From IMG/VR virus record IMGVR_UViG_3300029060_000343: a DNA stretch of 64,000 bases; one strand, given 5' to 3'. Below the pieces are notes generated by a model. That model saw only the letters and a list, made by a program, of their open reading frames with translations. It was not told the DNA's origin and ran no database searches. The position numbers and the translations under genes were made by a program. This document shows, piece by piece, positions 1 through 64,000 of this stretch. Source of the stretch: a virus. Numbering within the stretch: position 1 is the first letter of the stretch; every line of letters begins with the position of its first letter.

Positions 1-360
1 GCATCTTCGTATTAATATCATTTGTGAATATGGAGATATATCGGTAACATAAAAACAAACTGAGAACAGTCATTAAAATAGCTGTCGTGATAAATCCACT
101 ATTTCCAAAATGAATGTATATTTCGTAATTAAATATCGTCGTCAACCATTGCTGCACAATGATTCTATAACCGTTATGGATTGTAAACGGATTGATTTTT
201 GGGATAGTCTTATTCTGCACAATATATTTACCGGTCGAAATCATCCACCACATATCATTGTTAGGGTTGAGATTTACCGCACAGAAAATAATCAGAATAC
301 CGAGAAATGTGATGATATAAAAATACAAGATTTTTGTGATATTTATCTTCTTTTGCATTT
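1..360 (-). CDS. membrane protein, partial (N-terminus at 360, continues past window start)
   Basis: ATG at 358-360 (rc) preceded by AGGAG RBS. Open frame runs to the window edge and the translation is hydrophobic and TM-rich (MQKKINITKILYFYIITFLGILIIF...). The overlapping + ORF 110..469 lacks an RBS. Confidence 0.5.
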
Positions 361-536
361 TTGCTCCTATTTCAGTTTATTGGTCCTTGTCTCTTGCTGT
401 TGCCTTTCGTATCCTATCTGCAAACGTCGCAGTGTTCTACCATTCCTGCCAGTCTTAATATGTTCATGATAGTTCGTTGCTATTTAGATTTTCCTGTATG
501 TAATCTAACAGCTCTTTTACTTGCATTTTTCTTACC

Positions 537-800
537 TCAGTTTTCTTCAACAATTTCAACTGTAATTTTTACCCGGTCACCATTTACGAAATCATAAAAG
601 TTTGTATACTGCTTTTCTCCATAATCTGTCAAATCTTTATGCAGTTCTGCAATGTAATCCGCCTCATTTTTCCTTGTTTTGGGTCTTGTGTTAAATTCTG
701 TCTGCATCATTCTCTCCTCTAATTCGTCCAGGCTATATTTTCGGTAACTAATTCCGTAATTTGTAAATCCGCCGGACTGATATGTAATAAGTCGTGACAT
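537..800 (-). CDS. hypothetical protein (87 aa)
   Basis: ORF track; same strand as neighbours with short intergenic gaps. Confidence 0.45.
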   Translation of the reverse strand: MSRLITYQSGGFTNYGISYRKYSLDELEERMMQTEFNTRPKTRKNEADYIAELHKDLTDYGEKQYTNFYDFVNGDRVKITVEIVEEN

Positions 801-802
801 GA

Positions 803-1009
803 TTAATCCTCGTATCTATCCATTTCTTCGTCAAAAAGTGCCTGATGGATTTCCTCTTCTGTAAATGCTCTTTGATGTAACTGGGTACCGCATTGTGCGC
901 AAAAGAATGTCTTTTTTTCATAATCTCTGGAAATATTTTTCCTACATACCGGGCAATTACAACTGTGCAAATATGCATCATTGTTTATCGTTTCTTTGAT
1001 ATTTTTCAT
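803..1009 (-). CDS. small zinc-ribbon protein (CxxC..CxxC)
   Basis: ORF track; motifs CNCPVC and CAQCG; start codon sits next to the stop of the downstream gene. Confidence 0.5.
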   Translation of the reverse strand: MKNIKETINNDAYLHSCNCPVCRKNISRDYEKKTFFCAQCGTQLHQRAFTEEEIHQALFDEEMDRYED

Positions 1010-1029
1010 ATATCTCTCCTATTTTAAGA

Positions 1030-1203
1030 TTATCCCCTAAGCGAAATCATATTAAGCAGAATCACATTTTCACAATGTTGTTCCTTTTTAATCTGTTCTT
1101 CAATAAAATAAACACCTTTTTCTGTGAAAGCATCTACATTTTGTAATGTTACAAATGCCCTTCCGGGCTGTCCATCTGCATTAAAGTAAACCAAATATTT
1201 CAT
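1030..1203 (-). CDS. small protein (57 aa; MKYLVYFNADGQPGRAF...)
   Basis: Not in the ORF track (<60 aa). ATG (rc of 1201-1203) preceded by TAGGAGGATAAT, which is supplied by the 3' end of the upstream gene. Confidence 0.45.
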   Translation of the reverse strand: MKYLVYFNADGQPGRAFVTLQNVDAFTEKGVYFIEEQIKKEQHCENVILLNMISLRG

Positions 1204-1204
1204 A

Positions 1205-1336
1205 TTATCCTCCTAACATTTGTTGTACATTTGTTAATAACTCAGGAATTTTATAATAAACTTCGTATACAGCAACTAAGTTTGCTATAAAAAGAATAAC
1301 GATAAAAATGGCTGTTGCTATCATTGCTTTTTTCAT
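1205..1336 (-). CDS. small hydrophobic membrane peptide (43 aa)
   Basis: ATG (rc of 1334-1336) preceded by AAGAGGAGACATTATCT. Single TM-like stretch (AIFIVILFIANLVAV). Translationally coupled to the 1030..1203 gene. Confidence 0.45.
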   Translation of the reverse strand: MKKAMIATAIFIVILFIANLVAVYEVYYKIPELLTNVQQMLGG

Positions 1337-1684
1337 AGATAATGTCTCCTCTTAAATTTATTTATATAAAAACCGCTAATTTTATATATTTTTATAAAAA
1401 ATATCACTAAATATAAATATATGCCGAGTGATATGGCTTTTAACGATTATCCAGACTATCATTTTGGGTATTTTTACGCCTCCAATTTCTCTTTTTCCAG
1501 CCATTAGATAAAGTACCATCTTTATATAAAACAATTTGATTACAACAAGTACCCTTCTTTTTATGGTACGTTTTAACACTGCTTTACAAAAATCAGGCAA
1601 CGTAGCCTTTAAACTATCATTTACATATGATTTTTATGTATTCTTGGACATTGATATTTATTTTTGCATTTATCATCCATTGTT

Positions 1685-2176
1685 CTATCTTTTTGCTCTA
1701 ACTTTTCCAATGATTTGTTTCTTTTGTATCGGTCCGATAGTTCTGCTGTCGGTGCTTGCGTTCCGGTTATCTCCCATCACAAAAAATTCATTATCCTTTA
1801 GTGTAATGGTATCCGCCGCTAATCCACGCATATCCTGTCTGATTGCTTCTTTTGCAAATGGATCTTCTATGATTTCTCCATTGATCCGAATTTTTCCATT
1901 TTCGTCTATACTAACAGTTTCTCCTGGAAGGGCTATAATTCTTTTGATAAGATCCATTGACGGTGTATGAATGGCAACAACATCATATCGCTGCGGTTCC
2001 GATGTCAGGTATGTTACTAGGTTGATCTTCAAAACATCTCCGTTATGATAATTTGGTTCCATGGAACTTCCATCTACGATAAGTTTTCTGGAAAACAGTG
2101 ACATAACGAGATAAATCGCAAAAACCACTATGCAGTAAGGCCGCAGATTTTTAAAATATGCTTTTAAATTAGCCAT
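1685..2176 (-). CDS. lepB: signal peptidase I (S26 family)
   Basis: N-terminal TM segment, catalytic-Ser box GSSMEP, and a GDNRNASTDSR box characteristic of LepB/SipS; AAAGGAG RBS. Confidence 0.8.
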   Translation of the reverse strand: MANLKAYFKNLRPYCIVVFAIYLVMSLFSRKLIVDGSSMEPNYHNGDVLKINLVTYLTSEPQRYDVVAIHTPSMDLIKRIIALPGETVSIDENGKIRINGEIIEDPFAKEAIRQDMRGLAADTITLKDNEFFVMGDNRNASTDSRTIGPIQKKQIIGKVRAKR

Positions 2177-2192
2177 AAAAAACTCCTTTCAA

Positions 2193-2210
2193 TTATTATT
2201 ATGAAAGATT
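2193..2210 (-). promoter_or_regulatory. conserved intergenic motif copy (plus-strand ATTATTATGAAAGATT; coding-strand consensus TTTYCTKTCATAWTAAT)
   Basis: One of ≥34 copies located 30-60 nt upstream of minus-strand start codons; candidate element-specific promoter. Confidence 0.5.
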
Positions 2211-2329
2211 CGGAAAAATTTGTGTGCAGAAAATACAGCAAAACCCCCACATTGCTGTGGGGGTACCAGAGAAGAAAATGTGTTTTATGAAAGAGGTTTC
2301 CCATCTTCAATATTATTATGGCAGAAATG

Positions 2330-2566
2330 TTATAAAAATGCCGAACTGATAATCAGTTTCTCAGGAAGAATTTTCATATGCTCCGTTTCTGCCCATGGAA
2401 TTTTATAAACTTTTCCGTTTTCGCATGATCTAAAACCTGTTGTTTTGGCACTATCTCCTCTTTTTGTTCCATATATAGTTATTAACTCGGTTCCTTTCGG
2501 AATGAGATGTCCGTTAATGTCTGTGATGGGTTTTGTTGTCACGACATGCGAGTTGATCCAACCCAT
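2330..2566 (-). CDS. hypothetical protein (78 aa)
   Basis: ORF track; preceded by hairpin terminator, conserved motif and AAAGGAGAATACTTT-ATG. Confidence 0.45.
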   Translation of the reverse strand: MGWINSHVVTTKPITDINGHLIPKGTELITIYGTKRGDSAKTTGFRSCENGKVYKIPWAETEHMKILPEKLIISSAFL

Positions 2567-2649
2567 AAAGTATTCTCCTTTCTATCTTTTGTTTGATACC
2601 ATTATTATGACATAAAAACATGGAAGAAAGATTTTTCTGCACAGAAAAA

Positions 2650-2672
2650 CCGTGACAAACGCCACGGTTTTT
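2650..2672 (-). terminator. intrinsic terminator (CCGTGGCGTTTGTCACGG + U-run) after the macro-domain gene
   Basis: GC hairpin plus T/A run; readable on both strands. Confidence 0.6.
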
Positions 2673-2754
2673 CATCTTTAAGAGAAGGATACCACGTCCA
2701 TAGGTAACGTAACAAACGAATTTGTTTGAGTTAATCAATCTAAAATCCTGGTTC

Positions 2755-3213
2755 CTACCATAAATTTCGTTTTTCTTCCCATTTATAACATACGGTAATA
2801 TTCAGATCATCAATATCTCCGAATAATTCCTGTATAAAACTCCTTACGACTTCCCAGTCCATCCGATCCAGACCACAGCCAATTTTAGGCATTGCGATAG
2901 ATTTTATACCGTATGTAATGACAATATTGCGAAGCTCTTTTAATGCCGTCCGCATGGTCTTTTCCGAAGGCTTCATATAATATTTCGCCTTCGTCACCAG
3001 ATTTAGAACACGTGAGGTTACAATGCAGTATCCTTTACCGTTCCATACATTTGACCTGTAGTTTTTCTGCAGTTCCTGCTTCGTATTAAATCTTTTATTG
3101 AATTCAACAGCGATACCTTTTCCGCAAGCAAAATCAGCGGATATACACTGTACAAACCATACGTCAGGATCATCGATATCAAATAAATCCGCGTATTTTT
3201 CTATATATTGCAA
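2755..3213 (-). CDS. macro domain protein (ADP-ribose binding/hydrolase-like)
   Basis: Macro-domain-like glycine-rich segment (ISADFACGKGIAVEF); TTG start with GGGGGAG RBS; downstream hairpin terminator at 2650-2672. Confidence 0.6.
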   Translation of the reverse strand: MQYIEKYADLFDIDDPDVWFVQCISADFACGKGIAVEFNKRFNTKQELQKNYRSNVWNGKGYCIVTSRVLNLVTKAKYYMKPSEKTMRTALKELRNIVITYGIKSIAMPKIGCGLDRMDWEVVRSFIQELFGDIDDLNITVCYKWEEKRNLW

Positions 3214-3342
3214 GTGCTCTCCCCCTTTCTGTTTATAAAATTAATATGTCAGAATTTCTGTGCAGGAATTTGCTCACATCATTATTTTATGCTATAGTAA
3301 CTATAGAAAACAGAATACAGCAAAAATAAAAAAGGATAAGAA

Positions 3343-3645
3343 ATGGCAGAAATTAAAAAATTCCCTAACCAGTCAAGATATGAAGAACTGGCTATAATGG
3401 AAAAAGAAGAATTTGATAAGGAAATCGAGAAATACGAAGATCATCCGAAACTCAAGGATCTGATTGAAAAATACAGAGAAACATCTTCCGAAGGATATGC
3501 GAATCTGGCAAGGACCTCCATGAGAGGTGCTGCTGAATCCATCGAGGAAGCGAAACAAAATACAACGTTTTTAAAAGGGCTTGCGCTGGCAGCCGAATCC
3601 GGAAGACTTCAGGATATAATCAGCAAAATCATTTCGGAATTATAA
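3343..3645 (+). CDS. hypothetical protein (100 aa)
   Basis: RBS AAAAGGATAAGAA-ATG; own TATAGT-like -10 element; followed by a bidirectional hairpin terminator. Confidence 0.55.
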   Translation: MAEIKKFPNQSRYEELAIMEKEEFDKEIEKYEDHPKLKDLIEKYRETSSEGYANLARTSMRGAAESIEEAKQNTTFLKGLALAAESGRLQDIISKIISEL

Positions 3646-3649
3646 GAAA

Positions 3650-3683
3650 AACGCCTTGCCGGAAAAACCGGAAGGCGTTATTT
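3650..3683. terminator. bidirectional hairpin terminator between convergent genes
   Basis: CGCCTTGCCGG-AAAAA-CCGGAAGGCG flanked by A and T runs. Confidence 0.55.
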
Positions 3684-4031
3684 TTATGCGTTTTTGGATT
3701 TCTCCTGAGACTCTGCGTAGAGCTCATTAAAGAAATCATCCACATCCTGCATGAACTCAAGTTTTTCACTGTCGTTATGCAGAAAATTCTTGATGATTTT
3801 CAAACCTGTTTCACGTTCCATCCGGGACACAACTCCGACCACTTTACTTGAATACTTAACAGCTTCCCCTAACTTACTCTTACGGGCAAGTTCTCTATCG
3901 GGACGAGAATTAATTCTCTCATAAGTCATCAGATCCTCCGATGCCTTACCAAGTGCCTTAACGAGTTCGAAAGCTAATCTCGGCTGAGTCATTGTTGCCT
4001 TTAACAGGTTCGTTTCGTTTAAATTATTCAT
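3684..4031 (-). CDS. hypothetical protein (116 aa; start revised to MNNLNETN...)
   Basis: Strong AAGGAGG RBS 9 nt upstream of an internal ATG at 4029-4031. The N-terminal extension in the ORF track (to 4232) starts at a weak TTG with no RBS and runs through hairpin-rich sequence. Confidence 0.5.
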   Translation of the reverse strand: MNNLNETNLLKATMTQPRLAFELVKALGKASEDLMTYERINSRPDRELARKSKLGEAVKYSSKVVGVVSRMERETGLKIIKNFLHNDSEKLEFMQDVDDFFNELYAESQEKSKNA

Positions 4032-4447
4032 ATGATTTGCCCTCCTTGTGGCCATAACTGTTCCCCCGCCGGAAACAGTAAGAAATGTTTCGCTCGGCGG
4101 GAGCATTATAGATTTTTGGGAGGACGCTGCTTCCGTAACCGGATGAAGCAGCGAATCAGTGCCCATCCGGTCGGACTGTATTTTTAGAAAAAGGTTGGTT
4201 TTATATAATCTCTGGATAAACCGGAGTAACAAAAGTAAAATCTATAAGATCAACCGGGATTTTTATCTTAACCCCGGGAAAAGTTTTTCTCCATCTTTCT
4301 TTGATATTACTATTATGATAGAAAACTATGTGAAAAGTTTGCAGAATTCTTATATTGGTATGGACGAAAAGAAAGAGACGAAGTTTTCTCCGCCTCTTAA
4401 TACCTTACAGCTCTGCACAATCATTTCATTTTTTATGAAAAACGCTC

Positions 4448-4831
4448 CTATTTTTCGATGATGCTGTATTCGCTGCTTAATTCTTTGATTTTGTTGTTAA
4501 ATTCTTCCTGATCGATATATCCAAAATCTTTATCACTCAGAAGTTCTTCAATTTTTTTGGAGATGCTGGACAATTTGTCTGATAAGGAATCATTTTTTTC
4601 TTCTAGGCGATCAACCTCGGCTTCGGCATCTTCAAGCTCGGATTTCGTATCTTCTAGTTCGTCGTATAACCGGTCGTATTCTCGCTCCAAATTCTCATAC
4701 TCTTCCGCGTCATGTTCCTTTATTTTAAGAAATTCATGCAAAGCATCGAAAATTTCCGGTGCTACAAGTTCCCGAAAATCTTCCGTTTCTGAAATGCAAT
4801 GGATCTCGCCATTATATCTGCAAATGATCAT
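4448..4831 (-). CDS. coiled-coil acidic protein (127 aa)
   Basis: ORF track; E/D/L-rich heptad-like composition. Confidence 0.5.
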   Translation of the reverse strand: MIICRYNGEIHCISETEDFRELVAPEIFDALHEFLKIKEHDAEEYENLEREYDRLYDELEDTKSELEDAEAEVDRLEEKNDSLSDKLSSISKKIEELLSDKDFGYIDQEEFNNKIKELSSEYSIIEK

Positions 4832-4854
4832 GATTTTTCCTCCAGTTTCTTTTT

Positions 4855-5049
4855 CTAATACCTATTTCCTTCTTCTGATCCACGAAGATAAAGTGTTGTC
4901 ATTTTTCCCTGACTAAAACATCCCGGGCACAAACAGCCATGGTACGCCGTTTTATCCCTGTTTGAATACATCTTATGTCCGCAGTCAGTAAAGAAAAATG
5001 TTCCTTCGCCATGAATTTCAGGTGTTGTCTGATAAGTAGCATATTCCAT
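4855..5049 (-). CDS. small Cys/His-rich protein (64 aa)
   Basis: ORF track; CGHK...CLCPGC motif. Confidence 0.45.
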   Translation of the reverse strand: MEYATYQTTPEIHGEGTFFFTDCGHKMYSNRDKTAYHGCLCPGCFSQGKMTTLYLRGSEEGNRY

Positions 5050-5058
5050 GCTTTCCTC

Positions 5059-6009
5059 CTATGGATTGCATCTTTTGCAGGGATCGTATCCCTGATCGAT
5101 AAGATTTTGTCTGCTGCCGCTATAATCCTTCCTGTTTTGTGGTTTCATATCCGTAACACTGTCACAACCTGGCAGATGAAATTTATGCGTACTGGTATTG
5201 AGCACATAATCAATGTCAGAATCGTCTGTGTTTTCATCACTCTCTTTTTGAGCCGCTCCACTGATCCAGCTGTCACCTGTTGCGTAATCAATCTCGATAC
5301 CAGGTTGAACGTTATGGATAAATACACAGAAACAAACACCTTCTCCGTTATCTTCCGTAGAATATGCTTCCATAAGAACACCGTTAGCTACGGGATTATC
5401 GCCTGCAAATACAGGGGTCACACGATACATAACGTGATTTCCGGTATTTTTAACATAATCTGCGACCTCGTTTTCGAACGGAAGCATGCTGGTAACATTG
5501 AAATATCTCGTACCCGTGATCAGGTTCTTCTCGTTGGCATTTTCTCCTGAAAGCTGATATCCGATCAAATGACAACGGTTATAAAGATAATTACCATCTA
5601 CAATGCCGGGATATTTAACGGTATGCCATCCGGTAGGCTTAATCATTCCGATCTCTCCTCTTTCTTCCGTAGGCATTGTTTCCTTACCTACAAGCGCCAA
5701 GGCGGGACCGCATCTTCCGAGTTCATCCAGGGGACTGTAAAATTCATATCCGGCAGGCAAAGTATCATCTGCAGCAAAGAAGGGGATATTGTCGTTGATC
5801 GTGGTGTATACGTTCCCTGCGTAAACGGGAATTTGAGACGGATCGAATTCGTTTGATGAGGCTTCTGAATCAATTCCTGCTTCTGTTTGAATTGTTTCAG
5901 TTATAGGAATTGCCGTCGCAGGGTCTTCGTCTGCGGGTAATGAGGTTCCGCAGGAAGTCAGTAATAAAATCATTACCGATAATAACAAAATTAATTTCTT
6001 TTTCATCAT
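5059..6009 (-). CDS. secreted lipoprotein, DNA/RNA non-specific endonuclease-like
   Basis: Signal peptide plus lipobox (LLTSCG); NRCHLIGYQLSG resembles the DRGH active-site segment of Endonuclease_NS enzymes; Cys-rich C-terminal tail. Confidence 0.45.
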   Translation of the reverse strand: MMKKKLILLLSVMILLLTSCGTSLPADEDPATAIPITETIQTEAGIDSEASSNEFDPSQIPVYAGNVYTTINDNIPFFAADDTLPAGYEFYSPLDELGRCGPALALVGKETMPTEERGEIGMIKPTGWHTVKYPGIVDGNYLYNRCHLIGYQLSGENANEKNLITGTRYFNVTSMLPFENEVADYVKNTGNHVMYRVTPVFAGDNPVANGVLMEAYSTEDNGEGVCFCVFIHNVQPGIEIDYATGDSWISGAAQKESDENTDDSDIDYVLNTSTHKFHLPGCDSVTDMKPQNRKDYSGSRQNLIDQGYDPCKRCNP

Positions 6010-6065
6010 TTTCTCCTTTTAGTTCTATTTTATAAAAGAGCGGAAATAAATCCGCTCTTTTACCA

Positions 6066-6665
6066 TCAGGTATCATCTCTGTCCATCAAGCCCTTCGGAA
6101 GTATCCAGCCTTCAGGAGTAACAACATATTCTTTCTCTGAAGAATTTTCCGGAGCATCAATATCAGCCTTCTTTTTGCCGTAAATTTTTTCAACGGCATT
6201 GACGTAATCTGTCTGGATGTCGAAATACATCTTCATCCACAGATTCCCGTCTTCTCTGTAAGCGTTCACCTGCTTCGCCAACTGACGAATCTGCTCTTCC
6301 AGCTTTTCCTTGTCTTCTCCTTTCAGCTCTTCCTGCCCAATGATATAACCACCGTTTTTGCGAATAGACGGTAACACATCATGGGTCACCCAGTTTTTAA
6401 ATGCTTTTGCCTCTGCTTTACGGGATGAGAAGATCATCTCGTAGAGACCAGGTTCATTTACGAACTGATATTTGCGGCGGCCGTTTCCGATGTCAGCAAA
6501 TACTTCTTCTTTATCGCAATTATCCAGCATACGTAGAGCATTTTTTGCCTGCATGCCAAGGATTTCTGCTACGTCTTTTGCTAGAAACCATACGGATCCA
6601 TCATCGCGGATTGCTGCGCTCAGTTTGCCAATGTTTTTCTTACTGAAAATCTCAAATTTGTTCAT
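6066..6665 (-). CDS. BRO-N domain protein (phage antirepressor-like)
   Basis: N-terminal IRDDGSVWFLAKDVAEILG matches the Bro-N signature; conserved motif plus GGAGGAAACACA-ATG upstream. Confidence 0.65.
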   Translation of the reverse strand: MNKFEIFSKKNIGKLSAAIRDDGSVWFLAKDVAEILGMQAKNALRMLDNCDKEEVFADIGNGRRKYQFVNEPGLYEMIFSSRKAEAKAFKNWVTHDVLPSIRKNGGYIIGQEELKGEDKEKLEEQIRQLAKQVNAYREDGNLWMKMYFDIQTDYVNAVEKIYGKKKADIDAPENSSEKEYVVTPEGWILPKGLMDRDDT

Positions 6666-6698
6666 TGTGTTTCCTCCATTTATCTATTAATTGATATA

Positions 6699-6715
6699 AT
6701 TAATATGAAGGAAAA
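6699..6715 (-). promoter_or_regulatory. conserved intergenic motif copy (ATTAATATGAAGGAAAA)
   Basis: 35 nt upstream of the BRO-N gene start. Confidence 0.5.
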
Positions 6716-6949
6716 TAACTGTTGAAAGATGTAGGCTATATATTGTATAGAATAAAAGAAAAGAATGCAAAATATTGATATAAAATATAGGCTCACAATG
6801 TGAGCCTAATAAACCGCAAAGCCACATAAATAAAGGATTTCGTTAAATACAATATGTCGTGGAGAAGGACGAAAATGGAACAATATCTTGATTTAATTTG
6901 TCTTCTTTTCGATACAAAAAGAACCGCATTTCTGCGGTTCTTTGGAATA

Positions 6950-7822
6950 TCAATGTTCGTTATCTTGAATAATAGCAGGCTTAATGCGTTCTGTTGTCGC
7001 TTGCTGCTCTCGTTTGGTTTCCTCGACAACGGCATTAATATGCTTCATAAAATCAGAAGGTTCATCAATTTCTATATTATTTTCGTTTTCGGAGCATTCC
7101 TTTTCAAAATCTTTTATCGCTGCGTTGATTTCGCGTATTTCGAATTCATTGATTGAATTTTTACTGACTTCTTCGCGAAGTCGATCAATTAATTCGTGAG
7201 CTTTTTGTCTGATGTTTTGGTCATCGTTATATGCTAAAATATCAATGTGATAATTTCCAAACATTTCTCTTTTTGTTTTTAAGTCAAATTTTTTAAATTT
7301 GGCACGCAAGCTAACATCTTTGCTATTATCCTTAACCAAGACATCAAGATCTTTTTCTCGGCAATAACTTACAGCTTCTTTTCTTATCTCTTCGTATCGG
7401 CTATGAACAAGAAGATCAAGGTCATTGTCCCGACTATGACATAAAACAGCCCTTTGCACATCCTCATCATCGGAATTGACAAGTATATCCAAGTCTTTAT
7501 CACGACCATATCTGGCAACAGCTATATCGACAAATGGATCTTCATCATGTACCAAAATATCCAAATCTTTATCCCGTCCATATTCAGCGACAGTTATTCT
7601 AATCATCGGTTCTTCATCATGTACCAAAATATCCAAATCTTTATCCCGTCCATGTTTAGCAATGGCTATTTTAACGTAGGGTTCTTCACTATGTATCAGG
7701 ATATCCAAATCTTTATCATTTCCTAATTCTGCAAGGCTTCGTTTTATGTGCAAAGGAGCATTTAATAATTTCAAATCTTCTTTGACCTGTGGCGTATTTT
7801 CTTGCGTGTTTTCTGTTTTCAT
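6950..7822 (-). CDS. LRV (leucine-rich repeat variant)-repeat protein
   Basis: At least 8 tandem ~24-aa repeats (DKDLDILVHDEDPxVRxAVAxYGR); start set at the ATG after the GGGAGG RBS; produces a ~72-bp DNA tandem repeat. Confidence 0.6.
   Translation of the reverse strand: MKTENTQENTPQVKEDLKLLNAPLHIKRSLAELGNDKDLDILIHSEEPYVKIAIAKHGRDKDLDILVHDEEPMIRITVAEYGRDKDLDILVHDEDPFVDIAVARYGRDKDLDILVNSDDEDVQRAVLCHSRDNDLDLLVHSRYEEIRKEAVSYCREKDLDVLVKDNSKDVSLRAKFKKFDLKTKREMFGNYHIDILAYNDDQNIRQKAHELIDRLREEVSKNSINEFEIREINAAIKDFEKECSENENNIEIDEPSDFMKHINAVVEETKREQQATTERIKPAIIQDNEH
7440..7760. repeat. ~72-bp tandem DNA repeats (≥4 units) encoding LRV protein repeats
   Basis: ATCATGTACCAAAATATCCAAATCTTTATCCCGTCCAT... 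repeated. Confidence 0.6.
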
Positions 7823-7933
7823 AATTTTTCCTCCCAATAAAGTATTTTATGGTTAATTTATTCTGACATTATTATGAAGGAAAATAGACTTATAAAAATA
7901 TAAAAAAGAGTCACATTCCTGCGGTTCTAAATA

Positions 7934-9340
7934 TCAATGTTCTTCTCCCGGATAATTTTTGGATTTAGTTTGTTTATCCAACAAAGCTTGTTGTTCTCTT
8001 TTAGTTTTTTCTACTACAGAATCAATATGATCCAGGAAACTTTCGTAGTCCCCATTTTCTCTTGTTTGCAAGCCAATTTTTATTTTTTCCATTTGATTGT
8101 AATCAAATTTTGGGTTTGCATAAATAGACGCATCAATGCCATCCTCTAAACCCCATCTTATTTGAAGCATTTGCTCAGGATTAAAATCGGCGTTAGCATA
8201 CATAGAAACATCAATACCTGCCTCCAGGCCATATCTTATCTGCTGCATTTGTTCAGCATTAAATTCAGGTTTGGCATAGATAGAAATGTCAACATCTGTC
8301 TCTAAACCCTGTCTAATTTCCGTCATTTGTGTCCACTCGAATTCAGGCTTGGCATAGATGGAAACATCGAGTTTGGATTCCAGACCTTCTCTTATCTGTT
8401 CCATTTGGGTGCTATCAAATCTTGGATTTGCATAAATAGATACATCAATTTCATTTTCTAGTCCATATCTAATTTGTCGCATTTGACGGGCATTAAATTC
8501 AGGTTTGACATAAATAGAAACATCAATACCTGCCTCCAAACCTTGTCTTATTTCATGCATTTGTTCCCCATTAAATTCCGGACTTGCATAAACGGAAATA
8601 TCAACATCGTTTTTCAGTCCCAATCTTATTTCCTGCATTTGATTGGCGTTAAATAATTCTTTATTAATTTTGTAAGTAAGTAGTTTTTTAACTATCGCAT
8701 TTTCTCGAATAGTTTCATCTTGATCATTAATTAAAATATCCAAGTCTTTATTGCGACCTTTGTGTATTACACCTAACTTAACGCCTCTATCTGAATCATG
8801 TACAAGGATGTCAAGATCCTTGTCCCGGCCACACGCAGCGACCCACGTCCTAACGCCAGCATCCGAATCATGAACCAGAATATCCAAATCCTTACTGCGC
8901 CCTTTGGCGGCAACTACCATTCTAATATCTCTATCCGGATCATGGACAAGTATATCCAGATCTTCTTCTTTTCCTTTTTCGATTAAGGCGATTTTTTCAT
9001 TGATCGACATATCATTGCAATTCATAGTATTTTCTTGTTTTTTGATTTTTAAATTTTCTCTTATTTGCTTCATTTGAATCCAATCAAATTCGGGGTTAGC
9101 ATAAATAGAAACGTCGATGTTTTCTTTAAGCCCTTCTCTTATTTCTTCCATTTGTCCTTCATTGAATACCAGGTTGGCGTAGGCAGAGACATCGAGACCA
9201 TCTTCCAGGCCCCATCTTATTTGACGCATTTGTCCCCAACTAAATTCAGGTTTGGCATAAATGGAGATATCGATACCAGACTCCAATCCACTTCTTATCT
9301 CGTTTCTTTGAGCAATATTAAACTTTTCACGGTAAGTCAT
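7934..9340 (-). CDS. repeat protein (about ten ~34-aa repeats plus central LRV repeats)
   Basis: Repeats of the form SIYANPEFxxxQMxQIRxGLExxxDVS; central DLDILVHDxD LRV-like units. Confidence 0.55.
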   Translation of the reverse strand: MTYREKFNIAQRNEIRSGLESGIDISIYAKPEFSWGQMRQIRWGLEDGLDVSAYANLVFNEGQMEEIREGLKENIDVSIYANPEFDWIQMKQIRENLKIKKQENTMNCNDMSINEKIALIEKGKEEDLDILVHDPDRDIRMVVAAKGRSKDLDILVHDSDAGVRTWVAACGRDKDLDILVHDSDRGVKLGVIHKGRNKDLDILINDQDETIRENAIVKKLLTYKINKELFNANQMQEIRLGLKNDVDISVYASPEFNGEQMHEIRQGLEAGIDVSIYVKPEFNARQMRQIRYGLENEIDVSIYANPRFDSTQMEQIREGLESKLDVSIYAKPEFEWTQMTEIRQGLETDVDISIYAKPEFNAEQMQQIRYGLEAGIDVSMYANADFNPEQMLQIRWGLEDGIDASIYANPKFDYNQMEKIKIGLQTRENGDYESFLDHIDSVVEKTKREQQALLDKQTKSKNYPGEEH

Positions 9341-9454
9341 ATCTTAACTCCTTATAAAGAATATTTCCGGTTCAATTTGTGTCGATATTATTATGATAGA
9401 AAATCGTCCTACAAAAAAAGTAAAAAGAGCCACATTTCTGTGACTCTTTCAAAA

Positions 9455-10021
9455 TCATTCCGTTGCCCCATCGGTAACATTTCCAATATCCAGGATCAAA
9501 TCGCTGGAATCGGAATTCACGACACTGGGCAACTGGCCGTTCCATTTTTCATAATACTGCTGTTTCAAAATCTTTTCCGTGATGGAGTCATTTAGCAGCT
9601 TATTTGCGTCTGCTTCACCCTGTGCCTTAATAACCGCCGCGTCGGCCTCGGCCGCCTCAATCTGCCGCTTATTTTCGATCTGCTGCTTTTCGTAAGCAAG
9701 CTGCGCGGTCTGTTTGTCGGCGATTGCCTGATTGTAAGACTCCTCGAAATCAGTATTGGCAATAACAACTTTGTTGATAAATACCACTTCGTCACCGTAT
9801 TTTTGATTCAACGCTTCCTGAATCTTCTCCTGCGCGAGAGGCTCAATAATTCCTCTGTTTGTCGCATCGGTGGAATTTAATTCCTTACTACTGCTCTTGA
9901 TTGCAGAAGCAACCAGGCTATCAGAAATCAGATTCTTTTTATAATCTGATATGTTTGCATAGATCCATGCGCTCTTTTCGGAATTGATCGTATAGGTAAC
10001 AGTTACGCCCTCATAATACAA
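9455..10021 (-). CDS. SPFH/band-7 (prohibitin/HflC-like) domain protein, C-terminal region only; possibly truncated
   Basis: The EAAEADAAVIKAQGEADANKLL segment is typical of the SPFH C-terminal helix; weak TTG start with no good RBS; lies directly next to the IS605-like element. Confidence 0.4.
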   Translation of the reverse strand: MYYEGVTVTYTINSEKSAWIYANISDYKKNLISDSLVASAIKSSSKELNSTDATNRGIIEPLAQEKIQEALNQKYGDEVVFINKVVIANTDFEESYNQAIADKQTAQLAYEKQQIENKRQIEAAEADAAVIKAQGEADANKLLNDSITEKILKQQYYEKWNGQLPSVVNSDSSDLILDIGNVTDGATE

Positions 10022-10029
10022 AATCGTTC

Positions 10030-10266
10030 TTTCGGATTTTTCGCTCCATACCTGCCCGGTGTAAGTAATATCCTACTGTTTATTATTTGCCTAGCTAATC
10101 TTCTGGACAAAAGGAATCTTCCAGGTGAACTACCCCGACTTATAGAAGTCGGAACTTCCTAATTCAACCACCGCTGCATTGATCACGATACACGCAATCA
10201 ACGTCTTACGCAATGTCCACAGGCGTATGAGTTCGGGCTATTCCGTCCCTACTATAAATATTTGAT
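10030..10266 (-). ncRNA. putative omega-RNA (right-end RNA) scaffold region of the tnpB element
   Basis: Position immediately 3' of tnpB, as in characterised IS605 TnpB systems; no direct sequence evidence. Confidence 0.25.
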
Positions 10267-11400
10267 TTATGCTGCTGTCAGTGTCCGCAGGCCTTCCTGC
10301 AGGATGTTGATGGCGGCATTCCTGTCCCTGCCCATCGTCAGACCACAGTCACATTTCATGGTGCGGACCCTGAGATCCTTCATTTCCGGATGCAGGGAAC
10401 CGCAGCAGTGACAGATCTGGGATGACGGAAACCATTTATCGACCTTGATGAGATACTTGTTTCTGTCGGCAAGCTTGTATTCGAGCATGGACAGAAACAT
10501 GCCATATCCGTTATCCAGGGTAGCTTTACCGTTCCCGAAACCTTTGTTTGCCATGGCACGCATATTTAAGGATTCCACGCATACGACATCATACCGGTTG
10601 GCTATCCCGGTAGAGATCTTATGCAGGTTATCCAGACGCTGATTGGCAATGTGTTTGTGGATCCTGTTGATCTTACGGAGCTGCTTTATGTAATTACTGG
10701 ATTTCACTTCATTCTTACGGGAACCCTGCATGCGTGACAGCCGGCGCTGCGCCCTGGCAAGCTTCCTGCTGCTCTCGCGGTAGTATTTATGATTCGTGCC
10801 AACGTTGCCGTTGTTGTCCACGTACAGCCCATCAGAGGCATAATCCAGTCCGATGGCGTTGGTTTTATCGGCAGTATAGGTATTTACAGGAGTTTCGAAT
10901 TCGAACAGGACGGAGACATAATACTTCCCGTCGGATTCCTGGGATACCGTGGCAGATTTGATGTTCCAGTCGTCTCCGGGCATACGATGGATGACAGCTT
11001 TTACTTTACCGGCCTTAGGCAGCCTGATAAAGCCGCCGTCCACGATAGCAACAGTACCCTTCTGGTTGTTGGTGGTATAAGACCTGCGGCTTCGCTTTGC
11101 GGACTTGAACTTAGGAAAACCAGTATTCTTCTTGTGCGACTTACTGAAACAGTTACGGAAGGCAGCCTGCAAATCCAACTGCTTGTTAGCAAGCGCAAGG
11201 CTGTCCACTTCTTTAAGATATGGATGATCCTTCTTGTATTTGGCAGGAGTGATAGCAGGGAATTTACCGGTAGTTTCATAGCCCTCAATCTTATCGGACA
11301 GCATGAGATTATAAACCTTCCGGCAGCATCCAAAGGTTTTTGCAAACAGGGCGCGTTGTTCAGTCGTAGGGTAGATCCGGTATCTGTAAGCATGGTTCAT
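10267..11400 (-). CDS. tnpB: TnpB (IS200/IS605 family OrfB, RuvC-like RNA-guided nuclease)
   Basis: Conserved OrfB N-terminus (YRYRIYPT), RuvC-I (GLDYA), RuvC-II (VESL), CHCCG...CDCG zinc finger, and RuvC-III (RDRNAAINI). Confidence 0.85.
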   Translation of the reverse strand: MNHAYRYRIYPTTEQRALFAKTFGCCRKVYNLMLSDKIEGYETTGKFPAITPAKYKKDHPYLKEVDSLALANKQLDLQAAFRNCFSKSHKKNTGFPKFKSAKRSRRSYTTNNQKGTVAIVDGGFIRLPKAGKVKAVIHRMPGDDWNIKSATVSQESDGKYYVSVLFEFETPVNTYTADKTNAIGLDYASDGLYVDNNGNVGTNHKYYRESSRKLARAQRRLSRMQGSRKNEVKSSNYIKQLRKINRIHKHIANQRLDNLHKISTGIANRYDVVCVESLNMRAMANKGFGNGKATLDNGYGMFLSMLEYKLADRNKYLIKVDKWFPSSQICHCCGSLHPEMKDLRVRTMKCDCGLTMGRDRNAAINILQEGLRTLTAA

Positions 11401-11804
11401 CGAAAACTGTCACCTTTCTGTAAAATATCTTTCTTACTTATTATGAAAGATTATATTTGTTATATTAGGTTTTTGGCTCGTAATCAAAACCAAGGACGAG
11501 CCGCGTTGATCGCAATTTATCCTACCACTTATAGAAGGCGGGGATTTCTTGCTCGCGGCTTGTTAAATCCGTTCTGTACGGTCCGATTATCAATCTGTCC
11601 AAAAGTGATCCGAACGCCAGTATATCCTGTGGGGATAATCGCAAAAGACTGACCGAGAACACAAATAGCTAATCCCAGGATAAATTCATGTAAAATCCTT
11701 TTTGTTTTTGATGCTTTACTCTATTTTTCTTCAGTTAAAAAAATATTATGAAAGAAAATCATGATATAAAAACAGAAAACTCCGGAAATATTCCGGAGTC
11801 AATG

Positions 11805-12152
11805 TTACCTTTCTGAAATTGCCGCCGCATACGCCAAATAACATGCAATATCGCCAAGATCTTTTCTGCCAAATTCTTTTTCCAAAGGCATTTTATTATA
11901 CCTAAGAAAAATATTCAGACAATCCATAAACCGATCATGTGACGATGTACGATATTTGTCGTTTTCCATCTTCCACGTATTATCATGCGTTGCCCATTCC
12001 ATACGGTATTTGGTATACTTGATTGCTGCACTAAGTAAATCCGTTGCTAACTCCCTATTATCCTCATCTTCGCCAGATAGAGCATTCGGAAGCATGGTGC
12101 TTACGAGTATAGCGATATCTTCACATTCGGAATTGGTAAAAAAACTATTCAT
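11805..12152 (-). CDS. hypothetical protein (start revised to MNSFFTN...)
   Basis: GGAAGGAGGAA RBS before the internal ATG; terminator and motif upstream at 11742-11799. Confidence 0.5.
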   Translation of the reverse strand: MNSFFTNSECEDIAILVSTMLPNALSGEDEDNRELATDLLSAAIKYTKYRMEWATHDNTWKMENDKYRTSSHDRFMDCLNIFLRYNKMPLEKEFGRKDLGDIACYLAYAAAISER

Positions 12153-12492
12153 AGAAAAGTTCCTCCTTCCGGTCATCTAGCTCATGAAATAGCTCTTTTA
12201 CGTTTGTATACTCTTCTATTATCTGATCCATATCTGCTTCAGACAGATTAACTGCAGAATAACTTTCGATATGTTTATCGTTAAAGAGCGGGTCGTAAAC
12301 CGGTTTAAATATAAAATGAAATTCATTTTTGCATTTTGTTGGAAGTATAGAAACATGTTTTTCGGTAAATTCTTCTCCGGTATCAAAAACGAGCCGGACA
12401 TCATATCCATAGCCCTGTAATATGCGGACAATATGCTTTCCGCCATCAGGATTAGATGTTTTTTCTTCCTTTATAACTTTAAGCTGATACAT
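12145..12492 (-). CDS. hypothetical protein (115 aa)
   Basis: ORF track; motif at 12523-12538 upstream. Confidence 0.5.
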   Translation of the reverse strand: MYQLKVIKEEKTSNPDGGKHIVRILQGYGYDVRLVFDTGEEFTEKHVSILPTKCKNEFHFIFKPVYDPLFNDKHIESYSAVNLSEADMDQIIEEYTNVKELFHELDDRKEELFYE

Positions 12493-12554
12493 TCGTCTCC
12501 TCCATTTCTCTAGTATTGTATCATTAATATGTCAGAAATGGAAAGAGGAAATAT

Positions 12555-13424
12555 TCAGCGCTCAATATCTTTTGCTGAACAGCTATTAGGATGTTCATAA
12601 TCGCCATTTAGCACATCCTGCAGAAGAGAAGATCTTTCCGGTACTTTTTCTTCTATTTGTACTGTCCCACCGTGATCGCTCGATATTTCCATGACTACAT
12701 TTTTGAAAATTTCCTTTCCTATATACCCGTTTTCGCTTTTATCAAAATAACACGATGCACCGCCAAGAGAAATATTACCGACCGTTTCAATGTCGTATTC
12801 TCCATATTTTGTAGGATTTTCGAGGCTGATCTGACAACCATCGCGAAAAGTGACTATGCCGGTTTTGCGTTCGTTCATGAAAATCTGTAAATCTTCCGAT
12901 ATATCTGCGGAAGCGTATTCATTGAATTTTTCTGTCATTTCGTTTTTATTCAGCTCTGGATAAGATTTTTCCTTTGCTTTTTCTACAACCTGGTCCAGGA
13001 GATGCTCTGATTTCTCGAGTGTTCCTTTTTCGAACAATTCGTTTGTCAGGTCTGCACAAAATTTTGCAACACGGTAGTGATTGTCCTGGCTGAATTTTAG
13101 TAATCCATGTTCCTGTGTCATCTGGGGTTCAAAATCAAATATTTTTTGCTGTCCATTTCGTCTTGCAATATCATTGACATTTTTGCAGGCAGCGCAGGCC
13201 TTGTCATGAACTTTATTTCTTTCGTCGTTTGCCTTTTCGATTCTTGCTATATATTCCGACTGATCTATTCTTTCGGAAATAAGGAATGCGCGATTTCTTT
13301 CAATAGCAAGCTCCTGATTAGCGACTGTATTGACATATTTGGTTAATGTCTGTGCGTATTCAACGATTTCATCTGCACTCCCGGGAACTTTTTCCATAAG
13401 TGCGCTAAGTTTTTCTATATACAT
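12555..13424 (-). CDS. hypothetical protein (289 aa)
   Basis: ORF track; motif at 13446-13461 upstream. Confidence 0.55.
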   Translation of the reverse strand: MYIEKLSALMEKVPGSADEIVEYAQTLTKYVNTVANQELAIERNRAFLISERIDQSEYIARIEKANDERNKVHDKACAACKNVNDIARRNGQQKIFDFEPQMTQEHGLLKFSQDNHYRVAKFCADLTNELFEKGTLEKSEHLLDQVVEKAKEKSYPELNKNEMTEKFNEYASADISEDLQIFMNERKTGIVTFRDGCQISLENPTKYGEYDIETVGNISLGGASCYFDKSENGYIGKEIFKNVVMEISSDHGGTVQIEEKVPERSSLLQDVLNGDYEHPNSCSAKDIER

Positions 13425-13445
13425 AAAAACACCATCCTTTCTGCC

Positions 13446-13461
13446 ATTAATATGACAGAAA
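13446..13461 (-). promoter_or_regulatory. conserved intergenic motif copy (ATTAATATGACAGAAA)
   Basis: Upstream of 12555..13424. Confidence 0.5.
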
Positions 13462-13477
13462 GAACGGGTATAAAATC

Positions 13478-13930
13478 CTAAAGCAGTATCTTCTCTAACA
13501 GTTTCTTCCGCTCATACTCCTCTCGTACTGCGTTCAGGTCAGTTGGTTCCTTTATGGTAAAACGAGCTCTTAGGAATCTTTCCATATCTTTTTCGATATT
13601 CTCTATAGTTCCTTTTGTGGTTTTTCCAGGTCCTGCTGTAAGATAAAAAGTCCATTTTCCGAGAGCGTTATTGCCACGTCTCCCGTTTTCATCCGGAGCG
13701 AGGTCACAGCGAATTTCGATTCCGGACAAAGATATCTCCTTACATTCCGGTATCCAACGGTAATCTGTTATTACTCTCATCGCACCGCAAAATAACTGAA
13801 ACAACACGTTTCGGACATCATTCCAGTGTTCTGCACAGTCTATTTCTATCGTCTGCAGAAACCATTCGAACTCAAAATCCATATCAAGACGGGATCCGGG
13901 TGCTTCTGCAGCTTTTGTTCCTTCAAACAT
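13478..13930 (-). CDS. hypothetical protein (150 aa)
   Basis: ORF track; motif at 13958-13973 and hairpin 13990-14015 upstream. Confidence 0.5.
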   Translation of the reverse strand: MFEGTKAAEAPGSRLDMDFEFEWFLQTIEIDCAEHWNDVRNVLFQLFCGAMRVITDYRWIPECKEISLSGIEIRCDLAPDENGRRGNNALGKWTFYLTAGPGKTTKGTIENIEKDMERFLRARFTIKEPTDLNAVREEYERKKLLEKILL

Positions 13931-14261
13931 AATTTTCTCCTATTCTGTTATATATAACTATTATGAAAGATATTTTTTTAAATAACAAAATTTCCCGGAG
14001 CGGGGACTCCGGGAAACGCATCAAAGATAAAAGGGGAATCAGATCTGTTTTCATCTGATAATACTATTATAACAGCTTTGAAATTTATTGCAAATTTCTG
14101 CACAGAAATTATTACAAAGAAAAATAAACAAAAATAACAATACAAAACAGTATGTATTTAACAAAACAACTGTTCCATATTGTATTAATTTTAAAAATAT
14201 GATATTTTCGTTATGGCAAAAGTAGATAGATGTTTTTGTTTACGAAAGAGAGGCGAAAATC

Positions 14262-14375
14262 ATGGAAAATAATCATGAAACAAGCGGATCTAATGGACAA
14301 CCACAATCAAATCTAACCGAGCTTCTTTTATTCCTTCTTCTTATTTTTTTAATTCTTGTTCTAATTAAATTCTAA
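14262..14375 (+). CDS. small hydrophobic peptide (37 aa; MENNHETSGSNGQPQSNLTELLLFLLLIFLILVLIKF)
   Basis: AAGAGAGGCGAAAATC-ATG RBS; C-terminal TM-like segment; immediately followed by a perfect intrinsic terminator (14389-14422). Confidence 0.4.
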   Translation: MENNHETSGSNGQPQSNLTELLLFLLLIFLILVLIKF

Positions 14376-14388
14376 TTTTTCTTCTAAA

Positions 14389-14422
14389 GGAGATCTACTG
14401 TGCATTAGTAGATCTCTTTTTC
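14389..14422 (+). terminator. perfect intrinsic terminator after the 37-aa peptide gene
   Basis: GGAGATCTACT-GTGCAT-TAGTAGATCTC followed by TTTTTC. Confidence 0.65.
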
Positions 14423-14648
14423 TAATTGAATTCGCCTCTAACCACCATCATAATAGCAAAAAAATATTAAAAAAACTATATTTAATAGCTACAATTTTTT
14501 GCTACATTATTTGGAAAATGTGCACAAAAAACATTTTTTAATTTTGTATAGTATTTATTTATGTAATGGTTTAATATTTTTTTAAAAAGGTTATAATGAT
14601 ACGAAAACATATGTTCCGCCGAAAACTAAATTCATTCTTTGAAATTAT

Positions 14649-15083
14649 TTATTGATTAACAAAAAAATAAACGTCATAAACATCTGCATTTTGATGTGAT
14701 GAGATTTTAAAATATGCCTCGCATATTTTTAAGTAGTCAACTCTCCTTTTGGGAGGAATTGCTATTTCATATCTCGGATAAATGTAACGATACCAAAACA
14801 GATCCAGACACCGGTTTTGTTCGTAATACTCCATCCTTGGTTCAATAATTTGCAGAATTCCGCCTGATTTTAAATATCTGTGGAGACACTGAATCACCTT
14901 CGGTATATCAGCATGATGTAGTACGTTTTTAAGGCGAAATTCATCAACGGATCCTTCTTGCAATCCAATAATTTCGTTTGTTTCTGTATTGTATACATAA
15001 TTCAAATAGGGACCTTGAGTAATATCACATGTTTTATATCCAGGATATGGATTATATCCGCTGCCAAAATCAATTTTAAGCAT
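14649..15083 (-). CDS. small class I SAM-dependent methyltransferase-like protein
   Basis: KIDFGSG matches SAM-binding motif I (glycine-rich loop); FRLKNVLHHADIPKVIQCLHRYLKSGGILQIIEP matches the post-I/II segment of Methyltransf_11/23-type folds. Confidence 0.45.
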   Translation of the reverse strand: MLKIDFGSGYNPYPGYKTCDITQGPYLNYVYNTETNEIIGLQEGSVDEFRLKNVLHHADIPKVIQCLHRYLKSGGILQIIEPRMEYYEQNRCLDLFWYRYIYPRYEIAIPPKRRVDYLKICEAYFKISSHQNADVYDVYFFVNQ

Positions 15084-15092
15084 ACTGCACTC

Positions 15093-15893
15093 CTACGCCA
15101 AGTCGTGGTTTCCTATATCATGGCAGTAATCTTCCCACACAGAATAGACTTTATGGGAATACCGTTCATTAGAATGACAATTCGGTGCAATGATAATATC
15201 TGTCTTTTCGTATCCGGCTTCTTCCGTATCTGCGGATGCGTTTTTATCTCCATGATACCCAAACAGCCCAAATTCTTTTCCCTTCCACTCAAACGTGAAG
15301 AAATTATGTCCATCACTACGTAATAATTTAGCGCCCATGCCATAAAGCAGATCTTCATAGCTGTCTTTATAGTTTAAATTGTATCTGCCCATAAGATCTT
15401 CACATACAACCACGCCGATATCATCTGCTAAAATCATATCAACAAGTTCATATAACTTTTCCCCAGTAGACTCCCAAGATTTTGGAAGATTGATGCGTAA
15501 ATTAGGCACGTACTTTTTTGCAATCAATATCTGTTCTCTTCTGGCCTTATATTGTTCTTTAGAAGATATAGAGATTGCCATTTCTTCCAGTCCATTTTCC
15601 ACTAAAGCTTTTGTTAATTCTTCAGTTAATTTTGTACCATTTGTTACCAGACAAATTGTATTTACGTATTTATTCACTACTTCGAAATAATCTACGATAT
15701 TCGGTAAAAGCAAACTCTCTCCGCCCATAATGGTGGCTCTTTCCAGCATACCTACTTTTTTCATAATCTCTTCCATTTTTTCAATATCTAATATCTTTTC
15801 TCGCTTCTCCGGCTGAAAGCAAAAATAGCAGTTTTGATTACAATGAAAATTTGTGATAATTCGATACCGGAACACTCTATGATTATGTAACAT
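15093..15893 (-). CDS. radical SAM enzyme (viperin/MoaA/SPASM-core-like; no full SPASM Cys set)
   Basis: CNQNCYFCF (CxxxCxxC), GGESLL, and VTNGTKL...AISISS motifs. Start set at the ATG after the GGAGGAAAAT RBS. Confidence 0.65.
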   Translation of the reverse strand: MLHNHRVFRYRIITNFHCNQNCYFCFQPEKREKILDIEKMEEIMKKVGMLERATIMGGESLLLPNIVDYFEVVNKYVNTICLVTNGTKLTEELTKALVENGLEEMAISISSKEQYKARREQILIAKKYVPNLRINLPKSWESTGEKLYELVDMILADDIGVVVCEDLMGRYNLNYKDSYEDLLYGMGAKLLRSDGHNFFTFEWKGKEFGLFGYHGDKNASADTEEAGYEKTDIIIAPNCHSNERYSHKVYSVWEDYCHDIGNHDLA

Positions 15894-15906
15894 ATTTTCC
15901 TCCATA

Positions 15907-15930
15907 GAAAATGCCCCTGAATGGGGCATT
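15907..15930 (-). terminator. hairpin (attenuator/terminator) between the micro-ORF and the downstream radical SAM gene
   Basis: AAAATGCCCCTGAATGGGGCATTT, about 14 nt upstream of the radical SAM RBS. Confidence 0.5.
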
Positions 15931-16001
15931 TCTGTTAACGATTATTTATTCTCAGTAATAATAGCTAACTGACCGCATGCAGCTTTTGCAGTAATTTCTG
16001 C

Positions 16002-16067
16002 TTCAGTCGCAATGGCAACTGCGTAATCATAACCTGCTGCTCTTAACTGATTTGCGATTTTTTCCAT
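16002..16067 (-). CDS. micro-ORF (21 aa, MEKIANQLRAAGYDYASCHCD) between the two radical SAM genes
   Basis: AAAGGAGGAAAAATTC-ATG RBS. A second overlapping frame stays open to 15941 (…AVAIATEAEITAKAACGQLAIITENK). Followed by hairpin 15907-15930. Confidence 0.3.
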
Positions 16068-16088
16068 GAATTTTTCCTCCTTTATGTA

Positions 16089-16904
16089 TTACATCAAATT
16101 TCTTTTCTCGATAATACCAGATCCCATATGATTTTTCTCAGAAATCTCGTTCTCGTTAATAGGACTTAATTTTATAAAGAAATATCTAGGATCAAAATAT
16201 TTGGTCAAGATATTGATGTCAAAATCTTCATAGTCTACCAATGTCATATTGACAGTTGTTTTCAAATTACTATTTGTCCGAATCTGGCCCAGTTCTTCGA
16301 TAGACATCAGATTACTGATAGGAATTAAATTGTGTCGTCTTTCCTCATTAAGACTATGTAAGCTTACTTGTAACGTAATATTGTCTTTAATCCAGCTAAA
16401 ATCACTTCCCTGTAATCCAACTGTAGAGATATAATGATGCGTTCCTGGATATTTTTCGTCAATTATCTGAATGGCTTTTTTTACTTCTTCTATATTTAGG
16501 AACGGCTCTCCCATTCTGGTGTAATTGATTTTATGTTCCCAAGCATCTTCAAATCGATATTCCGGATTCTGTTTGATAATAAATTCCACCTGGGCTACAA
16601 TCTCTTCGGCTGTTAAGCAACGCCATCTTTTAAGTTTTCCGGTTGCGCAAAATTTACAATGCACAGGACAACCGCTCATACAACTAACACCAATCATCCA
16701 TCGATTGGTCCGGTCTCCAACTTCATATGTCTTCAGTGTGTTTTCATTGTTATTGATTGCGTCCTTTGTATAATTTGGTAAAAAAGTATCGGTGACTTCC
16801 AATGGATATCCATCCTCTGTTTCTAATGCATATACCTTTCCATTTGTAAAGGATCTGCTGCGTAATTCTTTTAACATAAGCACCTCCGTTTGTTTTTCTA
16901 CCAT
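16089..16904 (-). CDS. radical SAM enzyme, RlmN/Cfr-like (RNA methylating family), short form
   Basis: CPVHCKFCATG (CxxxCxxC followed by ATG, as in RlmN/Cfr) and RMGEPFLN (MGMGEPLLN-like). 271 aa, shorter than canonical RlmN. Motif at 16903-16919 upstream. Confidence 0.55.
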   Translation of the reverse strand: MVEKQTEVLMLKELRSRSFTNGKVYALETEDGYPLEVTDTFLPNYTKDAINNNENTLKTYEVGDRTNRWMIGVSCMSGCPVHCKFCATGKLKRWRCLTAEEIVAQVEFIIKQNPEYRFEDAWEHKINYTRMGEPFLNIEEVKKAIQIIDEKYPGTHHYISTVGLQGSDFSWIKDNITLQVSLHSLNEERRHNLIPISNLMSIEELGQIRTNSNLKTTVNMTLVDYEDFDINILTKYFDPRYFFIKLSPINENEISEKNHMGSGIIEKRNLM

Positions 16905-16919
16905 TAATATGACAGAAAA
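16903..16919 (-). promoter_or_regulatory. conserved intergenic motif copy (ATTAATATGACAGAAAA)
   Basis: Upstream of the RlmN-like radical SAM gene. Confidence 0.5.
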
Positions 16920-16964
16920 AGAGACAAAAAGATCATTTCTAAAAATTATAAGCTATATGTTAAA

Positions 16965-17160
16965 AGGATAATATTATATCCCTCATATGATTGAAAGTGA
17001 TAGAATTATGTTCCTTTAATTAATGAATTTAAAGGAATAGTGTATTATCCCTTTATGCAACCGGCACAGATTATTGTCCCGCTCATATTAAAAGTACCAA
17101 TATACTATCCCTCTCAAAACAATAAAAAAGAGGAACAGCTATCTGTCCCTCTCCGTTATT
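16965..17160. repeat. four degenerate direct repeats (…TATTATCCCTY / CTATCCCTCTC) at 40-70-bp spacing, iteron-like
   Basis: ATATTATATCCCTC (16970), GTATTATCCCTTT (17041), ATATACTATCCCTCTC (17100), GCTATCTGTCCCTCTCC (17140). Confidence 0.4.
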
Positions 17161-17678
17161 ATTGGTAATATTTCATTTACAGCTTTTTTAAATTCATCCA
17201 AATTACCGTATGCTCCCGCATTAATAATTGGAATATTATGATCCATGGCAATGCGAATTGCCTGGGCTGTTCCGCCGATCATTTTTCCACCACTTGTATG
17301 GCAAATAATGAAATCAACTGGATCATTAAGATCTTGCCCCAATATCTGATAAGCATCTCTTGCGATTAGTTTCTTTGCTGCTGGCTTCAGTGCAAACCAA
17401 TTCGGATGATAGTGGATGCTAATTTTTTCTACTGTTTCCGGAATAGGATCTGGCAAAATCAATTCAGAACCATTTCCATTAAATCCTTTCCATGGAAGAT
17501 AAATCTCTTTAGGTCCATTATATATATCACAGCCATCTTCGAAAGCTATATCGGCGCCATCAGCGGCTCCAGATCTTAATAGAAATCCTCGTTTGGCAAA
17601 ATATCGACCAAGGTAGTCAAAGAGTCCAAGGATTTCTTTTGGAGTTTTTCGGCTACCAATTCCTGCATATTTAATCAT
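17139..17678 (-). CDS. DprA/SLOG-family Rossmann-fold protein
   Basis: GIGSRKTP...RSGAADGADIAFEDG resembles the DprA/Smf and SLOG nucleotide-binding signature. Confidence 0.5.
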   Translation of the reverse strand: MIKYAGIGSRKTPKEILGLFDYLGRYFAKRGFLLRSGAADGADIAFEDGCDIYNGPKEIYLPWKGFNGNGSELILPDPIPETVEKISIHYHPNWFALKPAAKKLIARDAYQILGQDLNDPVDFIICHTSGGKMIGGTAQAIRIAMDHNIPIINAGAYGNLDEFKKAVNEILPIITERDR

Positions 17679-17702
17679 TTACTCTTCTCCATTTACAAAT
17701 AA

Positions 17703-18428
17703 CTAAGTGGGAACAAATAAAATTTGCTCATATAAGCAAATATCCTGCATAGACACCTGTTTATTGATATGCATATGTCCGAAGTACCATTTCTTATATT
17801 CCGTTGTGGCTCGTACTTCTTCCAGATAGTTAGAAATAATATCCGCCTGGTAAAGGCCTTTGCCGCCCATTAAAAACATATTGCTGGTGCACGGACTATG
17901 GGAAATAATTTTCATCCTTGCATGGTCTTTATTCCAGTCTGAGTCATCAAACTCTATAGAAGTTCTTATTCGTCTCATATACAATGTTTTGTTTGGTTCA
18001 GAGTCTGGTATATACCACGCATTAGCTTCTTTCTCATAGAAATCTTTAGCTGTATCGTCTACCCATCCTATAATTGTGTAACCATAACCACAAGACTTCA
18101 TCTGGTCAAGGCATTCATAAAATATTTCAGTTCCAACACCTTTACTTCTATGAGCTTCTGCTACCCCAAACGGTCCAAAATACCCTTTTCCCGTACAATC
18201 ATAACAAGCAAAACCAACTATCTCATGTTCAATAACACTTATAACGCATTTTCCTTCATGTAAAGCATGGTTTATTTCCATCAGCCAACCTTTTTCATCA
18301 GGAAACTCTTTTCTTACAAAGTTTAAAACTCTTTCAGAGTCACTAGGGAACACAACCCTTGTACCATATTTACAATCAATTCTCCATCTGTCCTTTGCAT
18401 ATAAATTAACTATCATATCTCCTATCAC
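17703..18428 (-). CDS. GNAT family N-acetyltransferase
   Basis: Acetyl-CoA-binding motif A (HRSKGVGTEIF) in a ~240-aa protein. Confidence 0.55.
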   Translation of the reverse strand: MIGDMIVNLYAKDRWRIDCKYGTRVVFPSDSERVLNFVRKEFPDEKGWLMEINHALHEGKCVISVIEHEIVGFACYDCTGKGYFGPFGVAEAHRSKGVGTEIFYECLDQMKSCGYGYTIIGWVDDTAKDFYEKEANAWYIPDSEPNKTLYMRRIRTSIEFDDSDWNKDHARMKIISHSPCTSNMFLMGGKGLYQADIISNYLEEVRATTEYKKWYFGHMHINKQVSMQDICLYEQILFVPT

Positions 18429-18445
18429 AATATTAACCCCCTTTA

Positions 18446-19024
18446 TTAATCAATAAAACTACTAACATGATAAGCTGTAACACCAAGTTTTTCTGCATAT
18501 TTTAGATACGATAACACATCATCAATAAATACTGCATCTTCTATACAATGATGACTATTGACACTTACCCATCCCCAAATGCGTGTTTTAGAACCTTTAA
18601 AGAAATAACCATATTTAGTCCAAACCACATTTTCTTTTAATGGGTTTGACACGCCTGCTTCTTCCATAAAAAATATCGAAAAGCTATTCCAATATTCATC
18701 AGGAACAAACCAATAATAGTCTTTAAAATTTATGCCACTACAGTATGTCTTCAACCATTCAAATTTGTCCATAACTTCAATCGGAGATATGATAGCTCCA
18801 CATATAAATTTGTTCTTTGTTCTTGCTTTTTTAAGTGTCTTAATTACTGCTTTTAGTGGTCTACTATGAAGAAATATATGATTTTCTATCTCTTTCATAG
18901 TTTGTCCGTTAGCAGTTCCATCTTTTGCACTTACATGGTTATTAAAACGATATTCTGCCAAAGTACCATCAATATCAACATAAATATATTTATTTTTCAA
19001 GGCTTTTATCATTTTTTTATTCAT
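18446..19024 (-). CDS. HAD-superfamily hydrolase (possible 5'(3')-deoxyribonucleotidase)
   Basis: HAD motif I YVDIDGTLA (DxDGT) near the N-terminus; size and context as in phage nucleotidases. Confidence 0.5.
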   Translation of the reverse strand: MNKKMIKALKNKYIYVDIDGTLAEYRFNNHVSAKDGTANGQTMKEIENHIFLHSRPLKAVIKTLKKARTKNKFICGAIISPIEVMDKFEWLKTYCSGINFKDYYWFVPDEYWNSFSIFFMEEAGVSNPLKENVVWTKYGYFFKGSKTRIWGWVSVNSHHCIEDAVFIDDVLSYLKYAEKLGVTAYHVSSFID

Positions 19025-19042
19025 ACTATTGATTCCCTTCCA

Positions 19043-19094
19043 AAAACACCCCTCCCTTTTCGTTTTAAGAAAAAGAGAAGGGAGGGGTGTTTTA
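19043..19094. terminator. large bidirectional hairpin terminator
   Basis: AAAACACCCCTCCCTT...AAGGGAGGGGTGTTTT. Confidence 0.6.
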
Positions 19095-19145
19095 CTTAAC
19101 TTAATGACATTGGATATTTCGTCAGGTGATTTCCAATTTGCTTAT

Positions 19146-19514
19146 TTACTTTTCAATCTCAGCTTCTTCTTCCATTTCGTCTAACTCGAACAATGCGCCT
19201 ACCTCCGGAAATAGCTTCGGTACCTCTTCCTCTTTCTTATCATCCATGAGTAGTGCTTCCAACAGATTCAGATTGCTGTAAATATCTTTATCCTCTACGG
19301 TGGCTGTTACCGCATCTTTTCCAAACTTCTCTTCCATTATTTTTTCAAAAGACGCTGCTGCGGTCCGCTCTGCTACCAGTTCATTTGCAGTCATACGAAA
19401 TAACAGATCCAATACTTTTAACTTTCCAGCATCTGTCTTTGCAGACATTGCATCATTATATAAGGATTTAATATGATCTTCATAAGTTGTGTTTTTCAAT
19501 TTCTTTTCCTCCAA
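19146..19514 (-). CDS. hypothetical protein (122 aa)
   Basis: ORF track; large hairpin terminator downstream at 19043-19094. Confidence 0.5.
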   Translation of the reverse strand: MEEKKLKNTTYEDHIKSLYNDAMSAKTDAGKLKVLDLLFRMTANELVAERTAAASFEKIMEEKFGKDAVTATVEDKDIYSNLNLLEALLMDDKKEEEVPKLFPEVGALFELDEMEEEAEIEK

Positions 19515-19522
19515 TGATAATA

Positions 19523-19747
19523 CTATCTTTCTGCCATCTCTATTTCATAGGCACCTTCAATCAATGTCTGTAAGGCGTCTTCCAATACATTTGTAGAATA
19601 TCCTGCAAATTTACCATCTGCAATTGGATCTTTTGTATAGCCAGATTCTCTGAGTTCAGAATTCGAAATCTCACGAAATCTTAATTCTTCCTGTAAATCT
19701 TTTGCATTGAATCCATTTGTTGCCATATAGTCTAAAATCTTTTGCAT
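19523..19747 (-). CDS. hypothetical protein (74 aa)
   Basis: ORF track; 8-nt spacing to the downstream gene. Confidence 0.45.
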   Translation of the reverse strand: MQKILDYMATNGFNAKDLQEELRFREISNSELRESGYTKDPIADGKFAGYSTNVLEDALQTLIEGAYEIEMAER

Positions 19748-19809
19748 ATTACACCTCAGATTTCTTTAAAAATGGCAGGGATATTTCACCCTGCCACTGT
19801 GTTTTTGGA

Positions 19810-20637
19810 TTAGTTGAACATTTCCTCGTCATCCATTTCGGGACCAGGGGTTTCAAATCCACTTGCCTGAGTTGGTGCTGCAGGTGCGGGCTGTTCGGGA
19901 GCGGGCTGTGCCGGTGCGGGAGCTGCAGGAGTCTTGCTCTGTGCAGGAGTCTCCTTCTTCTTCTCCTGATCGATATAGTCTACATCAATTGCGCTGTATC
20001 CCATATGAGAAATCAGGCTGTTGGTGTACTCCTTACCATCCTTACCTACGCTGGTCCAGGTTCTTTCCTGTCCGGGTCTGGTTACAACAGATATTCTGAT
20101 ACGGTTGCTCTCCTTGTCGAAACGACCGAACATCTTCTTCGCTCTCTCGATAGGAGTGGTCTTACCTTCCTCAGTCTTACCATTGTAAACCTTGATTACA
20201 TGGTTATGATAAGTGCCATCCATATCCTTGGTGCTCAGATAGATATCGAAGTGAGGCTGTCTCTCAGTCACACCGTCTGCCTTCACCTTATGGGTACCAT
20301 CCTGATTCAGTTCCTCGTTCATATGAACGTTCTTAACAAAACCAGTCAGTACGGTGATACCCTCATCCTCATAGCCTTTACTGCCACTCAGAACTGCGTC
20401 TGCATTCAGTACTCCGCCTCTGCCGGTATAACCAATTGCGGTTACCTTGTAGCCAACCTTTACATCAGTTACAGCTACTCCGGTATGTACCTTAAACTCT
20501 ACATCCTCATTTGCGTTGGTAGCCTTATTAAACTGATTTGCCTTGATTACGAGATCCATACCGCCTTCTTTAATCTCGGTAACCTCGCCCATAACTACTC
20601 TTACCTGTGTCTTACTACTTGTGTAAACTCTACTCAT
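19810..20637 (-). CDS. SSB-like protein (Pro/Ala-rich linker plus acidic C-terminal tip)
   Basis: C-terminus PAAPAPAQPAPEQPAPAAPTQ...PEMDDEEMFN mirrors the SSB linker and acidic-tip architecture; AAAGGAGTAAAAAA-ATG RBS. Product call is by architecture only. Confidence 0.4.
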   Translation of the reverse strand: MSRVYTSSKTQVRVVMGEVTEIKEGGMDLVIKANQFNKATNANEDVEFKVHTGVAVTDVKVGYKVTAIGYTGRGGVLNADAVLSGSKGYEDEGITVLTGFVKNVHMNEELNQDGTHKVKADGVTERQPHFDIYLSTKDMDGTYHNHVIKVYNGKTEEGKTTPIERAKKMFGRFDKESNRIRISVVTRPGQERTWTSVGKDGKEYTNSLISHMGYSAIDVDYIDQEKKKETPAQSKTPAAPAPAQPAPEQPAPAAPTQASGFETPGPEMDDEEMFN

Positions 20638-20739
20638 TTTTTTACTCCTTTTTGCGGATTCCTTCCGCTGGTTAAAATGTTGTCTGTTAGACGTACTTTT
20701 GTTTCCGTCTTTTACTTATGTAAAAAAAAACCGCAAAAG

Positions 20740-20835
20740 TGGTAAAAAAAGAGAGGATTTTTAAAAATTTTTTGAAAAATTTTGAAAAACTTTAAAAAAC
20801 TGAAAAAACTATTTTTTGAAAATTTTGTAAGATTT
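20740..20835. repeat. phased A/T-tract array (A5-6/T4-6 every ~10-11 bp) in a divergent promoter region
   Basis: AAAAATTTTTTGAAAAATTTTGAAAAACTTTAAAAAACTGAAAAAACTATTTTTTGAAAATTTTG. Confidence 0.5.
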
Positions 20836-20886
20836 TGTCGATTATGGTCACATATATAATAGAGAGGTAAATTAGGAGGAAATTTT

Positions 20887-21255
20887 ATGAAAGAATTATC
20901 TATTTGGCAGGAAGTTATGATGGAAAAATATCCTGAAAAAACCATGACATTGAATAATTTTTTCGAAGAACTGGGTTATAATGATTTACCTATATTTATG
21001 ATGCGCAATTTATATGGAGTTAGTGTCTTCCCGATTGCCAAAACTGCGATTGTATTAGAAAATGGAGAAAATGAGCTGTATGAGGAATTAAAAGATGTAT
21101 TTCCTTTTGATAAGCAGCTATTTTCCATTTGGAATGGGTATTTTACATTATTATTAAAAGATAAAGATGATAAGAAAAAAGCATCCTATGAAATCCAGAT
21201 ATTTGATGACTATATTTTAGTCCGACAAAATACTTATATTACAAAAGAACTGTAA
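20887..21255 (+). CDS. hypothetical protein (122 aa)
   Basis: AGGAGGAAATTTT-ATG RBS; divergent from 19810..20637 across an A-tract-rich promoter region. Confidence 0.5.
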   Translation: MKELSIWQEVMMEKYPEKTMTLNNFFEELGYNDLPIFMMRNLYGVSVFPIAKTAIVLENGENELYEELKDVFPFDKQLFSIWNGYFTLLLKDKDDKKKASYEIQIFDDYILVRQNTYITKEL

Positions 21256-21345
21256 AAAACGCCCCTAACAGCACAAAGATCTTTCCATCCTTTCTGTCTG
21301 CCAGGGGTGGTCTTTATTTTTCATAATCTGGAATGAAACTATTAT

Positions 21346-21666
21346 TTAATATACTATTCCAGTTCGTAAATCTTCTTCCATACGATATTTATCAATAAGT
21401 GGGGATTCATGTCTTGTGATATTATTATATACTTCTTCTACGATTGTATGGATTGCTGCGCCCGATTTCAGGTAAAACTCTTCACCATACTCTTTTATCA
21501 TTTGTTCCTTTATCATATCTGTTGTAGTATATAAATCGTATCCTTCTGTTGCCAGGGAAGTGCTTTTTTCTTTAATTTTTTCAGCAAGCGCTAAGTCTCC
21601 ACAAATTTGTTCTTTGTTTAGTGTTGTTGTTAAACTATTATAAGTAACATATTCAGGTGGGAACAT
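21346..21666 (-). CDS. hypothetical protein (start revised to MFPPEY...)
   Basis: AGGAAGAAAGATAAT-ATG RBS; its leader is a near-duplicate of the next gene's leader. Confidence 0.45.
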   Translation of the reverse strand: MFPPEYVTYNSLTTTLNKEQICGDLALAEKIKEKSTSLATEGYDLYTTTDMIKEQMIKEYGEEFYLKSGAAIHTIVEEVYNNITRHESPLIDKYRMEEDLRTGIVY

Positions 21667-21865
21667 ATTATCTTTCTTCCTTTCTCTCATCAAAATCCAC
21701 TTTTTCTATTTCCAGTTTTTCTGCATGGGTAGATTTTGCAAATTCCTCGTTATAGGCTTTCTTTTTCCATGCTGGCCAATTATTTATCTCTGCAGATGTT
21801 TTTTGATACAACTCATCAGGTAACGACATATTATCTTTCTTCCTCTCTTTCATCAAAATCCATCA
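21655..21865. repeat. duplicated ~40-nt leader/RBS segment in front of two adjacent small genes
   Basis: CATATTATCTTTCTTCCT(T/C)TCT(C/T)TCATCAAAATCCA at 21660-21700 and 21825-21865. Confidence 0.5.
21668..21829 (-). CDS. hypothetical small protein (start revised to MSLPDEL...)
   Basis: Same RBS/leader as 21346..21666 (paralogous 5' region). Confidence 0.4.
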   Translation of the reverse strand: MSLPDELYQKTSAEINNWPAWKKKAYNEEFAKSTHAEKLEIEKVDFDERKEER

Positions 21866-22538
21866 TTTCCTCTTCACCAAATTCTTTTTTTAAGATATTC
21901 CCAAGCATCGCATTGTATCTGATACGTTGTCCATCGTCATTTATTGCATTTATTGACATATTATAAAAATTGGGATTATCATGATTATATAACCAATCAT
22001 CTAACTGCAAATCTTCGTAAATCATATCATAAATACATGATTTTTTGAAGTACTCTGGATCTGCTTTTATTTCTTCCATACTATACTCTGCCATAAATTT
22101 ATTAACATACTCATATAAGTTGCTATCATCCGCATTTTTTACTCTGTTGATTCTGGTTGCAAACAAATCAATTCCTGCTGGCCACGTTTCATAGTCATAA
22201 TCCTGGTCAGAACTATTTTGAAAAGTGAAATGTCCATCAAACCAATTTTCAATCTCTCCTGGAAATTTATATCCGGAAACGCCTAACAAATCGTAGTTTG
22301 GCCAATAGACAAATCTCGATGTAAATAACGTATTTAACCAATATTCATCCATAAAAGCTTTTATAAATTTCGGTTCATTGGTGAGCGAACGTACAGATCG
22401 TACAGATGGAGCATAATCTTTGTTATAATCTATCCACTCGTTCGCGTGATTTCTCATTTCTGATTGTACTTTATCGATAAATGAAAGCAGGTCTTCCTGT
22501 TTTATCTGTTTGAAAAACATTCCAAATGCATAACTCAT
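21831..22538 (-). CDS. hypothetical protein (start revised to MSYAFGMFF...)
   Basis: GGAAAGGGATTAATTAT-ATG RBS. Confidence 0.5.
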   Translation of the reverse strand: MSYAFGMFFKQIKQEDLLSFIDKVQSEMRNHANEWIDYNKDYAPSVRSVRSLTNEPKFIKAFMDEYWLNTLFTSRFVYWPNYDLLGVSGYKFPGEIENWFDGHFTFQNSSDQDYDYETWPAGIDLFATRINRVKNADDSNLYEYVNKFMAEYSMEEIKADPEYFKKSCIYDMIYEDLQLDDWLYNHDNPNFYNMSINAINDDGQRIRYNAMLGNILKKEFGEEEMMDFDEREEER

Positions 22539-22542
22539 ATAA

Positions 22543-22779
22543 TTAATCCCTTTCCACATCTTCTTTTGCTTTATGATAGTTCTCGCTAAACTTTGCCGCA
22601 TATTCCTGTAAAGTATCATTATTATATGCATTCAAAAACTCATCCGTAGATACTGCTCTGCCGTTGAAATAATCCTCTATGGATTTTTCCCAATCACGTA
22701 TTACATCAATATCATAGTCACAAGCTTCAAATAACATATTTAGGTGTTCATCTTTTAAACTACAATAGAGATGATTCAA
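22543..22779 (-). CDS. hypothetical protein (78 aa)
   Basis: ORF track; 4-nt overlap with the next gene. Confidence 0.45.
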   Translation of the reverse strand: MNHLYCSLKDEHLNMLFEACDYDIDVIRDWEKSIEDYFNGRAVSTDEFLNAYNNDTLQEYAAKFSENYHKAKEDVERD

Positions 22780-23369
22780 TCCATATTTTTGTATCTATAG
22801 TCCACTTTATTTCCGTATTTCTTAAGATTTTCGATTCCTTCAGACATCTCCTGCTCGCTAGGAAGCTCACGTTCCCACCAGGAAACTCTCTTGATACGGT
22901 ACATGGCTCTTCTATCATCTAACTTCTTTTTATCTTCTTTGAATAGAGGATCTTTAATTCCGCACTGATAATTATCCGGATCCAAAATACCATCCTGTAT
23001 ATCATGGGAAGATGCTCCTCCAAACGTAAAGAATGTTTTTCCACAAAGAGTAAATACCTGGCCTCGTATTAAATGAATAACATTAGGTCTTACAAAGTGA
23101 ACACTTCCGCCATTCCATTCAGATACTGGCATAGCATCCAATCTATCATGATTTTCATGATTACCATCCACGAATAATGTAGTGAACGGCTTATTCTGAA
23201 GCCAGTTAAGCCAATATTCTTCTGTTTTTGATTCTATTTGATCCCATACGAGTCCAAAATCTCCACAGACAATAACGTAATCCTCTTTTGTCATTTTTGA
23301 TTGTTCTGGAAACGCTTCTTTGGATAATCTTGTGGGATCTCCATGAATATCTCCTGTAATATAGATCAT
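22776..23369 (-). CDS. metallophosphoesterase (calcineurin-like)
   Basis: GDIHG, GDFG and GNHE motifs in canonical order. Confidence 0.65.
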   Translation of the reverse strand: MIYITGDIHGDPTRLSKEAFPEQSKMTKEDYVIVCGDFGLVWDQIESKTEEYWLNWLQNKPFTTLFVDGNHENHDRLDAMPVSEWNGGSVHFVRPNVIHLIRGQVFTLCGKTFFTFGGASSHDIQDGILDPDNYQCGIKDPLFKEDKKKLDDRRAMYRIKRVSWWERELPSEQEMSEGIENLKKYGNKVDYRYKNMD

Positions 23370-23725
23370 TTTCGTTCCTCCATCATTTTTTGCATTTCCA
23401 GAATATCACTATTTGTTCCATATCGAATATTCCATGGCAGATATCCGGCAAATGCTTCTTTATCCAACATATCCATCGTGATTTCTTTAATGGTTATTCC
23501 GCTGACTGACTGGAATATACAGGCAGATGAATAAGGAAGATAATTCTTTGATCGCAAAAAATAAATATTGTAAAAAGGTAATTCTCTGCCATTTAACATT
23601 CTATTATTTCCGCGTTCTGCTAGAAAAACTGCGCCTGCTTTTATTGTAATTCTTCCGTCATCACATGAATAAATATCAAAATCACTCGTGAGTTCATAAA
23701 TATGCCCGTTTTCGAGATGTATCAT
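23366..23725 (-). CDS. hypothetical protein (119 aa)
   Basis: ORF track; 4-nt overlap with the metallophosphoesterase gene. Confidence 0.5.
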   Translation of the reverse strand: MIHLENGHIYELTSDFDIYSCDDGRITIKAGAVFLAERGNNRMLNGRELPFYNIYFLRSKNYLPYSSACIFQSVSGITIKEITMDMLDKEAFAGYLPWNIRYGTNSDILEMQKMMEERK

Positions 23726-23790
23726 GTATTACTCCTTTCGTAATATACTGAAGGACGGCAGTTATCTGCCGCCCAATGTATTAATATAAC

Positions 23791-24039
23791 TTAGTTCCAA
23801 ATCCAACTATGAGAATCTACAATATCTTCAAAGGATTTACTTTCAGCTCTATTTCCTTCGGCATTGTCATTAAATACTGGCTCAACTGTAACATAAAAAG
23901 TAACACCATTATGACGCACCAGCATTTTCCCTTGTTTTGGATTTGACATTGCAGCTTCGAACCCTTTTACATTATTCAATATTTCTGTCATTTTATTTGT
24001 TATTGCAACATTTCGTCTATCCATATCATTTCTCCTCAC
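23791..24039 (-). CDS. hypothetical protein (82 aa)
   Basis: ORF track. Confidence 0.45.
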   Translation of the reverse strand: MRRNDMDRRNVAITNKMTEILNNVKGFEAAMSNPKQGKMLVRHNGVTFYVTVEPVFNDNAEGNRAESKSFEDIVDSHSWIWN

Positions 24040-24058
24040 TTCACGTTAGAATGTCCAT

Positions 24059-24178
24059 TTACTTATACATCTCAGTCCACTCTTTTTCTGCAATTTTGCA
24101 GCCTTCAGTCAATGAATATCCTTCGTAATCGGCAAGATATTCAGCTCTACCCATAATATAAATATCCTTTTTACTCAT
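24059..24178 (-). CDS. small protein (39 aa, MSKKDIYIMGRAEYLADYEGYSLTEGCKIAEKEWTEMYK)
   Basis: Not in the ORF track. Strong GAAGGAGGACTAACG-ATG RBS; fills a 140-bp gap. Confidence 0.4.
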   Translation of the reverse strand: MSKKDIYIMGRAEYLADYEGYSLTEGCKIAEKEWTEMYK

Positions 24179-24180
24179 CG

Positions 24181-24780
24181 TTAGTCCTCCTTCACTTCCC
24201 AGTCAACGATCCATTTTGCAGACATATAAGTCCGATCCGCTGCATTGAACCAAAATGGTCTTTTGAACTGATATGCTGGAGCATGTTTTAATAACTCTAC
24301 CTCAACTCCGTCTTCTCTCGTCCAAATGATTTTTGTTCCAATCGGTAACTTGGAAAGATTATGTGTTTTCTTTTTCTCATTTTCTTCCCAGCAAAGTTTT
24401 CTCCAATTCAGAGCATGCTCGGAATCCGTCTCGCTAAGAAGCTTTAAAATAGACTCTGGACAATCATAGTAGCCAGGCCCCATGTCTTCAGAAATATCCT
24501 TGTAATAAAACATTCCATCCTTGACGGATGTAAGAAAAACATATCCCCGTACTTTTCCGTCATCTATCGGGACATAGATACTGTGTTCTTTTTCATCTTT
24601 ACCTGCATATCGTACCATATCCTTTACGGCTGCATAATACACGCTGCCTTTCATTGCAGATTTTAATACCTGGAAGTTGCCTTTATTGGGACCTTCCATA
24701 AAATAAGCATCACATTCTGCTTTACGGTCTACTATTCCACCTTTTTTTAAGTGAGTTGGCTGATATCCTGTCCATCCCAT
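24181..24780 (-). CDS. hypothetical protein (199 aa)
   Basis: ORF track. Confidence 0.5.
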   Translation of the reverse strand: MGWTGYQPTHLKKGGIVDRKAECDAYFMEGPNKGNFQVLKSAMKGSVYYAAVKDMVRYAGKDEKEHSIYVPIDDGKVRGYVFLTSVKDGMFYYKDISEDMGPGYYDCPESILKLLSETDSEHALNWRKLCWEENEKKKTHNLSKLPIGTKIIWTREDGVEVELLKHAPAYQFKRPFWFNAADRTYMSAKWIVDWEVKED

Positions 24781-24790
24781 AATTATCCTC

Positions 24791-25090
24791 CTATTTTTTG
24801 ATAAACTGCTCTATCCAATCGCTGCTTGTTTTACAGAATTTGTAACTCAGGTGAATCACATTCAATTCTGTAGCAATCTGGTACAGCCACATCTTTGCTT
24901 TTTCGCTGCCATCTTCCGCGAGTAATGACATCAATTTCCTAATCAGAAACGTTGGTCCGCCGCAGTTTTTACTTGCCAGAAAGTCCGAATAATAATCCTT
25001 GGCGTTCTGTGTTACTTCGCCTGTTGTATATCCGCCTTTCCAGGCTGCGTTGCCGTATTCGGCTATGTTATAGAAATCTTCATATTTCAT
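24791..25090 (-). CDS. hypothetical protein (99 aa)
   Basis: ORF track; motif at 25123-25140 upstream. Confidence 0.5.
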   Translation of the reverse strand: MKYEDFYNIAEYGNAAWKGGYTTGEVTQNAKDYYSDFLASKNCGGPTFLIRKLMSLLAEDGSEKAKMWLYQIATELNVIHLSYKFCKTSSDWIEQFIKK

Positions 25091-25122
25091 AATTTTTCTC
25101 CTTTTTTCTTATATTTTGTAGT

Positions 25123-25140
25123 ATTAATATGACAGATAAA
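25123..25140 (-). promoter_or_regulatory. conserved intergenic motif copy (ATTAATATGACAGATAAA)
   Basis: Upstream of 24791..25090; preceded by terminator 25157-25178. Confidence 0.5.
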
Positions 25141-25175
25141 AGGGCGCAAAAGAAAAAGAAGCCCGTGGGCTTCTT

Positions 25176-25361
25176 TTAAACCTGTGTTAATCCGCCGTCA
25201 GCGGTAATATGGATTCCATACTGATCAAGCTCTTCTTTTGTGCAATCTAATTCATTCTGGATCATTTTAAACCATTCTTCTTCGTCATCATACTGTTCAA
25301 ATGTTTCATCTATCAAAAGGCTAATCGCATTGTACAATATTGTTTTTAATCTCTCTTCCAT
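25176..25361 (-). CDS. hypothetical small protein (61 aa)
   Basis: ORF track; terminator at 25157-25178. Confidence 0.4.
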   Translation of the reverse strand: MEERLKTILYNAISLLIDETFEQYDDEEEWFKMIQNELDCTKEELDQYGIHITADGGLTQV

Positions 25362-25380
25362 TTATTTCTCCTTATTCTTC

Positions 25381-26379
25381 TTAAAATTCGATTTCACCAA
25401 TATTCATAAGCTTCTTAAAGATATGCTGTAACACAGGAACACAAATAGAATTCCCGGCCAGATGAAAAATCTGAGAGTCTGTTAAACCAACTCTCTTCAT
25501 CGCTGCGTAATCCTTATCCTTAAACCCCATTAATCTCCAACATTCCTTTGCGGACAACATCCGCAGGACACCGTTTGTGTACACTGCCTGACGGGGACTC
25601 GTTGTTAATGTCTTTGCGACGCCTTTTCCAACTCTTCCTCTTCTGGTTTTGGAATTAGGAAATGCAACATTAACGCAGTCTCCGTCTTCTACCAGTTTAT
25701 AGCCGATCTTTGTGGCTTCCCTGACATACAAATTACCGTTGTTCGTGAAAAACAGCTGTTTCTCCGCATCAGATAACGCATAATCCGCAGGATTGATTGT
25801 TTTGTCAAGATAATCGACTAAATGGTACTTCAGAGGAATTTCTTCCGGAAATTCGAATTCTTTCCCTGATAACAGGCTCACCACATACAGTCTTTCTCTT
25901 GCCTGCGGAATACCGTATTTACTCGCATCGAGAATGGCGTAGGTGCTGCGATATCCTAAACGGTCCATGGTTTCGATATAGTGATCGAGATGATGCTTAT
26001 GAGATACCTTTTTCCCCTGGGAGGCAAGATTGGGGACATTCTCCCAAATTACCACAGGCGGCCTTTTGTGTAACCCGCTTTCAATAATTTCAAGAGTACG
26101 GTTATATAGGATAGATCTACCTGTATTGATATCGTTTTTCCCCTCTTTCGTGAAATCCTGGCAGGGTGACCCATGGATGAGAATATCCACATCCATGTTC
26201 CAGTTAATAATATTCTGCGGTTTATAATTAATGTCGAAAATATTGTTGTAGGCCATCACTGCGTAAGGCAGGATCTCTACATAATCAATAGATTTGACAT
26301 TTAAACCGCAAAGTTCCAATGCTCTTCTGGGGGCACCAACACCTCCAAAAAGCTCTAAAATATTTGTCGTTTCTTTCAT
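25381..26379 (-). CDS. dcm: DNA (cytosine-5)-methyltransferase
   Basis: Motif I (LFGGVGA), motif IV ([11 protein letters not shown] catalytic Cys) and motif VI (ENVPNL); start at the ATG after the GAAGGAGAAAAAAT RBS. Confidence 0.85.
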
Positions 26380-26408
26380 ATTTTTTCTCCTTCTATCTAC
26401 TTTGATGA

Positions 26409-26426
26409 CATTAATATGACAGATAA
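26409..26426 (-). promoter_or_regulatory. conserved intergenic motif copy (ATTAATATGACAGATAAA)
   Basis: Upstream of dcm; preceded by terminator 26444-26465. Confidence 0.5.
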
Positions 26427-26468
26427 AAGGAAACAAAAGAAAAGAAGCCCGAAGGCTTCTCTTTCAAA

Positions 26469-26792
26469 TTACCAGCAAATGACCCAATACGGATCCTGTC
26501 TTACTCCGCCGCAGATGTCATCCGTAACATAACGGAAGGAAAAACCATTGCCGGTAAAATATTCTCTTAATTCTTTTTCTACGTTGAATTCGCAATATTT
26601 TTCGCTATCGCCGTATTTTTTCTGAAATTCTTTAAAAGGGCCGGGGTGATGGTTAAATGAAACATAACATTCGCGAAAACCCCTTTTTGCATATTCCATC
26701 ATCTTTTCCTCAATGGTTTTAATGCCATAATCAACGGCGTTTTTTCTCAGGGAGCAACCATCTGAGATTTTTCTCATTTCTTCTGCTGTCAT
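26469..26792 (-). CDS. hypothetical protein (107 aa)
   Basis: ORF track. Confidence 0.5.
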   Translation of the reverse strand: MTAEEMRKISDGCSLRKNAVDYGIKTIEEKMMEYAKRGFRECYVSFNHHPGPFKEFQKKYGDSEKYCEFNVEKELREYFTGNGFSFRYVTDDICGGVRQDPYWVICW

Positions 26793-27313
26793 CAGTTTAC
26801 CTTTTTCCTTTCCGGAAATAATTTTAACATACGCTGCTTAATTTCCTCATAATCAAACATCTCGGCATCAAAACTTAAATTCAGATCCATACCAAATCCC
26901 TGTTTGTACTTATAAAGATGCCCGTAATAGCCATCTGCTCCAGTATGAAATTCATCAGAACCATATTTGGTATGAATTTCGAAGTGAGCGGTGTCGCAGC
27001 CGAGATCGATATTCTTTACAATTGTTCCGTTGTAATATTGTTCGCCCAGATATGTGTCGAGCATAAACGGTTGACCTGCCTGAAATACAGATACGTCGAT
27101 AATATCCCATTCCAGCTCATTTTCAGTGCAATGGATCTTACGGATCCGAAGCTTTCCAAGCGGCGCCCCAGAAATAGAACCATCGAATACAAGTTTCTTT
27201 TCGCAGCCCCTATCCGTTCCGTTAGCAATATTCTCGAGGTACATCGGATCACCAACGGTCAATTTTGTAGTTCCGCGAACATCGATGATCTCTTCTTTTA
27301 AAATCTTTTCCAT
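26792..27313 (-). CDS. hypothetical protein (173 aa)
   Basis: ORF track. Confidence 0.5.
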   Translation of the reverse strand: MEKILKEEIIDVRGTTKLTVGDPMYLENIANGTDRGCEKKLVFDGSISGAPLGKLRIRKIHCTENELEWDIIDVSVFQAGQPFMLDTYLGEQYYNGTIVKNIDLGCDTAHFEIHTKYGSDEFHTGADGYYGHLYKYKQGFGMDLNLSFDAEMFDYEEIKQRMLKLFPERKKVN

Positions 27314-27315
27314 CG

Positions 27316-27552
27316 TTATTCCTCAACTTGGATCCCGTAATTGCAGAATCCGTATTCATCAGATACCCAGTCGGATGCGTCTTCAACCAGTTCATCTTCG
27401 TGGTATCCGTCTTCGTCAGTATAGTTTTCTTTATTGAATTTTTCCGGGAGTTCGACTTCCGTAGGCAGCGAAGCAAGTGTATCTGCAATTTCTTCTTCGG
27501 TCATTTCTTCTGCTCCGTCAGTTACATCCCATTTGATATTTATTGCTCTCAT
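27316..27552 (-). CDS. small acidic protein (start revised to MRAINIKW...)
   Basis: GGGAGAAAATAAT-ATG RBS. Confidence 0.45.
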   Translation of the reverse strand: MRAINIKWDVTDGAEEMTEEEIADTLASLPTEVELPEKFNKENYTDEDGYHEDELVEDASDWVSDEYGFCNYGIQVEE

Positions 27553-27660
27553 ATTATTTTCTCCCGTTCTTTCTTCTGCCGGCATGTTTGCACTGAAAGA
27601 AATAATTTTTTCTTTTTATGTCGTTTGAAAAATCTCTATAACGCATATTAGGCCACATAA

Positions 27661-28140
27661 TTATTTTTCGCTCCTTTTTCTTAATTCTGTAATCAACTGA
27701 TTGATGTGTGCGGTATGAATATCATCAAGACCACAGTCTCTCATATGATAATCTGTCTTCCATTCCCAGAACATCGGGCTGGATAAAACAGAATCCATGA
27801 ATTTCCGGTTTTCGCCGTAGATGCGTCCATCACTCTTTTTGATCCCTGATACGATTACAAAAGTATTAATCGTATTGTCCAGGCCATATTTTTCGACGAC
27901 CTTATCAACGGTTACTATGGGGCCTTCATCTCTCGTTTCGTTAAAGACATTGACGATATCTTTCCAGATGAAAGCGTAATAATCTCTGGCCGCCCATTTT
28001 AACTCATCCGCATTGTATGCTTCCAGAAATGAATGCAAGCAGATATTGGCTTCCGCCTTGACCTTGGATTCAACAACAAGTTGATCGTATGTCAGCCGAT
28101 GTTGGAAAACTTTTTCAAGAATTTCGGTGTTTTTATTCAT
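27661..28140 (-). CDS. hypothetical protein (159 aa)
   Basis: ORF track; motif at 28173-28189. Confidence 0.5.
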   Translation of the reverse strand: MNKNTEILEKVFQHRLTYDQLVVESKVKAEANICLHSFLEAYNADELKWAARDYYAFIWKDIVNVFNETRDEGPIVTVDKVVEKYGLDNTINTFVIVSGIKKSDGRIYGENRKFMDSVLSSPMFWEWKTDYHMRDCGLDDIHTAHINQLITELRKRSEK

Positions 28141-28237
28141 TTTATATTCCTCCTATTTTCTTTGATGTCGATATTAATATGAAGGAAAATAGGCATAAAA
28201 ATATCCCCGGTTTTGATAAAACCGAGGACATCAATTA

Positions 28238-28828
28238 TTAGCTGTGGATGAAGATAACTTTCTTCATTTTCCACAAGTTCAGTTTCCAAAGCGTCTGCGG
28301 GTGCGAATTAATGAAGGTATGGAATTTTTCAGTAACGAATTCCCTCATATGATCTTCCGTCATTGGAAATCCGTCAATATAATCTAAACTAACACAATTG
28401 CCGTCATAATAATACTGAAGTGTGATTCCGGCTCTGCTTACGTAAATTTTTGCTATGTAATTGGAAAATGAAGTTTTTCCGATTAGAATTTTCTCCGGAA
28501 GCGAAAATTTTTGGGACAGTTTGGAAATCTGCTTAAGCCCATGGAAGGCATCAATTACGAAATCGTAATTCTCATAATACATCTCGAAGTTATCCTTATA
28601 TGCCCTTCTTTTTTGGACATATTTTCCCATTTTGTCAAGTGTTTTGGTCTTAATTTCCAACATTTCTCCGTTTTCGAGATCCACCAGATGATACGCTGTC
28701 TTCTCTTTCCCGAAACTCATTTTCGTACGCTTGCAGATTATCATACGATCGGGTTTAATTCCACCTCTGTCCATCAGGAAGATTTCCCCGGGTTCGGGCG
28801 GTATGACTCTGAATGCTTTGTTTGACAT
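28238..28828 (-). CDS. hypothetical protein (196 aa)
   Basis: ORF track. Confidence 0.5.
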   Translation of the reverse strand: MSNKAFRVIPPEPGEIFLMDRGGIKPDRMIICKRTKMSFGKEKTAYHLVDLENGEMLEIKTKTLDKMGKYVQKRRAYKDNFEMYYENYDFVIDAFHGLKQISKLSQKFSLPEKILIGKTSFSNYIAKIYVSRAGITLQYYYDGNCVSLDYIDGFPMTEDHMREFVTEKFHTFINSHPQTLWKLNLWKMKKVIFIHS

Positions 28829-28852
28829 ATTTTTCTCCTTTATATGTTTTGA

Positions 28853-29077
28853 CTATCTTTGTGCCGGCCGGAAATCTTTGTCTCCGTATACTTTTGCATG
28901 TACTTTGCAGTATTCTTCGAAGAATAACTGATCAGAACACGGCGCTACTTCAGAATGTACCGTTTCGCGTATAAACGGATCCATCATTGCTTTTGCAAAT
29001 TCAAAGTCGATTTCCTTGCCGTAATTGTTGATTACCTTACCCAAAAAATATTTCTCCTTTTTTCGATTTTTCAACAC
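28853..29077 (-). CDS. hypothetical protein (74 aa)
   Basis: ORF track; motif at 29079-29093. Confidence 0.45.
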   Translation of the reverse strand: MLKNRKKEKYFLGKVINNYGKEIDFEFAKAMMDPFIRETVHSEVAPCSDQLFFEEYCKVHAKVYGDKDFRPAQR

Positions 29078-29118
29078 TATTATTATGATAAATTTTTAGC
29101 TCTTTATAAAAAACCGGA

Positions 29119-29790
29119 TCATTCCGGCTTTTCTTCCGCTATCTCTCTTAGCTGTATCGCTTCCTTTTGAATATCTATCGCATAAGAACTATACTCTCCT
29201 GCTTCGTATCTTTTTTTCGCCGTTTCGGCGGTCATATTATAGTACATAAGAGCTTCCGTCGTGTCCCGTTTACTCTCCAAAAGTTCTGCGAGATAATCAG
29301 CAGCCACAAGCAAATTCTGATATGGATCGTATAGATTATCGCAATCCAGCTTTTCCATTCTGTTTTTGTGGCAATGCTCATTTATCTGACAGAGCCCGAT
29401 ACAATTTCCATTGGAGACCGTTGGAATAAAAGCAGATTCTTTTTTCATTAACGCAAGCATAAGATACGGATCAATTTCATAATCCCTGCATATCTGTAAA
29501 AACTGCTTCTGCAATTTTTCATTAGCGAATAGATCCTTCGCTTCTTTCGGGAGTGATTCGAGAAGATGTTGAAATACCGCCAGCTCTTCTGCGTTTGTAT
29601 TTTCAAGAATTTTTATTTCAATAGGATCCGCCTGCGAATTCTCCCGGATTTCATTCTGATGGATAACGGTTTCTTTCTTTATTTCCAAAGCATTTATGGA
29701 ATGTGGGTTTACAGGAATCGGTGTAACCGGAGTCACAGACAAAATACCACACATGATTACTCCGATTCCTTCAGTTGCAAGGTTTAACAT
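29119..29790 (-). CDS. lytic transglycosylase (SLT domain) with N-terminal signal/TM
   Basis: KKESAF...GLCQIN resembles the SLT catalytic Glu and G(L/I)MQ(I/V) motif. Confidence 0.55.
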   Translation of the reverse strand: MLNLATEGIGVIMCGILSVTPVTPIPVNPHSINALEIKKETVIHQNEIRENSQADPIEIKILENTNAEELAVFQHLLESLPKEAKDLFANEKLQKQFLQICRDYEIDPYLMLALMKKESAFIPTVSNGNCIGLCQINEHCHKNRMEKLDCDNLYDPYQNLLVAADYLAELLESKRDTTEALMYYNMTAETAKKRYEAGEYSSYAIDIQKEAIQLREIAEEKPE

Positions 29791-29798
29791 ACTGAACT

Positions 29799-30422
29799 TT
29801 ATTCTCCTCTGTAATATAATGTGATTTCTGTCTGCGGATCTACTTCTGTGCCTGCTTCCGGAGACTGTCTTGTAATCATTCCCATCTCGAATTCATAAGG
29901 GTTTTCTCCGGATTCGTCCTTTAAAATACCTCCGATAGATAAATTATCTTCAATCACTTCGACAACGGCGTCATCGATCGTATATCCGAGATAACTGTTA
30001 ACGGTAACTGTATTCTTTTCTTCTATTTCTTCCTGTGGCAGTTCTGTGCTGCTTACAACGATAGTTACAGGAAGGAAAGTGTCTACTGTTTCTCCAGGAG
30101 CAATATCCTGTGACAATACCTCATAAGGGTGTTCTACATCTTCCTCCCAGACGATGTCGTAATATGTTACGCCGGCATTGGTTAATGTTTCTGTGGCTGC
30201 ATCAAGTACCATTCCGCATACATCCGGCATAATCACATCTTTTTCAACATATCCTTCTATTTTATCTTCGGACACATCGTTGCCGGAAACGTCGTTACCT
30301 GATACAGATGTTTCTGTGTTTCCTTCGGTGGCTGTCTTTTCATTTCTTATCACCACACCGCAAATGACGGCTGCGATAATTCCAATTCCAATCGCGCTAA
30401 CTACGATATTTTTTCTTGACAT
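29799..30422 (-). CDS. membrane-anchored protein with two PASTA-like domains
   Basis: N-terminal TM segment (IVVSAIGIGIIAAVICGVVI); two ~65-aa repeats with a PASTA-like pattern. Confidence 0.5.
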   Translation of the reverse strand: MSRKNIVVSAIGIGIIAAVICGVVIRNEKTATEGNTETSVSGNDVSGNDVSEDKIEGYVEKDVIMPDVCGMVLDAATETLTNAGVTYYDIVWEEDVEHPYEVLSQDIAPGETVDTFLPVTIVVSSTELPQEEIEEKNTVTVNSYLGYTIDDAVVEVIEDNLSIGGILKDESGENPYEFEMGMITRQSPEAGTEVDPQTEITLYYRGE

Positions 30423-31009
30423 ATTTGGATCTCCTTTTCTGTTAGCAGTTTTCTCTGTTTCAGAAGATCTACAACAATATCAACATACTTTTTTCGCAAA
30501 GATCCATTTGAAAGAATTTCTTCGATGACGGAAATATCCGTAACAGCTTCCTTATATGGCCGGGTGGATGTCAAAGCATCTAAAATATCGAGAACAGAAA
30601 GGAATTCGCAATACGCTGGTATTTCTCCGTCTTCGAAGTGTACAGGATATCCAGAGCCATCAATCTTTTCGTGATGTAAAAGTGCACACAGGACGACTTC
30701 TTTCGGATAATCCCGAAGCATATGAGCCCCCATTAAAGGATGCTTCTCCATATCCTTTTTTTCTTCCGGAGTATACTGGCTCGGTTTTGTTAGAATTTTT
30801 TCTGATATACCTATCTTTCCGATGTCATGCAGAAGACATCCTGTATAAAACACATTTCCGTCTATAGAGATGAGTTCGGGGTATTTTTCTGTGACCACTA
30901 TGCTGTTCTGTGCTACGCGAATGCTATGATCGTATGTTGTTTTGTCATAATTCTTTAACTGCCGAAGCAGATAAACTGTTTTTTCTTTCAATAAGGGAGT
31001 GATCATCAT
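30401..31009 (-). CDS. HD-GYP domain phosphohydrolase
   Basis: HDIGK and HHEKIDGSGYP motifs. Confidence 0.7.
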   Translation of the reverse strand: MMITPLLKEKTVYLLRQLKNYDKTTYDHSIRVAQNSIVVTEKYPELISIDGNVFYTGCLLHDIGKIGISEKILTKPSQYTPEEKKDMEKHPLMGAHMLRDYPKEVVLCALLHHEKIDGSGYPVHFEDGEIPAYCEFLSVLDILDALTSTRPYKEAVTDISVIEEILSNGSLRKKYVDIVVDLLKQRKLLTEKEIQICQEKIS

Positions 31010-31120
31010 TGTCCCCTTTCATAAAAAATACGGTAAAACAAAGGGGTAAGATGTAAACTCCTATATTCGTTCCATTATTATTATGAAAGATTATTTTTGA
31101 TAACGGGAAATTCTGCATAG

Positions 31121-31150
31121 AAATACCCGTGGAAGAATCCACGGGTATCT
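31121..31150 (-). terminator. intrinsic terminator after the flotillin-like gene
   Basis: ATACCCGTGGAAGAATCCACGGGTAT hairpin. Confidence 0.55.
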
Positions 31151-31153
31151 ATC

Positions 31154-32764
31154 CTATTCAGTTACTTCCGTATAATCTTTCAACGTTTCCGATGTTTCTA
31201 CGGGATCCTTTTTCTCTGTTGTTTCTCTGTTATTTTTCTTCTGCAGTGCTCCTGTAAGCAGTGATGTCGGATCAATACCAGTAGATTCTTTGATACCATC
31301 AGAAACCTGCGTTACGGTAGTCATAATATCACCCGCAAGCTGGCTGGTATTTCCACCAAACATCTTTATGGAATCTACGTTCGTATATCCCTTAGCCACA
31401 GCCTCTGCGATCTTAGGCAGCTGCTCGAAGTATACCTTCAAAGTATCCAGTTCCATCTGCTGTTTTGCAGCGTCACCATACTGTTTCATAGCTTCCGCCT
31501 TCTTTAAGATACCGGCTGCCTCTGCCTCTGCCTTTGCCTGAATTGCTTCTGCTTCTGCCTTACCTTTTGCTGCTACGGCTGCTGCCTCGGCAAGACCTGC
31601 TGCCTTAACTGCCTCTGCTGCCTGTTCCTTAGCGAATCTCTCTGCCTCGGACTTTGCTTTCTCAGCTTCTGCCTGTCTCTGGATCTCGAAGAGTTCTGCC
31701 TCTGCTCTCTTCTGTCTCTCATACTGCTCAGCATCTGCCTTCTGCTGTGCTGCGTATTTATTCGCTTCTGCAGTCTTCTTGACCTCAGCTTCCAGAGCTT
31801 TCTCCTTGATGGATACTTCTCTCTCCTTTAATTCCAGTTCCTTCTCCTGACGGGCCAGGTTCGCGTTCGCTGTAGTGATCTCCACGGTCTTACGCTGTTC
31901 CTCTTCTTGAATCTTATATGCTGCATCTGCCTCAGCCTTCTTAATATCAGACTCTTTCTTCAGTTCTGCTTTCTTAATAGCCAGTTCGGTCTGCTTCTGT
32001 GCAATCTCAGTATCCGCAATGACCTGTGCATCATTGGCATCCTTCTGTGCCTGTGCTCTTGCAATCGCCACATCTCTGTCTGCCTGTGCCTTTGCAACGG
32101 AAGCATCCTTCTGAATCTGAGACATGTTATCCTGTCCCAAAGCAGTGATCAGGTTGTTCTCATCCTCAATCTTCTGGATATTACAGGACTCGATCCAGAT
32201 ACCCAGGGCATTCATATCCTTCTGTGCCTTTGCCTGTACCTCGTCACCGAAGGTCTTACGGTCATTACACAGTTCCTTTAAACACTGGGTACCGATAATC
32301 TCACGCATATTACCCTGTAAGGAATCGGTCAGCGCATCGCGAATTCCCTGTTCTTTCATATTCAGGAAGTTCTTCATAGCAGCCTGTGCCATTTCATGAG
32401 TAACTCTCTTATTGGAATCTGCCCCGGGAAGTAACTGCCCATTTTTATCAATGGTAACATCCTTTTCTGTAAGGACTCTTACTTTTGCCACCGCATCGAT
32501 ATCTACACCAATGAAATCCTTAGTCGGAATATATCCATTTGTCTTAATGTCGATACTGATCTGCTTTAACATCAATTCATCCTTCTTTTCCAAGAAAGGA
32601 ATCTTAATACCTGCACGACCGATTAATACCTTCGGCTCCTTTTTGAGACCGGAAATAATGTATGCCTTATCGGGAGACGCTTTTACATACCCGGACATCA
32701 AAATTCCAATCATCGCTACCGCAATAACTACTGCTATAATAACTCCTACACTAACACCACTCAT
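31154..32764 (-). CDS. flotillin-like SPFH/band-7 protein
   Basis: N-terminal TM segment; SPFH core followed by a long Ala/Glu/Lys-rich coiled coil (EA repeats); start at the ATG after the AAAGGAGAAAA RBS. Confidence 0.7.
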   Translation of the reverse strand: MSGVSVGVIIAVVIAVAMIGILMSGYVKASPDKAYIISGLKKEPKVLIGRAGIKIPFLEKKDELMLKQISIDIKTNGYIPTKDFIGVDIDAVAKVRVLTEKDVTIDKNGQLLPGADSNKRVTHEMAQAAMKNFLNMKEQGIRDALTDSLQGNMREIIGTQCLKELCNDRKTFGDEVQAKAQKDMNALGIWIESCNIQKIEDENNLITALGQDNMSQIQKDASVAKAQADRDVAIARAQAQKDANDAQVIADTEIAQKQTELAIKKAELKKESDIKKAEADAAYKIQEEEQRKTVEITTANANLARQEKELELKEREVSIKEKALEAEVKKTAEANKYAAQQKADAEQYERQKRAEAELFEIQRQAEAEKAKSEAERFAKEQAAEAVKAAGLAEAAAVAAKGKAEAEAIQAKAEAEAAGILKKAEAMKQYGDAAKQQMELDTLKVYFEQLPKIAEAVAKGYTNVDSIKMFGGNTSQLAGDIMTTVTQVSDGIKESTGIDPTSLLTGALQKKNNRETTEKKDPVETSETLKDYTEVTE

Positions 32765-32825
32765 TTTAAATTTTCTCCTTTTATGTATTTTTGTGCTTCT
32801 TTTAGAATTGCATTTTTGTTTTGAT

Positions 32826-33012
32826 TCCTGACCGCTCTGCACAGTCTAAAAACTGGCAGGTTCCAGGTACATGACAGCATCACTTGACAATTCCTGCAAC
32901 AGATCCGCTTTCTGACCGTAAAAATCAGAAACCAGATTTTTTTATGCAGAACAGTGTTTGTTATAGCTGCCGTACCTTAACTGGAATTTCGTCGCAAACA
33001 CTCCGATGATCG
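32826..33012. repeat. solo copy (~185 bp, ~85% identical) of the right end of the 58.7-60.5 kb IS element (MITE-like remnant or standalone omega-RNA locus)
   Basis: Direct alignment of 32832-33010 with 58748-58930 (CTCTGCACAGTCTAAA(A/G)ACTGGCAGGTTCC...TTTTTTATGCA(G/A)AACAGTGTTTGTTATAGCTGCCGTACCT...). Confidence 0.6.
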
Positions 33013-33036
33013 AAATCGCTTTTCTTCTGAATCCAT

Positions 33037-33396
33037 CTACAATACCTTATAAATTATTATTGCATGTTGTAATGGATTTTCGATTTCGGCACCGCAATGT
33101 ACACAATTAACAAATTCCGGAATCTCCAACGCTGTTTTATAAATATTTCCTGTAAATCTTTGACATTCAGGACAATATATATTGAGATACTGTTCAACAA
33201 TATTATTATCAACACATATTTCCAAAATATCATATATAACTTTTAGATCCATCCCCAGTTCTCGATGAATTGCATCTGGATAAATCCACTCATTGGAATG
33301 GTACTGTTTCATAAATTCCATGAATGCATCTAAATCGATATTAAATTTCTTCTCCTTTAACAAAGGAGCCACGGTTTGAAAGATATTCGATTGCAC
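33037..33396 (-). CDS. hypothetical zinc-finger protein (CPECQ...CVHCG)
   Basis: ORF track; lies next to the solo IS right-end copy. Confidence 0.5.
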   Translation of the reverse strand: MQSNIFQTVAPLLKEKKFNIDLDAFMEFMKQYHSNEWIYPDAIHRELGMDLKVIYDILEICVDNNIVEQYLNIYCPECQRFTGNIYKTALEIPEFVNCVHCGAEIENPLQHAIIIYKVL

Positions 33397-33474
33397 TATT
33401 CATTCGCCCCATTTCTAAATCATTACATTTTTTCTATTTTCTTTCCCCATCAATATCCTGCCGGAGGAATCACA

Positions 33475-33678
33475 TCAAATTTCCACATGTGTTTGTTGTA
33501 AAAAAAAGAATGTGACGCTCATAAGGATGAGAAAAAATCCAAGCACCAACTGAATTGTGAAATCCGGGTCATGACAATGTTTTATTGCGTATACGATTTT
33601 CCAAGCTCCTATAATACAAATAATAGGAGCGGAAATATGAAATAAAGTTACCATAGAATATTCCTTCCTAATTTGCAA
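33475..33678 (-). CDS. small membrane protein (67 aa)
   Basis: ORF track; two hydrophobic segments. Confidence 0.4.
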   Translation of the reverse strand: MQIRKEYSMVTLFHISAPIICIIGAWKIVYAIKHCHDPDFTIQLVLGFFLILMSVTFFFLQQTHVEI

Positions 33679-33951
33679 ATAAATCTGCTACATTGGGTAC
33701 TTCTGAAGCATCAAAACTTTAAAACCATGTACTGTATTCTGCGTATTTTTCATTTTCTTTTCTCCTTTTATCTATATTGTTGATATTATTATGATAGAAA
33801 TGAATGTACGAATATTCTTTTTGTACGAAAAAGCTCCCCGGAGGGAGCTTAAAATCATTTTATGGTCAGGTCTTCGATACAGGTAAAGCCAATTTCATTT
33901 GTTGCTGAAAGTTTTAATCCGGTGGAATATTTCCATGGGATTTTGAGATCC

Positions 33952-34419
33952 CTATAAATTATTTTTTGCAGATTCCGGTAATCTGAGTATGACTTCAAAT
34001 TTAATTCCATTTAATACACCAAACATTTTATGTTCCCACTTAGGCTTTAATTTGAAATATTTTACAATCAACTGTCCGTTCTCCGCCACAGTAGAATATT
34101 CTATTTTGGTACTTTTAGAATTCACTTTTTCAATATGGGAAATTTCATCGTTATCCTTTACACATACAACATATTTTTCGGATGATGCATAATTGTCTGG
34201 ATATATTATTTCATAATAAGACTCATTATTTATAGTGGTTAAATCTTTTGTTTCTTCCTGTATATCATAAAATCCCGGAAATGAAGATATAAAAACCCCT
34301 ACAAACAAGGAAATAAAAGCTAATGGAATCCCTAGTAATAATAAATCTGCAGCTTTATTGTGTATTGCAAATATTATAACTATCATTAATAACCCAAGAT
34401 ATATTTTTACAAATAACAT
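33952..34419 (-). CDS. membrane protein (155 aa)
   Basis: ORF track; two N-terminal TM segments. Confidence 0.5.
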   Translation of the reverse strand: MLFVKIYLGLLMIVIIFAIHNKAADLLLLGIPLAFISLFVGVFISSFPGFYDIQEETKDLTTINNESYYEIIYPDNYASSEKYVVCVKDNDEISHIEKVNSKSTKIEYSTVAENGQLIVKYFKLKPKWEHKMFGVLNGIKFEVILRLPESAKNNL

Positions 34420-34582
34420 ATAATCCTCCTATTAATTCCTAGTAATTCGTCGGTTCCGGGGGGAATTTGTTCCGCTGTATATTTATCCGTTATATCCTCT
34501 TAGTTTCTGGAGACAGAATAATTCCTCTCGCATATAAATTTCCCTCCGTCATGTAAGAATCCAAGTAACATGTTTCTTTCCT

Positions 34583-35302
34583 TTAATTTACATGATCGAA
34601 ACTTAAGCTTTTTTCAAAAGCATATTTATGAAGAGTTATGATCATATCTTTCTCTAACTGTTCTTTCCAGTTATCCGCCTTCCAGTCCACATTTACCGGT
34701 GCGTCAATATAATCGAAAGATTCCCAATCGGTATCTTTATCTCCGTGTTTGACACAACAGAAATAGCTACAGACGGGTGTGTAATCTTCCCGTTTATTTT
34801 CATCCCGCGTACACTGCGCAACACTGTGGATGTTCAGTTCGATATCGAGGTATCCGCTTTCAAGTACCGCTGTGCCTATGATCGGATCGCAGTTTTCGAG
34901 CAGATCCGGCATCCAGTTCCTTCTAAGGCCATCGAGCGTATCAGTGGACTCAATGATGACGCAGCTGAACTTATAACCGGGCCTTTTCTTTGCTTCTTTT
35001 AACAGAATGCTGGCGGCGTATTCGCAACAATTGATCCAGTTTTCGTCTGCAAAGTCATTACAGATTTCAAGAGCTTCCTCTGTTTCGTAGATATGCCCTC
35101 CGGTGCCGAGATATGCACCCCAGTATTCGCCATTTTCAATACTTTTTAAAGCGAGTTCGGCAGCATGATCTTCTGAAACACAATAGTAACAAAGTGCGCC
35201 GTCTTCGTTGTATTGAAACATATATACCTCTTTTACGGGATTATATAATTCTCCGTTATTGCAAAGATAATGATACATCCCTTCTGCTGAATTAAATTTC
35301 AT
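34583..35302 (-). CDS. hypothetical protein (start revised to MKFNSAEGMY...)
   Basis: AAAGGAGAAAAAATAAG-ATG RBS. Confidence 0.5.
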   Translation of the reverse strand: MKFNSAEGMYHYLCNNGELYNPVKEVYMFQYNEDGALCYYCVSEDHAAELALKSIENGEYWGAYLGTGGHIYETEEALEICNDFADENWINCCEYAASILLKEAKKRPGYKFSCVIIESTDTLDGLRRNWMPDLLENCDPIIGTAVLESGYLDIELNIHSVAQCTRDENKREDYTPVCSYFCCVKHGDKDTDWESFDYIDAPVNVDWKADNWKEQLEKDMIITLHKYAFEKSLSFDHVN

Positions 35303-35318
35303 CTTATTTTTTCTCCTT

Positions 35319-35902
35319 TTAATATTTAATTTTGCATCCACATTTCGGGCAATATGCCGGCCGTATTTCATGATAATCGTCATTTGCAGCGAGTACTTCG
35401 TCACAATGAGGACATTTGATATAGTCGGCGTCATCGTCACCTTCATAGACGGCAGGCTCCGCTTTTCCTTTAGTCACACTATATCCTCTGCCAATCAATT
35501 CTTCAATTAAGGATCTATCGCTTGCGTCCATGATTGCGATCTCATCAGTGGATAATATACGCAGCTTTGAAGAATCTTTCTCGAGGGTATAACGGCCTTC
35601 GATACCTGTATCTCCTCCGTCACCGTAGAAATCTATCTGAACCTTGGCTCTAATTTTCAGATTATCGAGAATATCGATGGCTCTTTTCAACTGTTCCTCA
35701 ATGCAACCATCTACGCCAACGCTATAATAATCTTCCAGTTCGAGAAGTGCCTCATTTTTGAATGCGCGAATCATTTTTCTGGCTTCTAATACATCTTCTA
35801 CTAATCCGGATATTACTACGGCAAAAAGAAGATTGCCGATGTGATTTTTATGAACAGATATTGTTCCGTTGTTGTAAATCATAATTTTTTTCCTCCACTT
35901 GT
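35319..35902 (-). CDS. hypothetical protein (start revised to MIYNNGTIS...)
   Basis: GGAGGAAAAAAATT-ATG RBS; the ORF-track extension covers the motif and terminator; C-terminal CPHC...CPKCGC zinc ribbon. Confidence 0.5.
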
Positions 35903-35926
35903 CTTGGCTTTGTATTCTTATTATGA

Positions 35927-35943
35927 AAGAAAAAGCCTCCCGG
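35927..35943 (-). promoter_or_regulatory. conserved intergenic motif copy (CTTATTATGAAAGAAAA)
   Basis: Upstream of 35319..35902; preceded by terminator 35944-35970. Confidence 0.5.
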
Positions 35944-35970
35944 AAGATATCCGGAAGGCTTATAATTATT
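35944..35970 (-). terminator. intrinsic terminator
   Basis: AGCCTCCCGGAAGATATCCGGAAGGCT hairpin. Confidence 0.55.
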
Positions 35971-36097
35971 TCTTTATCTTCGCTTTCCATTCGACCATGG
36001 CATCATAAATAGGATCGTTGTCGTCAATAGAATTGATCATATTTGAGCGAAAACGGAAAATTTCTGCATAAGAAAAGCGCCATCAAGGCGCCGTTTC

Positions 36098-36523
36098 TTA
36101 TAATTCAATCAGCTGCTTCGCACACCAGCTCTGCATCATAGCTTTATAAGCATTCTCGTGATGTTTCGGTTTTCTCCAGACATTTTCTCTGTGTGTGCCG
36201 CCGTCGTATCTGTTCGGAACATTGATCCAGCCTCTGTGACCAAAACTCTTACCGAATCTCTCTGCTTCCAGAAGTGTTTCTGCTGTAATTTCATGAAGCA
36301 TGTTTTCATTACAACGACATCCATCTCCAAATTCGCGGGAAGGCTCATAATGATATACGATATTGAGTCCGTCTGATTCAAAATCGATCGACATCCAGGA
36401 ATTGTTCGGGGTAATTATATACAACCATTCCGACATTTCGCTTTGAAACAAAAATGATCTGAATCCTTCCGGTTTAATTTCTGCCGCCAGTTCTCTGTAA
36501 AAATTAATCTCTTCATTCATCAT
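36098..36523 (-). CDS. hypothetical protein (start revised to MMNEEINFY...)
   Basis: CGGAGGAAGAGTATTTTT-ATG RBS. Confidence 0.5.
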   Translation of the reverse strand: MMNEEINFYRELAAEIKPEGFRSFLFQSEMSEWLYIITPNNSWMSIDFESDGLNIVYHYEPSREFGDGCRCNENMLHEITAETLLEAERFGKSFGHRGWINVPNRYDGGTHRENVWRKPKHHENAYKAMMQSWCAKQLIEL

Positions 36524-36607
36524 AAAAATACTCTTCCTCCGTTTTTCTTTGATGCAATTAATATGAAAGAAAACAGTGAGGAAAAACAGCCGCAAGGGCT
36601 GCTTCTC

Positions 36608-36868
36608 TTATAATTTTTCATATAAAATTTTCTGGTCTTCTTCCGGAAGTGCTTCGTGATCTACTTGTTTTTCAGCATCTGAGTCTGTGCCGTTGCAGCC
36701 GTAATCGCAGAATTTGTAATTGCAACTTTCACACATACTGCACGGAGCGAGCGGCTTACCGCAAAGACATCTTGTGATACCTTTTGCGTAGATCACCTGC
36801 TCTTTTCCGCACCATGGGCAGATCTCAATCGTGAAGTCCTTCGGATTATATTTCATTTTCTTTGCCAT
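36608..36868 (-). CDS. zinc-ribbon protein (86 aa)
   Basis: CPWCG...CLCGKPLAPCSMCESCNYKFCDYGC; has its own extended -10 promoter (TGGTATAAT). Confidence 0.55.
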   Translation of the reverse strand: MAKKMKYNPKDFTIEICPWCGKEQVIYAKGITRCLCGKPLAPCSMCESCNYKFCDYGCNGTDSDAEKQVDHEALPEEDQKILYEKL

Positions 36869-36911
36869 CTAGTGATTCTCTCCCTGTGATTATTTTGCAA
36901 CCTCTGCCGTG

Positions 36912-36920
36912 ATTATACCA
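36912..36920 (-). promoter_or_regulatory. extended -10 element (TGGTATAAT) upstream of zinc-ribbon gene 36608..36868
   Basis: Reverse complement of ATTATACCA. Confidence 0.4.
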
Positions 36921-37082
36921 ATACAGGGTTTCATAGAATAAATTGTGTCTTTAACATCTTTTATGTCTTTGAGTTCGACACATGTAGCTAGCTTCTTGTC
37001 TGCGACAACCTCGACAAAAGTTTTGGCGAAACGCAAATATCCTTTTCTTGTTTTTAAATATACTTTTATGTTTTTCTCTCCT

Positions 37083-37916
37083 TTAATTTACATAAACATA
37101 CCACCAGCCGGTATGTTCGGTTTCTTCTCCATTTCTTTTATCTTCCTCAGGATCGTAATATCCGGTATTTACGGATATTTCTTCTCCCTGCGATCTGTAG
37201 AAGGCTTCAATGAGGTCGGCTACAACATTAGCTGTTTCTTCTGTTGCCACAAGAATCTGTCCGTCGTCATCGCACCAGATAGCGTCGCTTTCGTTTCCAG
37301 CAAGCATATCTGCAATGGCCACGATCCAGTTTGTTTTCGGCTTTTGAGGGAGGCTACCACTGTAATCCGCAGAAATAAATTCCTGTGCCTCTTCCGCCGT
37401 CATCAGATCCGCCATCATATTAATTTTACTGATATTACGTTTGCAGGTCTGAATAGCTTCTTTGCCGTTGCATTCTGACACTTTATTCCAGTCAGAACCG
37501 ATATCCCACTCCATATACTCTACTGATGATAACGGCGTATCGCTTTCCGAGGTAAGAAACGCATACTTAATGTTATCGGCATTATCGATATCGATCAGTA
37601 ATCTTCCATCGTTATTATCCTGACAATAGAACAGAACATCGTTAAGAGAATCCTCTGGGCAATATAATTCCTGATACTCTTTCAAAATATCGCTGCTGAT
37701 CACGCAGTCGCCCATATCGAAATTCGTATCGAGAATTCTTGGAATTTTTTCAGCGCAAGCTGAAATATATTTATTATTTTCTTTCAACCATTCCATTGTA
37801 TGCCTTGCTCGACTGATCATGCGCTCTCCGTAATTCCAGCCATAATATCTTGCCACCAATTTGCGGGTTCCGTCTGTTTCCTGATAGCGTACAAAAATCT
37901 GCGATCTCTGTCCCAT
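37083..37916 (-). CDS. hypothetical protein (start revised to MGQRSQIFVRY...)
   Basis: GGAGGAAAATATT-ATG RBS. Confidence 0.5.
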   Translation of the reverse strand: MGQRSQIFVRYQETDGTRKLVARYYGWNYGERMISRARHTMEWLKENNKYISACAEKIPRILDTNFDMGDCVISSDILKEYQELYCPEDSLNDVLFYCQDNNDGRLLIDIDNADNIKYAFLTSESDTPLSSVEYMEWDIGSDWNKVSECNGKEAIQTCKRNISKINMMADLMTAEEAQEFISADYSGSLPQKPKTNWIVAIADMLAGNESDAIWCDDDGQILVATEETANVVADLIEAFYRSQGEEISVNTGYYDPEEDKRNGEETEHTGWWYVYVN

Positions 37917-37965
37917 AATATTTTCCTCCATTTATCTATTTTGATATATTTAATATGAAAGAAAA

Positions 37966-37992
37966 AGCCTTCCGGAAGTTATCCGGAAGGTT
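37966..37992 (-). terminator. intrinsic terminator
   Basis: AGCCTTCCGGAAGTTATCCGGAAGGTT hairpin. Confidence 0.55.
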
Positions 37993-38015
37993 TGGAATAT
38001 TATTATAAATATTAA

Positions 38016-38106
38016 CGCCGTGGCGGGGAGTCGAACCCCGAAACCGGATTTTACTCCGAGATGGTGGATTAGCAATCCACTGCTGTACCATTTGAGCCAC
38101 CACGGC
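38016..38106 (-). tRNA. tRNA-Ser(GCU), class II
   Basis: Cloverleaf by eye: T-arm GGGGUUCGACUCCCC; anticodon loop UUGCUAA; long variable arm. Confidence 0.7.
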
Positions 38107-38119
38107 AAGAAATATAAAC

Positions 38120-38190
38120 GGCCCATTGCGGATTCGAACCGCAGTCCCTGGGGTCAAGGCCCAGTGCATTGACCGCTATGCTAATGGGCT
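38120..38190 (-). tRNA. tRNA-Gln(UUG) (anticodon loop CCUUGAC, atypical C33)
   Basis: T-arm GCGGUUCGAAUCCGC; anticodon stem CUGGG/CCCAG. Confidence 0.5.
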
Positions 38191-38197
38191 AAAAAAC

Positions 38198-38287
38198 GCC
38201 AGTGACAGGACTCGAACCTGTACGTCGACATAAATGCCGGCTTGCCTGTGTTCGAAGCAGGTGCTGTACCACTTGAGCCACACTGGC
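38198..38287 (-). tRNA. tRNA-Ser(CGA), class II
   Basis: T-arm CAGGUUCGAGUCCUG; loop UUCGAAC; long variable arm. Confidence 0.65.
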
Positions 38288-38289
38288 AG

Positions 38290-38380
38290 ACTCCCGTGCC
38301 CCGCAGATTGGCAGGTTTATCACGAATACCGCAGCCGTTAGTCAATTTCGACTGAAATACCGTTTAGCACGGGCTTTTTG
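38290..38380 (-). other. ~90-nt tRNA-sized structured element without canonical T-loop (tRNA pseudogene or unknown small RNA)
   Basis: Terminal complementarity GCCCGUG...CACGGG enclosing internal hairpins; no GTTCGAATC-type T-loop. Confidence 0.3.
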
Positions 38381-38437
38381 CATATACACTGAATAGAAAC
38401 AGGTGACTAATCTGCTTCGCACAGCTTAAATGCAAAG

Positions 38438-38511
38438 ACATCGGTGGGATTCGAACCCACGATAAAACCTGTTTTGCAGACAGGCGCCTTAGACCACTCG
38501 ACCACGATGCC
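38438..38511 (-). tRNA. tRNA-Cys(GCA)
   Basis: T-arm GUGGGUUCGAAUCCCAC; anticodon loop CUGCAAA. Confidence 0.7.
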
Positions 38512-38518
38512 ATAATAC

Positions 38519-38592
38519 TACGGACAGCGGGACTCGAACCCGCAAAGTACGATTTAGAAGACCGTTGTTTTATCCAATTAGACTATGCCCGT
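38519..38592 (-). tRNA. tRNA-Arg(UCU)
   Basis: T-arm GCGGGUUCGAGUCCCGC; anticodon loop CUUCUAA. Confidence 0.7.
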
Positions 38593-38598
38593 ATAAAA

Positions 38599-38671
38599 TA
38601 TCCCCAGGCAGATTTGAACTGCCGTTCCCTGCGTGAGAGGCAGATGTCCTTGACCGCTAGACTATGGGGAC
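38599..38671 (-). tRNA. tRNA-Glu(CUC)
   Basis: 5' GUCCCC Glu-like acceptor; T-arm GGCAGUUCAAAUCUGCC; loop CUCUCAC. Confidence 0.65.
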
Positions 38672-38675
38672 TTAA

Positions 38676-38767
38676 CGCTGTGACAGGGATTCGAACCCTG
38701 AAAGCGGGAATCTCACCCGACATGCCGGATTTCAAGGCCGGTGCTGTACCAGTTGAGCCATCACAGC
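38676..38767 (-). tRNA. tRNA-Ser(UGA), class II
   Basis: T-arm CAGGGUUCGAAUCCCUG; loop CUUGAAA; long variable arm. Confidence 0.65.
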
Positions 38768-38772
38768 AAAAG

Positions 38773-38863
38773 CGGAACGGGAGGGACTTGAACCCTCAAA
38801 GCGTGGATTGACACGACATGTCCGGCTTCCAACCGGGTCCTGTACCAATTGAGGCACCGCTCC
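38773..38863 (-). tRNA. tRNA-Ser(GGA), class II
   Basis: T-arm GAGGGUUCAAGUCCCUC; loop UUGGAAG; long variable arm. Confidence 0.6.
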
Positions 38864-38891
38864 ATATCAGGCTCTTTAACAAGAGCCTTTA

Positions 38892-39413
38892 TCATTTTGA
38901 AATTTTATCAGCAATTCCGGATGCAACATAAGACTCCGGCTTAACCTTTGCCTCAAAACCCATTGAAGTGACCCAGCCTATGAGCTCAGGAATCAATTCC
39001 TTCGTCTTACCATGTTCAGAATAACCAGCATCAATATGAATAGAAAACTCTGTGTTCAAAAATACGTCTTCATATTCCGTTGTCTCAAATATTGTAATAA
39101 GCTGTTCTGCTATTTCAAGTGAATCGCCGGTTTCCACACGAAGTTTTGTTCTTACATCTGAAATACGGTCACGTGCGTTAATCTTATAAAAGAAAATACC
39201 GCCGTGTCCTTCACAGATCACAGCAATTACACTTACTTCTTTCGTATAATCAAAATTCTGCGAATCCGTACCGATCGTAATATGAATACCGGTACCATAC
39301 TCTTTCATTCTTTCATAGTAAGCCTTTATATATTTTGGAATTTCCTGTATCATAAGCTCACCGTGTGATGGCGAAATCCAGTTTTCACTGTAATGTTTCT
39401 TACTCATGATCAC
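38892..39413 (-). CDS. hypothetical protein embedded in the tRNA array (possible RNase-H-like/DUF458-type fold)
   Basis: ORF track; TIGTDSQ segment; flanked by tRNAs on both sides. Confidence 0.45.
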   Translation of the reverse strand: MIMSKKHYSENWISPSHGELMIQEIPKYIKAYYERMKEYGTGIHITIGTDSQNFDYTKEVSVIAVICEGHGGIFFYKINARDRISDVRTKLRVETGDSLEIAEQLITIFETTEYEDVFLNTEFSIHIDAGYSEHGKTKELIPELIGWVTSMGFEAKVKPESYVASGIADKISK

Positions 39414-39437
39414 GTTGCTCCTTTCTGATATTTTTTA

Positions 39438-39513
39438 GCAGGCGCGGAGGGATTCGAACCCCCAGACAATCACGGTTTTGGAGACCGTTGCTGTACCAGT
39501 TGAGCCACGCACC
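39438..39513 (-). tRNA. tRNA-Trp(CCA)
   Basis: T-arm GGGGGUUCGAAUCCCUC; loop CUCCAAA. Confidence 0.7.
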
Positions 39514-39755
39514 CATAATAATGAACAATAAAAAACAGCCTCTTTTGATAAACTTTTTATCAGAAGATGCTGCAGAGAATGCCGGTAATTTTGTTATGCG
39601 AAAATTTTTGCATCAACAAATAAAGCAGTACATCTTCTTATCATGTCTACTCTCTGACCACGAACTATTGGATTGTCTGCTACATCTGTTTACGTTATGC
39701 ATAATTATTTACTCCTTCCTGCAATTTTTCTGTATCTGCATAAAAACTGGAAAAA

Positions 39756-39829
39756 TACGCCAAATCGGATTCGAACCGATACTAACAGGGGCTTAAACCC
39801 TGTGCCTCTGCCGATTGGGCTATTGGCGC
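39756..39829 (-). tRNA. tRNA with anticodon UAA (Leu codon UUA), class I length with Leu-type D-arm
   Basis: Loop UUUAAGC (G37); 3-bp D-stem with long D-loop; 5-nt variable region. Confidence 0.55.
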
Positions 39830-39833
39830 ATAA

Positions 39834-39906
39834 TGGGTATGACAGGCCATGATCCTGCAACCTTCGGCTTAAGAGGCCGATACTCTGCCACTTGAGTTAC
39901 ATACCC
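39834..39906 (-). tRNA. tRNA-Lys(CUU), noncanonical T-loop
   Basis: Perfect acceptor GGGUAUG/CAUACCC; loop CUCUUAA; T-loop AUCAUGG. Confidence 0.6.
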
Positions 39907-39928
39907 GTGGATACACATGCGGTATCAG

Positions 39929-40012
39929 TGCACCCGACGAGACTCGAACTCGCATGGAAAGTAATTCCGCCAGATTAAAAGTCTGGTGCCATACCAATTA
40001 GGCGACGGATGC
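39929..40012 (-). tRNA. class-II-shaped tRNA with anticodon UUU (Lys codon AAA)
   Basis: Loop CUUUUAA; extra arm GGAAUUACUUUCC; 3-bp D-stem. Confidence 0.5.
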
Positions 40013-40091
40013 ATACATTATAACTTTGATAATCGCTTGCATAACTGTTTTCGTTTCATGATTATTTCTCCTTTATTATAAAGATTTTCAA

Positions 40092-40163
40092 TCCCAAGGA
40101 CAGGATTTGAACCTGCGTTTGCCGGGTATGAACCGGCCGTACTCGCCGCTATACTACCCTGGA
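40092..40163 (-). tRNA. tRNA-Met(CAU), elongator or Ile2-type
   Basis: Loop UUCAUAC; T-arm GCAGGUUCAAAUCCUGU. Confidence 0.65.
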
Positions 40164-40164
40164 G

Positions 40165-40241
40165 TAGCGGGTCCAGGAGTCGAAGCCTGGTATCGCAAGG
40201 GTTATGAGCCCTGCATGGTAAATCCGTTCCACTCACCCGCA
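40165..40241 (-). tRNA. initiator tRNA-fMet(CAU)
   Basis: GGGCUCAUAACCC anticodon arm with three G-C pairs, identical to the bacterial initiator; 1:72 mismatch. Confidence 0.65.
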
Positions 40242-40243
40242 AA

Positions 40244-40316
40244 TGCTGATAACAGGACTCGAACCTGTAACCCCATGCTTGTAAGGCATATGCTCTCCCA
40301 GTTGAGCTACATCAGC
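40244..40316 (-). tRNA. tRNA-Val(UAC)
   Basis: Canonical cloverleaf; loop CUUACAA; T-arm CAGGUUCGAGUCCUG. Confidence 0.75.
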
Positions 40317-40320
40317 ATAG

Positions 40321-40391
40321 TTGTGGTGGACAGAGTCGGACTGTCGTTAACCGCTCATCAGACGGTCTTTCTACCATTGAAATACACCACA
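40321..40391 (-). tRNA. tRNA-Ile(GAU), noncanonical T-loop
   Basis: Loop CUGAUGA; T-loop UCCGACU. Confidence 0.55.
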
Positions 40392-40404
40392 ATATTTTTT
40401 ATGA

Positions 40405-40478
40405 AGCCTGTGACAAGATTTGAACTTGCAACCCTCTACTTACGAGATAGACGCTCTGCCAATTAGAGCTACACAGGC
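40405..40478 (-). tRNA. tRNA-Thr(CGU)
   Basis: Loop CUCGUAA; T-arm CAAGUUCAAAUCUUG. Confidence 0.7.
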
Positions 40479-40487
40479 ATTTTACAG

Positions 40488-40559
40488 TGCTCCCATGGCG
40501 ACTCGAACGCCAACTACAGAGTTCGTAGCCCTGCCGTCTATCCATTAGCGTATGAGAGC
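40488..40559 (-). tRNA. tRNA-Arg(ACG)
   Basis: Loop CUACGAA; T-arm GGCGUUCGAGUCGCC. Confidence 0.7.
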
Positions 40560-40563
40560 ATAG

Positions 40564-40634
40564 CAGGCGGTAACCGAATCGAACGGGTGTCTCACGGCTC
40601 AGAACCGCACGGTTTACCTCTAACCTAACCGCCT
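40564..40634 (-). tRNA. tRNA-Gln(CUG)
   Basis: Loop UUCUGAG; T-loop UUCGAUU. Confidence 0.6.
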
Positions 40635-40636
40635 AT

Positions 40637-40709
40637 AAGCCGCAGAAGGGACTCGAACCCTTAATCCCCTGATTACAAAGCAGGTGCATTACCATTGTGC
40701 TACAGCGGC
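40637..40709 (-). tRNA. tRNA-Thr(UGU)
   Basis: Loop UUUGUAA; T-arm AGGGUUCGAGUCCCU. Confidence 0.65.
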
Positions 40710-40723
40710 ATATTTAATTTCAG

Positions 40724-40807
40724 GGAGACCAGTGGGGCTCGAACCCACGTAGGAATTGCTTCCGCAGAGCCACAATCTGCTGCCTAACCAACTCGGCCAC
40801 AGCCTCC
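40724..40807 (-). tRNA. tRNA-His(GUG) with G-1:C73 and an unusual extra arm
   Basis: Loop UUGUGGC; 8-bp acceptor including G-1; extra arm GGAAGCAAUUCC. Confidence 0.5.
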
Positions 40808-40811
40808 ATAG

Positions 40812-40883
40812 CTGGAATGGCGGGACTTGAACCCACAACCTACCGGTTAACAGCCGGTCGCTCTACCATTGAGCTACAAACCA
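40812..40883 (-). tRNA. tRNA-Asn(GUU)-like copy with weakened acceptor stem (possible pseudo-tRNA)
   Basis: Body nearly identical to the tRNA-Asn at 41637..41709; two U·U mismatches in the acceptor. Confidence 0.4.
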
Positions 40884-40900
40884 ATACTATATTATCTAAA

Positions 40901-40974
40901 TGGGGCGAGTGAGAATCGAACTCACGACACACGGCTTATAAGGCCGCTGCTCTTGACCCCTGAGCTACCACCCC
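40901..40974 (-). tRNA. tRNA-Ile(UAU)
   Basis: Loop CUUAUAA; T-arm GUGAGUUCGAUUCUCAC. Confidence 0.6.
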
Positions 40975-41060
40975 TTATGAAATAAGGTTCGGTATAGATA
41001 TTCGTCTCATAGTCTTGTTTCTCCTTTATATTTGTTATACTCTTTCTACAGGAAAGAAAA

Positions 41061-41134
41061 TGTACCAGAAGGGATTCGAACCCATAGAAAACCGGATTTG
41101 AGCCGGCCCCGTCTGCCAGTTGCGGCACTGATGC
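41061..41134 (-). tRNA. tRNA with anticodon CAA (Leu codon UUG), class I length with Leu-type D-arm
   Basis: Loop CUCAAAU; D-arm CCGCAACUGGCAGACGG; short variable region. Confidence 0.5.
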
Positions 41135-41140
41135 ATACAG

Positions 41141-41213
41141 TCGGAATGACAGGTCTCGAACCTGCAGCCTCATGATCCCAAATCACGCGCGCTACCAATT
41201 GCGCCACATCCCG
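41141..41213 (-). tRNA. tRNA-Pro(UGG)
   Basis: 5' CGGGAUG; loop UUUGGGA; T-arm GCAGGUUCGAGACCUGU. Confidence 0.7.
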
Positions 41214-41219
41214 ATACAG

Positions 41220-41293
41220 TGCCCATGAGTGGTTTCGAACCACCAACCTCTGCCATCTGAAGACAGTTCGTCTGCCAATTGCGCCACATGGAC
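41220..41293 (-). tRNA. tRNA with anticodon CAG (Leu codon CUG), class I length
   Basis: Loop UUCAGAU; T-arm GGUGGUUCGAAACCACU; 5-nt variable region. Confidence 0.5.
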
Positions 41294-41300
41294 ATCACAG

Positions 41301-41378
41301 TACCTCGAATGGGAGTCGAACCCATAAACAATCACAGAGTCCTTAGCTCTGCCGCTTTGCCAATTTGCGTACCGAGGC
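41301..41378 (-). tRNA. tRNA with anticodon AAG (Leu codon CUU), short variable region
   Basis: Loop CUAAGGA; Leu-type D-arm CGCAAAUUGGCAAAGCG; T-arm UGGGUUCGACUCCCA. Confidence 0.5.
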
Positions 41379-41392
41379 ATATTTATTTTAAG

Positions 41393-41476
41393 TGGGCGAA
41401 GAAGGACTTGAACCTTCAGAAGCCGAAGCCAACTGTTTTACAGACAGTACCGCTGCCAATTACGGGATATTCGCCC
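41393..41476 (-). tRNA. tRNA-Tyr(GUA), class II
   Basis: Loop CUGUAAA; long variable arm; T-arm GAAGGUUCAAGUCCUUC. Confidence 0.7.
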
Positions 41477-41481
41477 AAAAG

Positions 41482-41569
41482 TCGGCAGGGTGAGAGTCGA
41501 ACTCACAATGTTTACCACGAGGGTCACAGTTTTACAGACTGCTTGCTTCAGCCTTTTGCATACCTGCCG
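41482..41569 (-). tRNA. tRNA-Tyr(GUA), second copy with divergent sequence, class II
   Basis: Loop CUGUAAA; perfect acceptor CGGCAGG/CCUGCCG; long variable arm. Confidence 0.65.
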
Positions 41570-41636
41570 TTAATAATATTCAGTTCCCATATAATAATAG
41601 TCTGGCATATCAGTCATCTCCTTTACATTTCTTAAG

Positions 41637-41709
41637 CTCTCACAGCAGGACTTGAACCTGCAACATCCCGGTTAACAGCCGGACGCTCTACCGATTGAGC
41701 TATGCGAGA
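41637..41709 (-). tRNA. tRNA-Asn(GUU)
   Basis: Loop CUGUUAA; T-arm GCAGGUUCAAGUCCUGC. Confidence 0.7.
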
Positions 41710-41713
41710 ATAG

Positions 41714-41786
41714 AGTGCGTGAACGGATTCGAACCGTCCCTTTCTGCTTGGAAGGCAGATGTGCTATCCGCTGACACTACACACAC
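41714..41786 (-). tRNA. tRNA-Gly(UCC)
   Basis: Loop CUUCCAA; T-arm GACGGUUCGAAUCCGUU. Confidence 0.65.
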
Positions 41787-41791
41787 ATAAG

Positions 41792-41867
41792 CGACTCCAA
41801 CGGGATTTGAACCCGTGTTATTCCTGCGTGACAGGCAGGTGCCATAAACCAGCTAGGCGATGGAGCC
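41792..41867 (-). tRNA. tRNA-Asp(GUC)
   Basis: Loop CUGUCAC; T-arm CACGGGUUCAAAUCCCGU. Confidence 0.65.
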
Positions 41868-41871
41868 ATAA

Positions 41872-41943
41872 TGCCTCGTTTCGGTTACGATCCGATCCTC
41901 TGGAGCTTCAATCCAGCGCTTCTACCAAGTTAGCTTACGAGGC
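41872..41943 (-). tRNA. tRNA-Phe(GAA), noncanonical T-loop
   Basis: Perfect acceptor GCCUCGU/ACGAGGC; loop UUGAAGC; T-loop AUCGUAA. Confidence 0.6.
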
Positions 41944-42050
41944 TCGGTAAAGTCAGTATCGTCTTTACCGCCATAAAATCGTTTATCCATATTTTTTCAA
42001 TGTCCTTTCGTATATTGTATAAATCCTGAGTGCCTGGTTCAGAATTTAAG

Positions 42051-42123
42051 AGCAGATGACGGAACTCGAATCCGCATTTCTGACTTGGCAAGCCAGTGTA
42101 TTAGCCAGCTATACGACATCTGC
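42051..42123 (-). tRNA. tRNA-Gly(GCC)
   Basis: Perfect acceptor GCAGAUG/CAUCUGC; loop UUGCCAA; T-arm GCGGAUUCGAGUUCCGU. Confidence 0.7.
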
Positions 42124-42190
42124 ATGTGGGACAAACGGAGTGCCTGGTTCCATAAGTCCCTGTTTTGTTGTATTACGGATATTTCCGTAG

Positions 42191-42263
42191 CGACCGATGC
42201 GGGATTCGAACCCACGTCTCGGGAGTGAAATTCCCGTGACCTCGTCCTCTAGTCGAATCGGCC
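42191..42263 (-). tRNA. tRNA-Glu(UUC)
   Basis: Perfect acceptor GGCCGAU/AUCGGUC; loop AUUUCAC; T-arm GUGGGUUCGAAUCCCGC. Confidence 0.65.
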
Positions 42264-42270
42264 AAATCAA

Positions 42271-42347
42271 TGGAGCATATGAGAATCGAACCCATCTGTT
42301 TTTCCTGTTTGCAAAACAGGCGACCACCCCTTGCAGTCCCATACCCC
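42271..42347 (-). tRNA. tRNA-Ala(UGC) with G3:U70
   Basis: 5' GGGGUAU with G3·U70 wobble; loop UUUGCAA; T-arm AUGGGUUCGAUUCUCAU. Confidence 0.6.
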
Positions 42348-42416
42348 ATATAATTAAAAAGACCACTAAACTAAGACAATTTCTTAATCCAGTGGTCATG
42401 ATTTCATATTTCCAAT

Positions 42417-42677
42417 CTATGCGCGGTTCCTGTTCCACCGGGTGCCTGTTCCGATATCTGCTGACCGCTTGAAACGGCTATGAAAAGAACCACTGAATGA
42501 ATTATGTAATTGTCTGAGATACGCTATAATCGCTGAAAAAAGACTGCATTCCGGCTTACTATCGACAATAAGATCCCATCCATAATGATAATTAGAGCGC
42601 ACCAAACCAAGCCCTGTTTCCAGTGCGAATGACATCTGTGTGAACTGAGGTTTGTTTTTCATAATCATTGCTATCAT
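42417..42677 (-). CDS. hypothetical small protein between the sigma-A promoter and the tRNA array
   Basis: AAGGAAAAGAAAGACC-ATG RBS; may be a leader ORF of the tRNA operon. Confidence 0.3.
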   Translation of the reverse strand: MIAMIMKNKPQFTQMSFALETGLGLVRSNYHYGWDLIVDSKPECSLFSAIIAYLRQLHNSFSGSFHSRFKRSADIGTGTRWNRNRA

Positions 42678-42786
42678 GGTCTTTCTTTTCCTTTCTAAAA
42701 ATTTTTGCATAAAAATACGGAGTCCAACAGCTAATCTCAGATAGAAAATCTAAGACTCGCGGCAGGCACTCCGTTCATCTACTGAT

Positions 42787-42815
42787 ACTATAACACCTAC
42801 CGGAAGTATTGTCAA
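42787..42815 (-). promoter_or_regulatory. canonical sigma-A-type promoter (TTGACA-N17-TATAGT) upstream of the tRNA array
   Basis: Reverse complement of 42810-42815 is TTGACA; 17-nt spacer; reverse complement of 42787-42792 is TATAGT. Confidence 0.55.
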
Positions 42816-42869
42816 CATATTTTTATTTCTTTTTCACTATTATTATGATAGATTTTTTATAAAAACAAA

Positions 42870-42894
42870 ACCTCCCGAGAAATTCCCGGGAGGT
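42870..42894 (-). terminator. intrinsic terminator
   Basis: ACCTCCCGAGAAATTCCCGGGAGGT hairpin. Confidence 0.55.
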
Positions 42895-42953
42895 CTCAAG
42901 TTAAAATAAAGGACCGCCGCTTCCGTGCATAACAATCACTCCTTTCTTCACGT

Positions 42954-43424
42954 CTATACAAGACTGAAATTTTCTCTATCTTTCAGCAGTCTTTCACGCA
43001 GATCAGCAAGCGTATAGATCTTATTTTCGTTCAAAAAAGCATAACCGTACCGATGTCCATACATAATAACTTCGATAACGGGACAAGAATCAAGCGCAAT
43101 TCCTTTCTGCGTACCCATGAACTGAAGAAAACAACCAATGTTCGCAAAAGGTCTTTCTCCTCCAATTTCACTGAGCTGAATGCGAATTTTTTCAACTTCT
43201 TTGATATAATTTTCAATCTCGTAGTCATCAATTATCTCGCCCTGCCATAAACCGAGTTCGTGCATTATATCCTTTGTTGTCTCGGACAGAGAATAAGTAA
43301 AATCACCGTCTACGATATAATTTATCTTCTTTTCCAGGTCCAGTTTAGACCATAATTCGCGGTAGTCTAGAAACGAAGATCTACCAATCAGTTCCTTCAT
43401 TTTTTCGTTAATTTTATTTGTCAT
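42954..43424 (-). CDS. hypothetical protein (156 aa)
   Basis: ORF track; CGGAGGTAAAAATTC-ATG RBS; motif at 43455-43471. Confidence 0.5.
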   Translation of the reverse strand: MTNKINEKMKELIGRSSFLDYRELWSKLDLEKKINYIVDGDFTYSLSETTKDIMHELGLWQGEIIDDYEIENYIKEVEKIRIQLSEIGGERPFANIGCFLQFMGTQKGIALDSCPVIEVIMYGHRYGYAFLNENKIYTLADLRERLLKDRENFSLV

Positions 43425-43454
43425 GAATTTTTACCTCCGATTTTCTTTGATGAT

Positions 43455-43471
43455 ATTAATATGAAAGAAAA
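43455..43471 (-). promoter_or_regulatory. conserved intergenic motif copy (ATTAATATGAAAGAAAA)
   Basis: 33 nt upstream of the 42954..43424 start. Confidence 0.5.
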
Positions 43472-43629
43472 AGAGTTGGAAAAACCGATTTTGATTTTCT
43501 TGTATTAATCAAATTCCCTTATTTTATTTGTTTTACGACAATAACATGAAAAATATTCGACAAATTATACTTTTCATTTTTGCTAAATATTGATATGATG
43601 GAAATGCATCAAAGAAAAAGAGGGATAAT

Positions 43630-44598
43630 ATGGAAAAGAAAAATGAACCGAAATTATATCATATCGAAGAAATGGAAGAATATCTCAATTCAATATTACC
43701 GGATTCTTCGAACTCTTTTAAATACCTTTATCTTAAAAAGCAGATTATGGCACATTTTTCTTTAGCAAGAAATGGCTATACTAATCGCATTTCCTCTTAT
43801 ACTGAAGTCAAAAGAGAAGCTTTAGATAAGCTTTGTTGTAAAATAGCTGAAGAATATGGAACAACTGAAAAAACATGGGCTCAACTGGCGAAGGAAAATG
43901 ACATTAATATCTCGACAGTTCAACATTATATTAAAAAATACGACCAAGAGCATCCAGGCTATTTTTCTCAAAAACCTAATAGAATAAATGAACATGAAAT
44001 TATTGAAATGTATTTTGAGAAAAAATATACAGCCAATGAAATAGCGGAAAAATTAGGGTGTTCCGCTTCTACCGTGTGGCGCGCAATCCGCAGTTATAGA
44101 AATATACATAAGGAGTTGGAGACGGACTGTAGTTTAACAAGAAATTTTTTAAACAAAGAAGATATAGAGATTGCCTGTGCATATCTCAATACGAACAGCA
44201 CTTATAAAGAAGTGGCTGCAAAGTATTCATGTAGTATTTCGACTGTCCAGTATTGCATTAAAAAATACAAGGCCGCTACGGCGAAAATGGAAGAAATTTC
44301 TCCCACTGTAGATAATAGTAATTTTGTGCGCTTGTATTTTGTAAAAAATGTTTCCATCGAGCAATTGACGGCCTATGGAAAATATTCCAGGGAAGATATA
44401 GAAAATGGTATAAAAGAATATTTGAGCGAATTATGTAAAAAATATACGGCTGATGAATTGATTGCGGAGCAGATTATTGAGGATTACATTAATGGTGAAA
44501 AAGCACACTCTTTAGCTAAAAAATACCATAAAGCAACAACAACCGTAACGGAGATCATAGAATTATATAAAAATTCCACACAAAAAGAACCGGGATAA
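43630..44598 (+). CDS. multi-HTH DNA-binding protein (4-5 tandem IS30/sigma-r4-like helix-turn-helix units)
   Basis: Repeats ISTVQHYIKKY, CSASTVWRAIRSY, CSISTVQYCIKKYK and TTTVTEIIELYK, each preceded by a helix; AAGAGGGATAAT-ATG RBS. Confidence 0.55.
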   Translation: MEKKNEPKLYHIEEMEEYLNSILPDSSNSFKYLYLKKQIMAHFSLARNGYTNRISSYTEVKREALDKLCCKIAEEYGTTEKTWAQLAKENDINISTVQHYIKKYDQEHPGYFSQKPNRINEHEIIEMYFEKKYTANEIAEKLGCSASTVWRAIRSYRNIHKELETDCSLTRNFLNKEDIEIACAYLNTNSTYKEVAAKYSCSISTVQYCIKKYKAATAKMEEISPTVDNSNFVRLYFVKNVSIEQLTAYGKYSREDIENGIKEYLSELCKKYTADELIAEQIIEDYINGEKAHSLAKKYHKATTTVTEIIELYKNSTQKEPG

Positions 44599-44681
44599 AA
44601 TCCGGTTCTTTTCATCTTAAGGTACTGCGCAATCTTGTCAATAAAGATAAATGATTCTCGCGTGTAAATCCCAAATCGACT

Positions 44682-46109
44682 TTAATCGCTCAGAGAGGTA
44701 TCACCAGGTATCCAATTCTCTTCTGCTTTCTTCCTGAATTTCGGTGCTACCGTCTCTTTATAAAACGCGGATTCTGAAGCCATAGCCATATCAATGATCC
44801 AGAATTCATCTCCGTTTTGCATCACGTCGATCGACCACTGACCGCTTAAATTAACGTCCGGCAGCAGTTCTTCGATTTCTTTCACAACGAGGCTTTTGTT
44901 TGATACATATTTCCGATACAATTCTTTTTCATGTATAGAATAAATAACATAATCATGCCGGTCATGGATATTAGAATTACGTGCAAAACGTTTTTTCATT
45001 GTTTCTGCGTCCCAGTAGGCATGAATGCCAAGTACCATGTCTATATCAAAGTCAACGAATATGCGATATTCTGTATGAAGCGGCAGCCCTTTGTAAATAG
45101 TGGGATTATTCTCCTTATCCTGAATAAATTCGCGGACCACCCATTCATTTGTTGTAGAAACACCGTAAATAGGATGCGGAATTGTCGTGGGAGCAGCCAT
45201 CTGCAACGCCTGCCAGTGGATAAATAACAGATATTCTCCCAATTCCCGTACTTCTTTTGCACCAAATACATGTGCATTACGAAAATCAAATTTGGAAGAA
45301 TAGGTTCCGGTTTTGATAAAATAGTCCTTATCTTCGCTCAATTCAAATGCTTTTCTGCAGTATGCATCCACGATATCCAGTGTCGTTCTGTTGAATGACA
45401 TATAATCCAGCCTCGTGAGCTGAAGTAATGTAAGCGGCACTTTAATGATTGTTGTTGCCGGGATTTTAAAAAATCCTCTGTCTAGGACTGGTCGGATCAT
45501 TTGTGGCAGCCAATAACCCATGGAATTTCTGTTACATCCGATCATATCATAGAGTCCGGAATCCATATCCAAAATATCCAATCCCTGCCGGAACATTCCA
45601 TAAAACGAAGCTGCTTTCTGTTCGTCTCCCGCTGCTTTTGCTTCCATATATTTCTGAAGCATAAGGTATACTATCTCACTACTTGACTCTTTCATATCCT
45701 TTGCCACAAACGTTCCTGTAAACTGAGGTCTTACATCTTTTGAAATTTTGAGCAATTCTTCCTTGAGTACTTTAACCTCGGTTTCAGGAAGGCTTTTTGT
45801 ATCAAGCGTCCCGTTTACTCTCTTCCCGTCAAATTTCCACACAACGGTCTGCGAGAGAAGTTCATCGACGATGCGGTCAATGATATCCTGGCTGCATCCA
45901 TTTGATAGAATACCTTCTTTTTCTTCGGCGGCCTGTTTTGCATTAATATCAAAAAGATTGTTGCTGTCGTTTTCGGAGGAATCAGTCTTTCGGTACATTT
46001 CCTCGAATTTATCAAGAAATTTTGGATCTGCTTTTAATATTTTTACAGCTTCGCCAAGTGATAAAGACTTTACATTTTTGCGTTTTGGTAGAAATATCTT
46101 CTCTAAAAA
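44682..46109 (-). CDS. hypothetical protein, possible C-terminal ATP-grasp-like domain (GTG start)
   Basis: C-terminal region (EYRIFVDFD...GQWSIDVMQNGDEFWIIDM) resembles the ATP-grasp strand-loop pattern; GTG start after a GGAGGAAG RBS. Confidence 0.4.
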   Translation of the reverse strand, partial: FLEKIFLPKRKNVKSLSLGEAVKILKADPKFLDKFEEMYRKTDSSENDSNNLFDINAKQAAEEKEGILSNGCSQDIIDRIVDELLSQTVVWKFDGKRVNGTLDTKSLPETEVKVLKEELLKISKDVRPQFTGTFVAKDMKESSSEIVYLMLQKYMEAKAAGDEQKAASFYGMFRQGLDILDMDSGLYDMIGCNRNSMGYWLPQMIRPVLDRGFFKIPATTIIKVPLTLLQLTRLDYMSFNRTTLDIVDAYCRKAFELSEDKDYFIKTGTYSSKFDFRNAHVFGAKEVRELGEYLLFIHWQALQMAAPTTIPHPIYGVSTTNEWVVREFIQDKENNPTIYKGLPLHTEYRIFVDFDIDMVLGIHAYWDAETMKKRFARNSNIHDRHDYVIYSIHEKELYRKYVSNKSLVVKEIEELLPDVNLSGQWSIDVMQNGDEFWIIDMAMASESAFYKETVAPKFRKKAEENWIPGDTSLSD

Positions 46110-46170
46110 ATTCACTTTTTCTTCCTCCTGTTTTCTGATTTCTATTAATATGTCAGAATTGGGATCTAGA

Positions 46171-46194
46171 AAAATCTCCCCGAAGGGAGATTTT
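46171..46194 (-). terminator. intrinsic terminator after the 687-aa gene
   Basis: AAAATCTCCCCGAAGGGAGATTTT. Confidence 0.6.
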
Positions 46195-46195
46195 C

Positions 46196-48259
46196 TTAAT
46201 TGTGTGTTGATAAACATGACCTCGTTATTTGCAATAAAAACTTGCATTTTTCGCATTTCTTACACAAGTCAAAACCTCTGCTCTGTCCTTTGCAAGTACC
46301 GACAGCATTTTCTACCGTCGCTTTTTCCGTTGTCGCATTTATGAAACGACTTCTCTCGTAACATCTCGGTAATCCGCTTTTCCAGAAAGCTTCTCTTGCG
46401 ACACCGGCCTCGTCCTGGCAGCCGTAGGTTTCGTCTACGCTCAAAACCACCGCAAAATTGAATTCTTTCTCATTGTAGTGATCTTTGATCGCCCAGTCCA
46501 TTGGATCGTAGTTATCGAGCAGGTGATTTCCCTGATGATAGAGTCCGTAATTATAATGCTGGAATTCTTCCGGAAGCTCCGGAACCTTTACATTACATAA
46601 TTTTGCAAGTTCCTCCGCCGTTCTCGCCTGGAACGTCAACACCACGGAAGGCTTTTTGCCGATAAAATAGCTCTTATAATCAGCTTTTGTCCAGTTATTT
46701 TCTCCTTTATGAAAAACCTTTGTACAACAGTACCAGAGCCCGTCGTTATAAAATGCATCGAAAGTTGTTTTGTCCATGGGAATTTCACCACGGAAACCTG
46801 AGAGGATCGTTTTTCTCAGATTTTTTTCGAACATCTCAACAACGGCATTTCTTACGAAAGCGTAGTTGCGTTCATAATCCTTTTCTTCCATATCTGCGAT
46901 CGCTTTTGCAATATTGTATCTGGCGAGCCACCTCTGATCGTATTTGAGTTCTTCTTCCGTCCGCAGATCATTCAGATTTATGGACTCGTATCTCGGAGTG
47001 TTTTTTGTTCCCCAGTCATTTGTCTTGCTGTTTTCTGGGGACAACATAAATTCGTTATCTCTTCCGTCTACGAGATCCATTATTTTAGTATTTACCTTAT
47101 CGATGTATCTTTCAATAAGATAATCGTATAAATGCTGCGAAGCATGACCGTCGTATTCCAGTTCATTTACGTCATCGAGAGTCGGTGCCACAAGAGGAAT
47201 CAACGGGATATTGCCGGCAGCAACGATCTCTTTTCTTCCGTTGTCTTCCAGACCTGGACAGATAATATTTGCCTTGCAGTAGGATAATTCCGGACAGGAT
47301 ACTTTTCCGTCATAGAATTTTTCTTTGATCAGCTGGAACATGTAAACAGCCCAGAAGGCTTCGCACTGATCCATGGATTTCAAAGTGCCGATCTTTACTC
47401 TGACGGCATCATTTTCTATGATGTTGGATAACTCCGCATCCGTTTCACTTACACCGTATCTGCTGCCGCCCCACAGATCACTTATATCAATTCCTGAAAG
47501 CGACGAATAAGGGAACCAGTTGCCTTCGATACGCCTGCTCATATCTCTTCCGGGACATCTTGAAAAGTTTCTCTGGATCGGATATTTGTAGACTGGCCGG
47601 TCAGATAAAATATAAAGGTTTTCGCCGTTTCTGATCAGAAATGCAAAGTAACTTTCATCGATATTTTTCTCATTTCTGATATAACACAGGGATACACCGG
47701 TAATCGCGCCTTTTGCTGCATAACGGATCACGTCACTGATACTTCTATACATATAAACTTCGCTAGAAGCTTTAAAAGAGCCTTCGTCGAATCTGCCTTT
47801 TGCAATCTGATCAAGTTTTAATCCCTTATTGATGCAGTAGTTTGCAGACGTAACAATATCCATGATGTTTTCGGCGCTCAGTTTATCGGATTCCAGATTG
47901 TAGAAGTCAAGTGCAGATTTTGCATTTCTGATGATCTCCTCTTCTGCTCCCGTTTCCAGGATTGCCTGATACAATTTTCTGCAATCTTCAGCCAATTCCT
48001 GCATCTCTGTATTTAAAATAATATCCATTAAGGAAACGGTCTTTTCTTTGATAAATTTCTTGAAATAGATACCAAGATAAGCTTCTGCAAATAATCCAGT
48101 CTCATCAATCTGAAGCACCTCTTTAATCTTATCGTCCATAACTTTGATGTCGTAATCAGATAATTTCCCGGACAGATTGATTGAAAAAGAAGTTTTTTCT
48201 TCACTGGGATCCAATCCTGTGATCTTCACCCATAAATTCAGTTTTTCTTTTAATGTCAT
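46196..48259 (-). CDS. large hypothetical protein (687 aa) with Cys-rich C-terminus
   Basis: Longest intact ORF in the window; terminator hairpin at 46171-46194. Confidence 0.6.
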   Translation of the reverse strand: MTLKEKLNLWVKITGLDPSEEKTSFSINLSGKLSDYDIKVMDDKIKEVLQIDETGLFAEAYLGIYFKKFIKEKTVSLMDIILNTEMQELAEDCRKLYQAILETGAEEEIIRNAKSALDFYNLESDKLSAENIMDIVTSANYCINKGLKLDQIAKGRFDEGSFKASSEVYMYRSISDVIRYAAKGAITGVSLCYIRNEKNIDESYFAFLIRNGENLYILSDRPVYKYPIQRNFSRCPGRDMSRRIEGNWFPYSSLSGIDISDLWGGSRYGVSETDAELSNIIENDAVRVKIGTLKSMDQCEAFWAVYMFQLIKEKFYDGKVSCPELSYCKANIICPGLEDNGRKEIVAAGNIPLIPLVAPTLDDVNELEYDGHASQHLYDYLIERYIDKVNTKIMDLVDGRDNEFMLSPENSKTNDWGTKNTPRYESINLNDLRTEEELKYDQRWLARYNIAKAIADMEEKDYERNYAFVRNAVVEMFEKNLRKTILSGFRGEIPMDKTTFDAFYNDGLWYCCTKVFHKGENNWTKADYKSYFIGKKPSVVLTFQARTAEELAKLCNVKVPELPEEFQHYNYGLYHQGNHLLDNYDPMDWAIKDHYNEKEFNFAVVLSVDETYGCQDEAGVAREAFWKSGLPRCYERSRFINATTEKATVENAVGTCKGQSRGFDLCKKCEKCKFLLQITRSCLSTHN

Positions 48260-48269
48260 ATTTTTCTCC

Positions 48270-48938
48270 TTATAAAATACCTGCGAATCTCAATACCTTG
48301 TTGCAATCAAGCTCATAAATATGAGAGTCCCAGTCGTCTCCCGGTTGTGTTTTTTGCACCGCAATCGGACATTTACAGACGGCATCGAAATTCTTTTTCA
48401 GCCAGTCATAAACATATTGATTCTGACCATTCCAGATATACTCGATATGAGCCGGAATACCAAAAATGGTTTTCATGTCGCGTATGGCTGATGCAAGAAC
48501 AACTGTACCAATTCCACGGTTTTTATAGCCATCTTCTGTAAACCATGCAGGAATTACCCAAGTATTTGCATCATTGCTCTTCTTGTGCATCTCGCAGTGG
48601 CAGATAATATCATCTCCTGCCTTTGCAATGTATTCGATCAATCCATTCTCTTCGTCTAAAAATCCGCAGCAGATAGTGATCCGGCGAAGATTATTTCTTT
48701 CCTCAAATTTCTTCAAGGATTTTTCATTTTCTTCAAACACTGTTTTATTGTGTTCGCTGTGATCAAAATAATATGTGGATTTTGTCATTGTGTATCTCGC
48801 CCTTCGCGCTTCCCATGAATCTAATACATCTGTTGTTGTATTGTAATGTTTTATTTCACAGGCTTGAATTTCATTGCGATCAAGAGATTTTTTTCCACAT
48901 ACTTCACATTCATATTGTGAAATCATTCTTCGTATCAT
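48270..48938 (-). CDS. hypothetical protein; N-terminal zinc ribbon plus possible GNAT-like C-terminus
   Basis: CEVCGKK...C N-terminus; GIGTVVLASAIRD resembles GNAT motif A. Confidence 0.4.
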   Translation of the reverse strand: MIRRMISQYECEVCGKKSLDRNEIQACEIKHYNTTTDVLDSWEARRARYTMTKSTYYFDHSEHNKTVFEENEKSLKKFEERNNLRRITICCGFLDEENGLIEYIAKAGDDIICHCEMHKKSNDANTWVIPAWFTEDGYKNRGIGTVVLASAIRDMKTIFGIPAHIEYIWNGQNQYVYDWLKKNFDAVCKCPIAVQKTQPGDDWDSHIYELDCNKVLRFAGIL

Positions 48939-48969
48939 CTTCTTCTCCCTCTTTCTTTAGTTTGACAGT

Positions 48970-48987
48970 ATTAATATGACAGATAAG
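48970..48987 (-). promoter_or_regulatory. conserved intergenic motif copy (ATTAATATGACAGATAAG)
   Basis: Upstream of 48270..48938; preceded by terminator 49000-49019. Confidence 0.5.
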
Positions 48988-48999
48988 AAGGTACGAAAA

Positions 49000-49019
49000 A
49001 TCCTCCCCTAAGGGAGGAT
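49000..49019 (-). terminator. intrinsic terminator
   Basis: ATCCTCCCCTAAGGGAGGAT hairpin. Confidence 0.5.
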
Positions 49020-49023
49020 CCTG

Positions 49024-49719
49024 TTAATTTTTTAATTCCTCGTAATGTTCCGTTAATTCCTCACTCAGCGCTTTTCCACTCTCACCGAATAACATTTTTA
49101 ACTGGAACGGAAGTCCGATCTCTTTGTCGGAAGCATTTGTTATAGCTTTTTTAATTTCATCCATGCGTTTGCTGTATTTGCAACCGGCCTTTTCTTCAGC
49201 AATCTTCACCAGTTTTTCCAGGAGATCGTCAGTGGGCGTGTTTTCCGGTGGACTCATCATCGGTGTCTCCTCTTCTTTTGCTGCAGCCGGTTCGGGATCT
49301 TCATTTTTCAACTCTTTTACACCTTTCGGTTCAGCTGTTTTTCTCGGAGCTCTCGGCTTCGATACTTTCTTATCGGAATTTTTTGCGGCAGCAGCCATGG
49401 ATAAAAGCTCGATCTCCTGTTCTTTCGCGAAATCCGCCATATCCCTGGGCACGGACGAAATGGTACATACACGGGACTCTTTCCGCTCCTTTAACATCCC
49501 GAGAACAAACAACAATGTATCTCTTTTCTCTGGAAGCGCCGTAGAAAGCTCCAGTTTATCATCCGGAATAGGCAGCTGGCGAAGCTTGTTATATTCACTA
49601 ATCCGCAGTTCAGTTCCAAGGACTGTGAACTTATCGAACATAGACGGGATCTTTTTGTTTTCTTTGATCAGATCTGATAATTTCTGGATTTCATCGCTCC
49701 AGATAAGTAATGTTGACAT
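49024..49719 (-). CDS. hypothetical protein with Lys/Pro/Glu-rich central region
   Basis: ORF track; terminator at 49000-49019. Confidence 0.5.
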   Translation of the reverse strand: MSTLLIWSDEIQKLSDLIKENKKIPSMFDKFTVLGTELRISEYNKLRQLPIPDDKLELSTALPEKRDTLLFVLGMLKERKESRVCTISSVPRDMADFAKEQEIELLSMAAAAKNSDKKVSKPRAPRKTAEPKGVKELKNEDPEPAAAKEEETPMMSPPENTPTDDLLEKLVKIAEEKAGCKYSKRMDEIKKAITNASDKEIGLPFQLKMLFGESGKALSEELTEHYEELKN

Positions 49720-49919
49720 ACGTTACACCTCCTTCTTTTAATATTATTATGACAGAATTTTTATAGAGTGGAAATTTCTGCACAAAAAGAACGAATAATA
49801 CATTCGCTCTTCATATATCAGGTTATGGATGAAAATTTAAAGGCCTCGTTAAACCTCTGTCGCCTATGCCAATTTTTCTTTCCAAGTTACAAATCACCCT
49901 GATATACATATGAAATCGC

Positions 49920-49947
49920 TTGTATATATATGAAACGGTAGTATAAT
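49920..49947 (+). promoter_or_regulatory. sigma-A-type promoter TTGTAT-N16-TATAAT for 49969..50274
   Basis: Read directly from sequence. Confidence 0.5.
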
Positions 49948-49968
49948 TGATATATAAGGAGGTGTATT

Positions 49969-50274
49969 ATGTACATTAATGGAGACGAACTAAAAGTAAT
50001 CTTATTGAAAATCTACGAAACATTAAATATACAGACAGATTGTAATTTTACTGATATTCTTTATGAACGGCTTAAAAATTATGAAAATGATGAGAGTGTA
50101 GCTCAATTTTTTCAGGACAAGAATCATTGTGATATCATCCCTTCTCTGGCAAGTGAAAAGGAAATTACTTCTTTGAAATCTGAATTGATAACCTTATTGC
50201 AGGATATTAAAACTCACCAGACAGAAGAATTAGAAAAAGGACCTATACAATTTAATGAAAATAATGAACGCTAA
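49969..50274 (+). CDS. hypothetical protein (101 aa)
   Basis: Canonical promoter TTGTAT-N16-TATAAT plus AAGGAGG RBS; terminator at 50274-50298. Confidence 0.55.
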   Translation: MYINGDELKVILLKIYETLNIQTDCNFTDILYERLKNYENDESVAQFFQDKNHCDIIPSLASEKEITSLKSELITLLQDIKTHQTEELEKGPIQFNENNER

Positions 50275-50298
50275 AAAAGAGAGCAAAAGCTCTCTTTT
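50274..50298. terminator. bidirectional terminator
   Basis: AAAAAGAGAGCAAAAGCTCTCTTTT. Confidence 0.6.
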
Positions 50299-50427
50299 AT
50301 TTTACTATTTCCACAGTGATTTTTACGCGATCCCCATTTACAAAATCGTAAGAGTTCGTGTTACTAATGCTTTCCGCTATCTGACCATTTCCTTCCGTCT
50401 ACTCTTTTCTGCATAATAATTTTTATA

Positions 50428-50456
50428 TTGACAAATAGAACATATGTTTGTATAGT
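50428..50456 (+). promoter_or_regulatory. sigma-A-type promoter TTGACA-N17-TATAGT for 50477..50755
   Basis: Read directly from sequence. Confidence 0.55.
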
Positions 50457-50476
50457 ATTTTCGGAGGGATTTTATA

Positions 50477-50755
50477 ATGATAATTTCAGATTCTATCTTC
50501 GACACCAAACATATTCGCTGCGTTCCGGTCATTGCTGTATTTTCGACTTCTGGTGCTATCAAGCCATTGTATGTGACAATTAACTGGATAAAATTTAAAA
50601 TAGAAAACTACGCCGTCCAGAACAATGCATTCGGAGATAACTGGATCTATTTCTTGTGCGATATTATGGACGGCAATAAAAAGAAACAAATCAAACTGCA
50701 ATACAATCTGTCAGAGCATGCCTGGTTCGTGGACGCCAAATATCTCAGCTCATAA
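50477..50755 (+). CDS. hypothetical protein (92 aa)
   Basis: Canonical TTGACA-N17-TATAGT promoter plus CGGAGGGATTTTATA-ATG RBS. Confidence 0.55.
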   Translation: MIISDSIFDTKHIRCVPVIAVFSTSGAIKPLYVTINWIKFKIENYAVQNNAFGDNWIYFLCDIMDGNKKKQIKLQYNLSEHAWFVDAKYLSS

Positions 50756-50757
50756 GA

Positions 50758-51009
50758 CTATGCCGCACATATTCCGACATACCCACAACCATGTATAACT
50801 TTATATCTGTCATCTTTCTCAAAACAGAAATCCAGACTTTCTGCGGGACATTCTTCCGGATCAATCCATCCGGTCCGGTTTGCTCGCATGATCGTCCCAT
50901 CTTCGCATCGCCAGATCACATCTCCTTTTTCGAAAGTTGTATCCGTGCTGCTTTTCGTCACCTTATAAACAACATTTTTCTCCATTACCGTTTCTCCTCT
51001 GCGGTCCAC
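50758..51009 (-). CDS. hypothetical protein (83 aa)
   Basis: ORF track. Confidence 0.45.
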   Translation of the reverse strand: MDRRGETVMEKNVVYKVTKSSTDTTFEKGDVIWRCEDGTIMRANRTGWIDPEECPAESLDFCFEKDDRYKVIHGCGYVGICAA

Positions 51010-51206
51010 GGCACAACGATACCTAATAATTTCAAATAAGCGTACACTTCTTTGTATCCACCTACCCCGAACATGCGGATCTTACTTAAGTTTCCGTAGT
51101 CGATAATATCGCCCACGGTTTTGATTCCGGCACGACGAAGAACGCTATAAGTTCGGTGGGAAAACTTCTCCGATCCAAGTAGCATATACAAAGGCGTGGC
51201 CACCAA
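50985..51206 (-). CDS. RNA polymerase alpha C-terminal-domain-like (HhH) small protein; TTG start or frameshifted continuation of 51145..51417
   Basis: FSHRTYSVLRRAGIKTVGDIIDYGNLSKIRMFGVGGYKEVYAYL matches the alpha-CTD helix-hairpin-helix pattern (SVRSxNCLKxAGIxTVGDL...NFGKKSLxEI). Confidence 0.45.
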   Translation of the reverse strand: MVATPLYMLLGSEKFSHRTYSVLRRAGIKTVGDIIDYGNLSKIRMFGVGGYKEVYAYLKLLGIVVPWTAEEKR

Positions 51207-51417
51207 TGCTCCTGTCCGCGGTGGTGATCATGATCGGCGTGTCTTTCCTCATCTTTTTGATCCGCAGCATTTTCGATGCCGCATCGTAAAGTTCCTGCAA
51301 TGTTAAAATATGCGGCTCTACGGGCGAACTATTTTTATCCATAACGAATCTCCTTCTAATACTATATATGAATGATTTTACGGGAAACGAAAATACCTGC
51401 ACAGAAAAAGCCGACAA
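51145..51417 (-). CDS. hypothetical protein (90 aa); overlaps and may be the frameshifted N-terminal part of the alpha-CTD-like ORF
   Basis: 62-bp overlap in a different frame with 50985..51206. Confidence 0.35.
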   Translation of the reverse strand: MSAFSVQVFSFPVKSFIYSIRRRFVMDKNSSPVEPHILTLQELYDAASKMLRIKKMRKDTPIMITTADRSIGGHAFVYATWIGEVFPPNL

Positions 51418-51432
51418 TATGCCGGCTTTTTC

Positions 51433-51738
51433 TTAAATCTCGCTGTCATCGATATTTCGCAGTTCTTCCGCTATCTTCAGCAAGCAATCGCTGTCGATGT
51501 ATGAAATAACCGCCACGGTATTGCGATATCCGCTTAACTTACCATACTCCCAATAGGCTCCCCATTCGTCGTTGTAATCTTCTTTTCCGGGGCTTGTCAC
51601 TTTATATTCAATTTTTCTTTTTTGCAGGAACGGCTCCAGTTTATTCAGCGCTACTCCGGGAAGAAGCAGGTGCTGCTTTTCGTTTCGGTATGTAATTTCG
51701 GGATTGTACATTACATTACCTTTCTCCCACCGAAGCAA
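51433..51738 (-). CDS. hypothetical protein (101 aa), paralog of 51711..52037
   Basis: MYNPEITY...PGVALNKLEPF aligns with MYNPQIVY...PGVILNKLIPF in the next gene. Confidence 0.5.
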   Translation of the reverse strand: MLRWEKGNVMYNPEITYRNEKQHLLLPGVALNKLEPFLQKRKIEYKVTSPGKEDYNDEWGAYWEYGKLSGYRNTVAVISYIDSDCLLKIAEELRNIDDSEI

Positions 51739-52037
51739 GGATCATTGGCGCTTACATGAAGCAGGTCTTCTGCGATCTTATGCAGGCATTCAGTATCGAC
51801 TTTTGCTACTACGGCGGCGACACCATTGATTCTAGGTCTGCCGCGGTATACGCACCCACCGGGCCAGCCGTCTTCGAATTCACTTTGGGGAACCGTTCTA
51901 TATTCAATTTTATTTTCTTCCATAAAAGGAATCAGTTTATTTAAAATTACTCCCGGAACAACGGTAACTTCTTCTTTTTCAGAATATACAATTTGTGGAT
52001 TATACATTTCTGCCTCCTTATTCATTTGATGAATCAA
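51711..52037 (-). CDS. hypothetical protein (108 aa), paralog of 51433..51738
   Basis: Tandem duplicate. Confidence 0.5.
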   Translation of the reverse strand: MIHQMNKEAEMYNPQIVYSEKEEVTVVPGVILNKLIPFMEENKIEYRTVPQSEFEDGWPGGCVYRGRPRINGVAAVVAKVDTECLHKIAEDLLHVSANDPCFGGRKVM

Positions 52038-52063
52038 TTATAATACAAATATTAACGACAGTC

Positions 52064-52080
52064 AAAATTCTGCACAGAAA
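52064..52080 (-). promoter_or_regulatory. TTTCTGCACAGAAA inverted-repeat box (TTCTG-CA-CAGAA), one of ~8-10 intergenic copies
   Basis: Other copies at 2633-2650, 3252-3270 (variant), 14092-14110, 49771-49790, 51391-51410, 60490-60505 and 31108-31127 (variant). Confidence 0.4.
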
Positions 52081-52770
52081 CTAATGAGCTATATCCTGCT
52101 TCTTACTTTGTGTTATATTTCTGTTATGTGTTACATTATCTGCATAAGTCAGCATTTCGGTCAATTTGGGGCATTCAAGATAACATTCCAAAGAACTTGC
52201 TGTTCGTATATGATCAATTTCAGCCTTTTTGATTTTTGTTCCCAGTTCGCTTATGTAAGCAATGTATTTGTTATCGCCATTATCTTCTGAAATTTTAATT
52301 TCAGAATTTCCTTTATTATTTTGCAGCCAGATCTTCTTATCTGGATATTCATGTTTTAAACAATGATAAGCTTTTTCGATATTTGATGTGAACGGCATTT
52401 TGTTCTGAATAAAATCCGAAATATTGACTCTTAATCCAGTTTCTTCGGCACGTTCGTGAAAAATATCTACGTATGCCGTTTTAACGAAAAATCCAAATGG
52501 CGATTCGTCAGAAAAATCTCTTTGAAGAACAACCGTCGTCATTGTTGTAGCCAGTTCTCTTCCATCAATCGTTATTCCGTGTCCTACCGGATCGTCTCCC
52601 ATATCTAATCCAAACATTCTGCGGTAACCAGCTGTCATTGCGATGCGGATCGTTATGATCGGACCATCGATTTTTTCAATTTCTGCCGTCGTTTTTCGGA
52701 ATTCCTGGTTATGAAAACCTATGTAAATTCCGATATTAACGACCTGTCCTACTTCGTAGCTTTTTTGCAT
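52081..52770 (-). CDS. hypothetical protein (229 aa)
   Basis: ORF track. Confidence 0.5.
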   Translation of the reverse strand: MQKSYEVGQVVNIGIYIGFHNQEFRKTTAEIEKIDGPIITIRIAMTAGYRRMFGLDMGDDPVGHGITIDGRELATTMTTVVLQRDFSDESPFGFFVKTAYVDIFHERAEETGLRVNISDFIQNKMPFTSNIEKAYHCLKHEYPDKKIWLQNNKGNSEIKISEDNGDNKYIAYISELGTKIKKAEIDHIRTASSLECYLECPKLTEMLTYADNVTHNRNITQSKKQDIAH

Positions 52771-53186
52771 TCCGTTTCCTCCAAGCCATAAAACTCTCCA
52801 AAATCAGTTTCTGTAAAAGACGATGTATAAAGCGTCACGATGTGGTTTTCTTTATCGAAGCCATCATAAATATCAAAAATAATATCCTTAATTACCTGCC
52901 CTTCGACATAGCGTTCCTCATCTCCCTGCAAAAAGAAATCGGTAACTTTGGCATCTATCAGATCTTCAAGGACAGCATCGTCCGGTGCATCGATATCTAT
53001 GCAGTCACTGAGATTTAATACGAGAATGTTTCCTTCATAAGAAACATCATATTTATTAAAATCAAAACGGTATTTCTTTCCATACTTTTCCATACAGATA
53101 TTTCCAACATATATGGATTCTTTAGCAGGTTCCTTTTTGAGTCTGATGCATGCAGTTGCTTTTAAATTCATATTTTTCAATAGCAT
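52749..53186 (-). CDS. hypothetical protein (145 aa)
   Basis: ORF track. Confidence 0.5.
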   Translation of the reverse strand: MLLKNMNLKATACIRLKKEPAKESIYVGNICMEKYGKKYRFDFNKYDVSYEGNILVLNLSDCIDIDAPDDAVLEDLIDAKVTDFFLQGDEERYVEGQVIKDIIFDIYDGFDKENHIVTLYTSSFTETDFGEFYGLEETECKKATK

Positions 53187-53204
53187 AATTAATTTTCCTC
53201 TCTT

Positions 53205-53717
53205 CTACTGTATGTTCGATGAATATCCCAGGATATTTTCGTATGAAATATTTTTGTTCTTTACGAATTTAAAGGGATATTTTAACATTTCCAATTCCCA
53301 GTTGTAAGTCGCAAGCGCTATTCCTACCTCGCGCTTTTCGATATTTCTCGGAAGCGATGCGTTTCCTGCAAGATATTCGCGCATTGCTACGTACTTGGGT
53401 ATTTCTTCTGATAGATAATTGATGCGGAATTGATCTGCGGCGTTATCCGACAAAATTAATTTGGATCTCTCGGCATAATCATCTGCCAGATGCCTATCAA
53501 TGATAGCAAGCGCCTCGTATGTGCCGAAGTTCCAATCCACAACAAGTTCAAACATATCGTGTCCCGCGATGATTCCGTAACCTTCGTAATATTCTTCTGT
53601 TAAAAAGGTCCCATCCGGTATCGCAAGAACAACTGGCTTTTTCCCGTCATAGCCCATGGATTCTTTTCCTGCTGCTTTTTTATTAATTGGAGCATATGTT
53701 TGTGTCCAAAATCCCAT
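53205..53717 (-). CDS. hypothetical protein (170 aa)
   Basis: ORF track. Confidence 0.5.
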   Translation of the reverse strand: MGFWTQTYAPINKKAAGKESMGYDGKKPVVLAIPDGTFLTEEYYEGYGIIAGHDMFELVVDWNFGTYEALAIIDRHLADDYAERSKLILSDNAADQFRINYLSEEIPKYVAMREYLAGNASLPRNIEKREVGIALATYNWELEMLKYPFKFVKNKNISYENILGYSSNIQ

Positions 53718-53719
53718 AA

Positions 53720-53959
53720 TTATTCCTCTCTTCCGTATGTGCTATATTCGTTGTCGCAGGAACATTCGACAATTTTGATATTATGCTTTTTGGTATAATC
53801 CTTGTTGATCAGAATAACCAGAGATCCATCTTTGTTCTCATCTACGGATACAATGCTATTCTCCTCGCCATGAATACCGATGGACATTCCAGTCAGAGGT
53901 CTCTCATGTCTTCCTGCAGACAAGGTTCCATTTTTATTGGTTTTAACCATAAAACCCAT
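53720..53959 (-). CDS. hypothetical protein (79 aa)
   Basis: ORF track; motif at 53991-54009. Confidence 0.45.
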   Translation of the reverse strand: MGFMVKTNKNGTLSAGRHERPLTGMSIGIHGEENSIVSVDENKDGSLVILINKDYTKKHNIKIVECSCDNEYSTYGREE

Positions 53960-54039
53960 GATTATTAATTCCTCCTCTTTTCTTTGATTTCTCTTAATAT
54001 GAAAGAAAACCGCGGATAAAATCCACGGTTTCTCATAAA

Positions 54040-55092
54040 CTAATTAATAACTTTATGGACAACAGCTGCCTGACATTCCGTTCCCGATACATATACCGGT
54101 GGAATCCAGTGCAGGATCAGTTTTCTTTCACCGTTCCTCGATCCGGTCCAGTAATGATGCCAGTGTGCCCTCCTTGTGTGTGCCGGTAAAGAACGTTTTA
54201 CACAAATGTTCAGTTCGGATGTTTGCCCTTTACAATTATCTGAAGATTTCTTTTGTTTCTTCTGCGAACGAATTTCTGATCCGTACCGATAACCACATTC
54301 CCATTGACGGATTTCAGAAAACCTATTTTTGATACGTCCACTGGGATGATATGTATTTTTCGTAACTGAAGATTCCTGTATCTCTGCATTGTCTGCGCAC
54401 AGATATAATAAAGCATTCAACATATAGAAACAGAATTCCGTCCAATCCACGTTTCGGTCTGATTCGTCGCATGAAAAATCATTTTTGTCGAAAATGAAAA
54501 TTCCATCTTCATTATCGTTTGGAACCAGTGCGGCTTTGCCAAACATAACCCTGCCATCTTCCTTTACGCGTTCCGTGTACAAAAGATATCCATTTTCTTT
54601 CCTGATTATATTTATGAATGCTCCGTGGAAATTTTTCCGGAAAATGCCATCCTCAGAAAATTCCAGATAAAATGTCTGATACGGCAGCCGGTCCAGTATT
54701 CTTACAGGTAATTTGATTTCTTCCGAATCTGCCAAAGCAAGCTCAAGTTCCGAATCAAACTTATATACCTGTTTATTTGCGGCCCATTTATTCGGCATTA
54801 GATACGAAGAAAATAATTCTGCGGCTAACGCTCTGTCTTCTTCTGGATCTTCTGGTATCTCGCCATTTCCAGTCATCATTTTGTACATTTGAGAACGGCC
54901 TGATAATAAAATATCATTGATGTATTTGAATTTTCCGTTATAAGACGGATTCATGAAATCAGTGTCGTACCAGATAAACAAAAGGACATCGTCGATATTT
55001 AAAAGTGTCTGTTTGATCGCCCTGGTCCATTTATTATTATAAGGATGACTGTTTAAATCCATTATTTTTGCAAAATATAATGGTGTATACAT
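54040..55092 (-). CDS. hypothetical protein (350 aa)
   Basis: ORF track. Confidence 0.5.
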   Translation of the reverse strand: MYTPLYFAKIMDLNSHPYNNKWTRAIKQTLLNIDDVLLFIWYDTDFMNPSYNGKFKYINDILLSGRSQMYKMMTGNGEIPEDPEEDRALAAELFSSYLMPNKWAANKQVYKFDSELELALADSEEIKLPVRILDRLPYQTFYLEFSEDGIFRKNFHGAFINIIRKENGYLLYTERVKEDGRVMFGKAALVPNDNEDGIFIFDKNDFSCDESDRNVDWTEFCFYMLNALLYLCADNAEIQESSVTKNTYHPSGRIKNRFSEIRQWECGYRYGSEIRSQKKQKKSSDNCKGQTSELNICVKRSLPAHTRRAHWHHYWTGSRNGERKLILHWIPPVYVSGTECQAAVVHKVIN

Positions 55093-55105
55093 TTGTTCTC
55101 CTTAT

Positions 55106-55525
55106 CTATATTTCTCTGCTGTTTTTGAAAGCCTGCAATAGCGCTTCGGCAATTTCTTTTTCATACAAACCACAGCAACCAGTGCAATCAATGTCGGCAA
55201 GTACACGTTTAAAGAAATCCTCGAACTTGTTATTCAGATAATCCGCTGCGATAATTTCTGATAATTCCAGAACAATCTTTGGGTTTTTCTTTTCTTCAGT
55301 ATAACCGGGGATTTTTAAATCCTGATCGATCCAGTATAACTTTTCGACATTGATCCGGATCCGCCGTTTTTCTCCGTCTCCGAAGATAATTACGTCTACC
55401 AATGGACTATTCGGTGACGGTATTTCTGCAATAACGCCAAATGTCTCTATATAAAAACGATCCGGTTCTTCTCCATAACCCTGTACAAAACACTTGATTC
55501 CTTTTTTCGCTTCTGTGATATGCAT
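55106..55525 (-). CDS. hypothetical protein (139 aa)
   Basis: ORF track. Confidence 0.5.
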   Translation of the reverse strand: MHITEAKKGIKCFVQGYGEEPDRFYIETFGVIAEIPSPNSPLVDVIIFGDGEKRRIRINVEKLYWIDQDLKIPGYTEEKKNPKIVLELSEIIAADYLNNKFEDFFKRVLADIDCTGCCGLYEKEIAEALLQAFKNSREI

Positions 55526-55534
55526 ATTTTTCTC

Positions 55535-55849
55535 CTATTCTTCCAAATATTTACGGATTGCTGCTTCCGCTCTCTTCTGAAAACGTTTATAATCCGTGGC
55601 TGTTACGATAGACTTAAGATCTGTCAGCCAGAGATTGTGATACCAATCGTCATCGGATTCATATAGGTTTATGGAAATCCCCCTTCTTCCATAATCTCTT
55701 ATAGTCTCCCACTGTACATCGGCAATATATCGACCTGCGTCTGTATCAATCAAAATATATCCATAAATATCCAATGTCCGATCAGTGTTCAGTCGCATCA
55801 GATCCTTTGGTGCGAATCTATGCCAGTCGAATTTAATGTCTCTTTGCAT
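55535..55849 (-). CDS. hypothetical protein (104 aa)
   Basis: ORF track; motif at 55883-55899. Confidence 0.5.
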   Translation of the reverse strand: MQRDIKFDWHRFAPKDLMRLNTDRTLDIYGYILIDTDAGRYIADVQWETIRDYGRRGISINLYESDDDWYHNLWLTDLKSIVTATDYKRFQKRAEAAIRKYLEE

Positions 55850-55963
55850 TTTTTCTTTCCTCCATTTCTCTATTTGATGATATTAATATGAAAGAAAATA
55901 AGATCCCGAGTTTGGAATCCTATACCAGACTTTTCTATGGCTTTTCCGCAACTTTTCTTCTGA

Positions 55964-56158
55964 TTATACCTGCGGTAAAACAGCCACAAATACGACAATT
56001 GCGGTGAGAAACACAAATAAAAGGAACGGAAGAAAATTAACGAAACGATATACGACTACGGTATAGTTTTGCTCGCGAGAATATCCGGTAAAAGCATCCA
56101 CCGACGCTATCGATATTCCAGCGCTTATGAAAATAATTGGAAAATACACAGTCAACAT
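55964..56158 (-). CDS. small membrane protein (64 aa, two TM)
   Basis: ORF track; hydrophobic. Confidence 0.4.
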   Translation of the reverse strand: MLTVYFPIIFISAGISIASVDAFTGYSREQNYTVVVYRFVNFLPFLLFVFLTAIVVFVAVLPQV

Positions 56159-56172
56159 AATTTCCCTCTTTT

Positions 56173-56607
56173 CTAATCCATTTTTCTCATATAATCCTGA
56201 TTCGGACTCTGATATATTATGACCTGATTTTCGTTTGCGTAGACCATTCCCAGTTCGGTAATTGCACGGCGCTTGATTTCTTCGAGATTTATACTGCTCT
56301 CCAAACGTTCTATTTCCTCGTCATTGCTTCTTTTTATGGTATTTAATTCTTTTTCCAACTGGGATATTTCGCTGATTTTTGCAGTGAGTTCCGCCTGCGA
56401 CTGGATGTAATTTATAAGTACCATGGCGCATAAAAATAAAGCAGCTACAAGAAATAAAACATACCCGATGTTCATATGTTTTGCTTTTTCCCGGTTATGT
56501 CTCGTTTCATTTGATAAAATCCGTGGTTTTGAATTCATTTCGCGAATCAATTCATCAGCGGTTGCTGTGTAAACATATCTCTGCTGTATTCGTCTGTGTT
56601 CTGTCAT
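56173..56607 (-). CDS. DivIC/FtsB/FtsL-like septum-formation-initiator-type protein (TM plus coiled coil)
   Basis: Single TM segment (LFLVAALFLCAMVLI) followed by a leucine-zipper-like coiled coil (ELTAKISEISQLEKELNTIKRSNDEEIERLES); start at the ATG after the AGAGGGAAT RBS. Confidence 0.5.
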   Translation of the reverse strand: MTEHRRIQQRYVYTATADELIREMNSKPRILSNETRHNREKAKHMNIGYVLFLVAALFLCAMVLINYIQSQAELTAKISEISQLEKELNTIKRSNDEEIERLESSINLEEIKRRAITELGMVYANENQVIIYQSPNQDYMRKMD

Positions 56608-56727
56608 ATTCCCTCTGATGTATAAATAATACGTGTTATTTATAATTATTATGACAGAAAAGCAAAAAGAAACTCGCATAATTGCGAGTTCCCTAATTTT
56701 GGTGTCTGTAATTCTCTTATCGTACTA

Positions 56728-56928
56728 TTAATCATACTCAATCATATTGCTGATTTCAACGCTAATTTTATCAATTTCGTTCTGATAGAATTCTTTTTCT
56801 TTTTTGGATTTTGCAGACTTATACATATCTTCCGCAACTTTTCTTTGCATACACAAAGCATCAATTTTTGTCATCTTTTTCTCCTTGCCTGGTGTTTTTA
56901 TTAAATGTAAATAATTCATATAATTCAC
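56728..56928 (-). CDS. hypothetical small protein (66 aa)
   Basis: ORF track. Confidence 0.4.
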   Translation of the reverse strand: MNYMNYLHLIKTPGKEKKMTKIDALCMQRKVAEDMYKSAKSKKEKEFYQNEIDKISVEISNMIEYD

Positions 56929-57124
56929 ATAAGACTAAAACTGTGACACAGACTACATATATCATCCCGAATATTGGATTATGTTGAATTATTGTTAAAT
57001 AATTGCTCTTTTGTATCGGTGAACCCAATGAAATTTTTTCGTATGATATTGTATTTCTGAATATCACAAGACTCACCGTGTTTACGAGAATTCCGATAAC
57101 AGATAAATATTTGCATATAATCAT
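56861..57124 (-). CDS. small membrane protein (87 aa)
   Basis: ORF track; two hydrophobic helices; overlaps the previous ORF, so one of the two may be mis-started. Confidence 0.35.
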   Translation of the reverse strand: MIICKYLSVIGILVNTVSLVIFRNTISYEKISLGSPIQKSNYLTIIQHNPIFGMIYVVCVTVLVLCELYELFTFNKNTRQGEKDDKN

Positions 57125-57168
57125 GTAAAAACCTCCTAAATTACTGTTGTAAACTTCGATTTTCTTCG

Positions 57169-58221
57169 CTATAATCGCAGCGTTGTTCCTGTTGTTTTCT
57201 CGAACAAATTATAAATATCTCTCTTCTCGAATTTGAATCCGCCGGCTCCCTTATGTCCGCCGCCTCCGAACAGTTTGACAATTTCTGCCACATTGATATC
57301 TTCCTTGTCGCTGCGGATAGAGACCCCGTTTCCGTAATTAACAATGAACAGATCAAGCTGCGGATACGTATCGCGCATGTAATCCAGAACATCGAATATA
57401 TATTTGGAATCATCAATGTAGGCAATATCGTATGTTCTTGTATAGTCATCTTCCATCGGAATATCCAGTGTCCCGAATTTGATCTGATTCTTAATGTTTT
57501 CAACATGCTCTTTTCTTTTTGCTTTCTCTGCTTTGAGCATAATTCTATCGGTATCGGAGCCATAATAAATTGGAGGCAATCCGATTTTTGATAATCTTCT
57601 GCGAACATACAGATTATTCCCATAAGCGGCAAACAGGAGATTTTCATCCTTAAATTTATAGTTTCCTTCAAAACAGGTTTTCCAATCCCTTGTATCGTAA
57701 GCGGAAATCCATAGACATATATTTTCTGTAGTAATACAACTTGCATCAGGAAGAAAATTAATACCACAATAATACATGTAATCTAATATAAGAGAGGTTC
57801 CTGAAGAATGCCCGTTTGAATAATAATTGACCAGGAAAGAATCTTCTAACATATTCCCGAAACTTACGCCCCAGGAATATCTGTTGATATACTGGCTTGT
57901 CAGATGATGGTCCAGCAAAACGAACCGGCTGTTAATATCAGGCAGGCTATCGATATATTCAGCATCCGCCTCATTGCAGGAAATATCGCAGGCAATAACT
58001 TTACCGAAGCTTTCAGCGATAGCCGCATCGGTTAAAGCTTCCTTGACTCGTCCACTCATCACCCCGTTACTAAGATGTACAACCTTAATATTTTTATCCG
58101 GAAACATGCATCTCAAAACGATTTCTGCTCCAGCTCCATCGGCGTCATCATGTGTCAGTAACAAAATGCGGTCGTCTTTATTAACTTTTGCAAGTTTTCC
58201 AAATAATTCGTTTCTAAACAT
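57169..58221 (-). CDS. DHH/DHHA1 family phosphoesterase (NrnA-like)
   Basis: LLTHDDADGAGAEIVL (DHH motif region) and C-terminal GGGHKGAGG (DHHA1 GGGH motif). Confidence 0.6.
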   Translation of the reverse strand: MFRNELFGKLAKVNKDDRILLLTHDDADGAGAEIVLRCMFPDKNIKVVHLSNGVMSGRVKEALTDAAIAESFGKVIACDISCNEADAEYIDSLPDINSRFVLLDHHLTSQYINRYSWGVSFGNMLEDSFLVNYYSNGHSSGTSLILDYMYYCGINFLPDASCITTENICLWISAYDTRDWKTCFEGNYKFKDENLLFAAYGNNLYVRRRLSKIGLPPIYYGSDTDRIMLKAEKAKRKEHVENIKNQIKFGTLDIPMEDDYTRTYDIAYIDDSKYIFDVLDYMRDTYPQLDLFIVNYGNGVSIRSDKEDINVAEIVKLFGGGGHKGAGGFKFEKRDIYNLFEKTTGTTLRL

Positions 58222-58324
58222 AATTTTCTCCTTCTTTCTTTGTTTTTATTAATATGAAAGATTTATGTCCATAAAAGAAAACTTCCAGCCGAAGCCGGAA
58301 GTTATATATTTTATTGTTTCCGGC

Positions 58325-58504
58325 TTATAAACCGAAAATTTTATCAACTTTTACCAGTCCTGCGTTTGCTACAGCCCATGCCATTACAACATAGATCATT
58401 GCGACATTTTTGCCGCAATACGTGTTAAGAAATGCTATAATTAACACGCTGATAACAAAACTTGCAACCATAATGAAAATTAAAGAAATATTTTTCTGCA
58501 TATT
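58325..58504 (-). CDS. small membrane protein (start revised to MQKNISLIF...)
   Basis: AGGAGGAATCAAAT-ATG RBS; two TM segments. Confidence 0.4.
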   Translation of the reverse strand, partial: NMQKNISLIFIMVASFVISVLIIAFLNTYCGKNVAMIYVVMAWAVANAGLVKVDKIFGL

Positions 58505-58741
58505 TGATTCCTCCTGTTTTAAGGAGCTCCCTGTTGCTCCAATTATCTTTGATAACATTAATATGCAGGAAAATATATTTCTAATTCCAAAGCTATCCGA
58601 AATACTTCAGCACCTTGCAACCCTCTTTTGAAAAACTGATATAAGCGTATCTGCAGAATCCAATGGAAGGAACATTTGCGACATTTTCTATCATATTCTC
58701 GTGCAAATGGCCATGAAAATGGTACACAGGCTGTCTGTTCA

Positions 58742-58975
58742 GTAGATACCATCTGACAGCTCTGCACAGTCTAAAGACTGGCAGGTTCCTGGTATATAGC
58801 AGCATCACTTAACGATTCTTACAACGGATCCGGTTTCTGATTTTTATGGTCAGGAAGCGGATCTTTTTTATGCAAAACAGTGTTTGTTATAGCTGCCGTA
58901 CCTAAATGGAATTTCGCTGCAAACGCTCCGATGAGCGCTTAACGCAGCCGGATCCTGTCGAACCCGTTTGTATGA
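58742..58975 (-). ncRNA. putative omega-RNA scaffold region 3' of the tnpB-like gene
   Basis: By position; an ~85%-identical solo copy of this segment sits at 32826-33012. Confidence 0.25.
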
Positions 58976-60442
58976 TTAACAGTGACATTTATGGTATTCG
59001 TAACTTCGCAATCCGAAGCTAGAAGGATATTTCTTATTCTCTGCAAGGAGCGCGTTCATGCAGGCATCATGTGTTATCAGGAACATGGGGAAGGTGTCGA
59101 TACATTTCTGTCTGTCGGCGGCCGTGCCGGTGTCGTTACTGTTCTTTAGCAGGAACGCCGAATACAGATCTCTCTGTATGTAGTGGCCGCCAACGAAACT
59201 TCCCCGGCAAGAAAGCTTCTTTCGGACGTAGTCATCCGTTACATGGTTGTACTGACTGGCGCGGAAGTTTACGGTATCGATCTTAATTAACTCCCCGCCG
59301 CCGGAAGCGAGCCGGCTTTCCAGAATCTTTAGGAACGCTGCCGGTGCGTGGTTGCCTATGGATTTTCCGAACCGCTTCCTGCTCCGGAACCGGCCATCGG
59401 CTTTCTTCGTGGCAGACTTCGATCTCCGTGCAAGACCATGGAAAAACATCTTTTCCACGTACGCGGTATCTGCCTTCGAGGCAATTTCATTCGCAAGCCG
59501 GTGGTGGCCGGTATTTATCGCATCGGCATGCCGGCGTTCCATGGACTTCTTGCGGAACTGAAGCTTCCTGTAGTGCTTCGAACGAATCCACTTCCTTGCA
59601 CCCTTGCGGACAGTGCCGTCCGGCAGATAATTATCCGGATTCGTGATGCGTCTGCTCCGGTCCATGGCTCTCTGAGTCCGCCTGATTTGCGCAGAATGAT
59701 CTTTTGCATCGGAACTGAGTACCGTCAGTTTACAGGAATCCTTGGTCACGATAGCCGCGGTAGAGATCCCGATATCCAGTCCGGCGGTTCCATGACAGAC
59801 CGGATGCTTTACCGGGGGCTTTCCTTCCAGAACCAGCTGCAAGTAGTAGTGGTATTTCGTACCCACGGGCTTCCTCTGGATACGGCAGTACTTTACACGG
59901 GATTTCAGAGCTTTCCGGTCATAATCCGTCCGGATCTGCGGCTGGATCACCTGCCCGCGCCAATAAAGCCGGCCGTCTTTGAACCGCATGCCGGAAGTAT
60001 TTTTCTTACCTTCCATGCTTTCGAATTCATCGTATTTCCTGAAATGAATACATTTCCCGTTATCAAACAGATACTTCTCCACGGACCGCCATACGGAAGA
60101 AGCGATCTTCTGGGCTACATCAGAGTCAATGGATTTCTTGTATCTGTGCTGCTGTACAGCAACATACGTATGCAGCTGGTATTCACTGAGTCCATAACCT
60201 CGGCGGATGTCAGCAAGCTCCTGATTGATGCGGTTCTTATCAACTTTCGATAGACCAGACTCCTTCCTCGCAGCCAGATGATCTCGATACTCCGGATCCT
60301 GTATTAACTTCCGGAGTTGCTTCCGGCAGTGCCGCACAAGGACGTTGTAGATCTGCTGTCCACACCAGAAAGTATGAGAAAGCCACCGGTCCTGCTCGAG
60401 AGAAGTATTCAGTTTTAATGTCAAACCGAATGATTCTGTCAT
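58976..60442 (-). CDS. tnpB: TnpB-like RuvC-fold protein (IS605/IS1341 family) with degenerate zinc finger
   Basis: RuvC-I (GLDIGIS), RuvC-II region (AYVEKMF) and RuvC-III-like (QRDLYSAFLLKN); the usual CxxC...CxxC module keeps only one Cys. Confidence 0.65.
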   Translation of the reverse strand: MTESFGLTLKLNTSLEQDRWLSHTFWCGQQIYNVLVRHCRKQLRKLIQDPEYRDHLAARKESGLSKVDKNRINQELADIRRGYGLSEYQLHTYVAVQQHRYKKSIDSDVAQKIASSVWRSVEKYLFDNGKCIHFRKYDEFESMEGKKNTSGMRFKDGRLYWRGQVIQPQIRTDYDRKALKSRVKYCRIQRKPVGTKYHYYLQLVLEGKPPVKHPVCHGTAGLDIGISTAAIVTKDSCKLTVLSSDAKDHSAQIRRTQRAMDRSRRITNPDNYLPDGTVRKGARKWIRSKHYRKLQFRKKSMERRHADAINTGHHRLANEIASKADTAYVEKMFFHGLARRSKSATKKADGRFRSRKRFGKSIGNHAPAAFLKILESRLASGGGELIKIDTVNFRASQYNHVTDDYVRKKLSCRGSFVGGHYIQRDLYSAFLLKNSNDTGTAADRQKCIDTFPMFLITHDACMNALLAENKKYPSSFGLRSYEYHKCHC

Positions 60443-60457
60443 AAATACTCCTTATAT

Positions 60458-60475
60458 AGTTATTATGACAGAATT
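60458..60475 (-). promoter_or_regulatory. conserved intergenic motif copy (AGTTATTATGACAGAATT) directly upstream of the tnpB-like gene, followed by a TTTCTGCACAGAAA box
   Basis: Lies inside the inferred IS left end. Confidence 0.45.
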
Positions 60476-60726
60476 TGAGTTCCCTGCAGATTTCTGCACA
60501 GAAAGACGCATTCCTCCTCACGGTCTGAAGACAGGAGGCTTCCTGCTATGGTATTTGTGAATGAGTGTCCGTTATGAATAGCGCACGAAATTGCCCGGTA
60601 CATCCCGGAATCTCCCGTTTACGAACCTCAAAACGCTTTTCTTCCTCGGAAAACATGACTTTTTTCGCTGTATCATTATGCATGATTTTTCTTCTTAACA
60701 ATCTGTCCAAAAACATAATTTCTCTC

Positions 60727-62412
60727 CTATATTATAAATACGCCGACTACTTCATTCAACCGGTCTACGATAGCTTTTACGTCCTTGATCTGCTCATCGA
60801 TTGCTGCGATCTGTCCTGTCATCTCATTAATCGTAGCTGAGGTCTCCTCCGTGGATGCAGCATTCTCTTCGGATATCGCAGATAAGGATTCTGCACTTTC
60901 GATGATAGCATCTTTGCTGGAATTGATCTCTTTCACTTTTGCCGCAATTTCAGTAATCTTATCCGATACGCTGCCGATACTTTCCATAACACGTTCGAAG
61001 TCGCTATGCATATCTTTTAAGACCTGTTCTTCTTTTGCGACTGCTTCACGGATCATTCCGGCAGAAGTTGTGCTTCTTTCGGAAATCGCCAGGATATTTG
61101 CGATGATATTTTTGATCTCTGTTGCGGATCCATTGGATTGTTCTGCGAGATTTTTAATTTCCCCTGCGACAACAGCAAATCCTTTTCCTGCTTCTCCCGC
61201 TCTTGCTGCCTCAATAGATGCATTCAGGGAAAGCAGATTTGTCTGCTCGGCAATGGATGCGATAATCGTGGCTGCTTCGCTGATCTTTTGTACAGCACTA
61301 TTTGTTTCCATGACGCTGTCTGCTACTTCGTCGGAAGCTTTGTTTGTAGCTCCGTTTGCAGATAACAATTCGTCCAGCGTTTTCATGGTTGCATTTGAGA
61401 TTTCACGGATCTGTCCGGAAGCATCCATGGCATTTTCGGACAGAACATTCGCGCTCACGATAGCTTCGCCGACTGCCGCCATCTGCTCATTGATATTCTG
61501 GGCATGATTTGCCAGGTCCATGGCTCCGCTCGAGATCTCTTCGACTGCGGTATTGACACTGACGGCAGCATCATTGCAGACAGCAACCTCATGATTGACG
61601 AGTCCGGTGTCCTGAAGCAGATTTCCCGATGATTCATTTACCCGTTCTATAGTCCGGACCATATTTTGCTTAAGATCTGTTGCTGCACCGATCAGCTGAT
61701 TGGTTTCCTTCAGAATAGAATGAATCCGGACATCTGCGGTAAAATTTCCTTTTGAAAATTCTGTGATCACGTATACTATTTTTGCGAGCGGTTTGCAGAT
61801 CGCTTTTGCTGAGATCATTGCTATAACAATCCAGAACAACAGAGATGCAGCATAAACGATAATCGACTGTTTTGTGATATTATTTATGCCGCTTAATACA
61901 TCGGATTCATTTGCCGTTATGACCGCTATGTATTTCTCATTGATTCCTACATAATAAGCGGCATATTTCAGGGTGCCGTTAAAATTATATTCGATAATAT
62001 CCGGTTCCGGATGTTTGCCCGCGTTGATCTGACTGATCAATGTTTTTACCGCTTCGTTTTCTACGGATTTTCCTACTTTTTCTTTTGTCGGGTGGTACAG
62101 CATTTCAGCCGTATAACCGTCAACAATATAAAGATAGGATGAATCGACATCAGTAACGGTATAATTATTTGCTTTTGCAGATAAAAAATTATAAGAAAGA
62201 GCGTCGTCATCTCCTTCGAATAAAGCAGAATCCAGTGTGCTGCCGCATTGCTCCACAATAGAAAGCATATAATTTTTAGTCAGGCTTTTTACCTCTTTTG
62301 AAGTTGCCTTCGTGGATGCTGTCGTCACACCTAAAAGTACTGCGACAAGCGGCAGGGCTACTGCGAGCAAAAGAACCCGATACATACTGAAAATGTTCTT
62401 TTTGTGGTCCAT
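60727..62412 (-). CDS. methyl-accepting chemotaxis protein
   Basis: Highly conserved MCP signalling hairpin ([33 protein letters not shown]); N-terminal TM, periplasmic region, second TM and HAMP topology. Confidence 0.85.
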
Positions 62413-62532
62413 AACTTACCTCCATTTAGCTGTTATTTTTTGTATTTGCTCCAGAGTATCCAAAAATTTTTTGAGTTCCGAATCTATTGTTTTTGGCGGA
62501 TCTTTAGGTATATTTTTAATTCCAAGCATACT

Positions 62533-62889
62533 TTACCCTCTTCCACATAAAAGAGCCATATCTCCTTTTATTTCCTGTGTCTGTGCAATAGTCTTTGATA
62601 CTTTTTGGCTATGCTCTTCCACCATGTATAATGACATGCAGAAAAATAACGGAAGAATATCTGTTATCTGCGATCCGGATAATTTCACTGTTATTTCTCC
62701 GGTCGTCCTGTTTTTCGTAGACATAGCCTTCAGCATATTATAAGCAGCCATCAAACTGTCCGCGGAAATGGAGAAATTGCCGGCCTTTGCGATCATTCCG
62801 CTCGACTTTTTTATCGCGTTCAGATATTCTTTGTATTCTGCCTGATTGGAAAAGGTGATGTTCACGATTGGTGAATTAGCGGCGGACAA
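62533..62889 (-). CDS. hypothetical protein (start revised to a TTG after the AAAGGAG RBS)
   Basis: The ORF-track 5' extension covers the conserved motif (62935-62951) and a terminator. Confidence 0.4.
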   Translation of the reverse strand: MSAANSPIVNITFSNQAEYKEYLNAIKKSSGMIAKAGNFSISADSLMAAYNMLKAMSTKNRTTGEITVKLSGSQITDILPLFFCMSLYMVEEHSQKVSKTIAQTQEIKGDMALLCGRG

Positions 62890-63001
62890 TTTTTTTATAT
62901 TCAATTTTTTACTCCTTTTATAATATTTTTCATATTTATTATGAAAGAATTTGGTAAAAAATAAAGAAAAGCGCTGCTTTTGCAACGCCTTTCATAATTA
63001 A

Positions 63002-63394
63002 TTAGCCTACTGCATACTGTTCTACCACAATCGCCGGCCATACAATCTGTGGTTCTACACGACGCATTTCTTCCCCATCGAATAAATATCTTCTCAGATT
63101 TCCTTTATTATCAGAAAATTCCAGATAACTTCCCCGCTGAATAAAACTACCAATCGCGGAAAGGACTTTATCCAGTGCATAAAATGTATCTTCGGGATAA
63201 CTATGGTATTTTAATTCTGCACTTGAATCCTTTTTGTCTATTACATAGAATCCAATCTCTTCCATGATCGCATCGAAATCGCAGCCTCCAAATTCCACGG
63301 CAAGTTCTTTATCTTCGAGAATAGCGTCAACGGCAGAATCTTTTTTACCTGGTTTTATTCTTAGGATTCCTTCCCTGTAAATTAAGTCGCACAT
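63002..63394 (-). CDS. hypothetical protein (130 aa)
   Basis: ORF track. Confidence 0.5.
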   Translation of the reverse strand: MCDLIYREGILRIKPGKKDSAVDAILEDKELAVEFGGCDFDAIMEEIGFYVIDKKDSSAELKYHSYPEDTFYALDKVLSAIGSFIQRGSYLEFSDNKGNLRRYLFDGEEMRRVEPQIVWPAIVVEQYAVG

Positions 63395-63415
63395 ATTTTG
63401 CTTTCTCCTTTGGTT

Positions 63416-64000
63416 TTAGGCAATATAATGAATATCCATATCATAATTCAATGCGATTTTTACATAAGTAATATGCATATTTTTATATGCATCCATATGG
63501 CTCTCATCGATGTAATCATCATTAAAATCTACTTTAACTGCATCTCCGGAAACAACAAAGCTGTTTGTTTTCTTTTCATAGATCGCATCTTTCCCTAAAA
63601 AAACAATATTGATACTATTATTCGCATTATCATCTACCCAGAACCTATTTCTATTTGTACCAAACAGATTTAGGCTAACGGATTCATTACAGAAGGTAAA
63701 GCCTTCCTGTGTATAAACTGTTACCGAATAAGTAGTATCTTTTTCGCCGGTATTTACAATATTCAGATCCATAATTGCATCTTCAAAAGTTTCCCCATCA
63801 TTCAATTCCAAAGCAATCGCAGAAAGACAATCATAATTAAGCTTAATCTTTTTGGAGAATGCTACTACCTTATGAATCTCAGAATGATATTCCGGTGCTA
63901 ACTTATCCAATAAGTACTCTCTTACCTCTTCTGCAGTAGGATAGTTGAATCTAAAATGATAATGAAATCTACCGGGTCTATTAATTAGATATTCATTTAA
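63416..64000 (-). CDS. hypothetical protein, partial (open to window end)
   Basis: The frame stays open upstream of the ORF-track TTG start through to position 64000 (…LNEYLINRPGRFHYHFRFNYPTAEEVREYLLDKLAPEY…). Confidence 0.45.
   Translation of the reverse strand, partial: LNEYLINRPGRFHYHFRFNYPTAEEVREYLLDKLAPEYHSEIHKVVAFSKKIKLNYDCLSAIALELNDGETFEDAIMDLNIVNTGEKDTTYSVTVYTQEGFTFCNESVSLNLFGTNRNRFWVDDNANNSINIVFLGKDAIYEKKTNSFVVSGDAVKVDFNDDYIDESHMDAYKNMHITYVKIALNYDMDIHYIA

Follow-up and report, generated by a model that had tools for sequence, protein, structure and literature searches.

Within the window, by which we mean the whole 64-kb (64,000-nucleotide) stretch of viral DNA that was analysed, two overlapping minus-strand reading frames very probably mark the scar of a deletion within an operon of three genes and represent the remnant of two genes, not one frameshifted gene. 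The sequence-only reading had described them as a single RNA polymerase alpha-CTD-like protein encoded across a frame discontinuity. This description did not hold, since relatives carry the two segments in two separate genes. Among the origins it had offered for the discontinuity (sequencing frameshift, programmed frameshift or pseudogene), only the pseudogene comes close. The ancestral operon would have comprised gene 1 (151 aa, with a C-terminal zinc ribbon), gene 2 (181 aa) and gene 3 (75 aa), with gene 2 in its ancestral form combining an N-terminal sigma-70 region-4-type HTH with a C-terminal alpha-CTD-like domain. A 624-nt deletion is proposed to have removed gene 1 codons 60 to 151 and gene 2 codons 1 to 122, so that the zinc ribbon and the sigma-4 half would have been lost. 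Ribosomes loading at the strong gene 1 start would then produce a truncated peptide of 65 aa, terminated by a TAG that lies 19 nt inside the alpha-CTD segment, and this segment would be left as an overlapping +1 ORF with weak or no translation. Its retention may be due to the chance position of the deletion endpoint and to the presence of the gene 3 ribosome-binding site in its 3′ end. We infer that both remnants are without function.

All features of the locus lie on the minus strand. A terminator-like hairpin (AAAAAGCCGGCAUAUUGUCGGCUUUUU, 51403..51433) closes the preceding gene and sits 5′ of the small operon. Its RNA fold has an energy of -20.1 kcal/mol (z of -4.09 versus shuffles), and the hairpin is kept in L005, L012 and L021. 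It was found by folding; a simple promoter/terminator scan missed it and yielded no signal specific to the operon. The upstream frame, ORF-A (51145..51342), encodes 65 aa from its realistic start, ATG 51342, to a TAG stop at 51147..51145. Direct reading of the sequence places a Shine-Dalgarno sequence, GAAGGAG (51350..51356), 7 nt 5′ of this ATG, and this motif is kept in relatives. The TTG at 51417, from which the frame can also be listed (51145..51417), is not credible as a start because it lies inside the terminator region. The downstream frame, ORF-B (50985..51203), encodes 72 aa from GTG 51203 to a TAA stop at 50987..50985, and the predicted peptide begins MATPLYMLLGSEK; its product is identical to the public-assembly gene calls P0001 and P0047. 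An AGGAG within ORF-A (51209..51213), 5 nt 5′ of GTG 51203, is a possible ribosome-binding site for ORF-B. On reading the sequence, the two overlapping minus-strand frames and their 62-nt overlap (51145..51206), with ORF-B at +1 relative to ORF-A, proved to have been correctly placed at the outset. The accompanying remark that the second frame lacks a good start was right in that a frame opening at TTG 51206 exists (73 aa, 50985..51206), but it overlooked GTG 51203 with its AGGAG, as well as an ATG at 51185, which has no Shine-Dalgarno sequence. Gene 3 (50758..50985; 75 aa) follows, and is also called in L001, L013 and L018. Its ATG overlaps the ORF-B stop codon (TAATG, 50985), its Shine-Dalgarno sequence GAGGAG sits within the 3′ end of ORF-B, and it has no significant Pfam match.

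The two-gene origin of these frames is evident from their relatives. Codons 1 to 59 of ORF-A correspond to the N-terminus of zinc-ribbon proteins of 142 to 151 aa, the full-length gene 1 product being 151 aa, and are 85 to 96% identical to residues 1 to 59 of P0016, P0002, P0006 and P0011. Past residue 59, P0016, P0011 and P0006 read ...ATWIGEGFDWESDQIRI... and end in a C-terminal CPAC...CKYC zinc ribbon; gene 1 relatives continue with IGEGFDWESDQ...CPACENKI...CKYCGQKI, and P0016 has Zn_ribbon Pfam matches. ORF-A itself has no Pfam match, and a tblastn search of the window with P0016 aligned residues 1 to 61 only. The last six codons of ORF-A (VFPPNL) and its TAG are gene 2 sequence read out of frame, and an ...IFPPNL* ending is also found in P0052, a frameshifted gene 2 allele. 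ORF-B in turn corresponds to residues 123 to 181 of the 181-aa gene 2 protein (P0004, P0036 and P0035), while its first 14 codons are gene 1 sequence in the wrong frame. A tblastn search with P0036 showed that the window covers residues 116 to 181 only, at 89% identity. The N-terminal 110 residues of P0004, P0036 and P0035 are unrelated to ORF-A. When a conceptual fusion of ORF-A and ORF-B was used as the query against a collection of 5.8 billion proteins, no protein joining the two segments at this point was found, and tblastn detected neither of the lost parts, the sigma-4 half and the zinc ribbon, anywhere in the 64-kb window.

Both genes are intact and adjacent in L004, L012 to L017 and L021, which are human-gut contigs that carry them at the same syntenic position. 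Upstream lie a gene of 229 aa, replaced in several contigs by a 283-aa RNAse_A_bac gene, and then two paralogues of 98 and 92 aa; downstream lie the 75-aa gene, a convergent 92-aa gene and genes of 231, 222 and 687 aa. The gene 1/gene 2 pair is also retained in L024, in which gene 2 is only 45% identical, and because this distant relative keeps the pair we infer that the long, two-gene form is the ancestral state. The sequence-only reading had held that its proposal would fall if orthologues showed two separate small genes with no similarity to the alpha-CTD. Two separate genes were indeed found in the orthologues; the alpha-CTD similarity, as described below, is nevertheless real.

MAFFT and BLAST alignments of the DNA with L004, L005, L012 and L021 revealed a single clean gap, at window position 51165/51164. 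The gap is 624 nt long and corresponds to L012 9743..10366, and its polarity, as a deletion and not an insertion, was set by outgroup comparison. Of gene 1, the first 59 codons and 1 further nt remain, the last base being at 51165 (...TGGATCGGAGAAG), and gene 2 restarts in a different frame at codon F123, from 51164 (TTTTCCCACCGA...). The deletion thus takes in the 3′ 60% of the zinc-ribbon gene and, in the sigma-region-4/alpha-CTD gene, the 5′ two thirds. The two genes differ in frame, and a loss of 624 nt, which is divisible by three, leaves their remnants out of frame as well. No microhomology was seen at the junction, in contrast to the L018 allele described below. About 10 to 11 contigs from several samples share this exact junction; they range in size from 2 kb to over 200 kb, with ERR525804, SRR6680650 and SRR29321833 among the runs that contain it. 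L001 and L022 (ENA ERZ918708, run ERR525804, human gut) match the window at 100% identity across 20 kb and could be the contigs from which it came. L002 (SRR6680650) and L003 (SRR29321833) share the junction, differ at 8 positions and 1 position elsewhere, respectively, and have another gene upstream of the paralogues than the window does. No variation was found among the deletion-lineage copies in 50985..51342.

The similarity of ORF-B to the alpha-CTD, claimed from the outset, was upheld by profile, sequence and structure comparisons. ORF-B matches the Pfam family RNA_pol_A_CTD (PF03118) with 27.2 bits (gathering score, 23.8; E value, 3.1e-6), with residues 15 to 59 aligned to positions 20 to 66 of the 67-position profile. 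This alpha-CTD-like helix-hairpin-helix domain occupies 51030..51164 (minus strand), so that the match starts at the exact point of the discontinuity. The best matches of ORF-B among PDB sequences were RpoA C-terminal domains throughout, and phmmer returned RpoA chains only, such as 8i23_A (E value, 1.7e-3) and Bacillus subtilis 1z3e_B. For the 72-aa product, AlphaFold modelling with an alignment of relatives as input (pLDDT, 86.5; pTM, 0.73) predicts the compact helical helix-hairpin-helix fold of the alpha-CTD, and the PDB entries that Foldseek ranked closest to the model were nearly all alpha-CTD chains (TMq, 0.71 to 0.74; rmsd, 2.0 to 2.7 Å), 3gfk_B, 9dvt_A and 9a4w_A among them. A PHROGs search with ORF-A and ORF-B gave no significant match.

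ORF-B nevertheless departs from a true alpha subunit in several respects. Its identity to alpha-CTDs of the Bacillus/Clostridia type is about 30 to 35% across some 55 residues, and its predicted fold superposes on 3gfk_B, 1z3e_B and 9dvt_A. However, the alpha N-terminal dimerisation/assembly domain and the linker of RpoA are absent from the 72-aa product, which therefore is no polymerase subunit, and NCBIfam rpoA models match it only over their C-terminal 70 or so positions, far under the cut-off. Ancestral gene 2, for its part, carries sigma region 4 in place of an alpha N-terminal domain. The domain is also incomplete: profile positions 1 to 19 are missing, the match beginning at position 20 as opposed to position 9 in intact P0004, and the deletion, by removing gene 2 residues up to E122, took away the N-terminal segment before helix 1. 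In addition, one loop is 2 residues shorter than in RpoA, and the second hairpin reads FGVGG where RpoA has NLGKKS, so that the K298/S299 DNA contacts would be absent. In an alignment with RpoA CTDs, ORF-B keeps the Arg of SVRSYN and the Gly of NLGRKS, which we take to be R265 and G296 in Escherichia coli numbering. The residues of the E. coli UP-element-binding surface that contact DNA are, we assume, R265, N268, G296, K298 and S299. Because the Arg and Gly are kept but N268 is replaced by S, and K298 and S299 each by G, UP-element-type DNA binding by ORF-B is uncertain, and its canonical GVG hairpin could, judging from the sequence, still bind the DNA backbone.

These features bear on a different reading of the same deletion, in which ORF-B is now expressed from GTG 51203 as a new, stand-alone 72-aa protein that acts on host transcription, for instance by a putative titration of alpha-CTD-binding factors or occupation of A+T-rich UP-like DNA. 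We regard this as unlikely. In its favour, GTG 51203 arose from a C-to-T change unique to the deletion lineage (GGTGG versus GGCGG): the undeleted relatives L004, L005, L011, L012 and L021, the last being the closest on that side, all have GCG. The 5-nt spacing to AGGAG is within the range seen in the window, where most of the 35 genes with AGGAG or GGAGG have spacings of 6 to 7 nt and 3 have a spacing of 5 nt, and public gene callers place the ORF-B start at this GTG (P0001 and P0047). ORF-B is moreover intact in all copies and open across nearly the whole alpha-CTD fold, it is predicted to fold alone (pLDDT, 86.5), and the Arg aligned to the conserved Arg of SVRSYN is retained. However, the C-to-T change is synonymous in ORF-A, and over 180 nt the window differs from L021 at about five positions, this one included, so the change can be neutral. 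GTG 51203 is also internal to the well-initiated ORF-A, and initiation inside a well-initiated ORF is normally suppressed. The loss of the N-terminal segment (profile positions 9 to 19) and the replacements at three positions equivalent to DNA-contact residues also weigh against this reading, and the deletion-lineage copies are invariant over 50985..51342. The alpha-CTD is dispensable, since the commonest allele in the population destroys that domain. Functional expression of ORF-B is accordingly improbable in our estimation, and we would give slightly less credence still to the specific scenario in which a GCG-to-GTG change at 51203, downstream of an AGGAG that was already there, followed the deletion and created a free alpha-CTD that competes with the host alpha-CTD for activators or A+T-rich upstream DNA. 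If true, this would be a case of domain liberation caught in the act, yielding a transcription decoy from a gut phage. The sequence-only reading had itself suggested a free alpha-CTD decoy, and the analysis neither supported nor refuted that idea.

A programmed +1 ribosomal frameshift, by which the gene 1 N-terminus and the alpha-CTD would be made as one protein of about 120 aa, would account for the 62-nt overlap and the +1 position of the alpha-CTD frame, and P0045, in which another lineage has the gene 1 N-terminus joined in frame to gene 2, indicates that such fusions are possible. However, a deletion between two unrelated genes accounts for the arrangement. The overlap codons (51206..51145: ATT GGT GGC CAC GCC TTT GTA TAT GCT ACT TGG ATC GGA GAA GTT TTC CCA CCG AAC TTA TAG), read by eye, contain no P-site codon able to re-pair at +1 beside a stop codon or a slow or rare codon in 51145..51206. 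The sole heptamer resembling X XXY YYZ, U UUC CCA, would direct a -1 shift into the third frame and not into the alpha-CTD frame. A shift site is conserved in no relative, and the relatives hold two complete, separate genes. Given the two ancestral genes behind the frames and the lack of a +1 shift-prone site in the overlap, the programmed frameshift put forward earlier is very unlikely. A sequencing or assembly artefact, in which an indel error or mis-join created the frame break, has nothing in its favour beyond the break itself and is extremely improbable, with a sequencing frameshift excluded, because the junction is identical in contigs from separate runs that were built with different assemblers (MEGAHIT-style k127 contigs at ENA, and Logan contigs), partly with another gene upstream and with differences elsewhere (L002 and L003), and the difference from relatives is 624 nt and not 1 to 2 nt. 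ORF-A and ORF-B should therefore be annotated neither as one gene in need of frameshift repair nor as a case of programmed frameshifting.

The deletion is one of several lesions at an unstable locus, at which at least four further structural alleles were found; all contig counts given here are lower bounds. Intact operons occur on at least 37 contigs for P0036 and at least 53 for P0035, and on others too. The commonest allele, represented by P0049 on at least 277 contigs and P0050 on at least 33 (L005 to L010), carries a 143-nt deletion that cuts the alpha-CTD after GVGGYK and leads into an out-of-frame run into gene 3. P0045 (L018 to L020) joins gene 1 codons 1 to 33 in frame to gene 2 over about 12 nt of similarity, and in L011 the boundary between gene 1 and gene 2 is swapped for about 200 nt of unrelated DNA. 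Frameshifts were found in both genes, some of them at A-runs (P0003, P0005, P0012, P0029, P0052, P0053 and the gene 1 start of L004). Judged from these sequences, the operon is clearly dispensable in many lineages, and decay thus fits the window remnant better than refined function does. The locus resembles deletion-generated remnants in phage accessory regions, both in the clean deletion across two adjacent genes with out-of-frame leftovers and in the many alternative lesions at the same place in the population; the sole notable difference is the coincidence that the piece left behind is a near-complete domain that can still be recognised and has a possible new start codon. Anyone studying the gene 2 family could use the natural alleles (intact, sigma-4-only-like, alpha-CTD-only and chimeric) as a ready-made domain-deletion set.

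The intact family to which gene 2 belongs is missing from the window and is a more interesting object than the remnant. A HMMER search with P0004 against 1.84 billion cluster representatives (a 50%-identity library) returned 177 matches at an E value of 1e-3 or below, suggesting that the family is fairly widespread. Full-length relatives of about 180 to 260 aa aligned over both halves (alignment A1). Among the sampled members of this alignment, RNA_pol_A_CTD was found in 25 of 25 (best E value, 6.7e-32) and Sigma70_r4 in 20 of 25. NCBIfam was concordant, with matches to the rpoA C-terminal region and to the RpoD/ECF C-terminal region, and in PHROGs the N-terminal halves fell among sigma factors and transcriptional regulators of phages. 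When modelled with AlphaFold, P0004 (pLDDT, 89.4; pTM, 0.76) matched the alpha-CTD structure 1z3e_B with a TM score of 0.80, and the sigma region 4 structures of SigL (3hug), SigF (8jzt), SigR (5fgm) and SigE (2h27) with an rmsd of 1.1 to 1.6 Å over about 55 residues. The domain matches and the model together therefore identify gene 2 as a small fusion of the two promoter-upstream-reading modules of RNA polymerase. ORF-B is 89% identical to the C-terminal 59 to 66 residues of P0036, and the window copy shares with these proteins (P0004, P0036, P0062 and remote A1 relatives) the C-terminal alpha-CTD and the orthologous syntenic position; the difference is that the sigma-70 region 4 HTH and the linker (residues 1 to 122), found in the relatives, are deleted in the window.

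Within the literature that was searched, no relevant publication on sigma-4/alpha-CTD fusions or phage PF03118 proteins was found. Gene 2 proteins may act, for example, by promoter occlusion or by competition at the beta-flap. There is a conceptual likeness to phage factors that disturb the promoter contacts of sigma region 4 or the alpha-CTD, namely gp67 of phage G1 (PMC3694059) and AsiA, MotA and alpha-CTD modification in phage T4 (PMC2988021): by analogy, the gene 2 modules, which read the -35 and UP regions, could plausibly redirect or compete with host RNA polymerase. The likeness goes no further, as gp67, AsiA and MotA have no sequence or fold kinship with the gene 2 family, and the window copy is missing half of the gene 2 protein.

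The element that carries the locus is probably a large uncultivated human-gut phage, the alternative being another large mobile element of gut Firmicutes. No match was found among GenBank phages by megablast of window positions 49000-54000 or tblastn of P0004, in IMG/VR scans with P0036 and the 687-aa neighbour, or in a scan of GTDB genomes with P0036. In the GTDB scan with the 687-aa neighbour, the sole match was a 2-kb contig in a Lachnospiraceae MAG, which is weak host evidence, and an association with Lachnospiraceae is possible. Related contigs reach up to 293 kb, and two are of 1.0 and 1.9 Mb. The genes of the window lie almost all on the minus strand. Many ORFs match PHROG families of unknown function; the window also has an array of 35 tRNA genes and encodes TnpB-type transposases, a DNA methyltransferase, a DHH phosphoesterase, two radical-SAM proteins and a flotillin-like protein.

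The commonest allele at the operon locus in public data carries a 143-nt deletion (related contigs L005-L010; one instance is L005 5422..6090, set against window 50908..51050). This deletion removes the last alpha-CTD helix together with the start of the 75-aa gene, and the product of the allele is an out-of-frame fusion of 217-222 aa (protein P0049, 277 contigs). A different product, the 214-aa protein P0045, is encoded at L018 3001..3645 and also in contigs L019 and L020. It is an in-frame chimera in which codons 1-33 of gene 1, the zinc-ribbon gene, are joined to nearly the whole of gene 2, and it originated from a deletion of ~325 nt across ~12 nt of similarity (GAAGAAAG...).

The intact gene 2 proteins P0004 and P0036, together with P0062 and the relatives of P0004 in alignment A1, form a family of small proteins in which sigma-70 region 4 is fused to an alpha-CTD-like domain; related loci L004, L012-L017, L021, and L024 encode such fusions. 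The family has 177 representatives (E <= 1e-3), some relatives possess 3-6 alpha-CTD repeats, and no account of it turned up in the searchable literature.

On its upstream side, the operon is adjoined by tandem paralogous small genes of 98 and 92 aa (window 51711..52007 and 51433..51711, minus strand; 37% identity, E 1e-21). In the matching interval of L012-type contigs, gene calling gives no second copy. The gene neighbourhood of the window was also found within megabase-sized contigs, namely L017 (ENA ERZ28750085 contig_2482), which is 1.04 Mb long, and one of 1.87 Mb that is listed for P0036; there, IS110 insertions are present in it. The element may be integrated into a far larger replicon or form a section of one; alternatively, these megabase assemblies may be chimeric.

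Elsewhere in the window, 35 densely packed tRNA genes occupy 38015..42348 on the minus strand, across which G+C rises to 45-48%. This array serves nearly every amino acid (4 Ser, 4 Leu, 2 Tyr, 2 Asn, Ile-tat, and others), and includes no suppressor tRNA. One of the few plus-strand genes (43630..44598) is kept in every related contig and encodes a protein of 322 aa in which HTH and Sigma70_r4-type motifs recur (HTH_23, E 1.4e-15; Sigma70_r4, E 8e-10). In the public gene table, the precomputed Pfam annotation of the 350-aa gene at 54040..55092 (minus strand) is PF26125 AcrVA2-like; however, our own Pfam scan gave no match for this gene at E <= 0.001. Two minus-strand genes match PHROG 506 "transposase" (10267..11400, E 2.6e-103; 58976..60442, E 1.1e-41) and are probably IS200/IS605-type TnpB-like genes. 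The 488-aa gene of this pair lies at another position and in the other orientation in contig L012. Finally, two adjoining radical-SAM proteins (15093..15929 and 16089..16904) and a 562-aa SPFH/flotillin-like protein (31154..32842), all encoded on the minus strand, are unusual cargo for a phage-like element.
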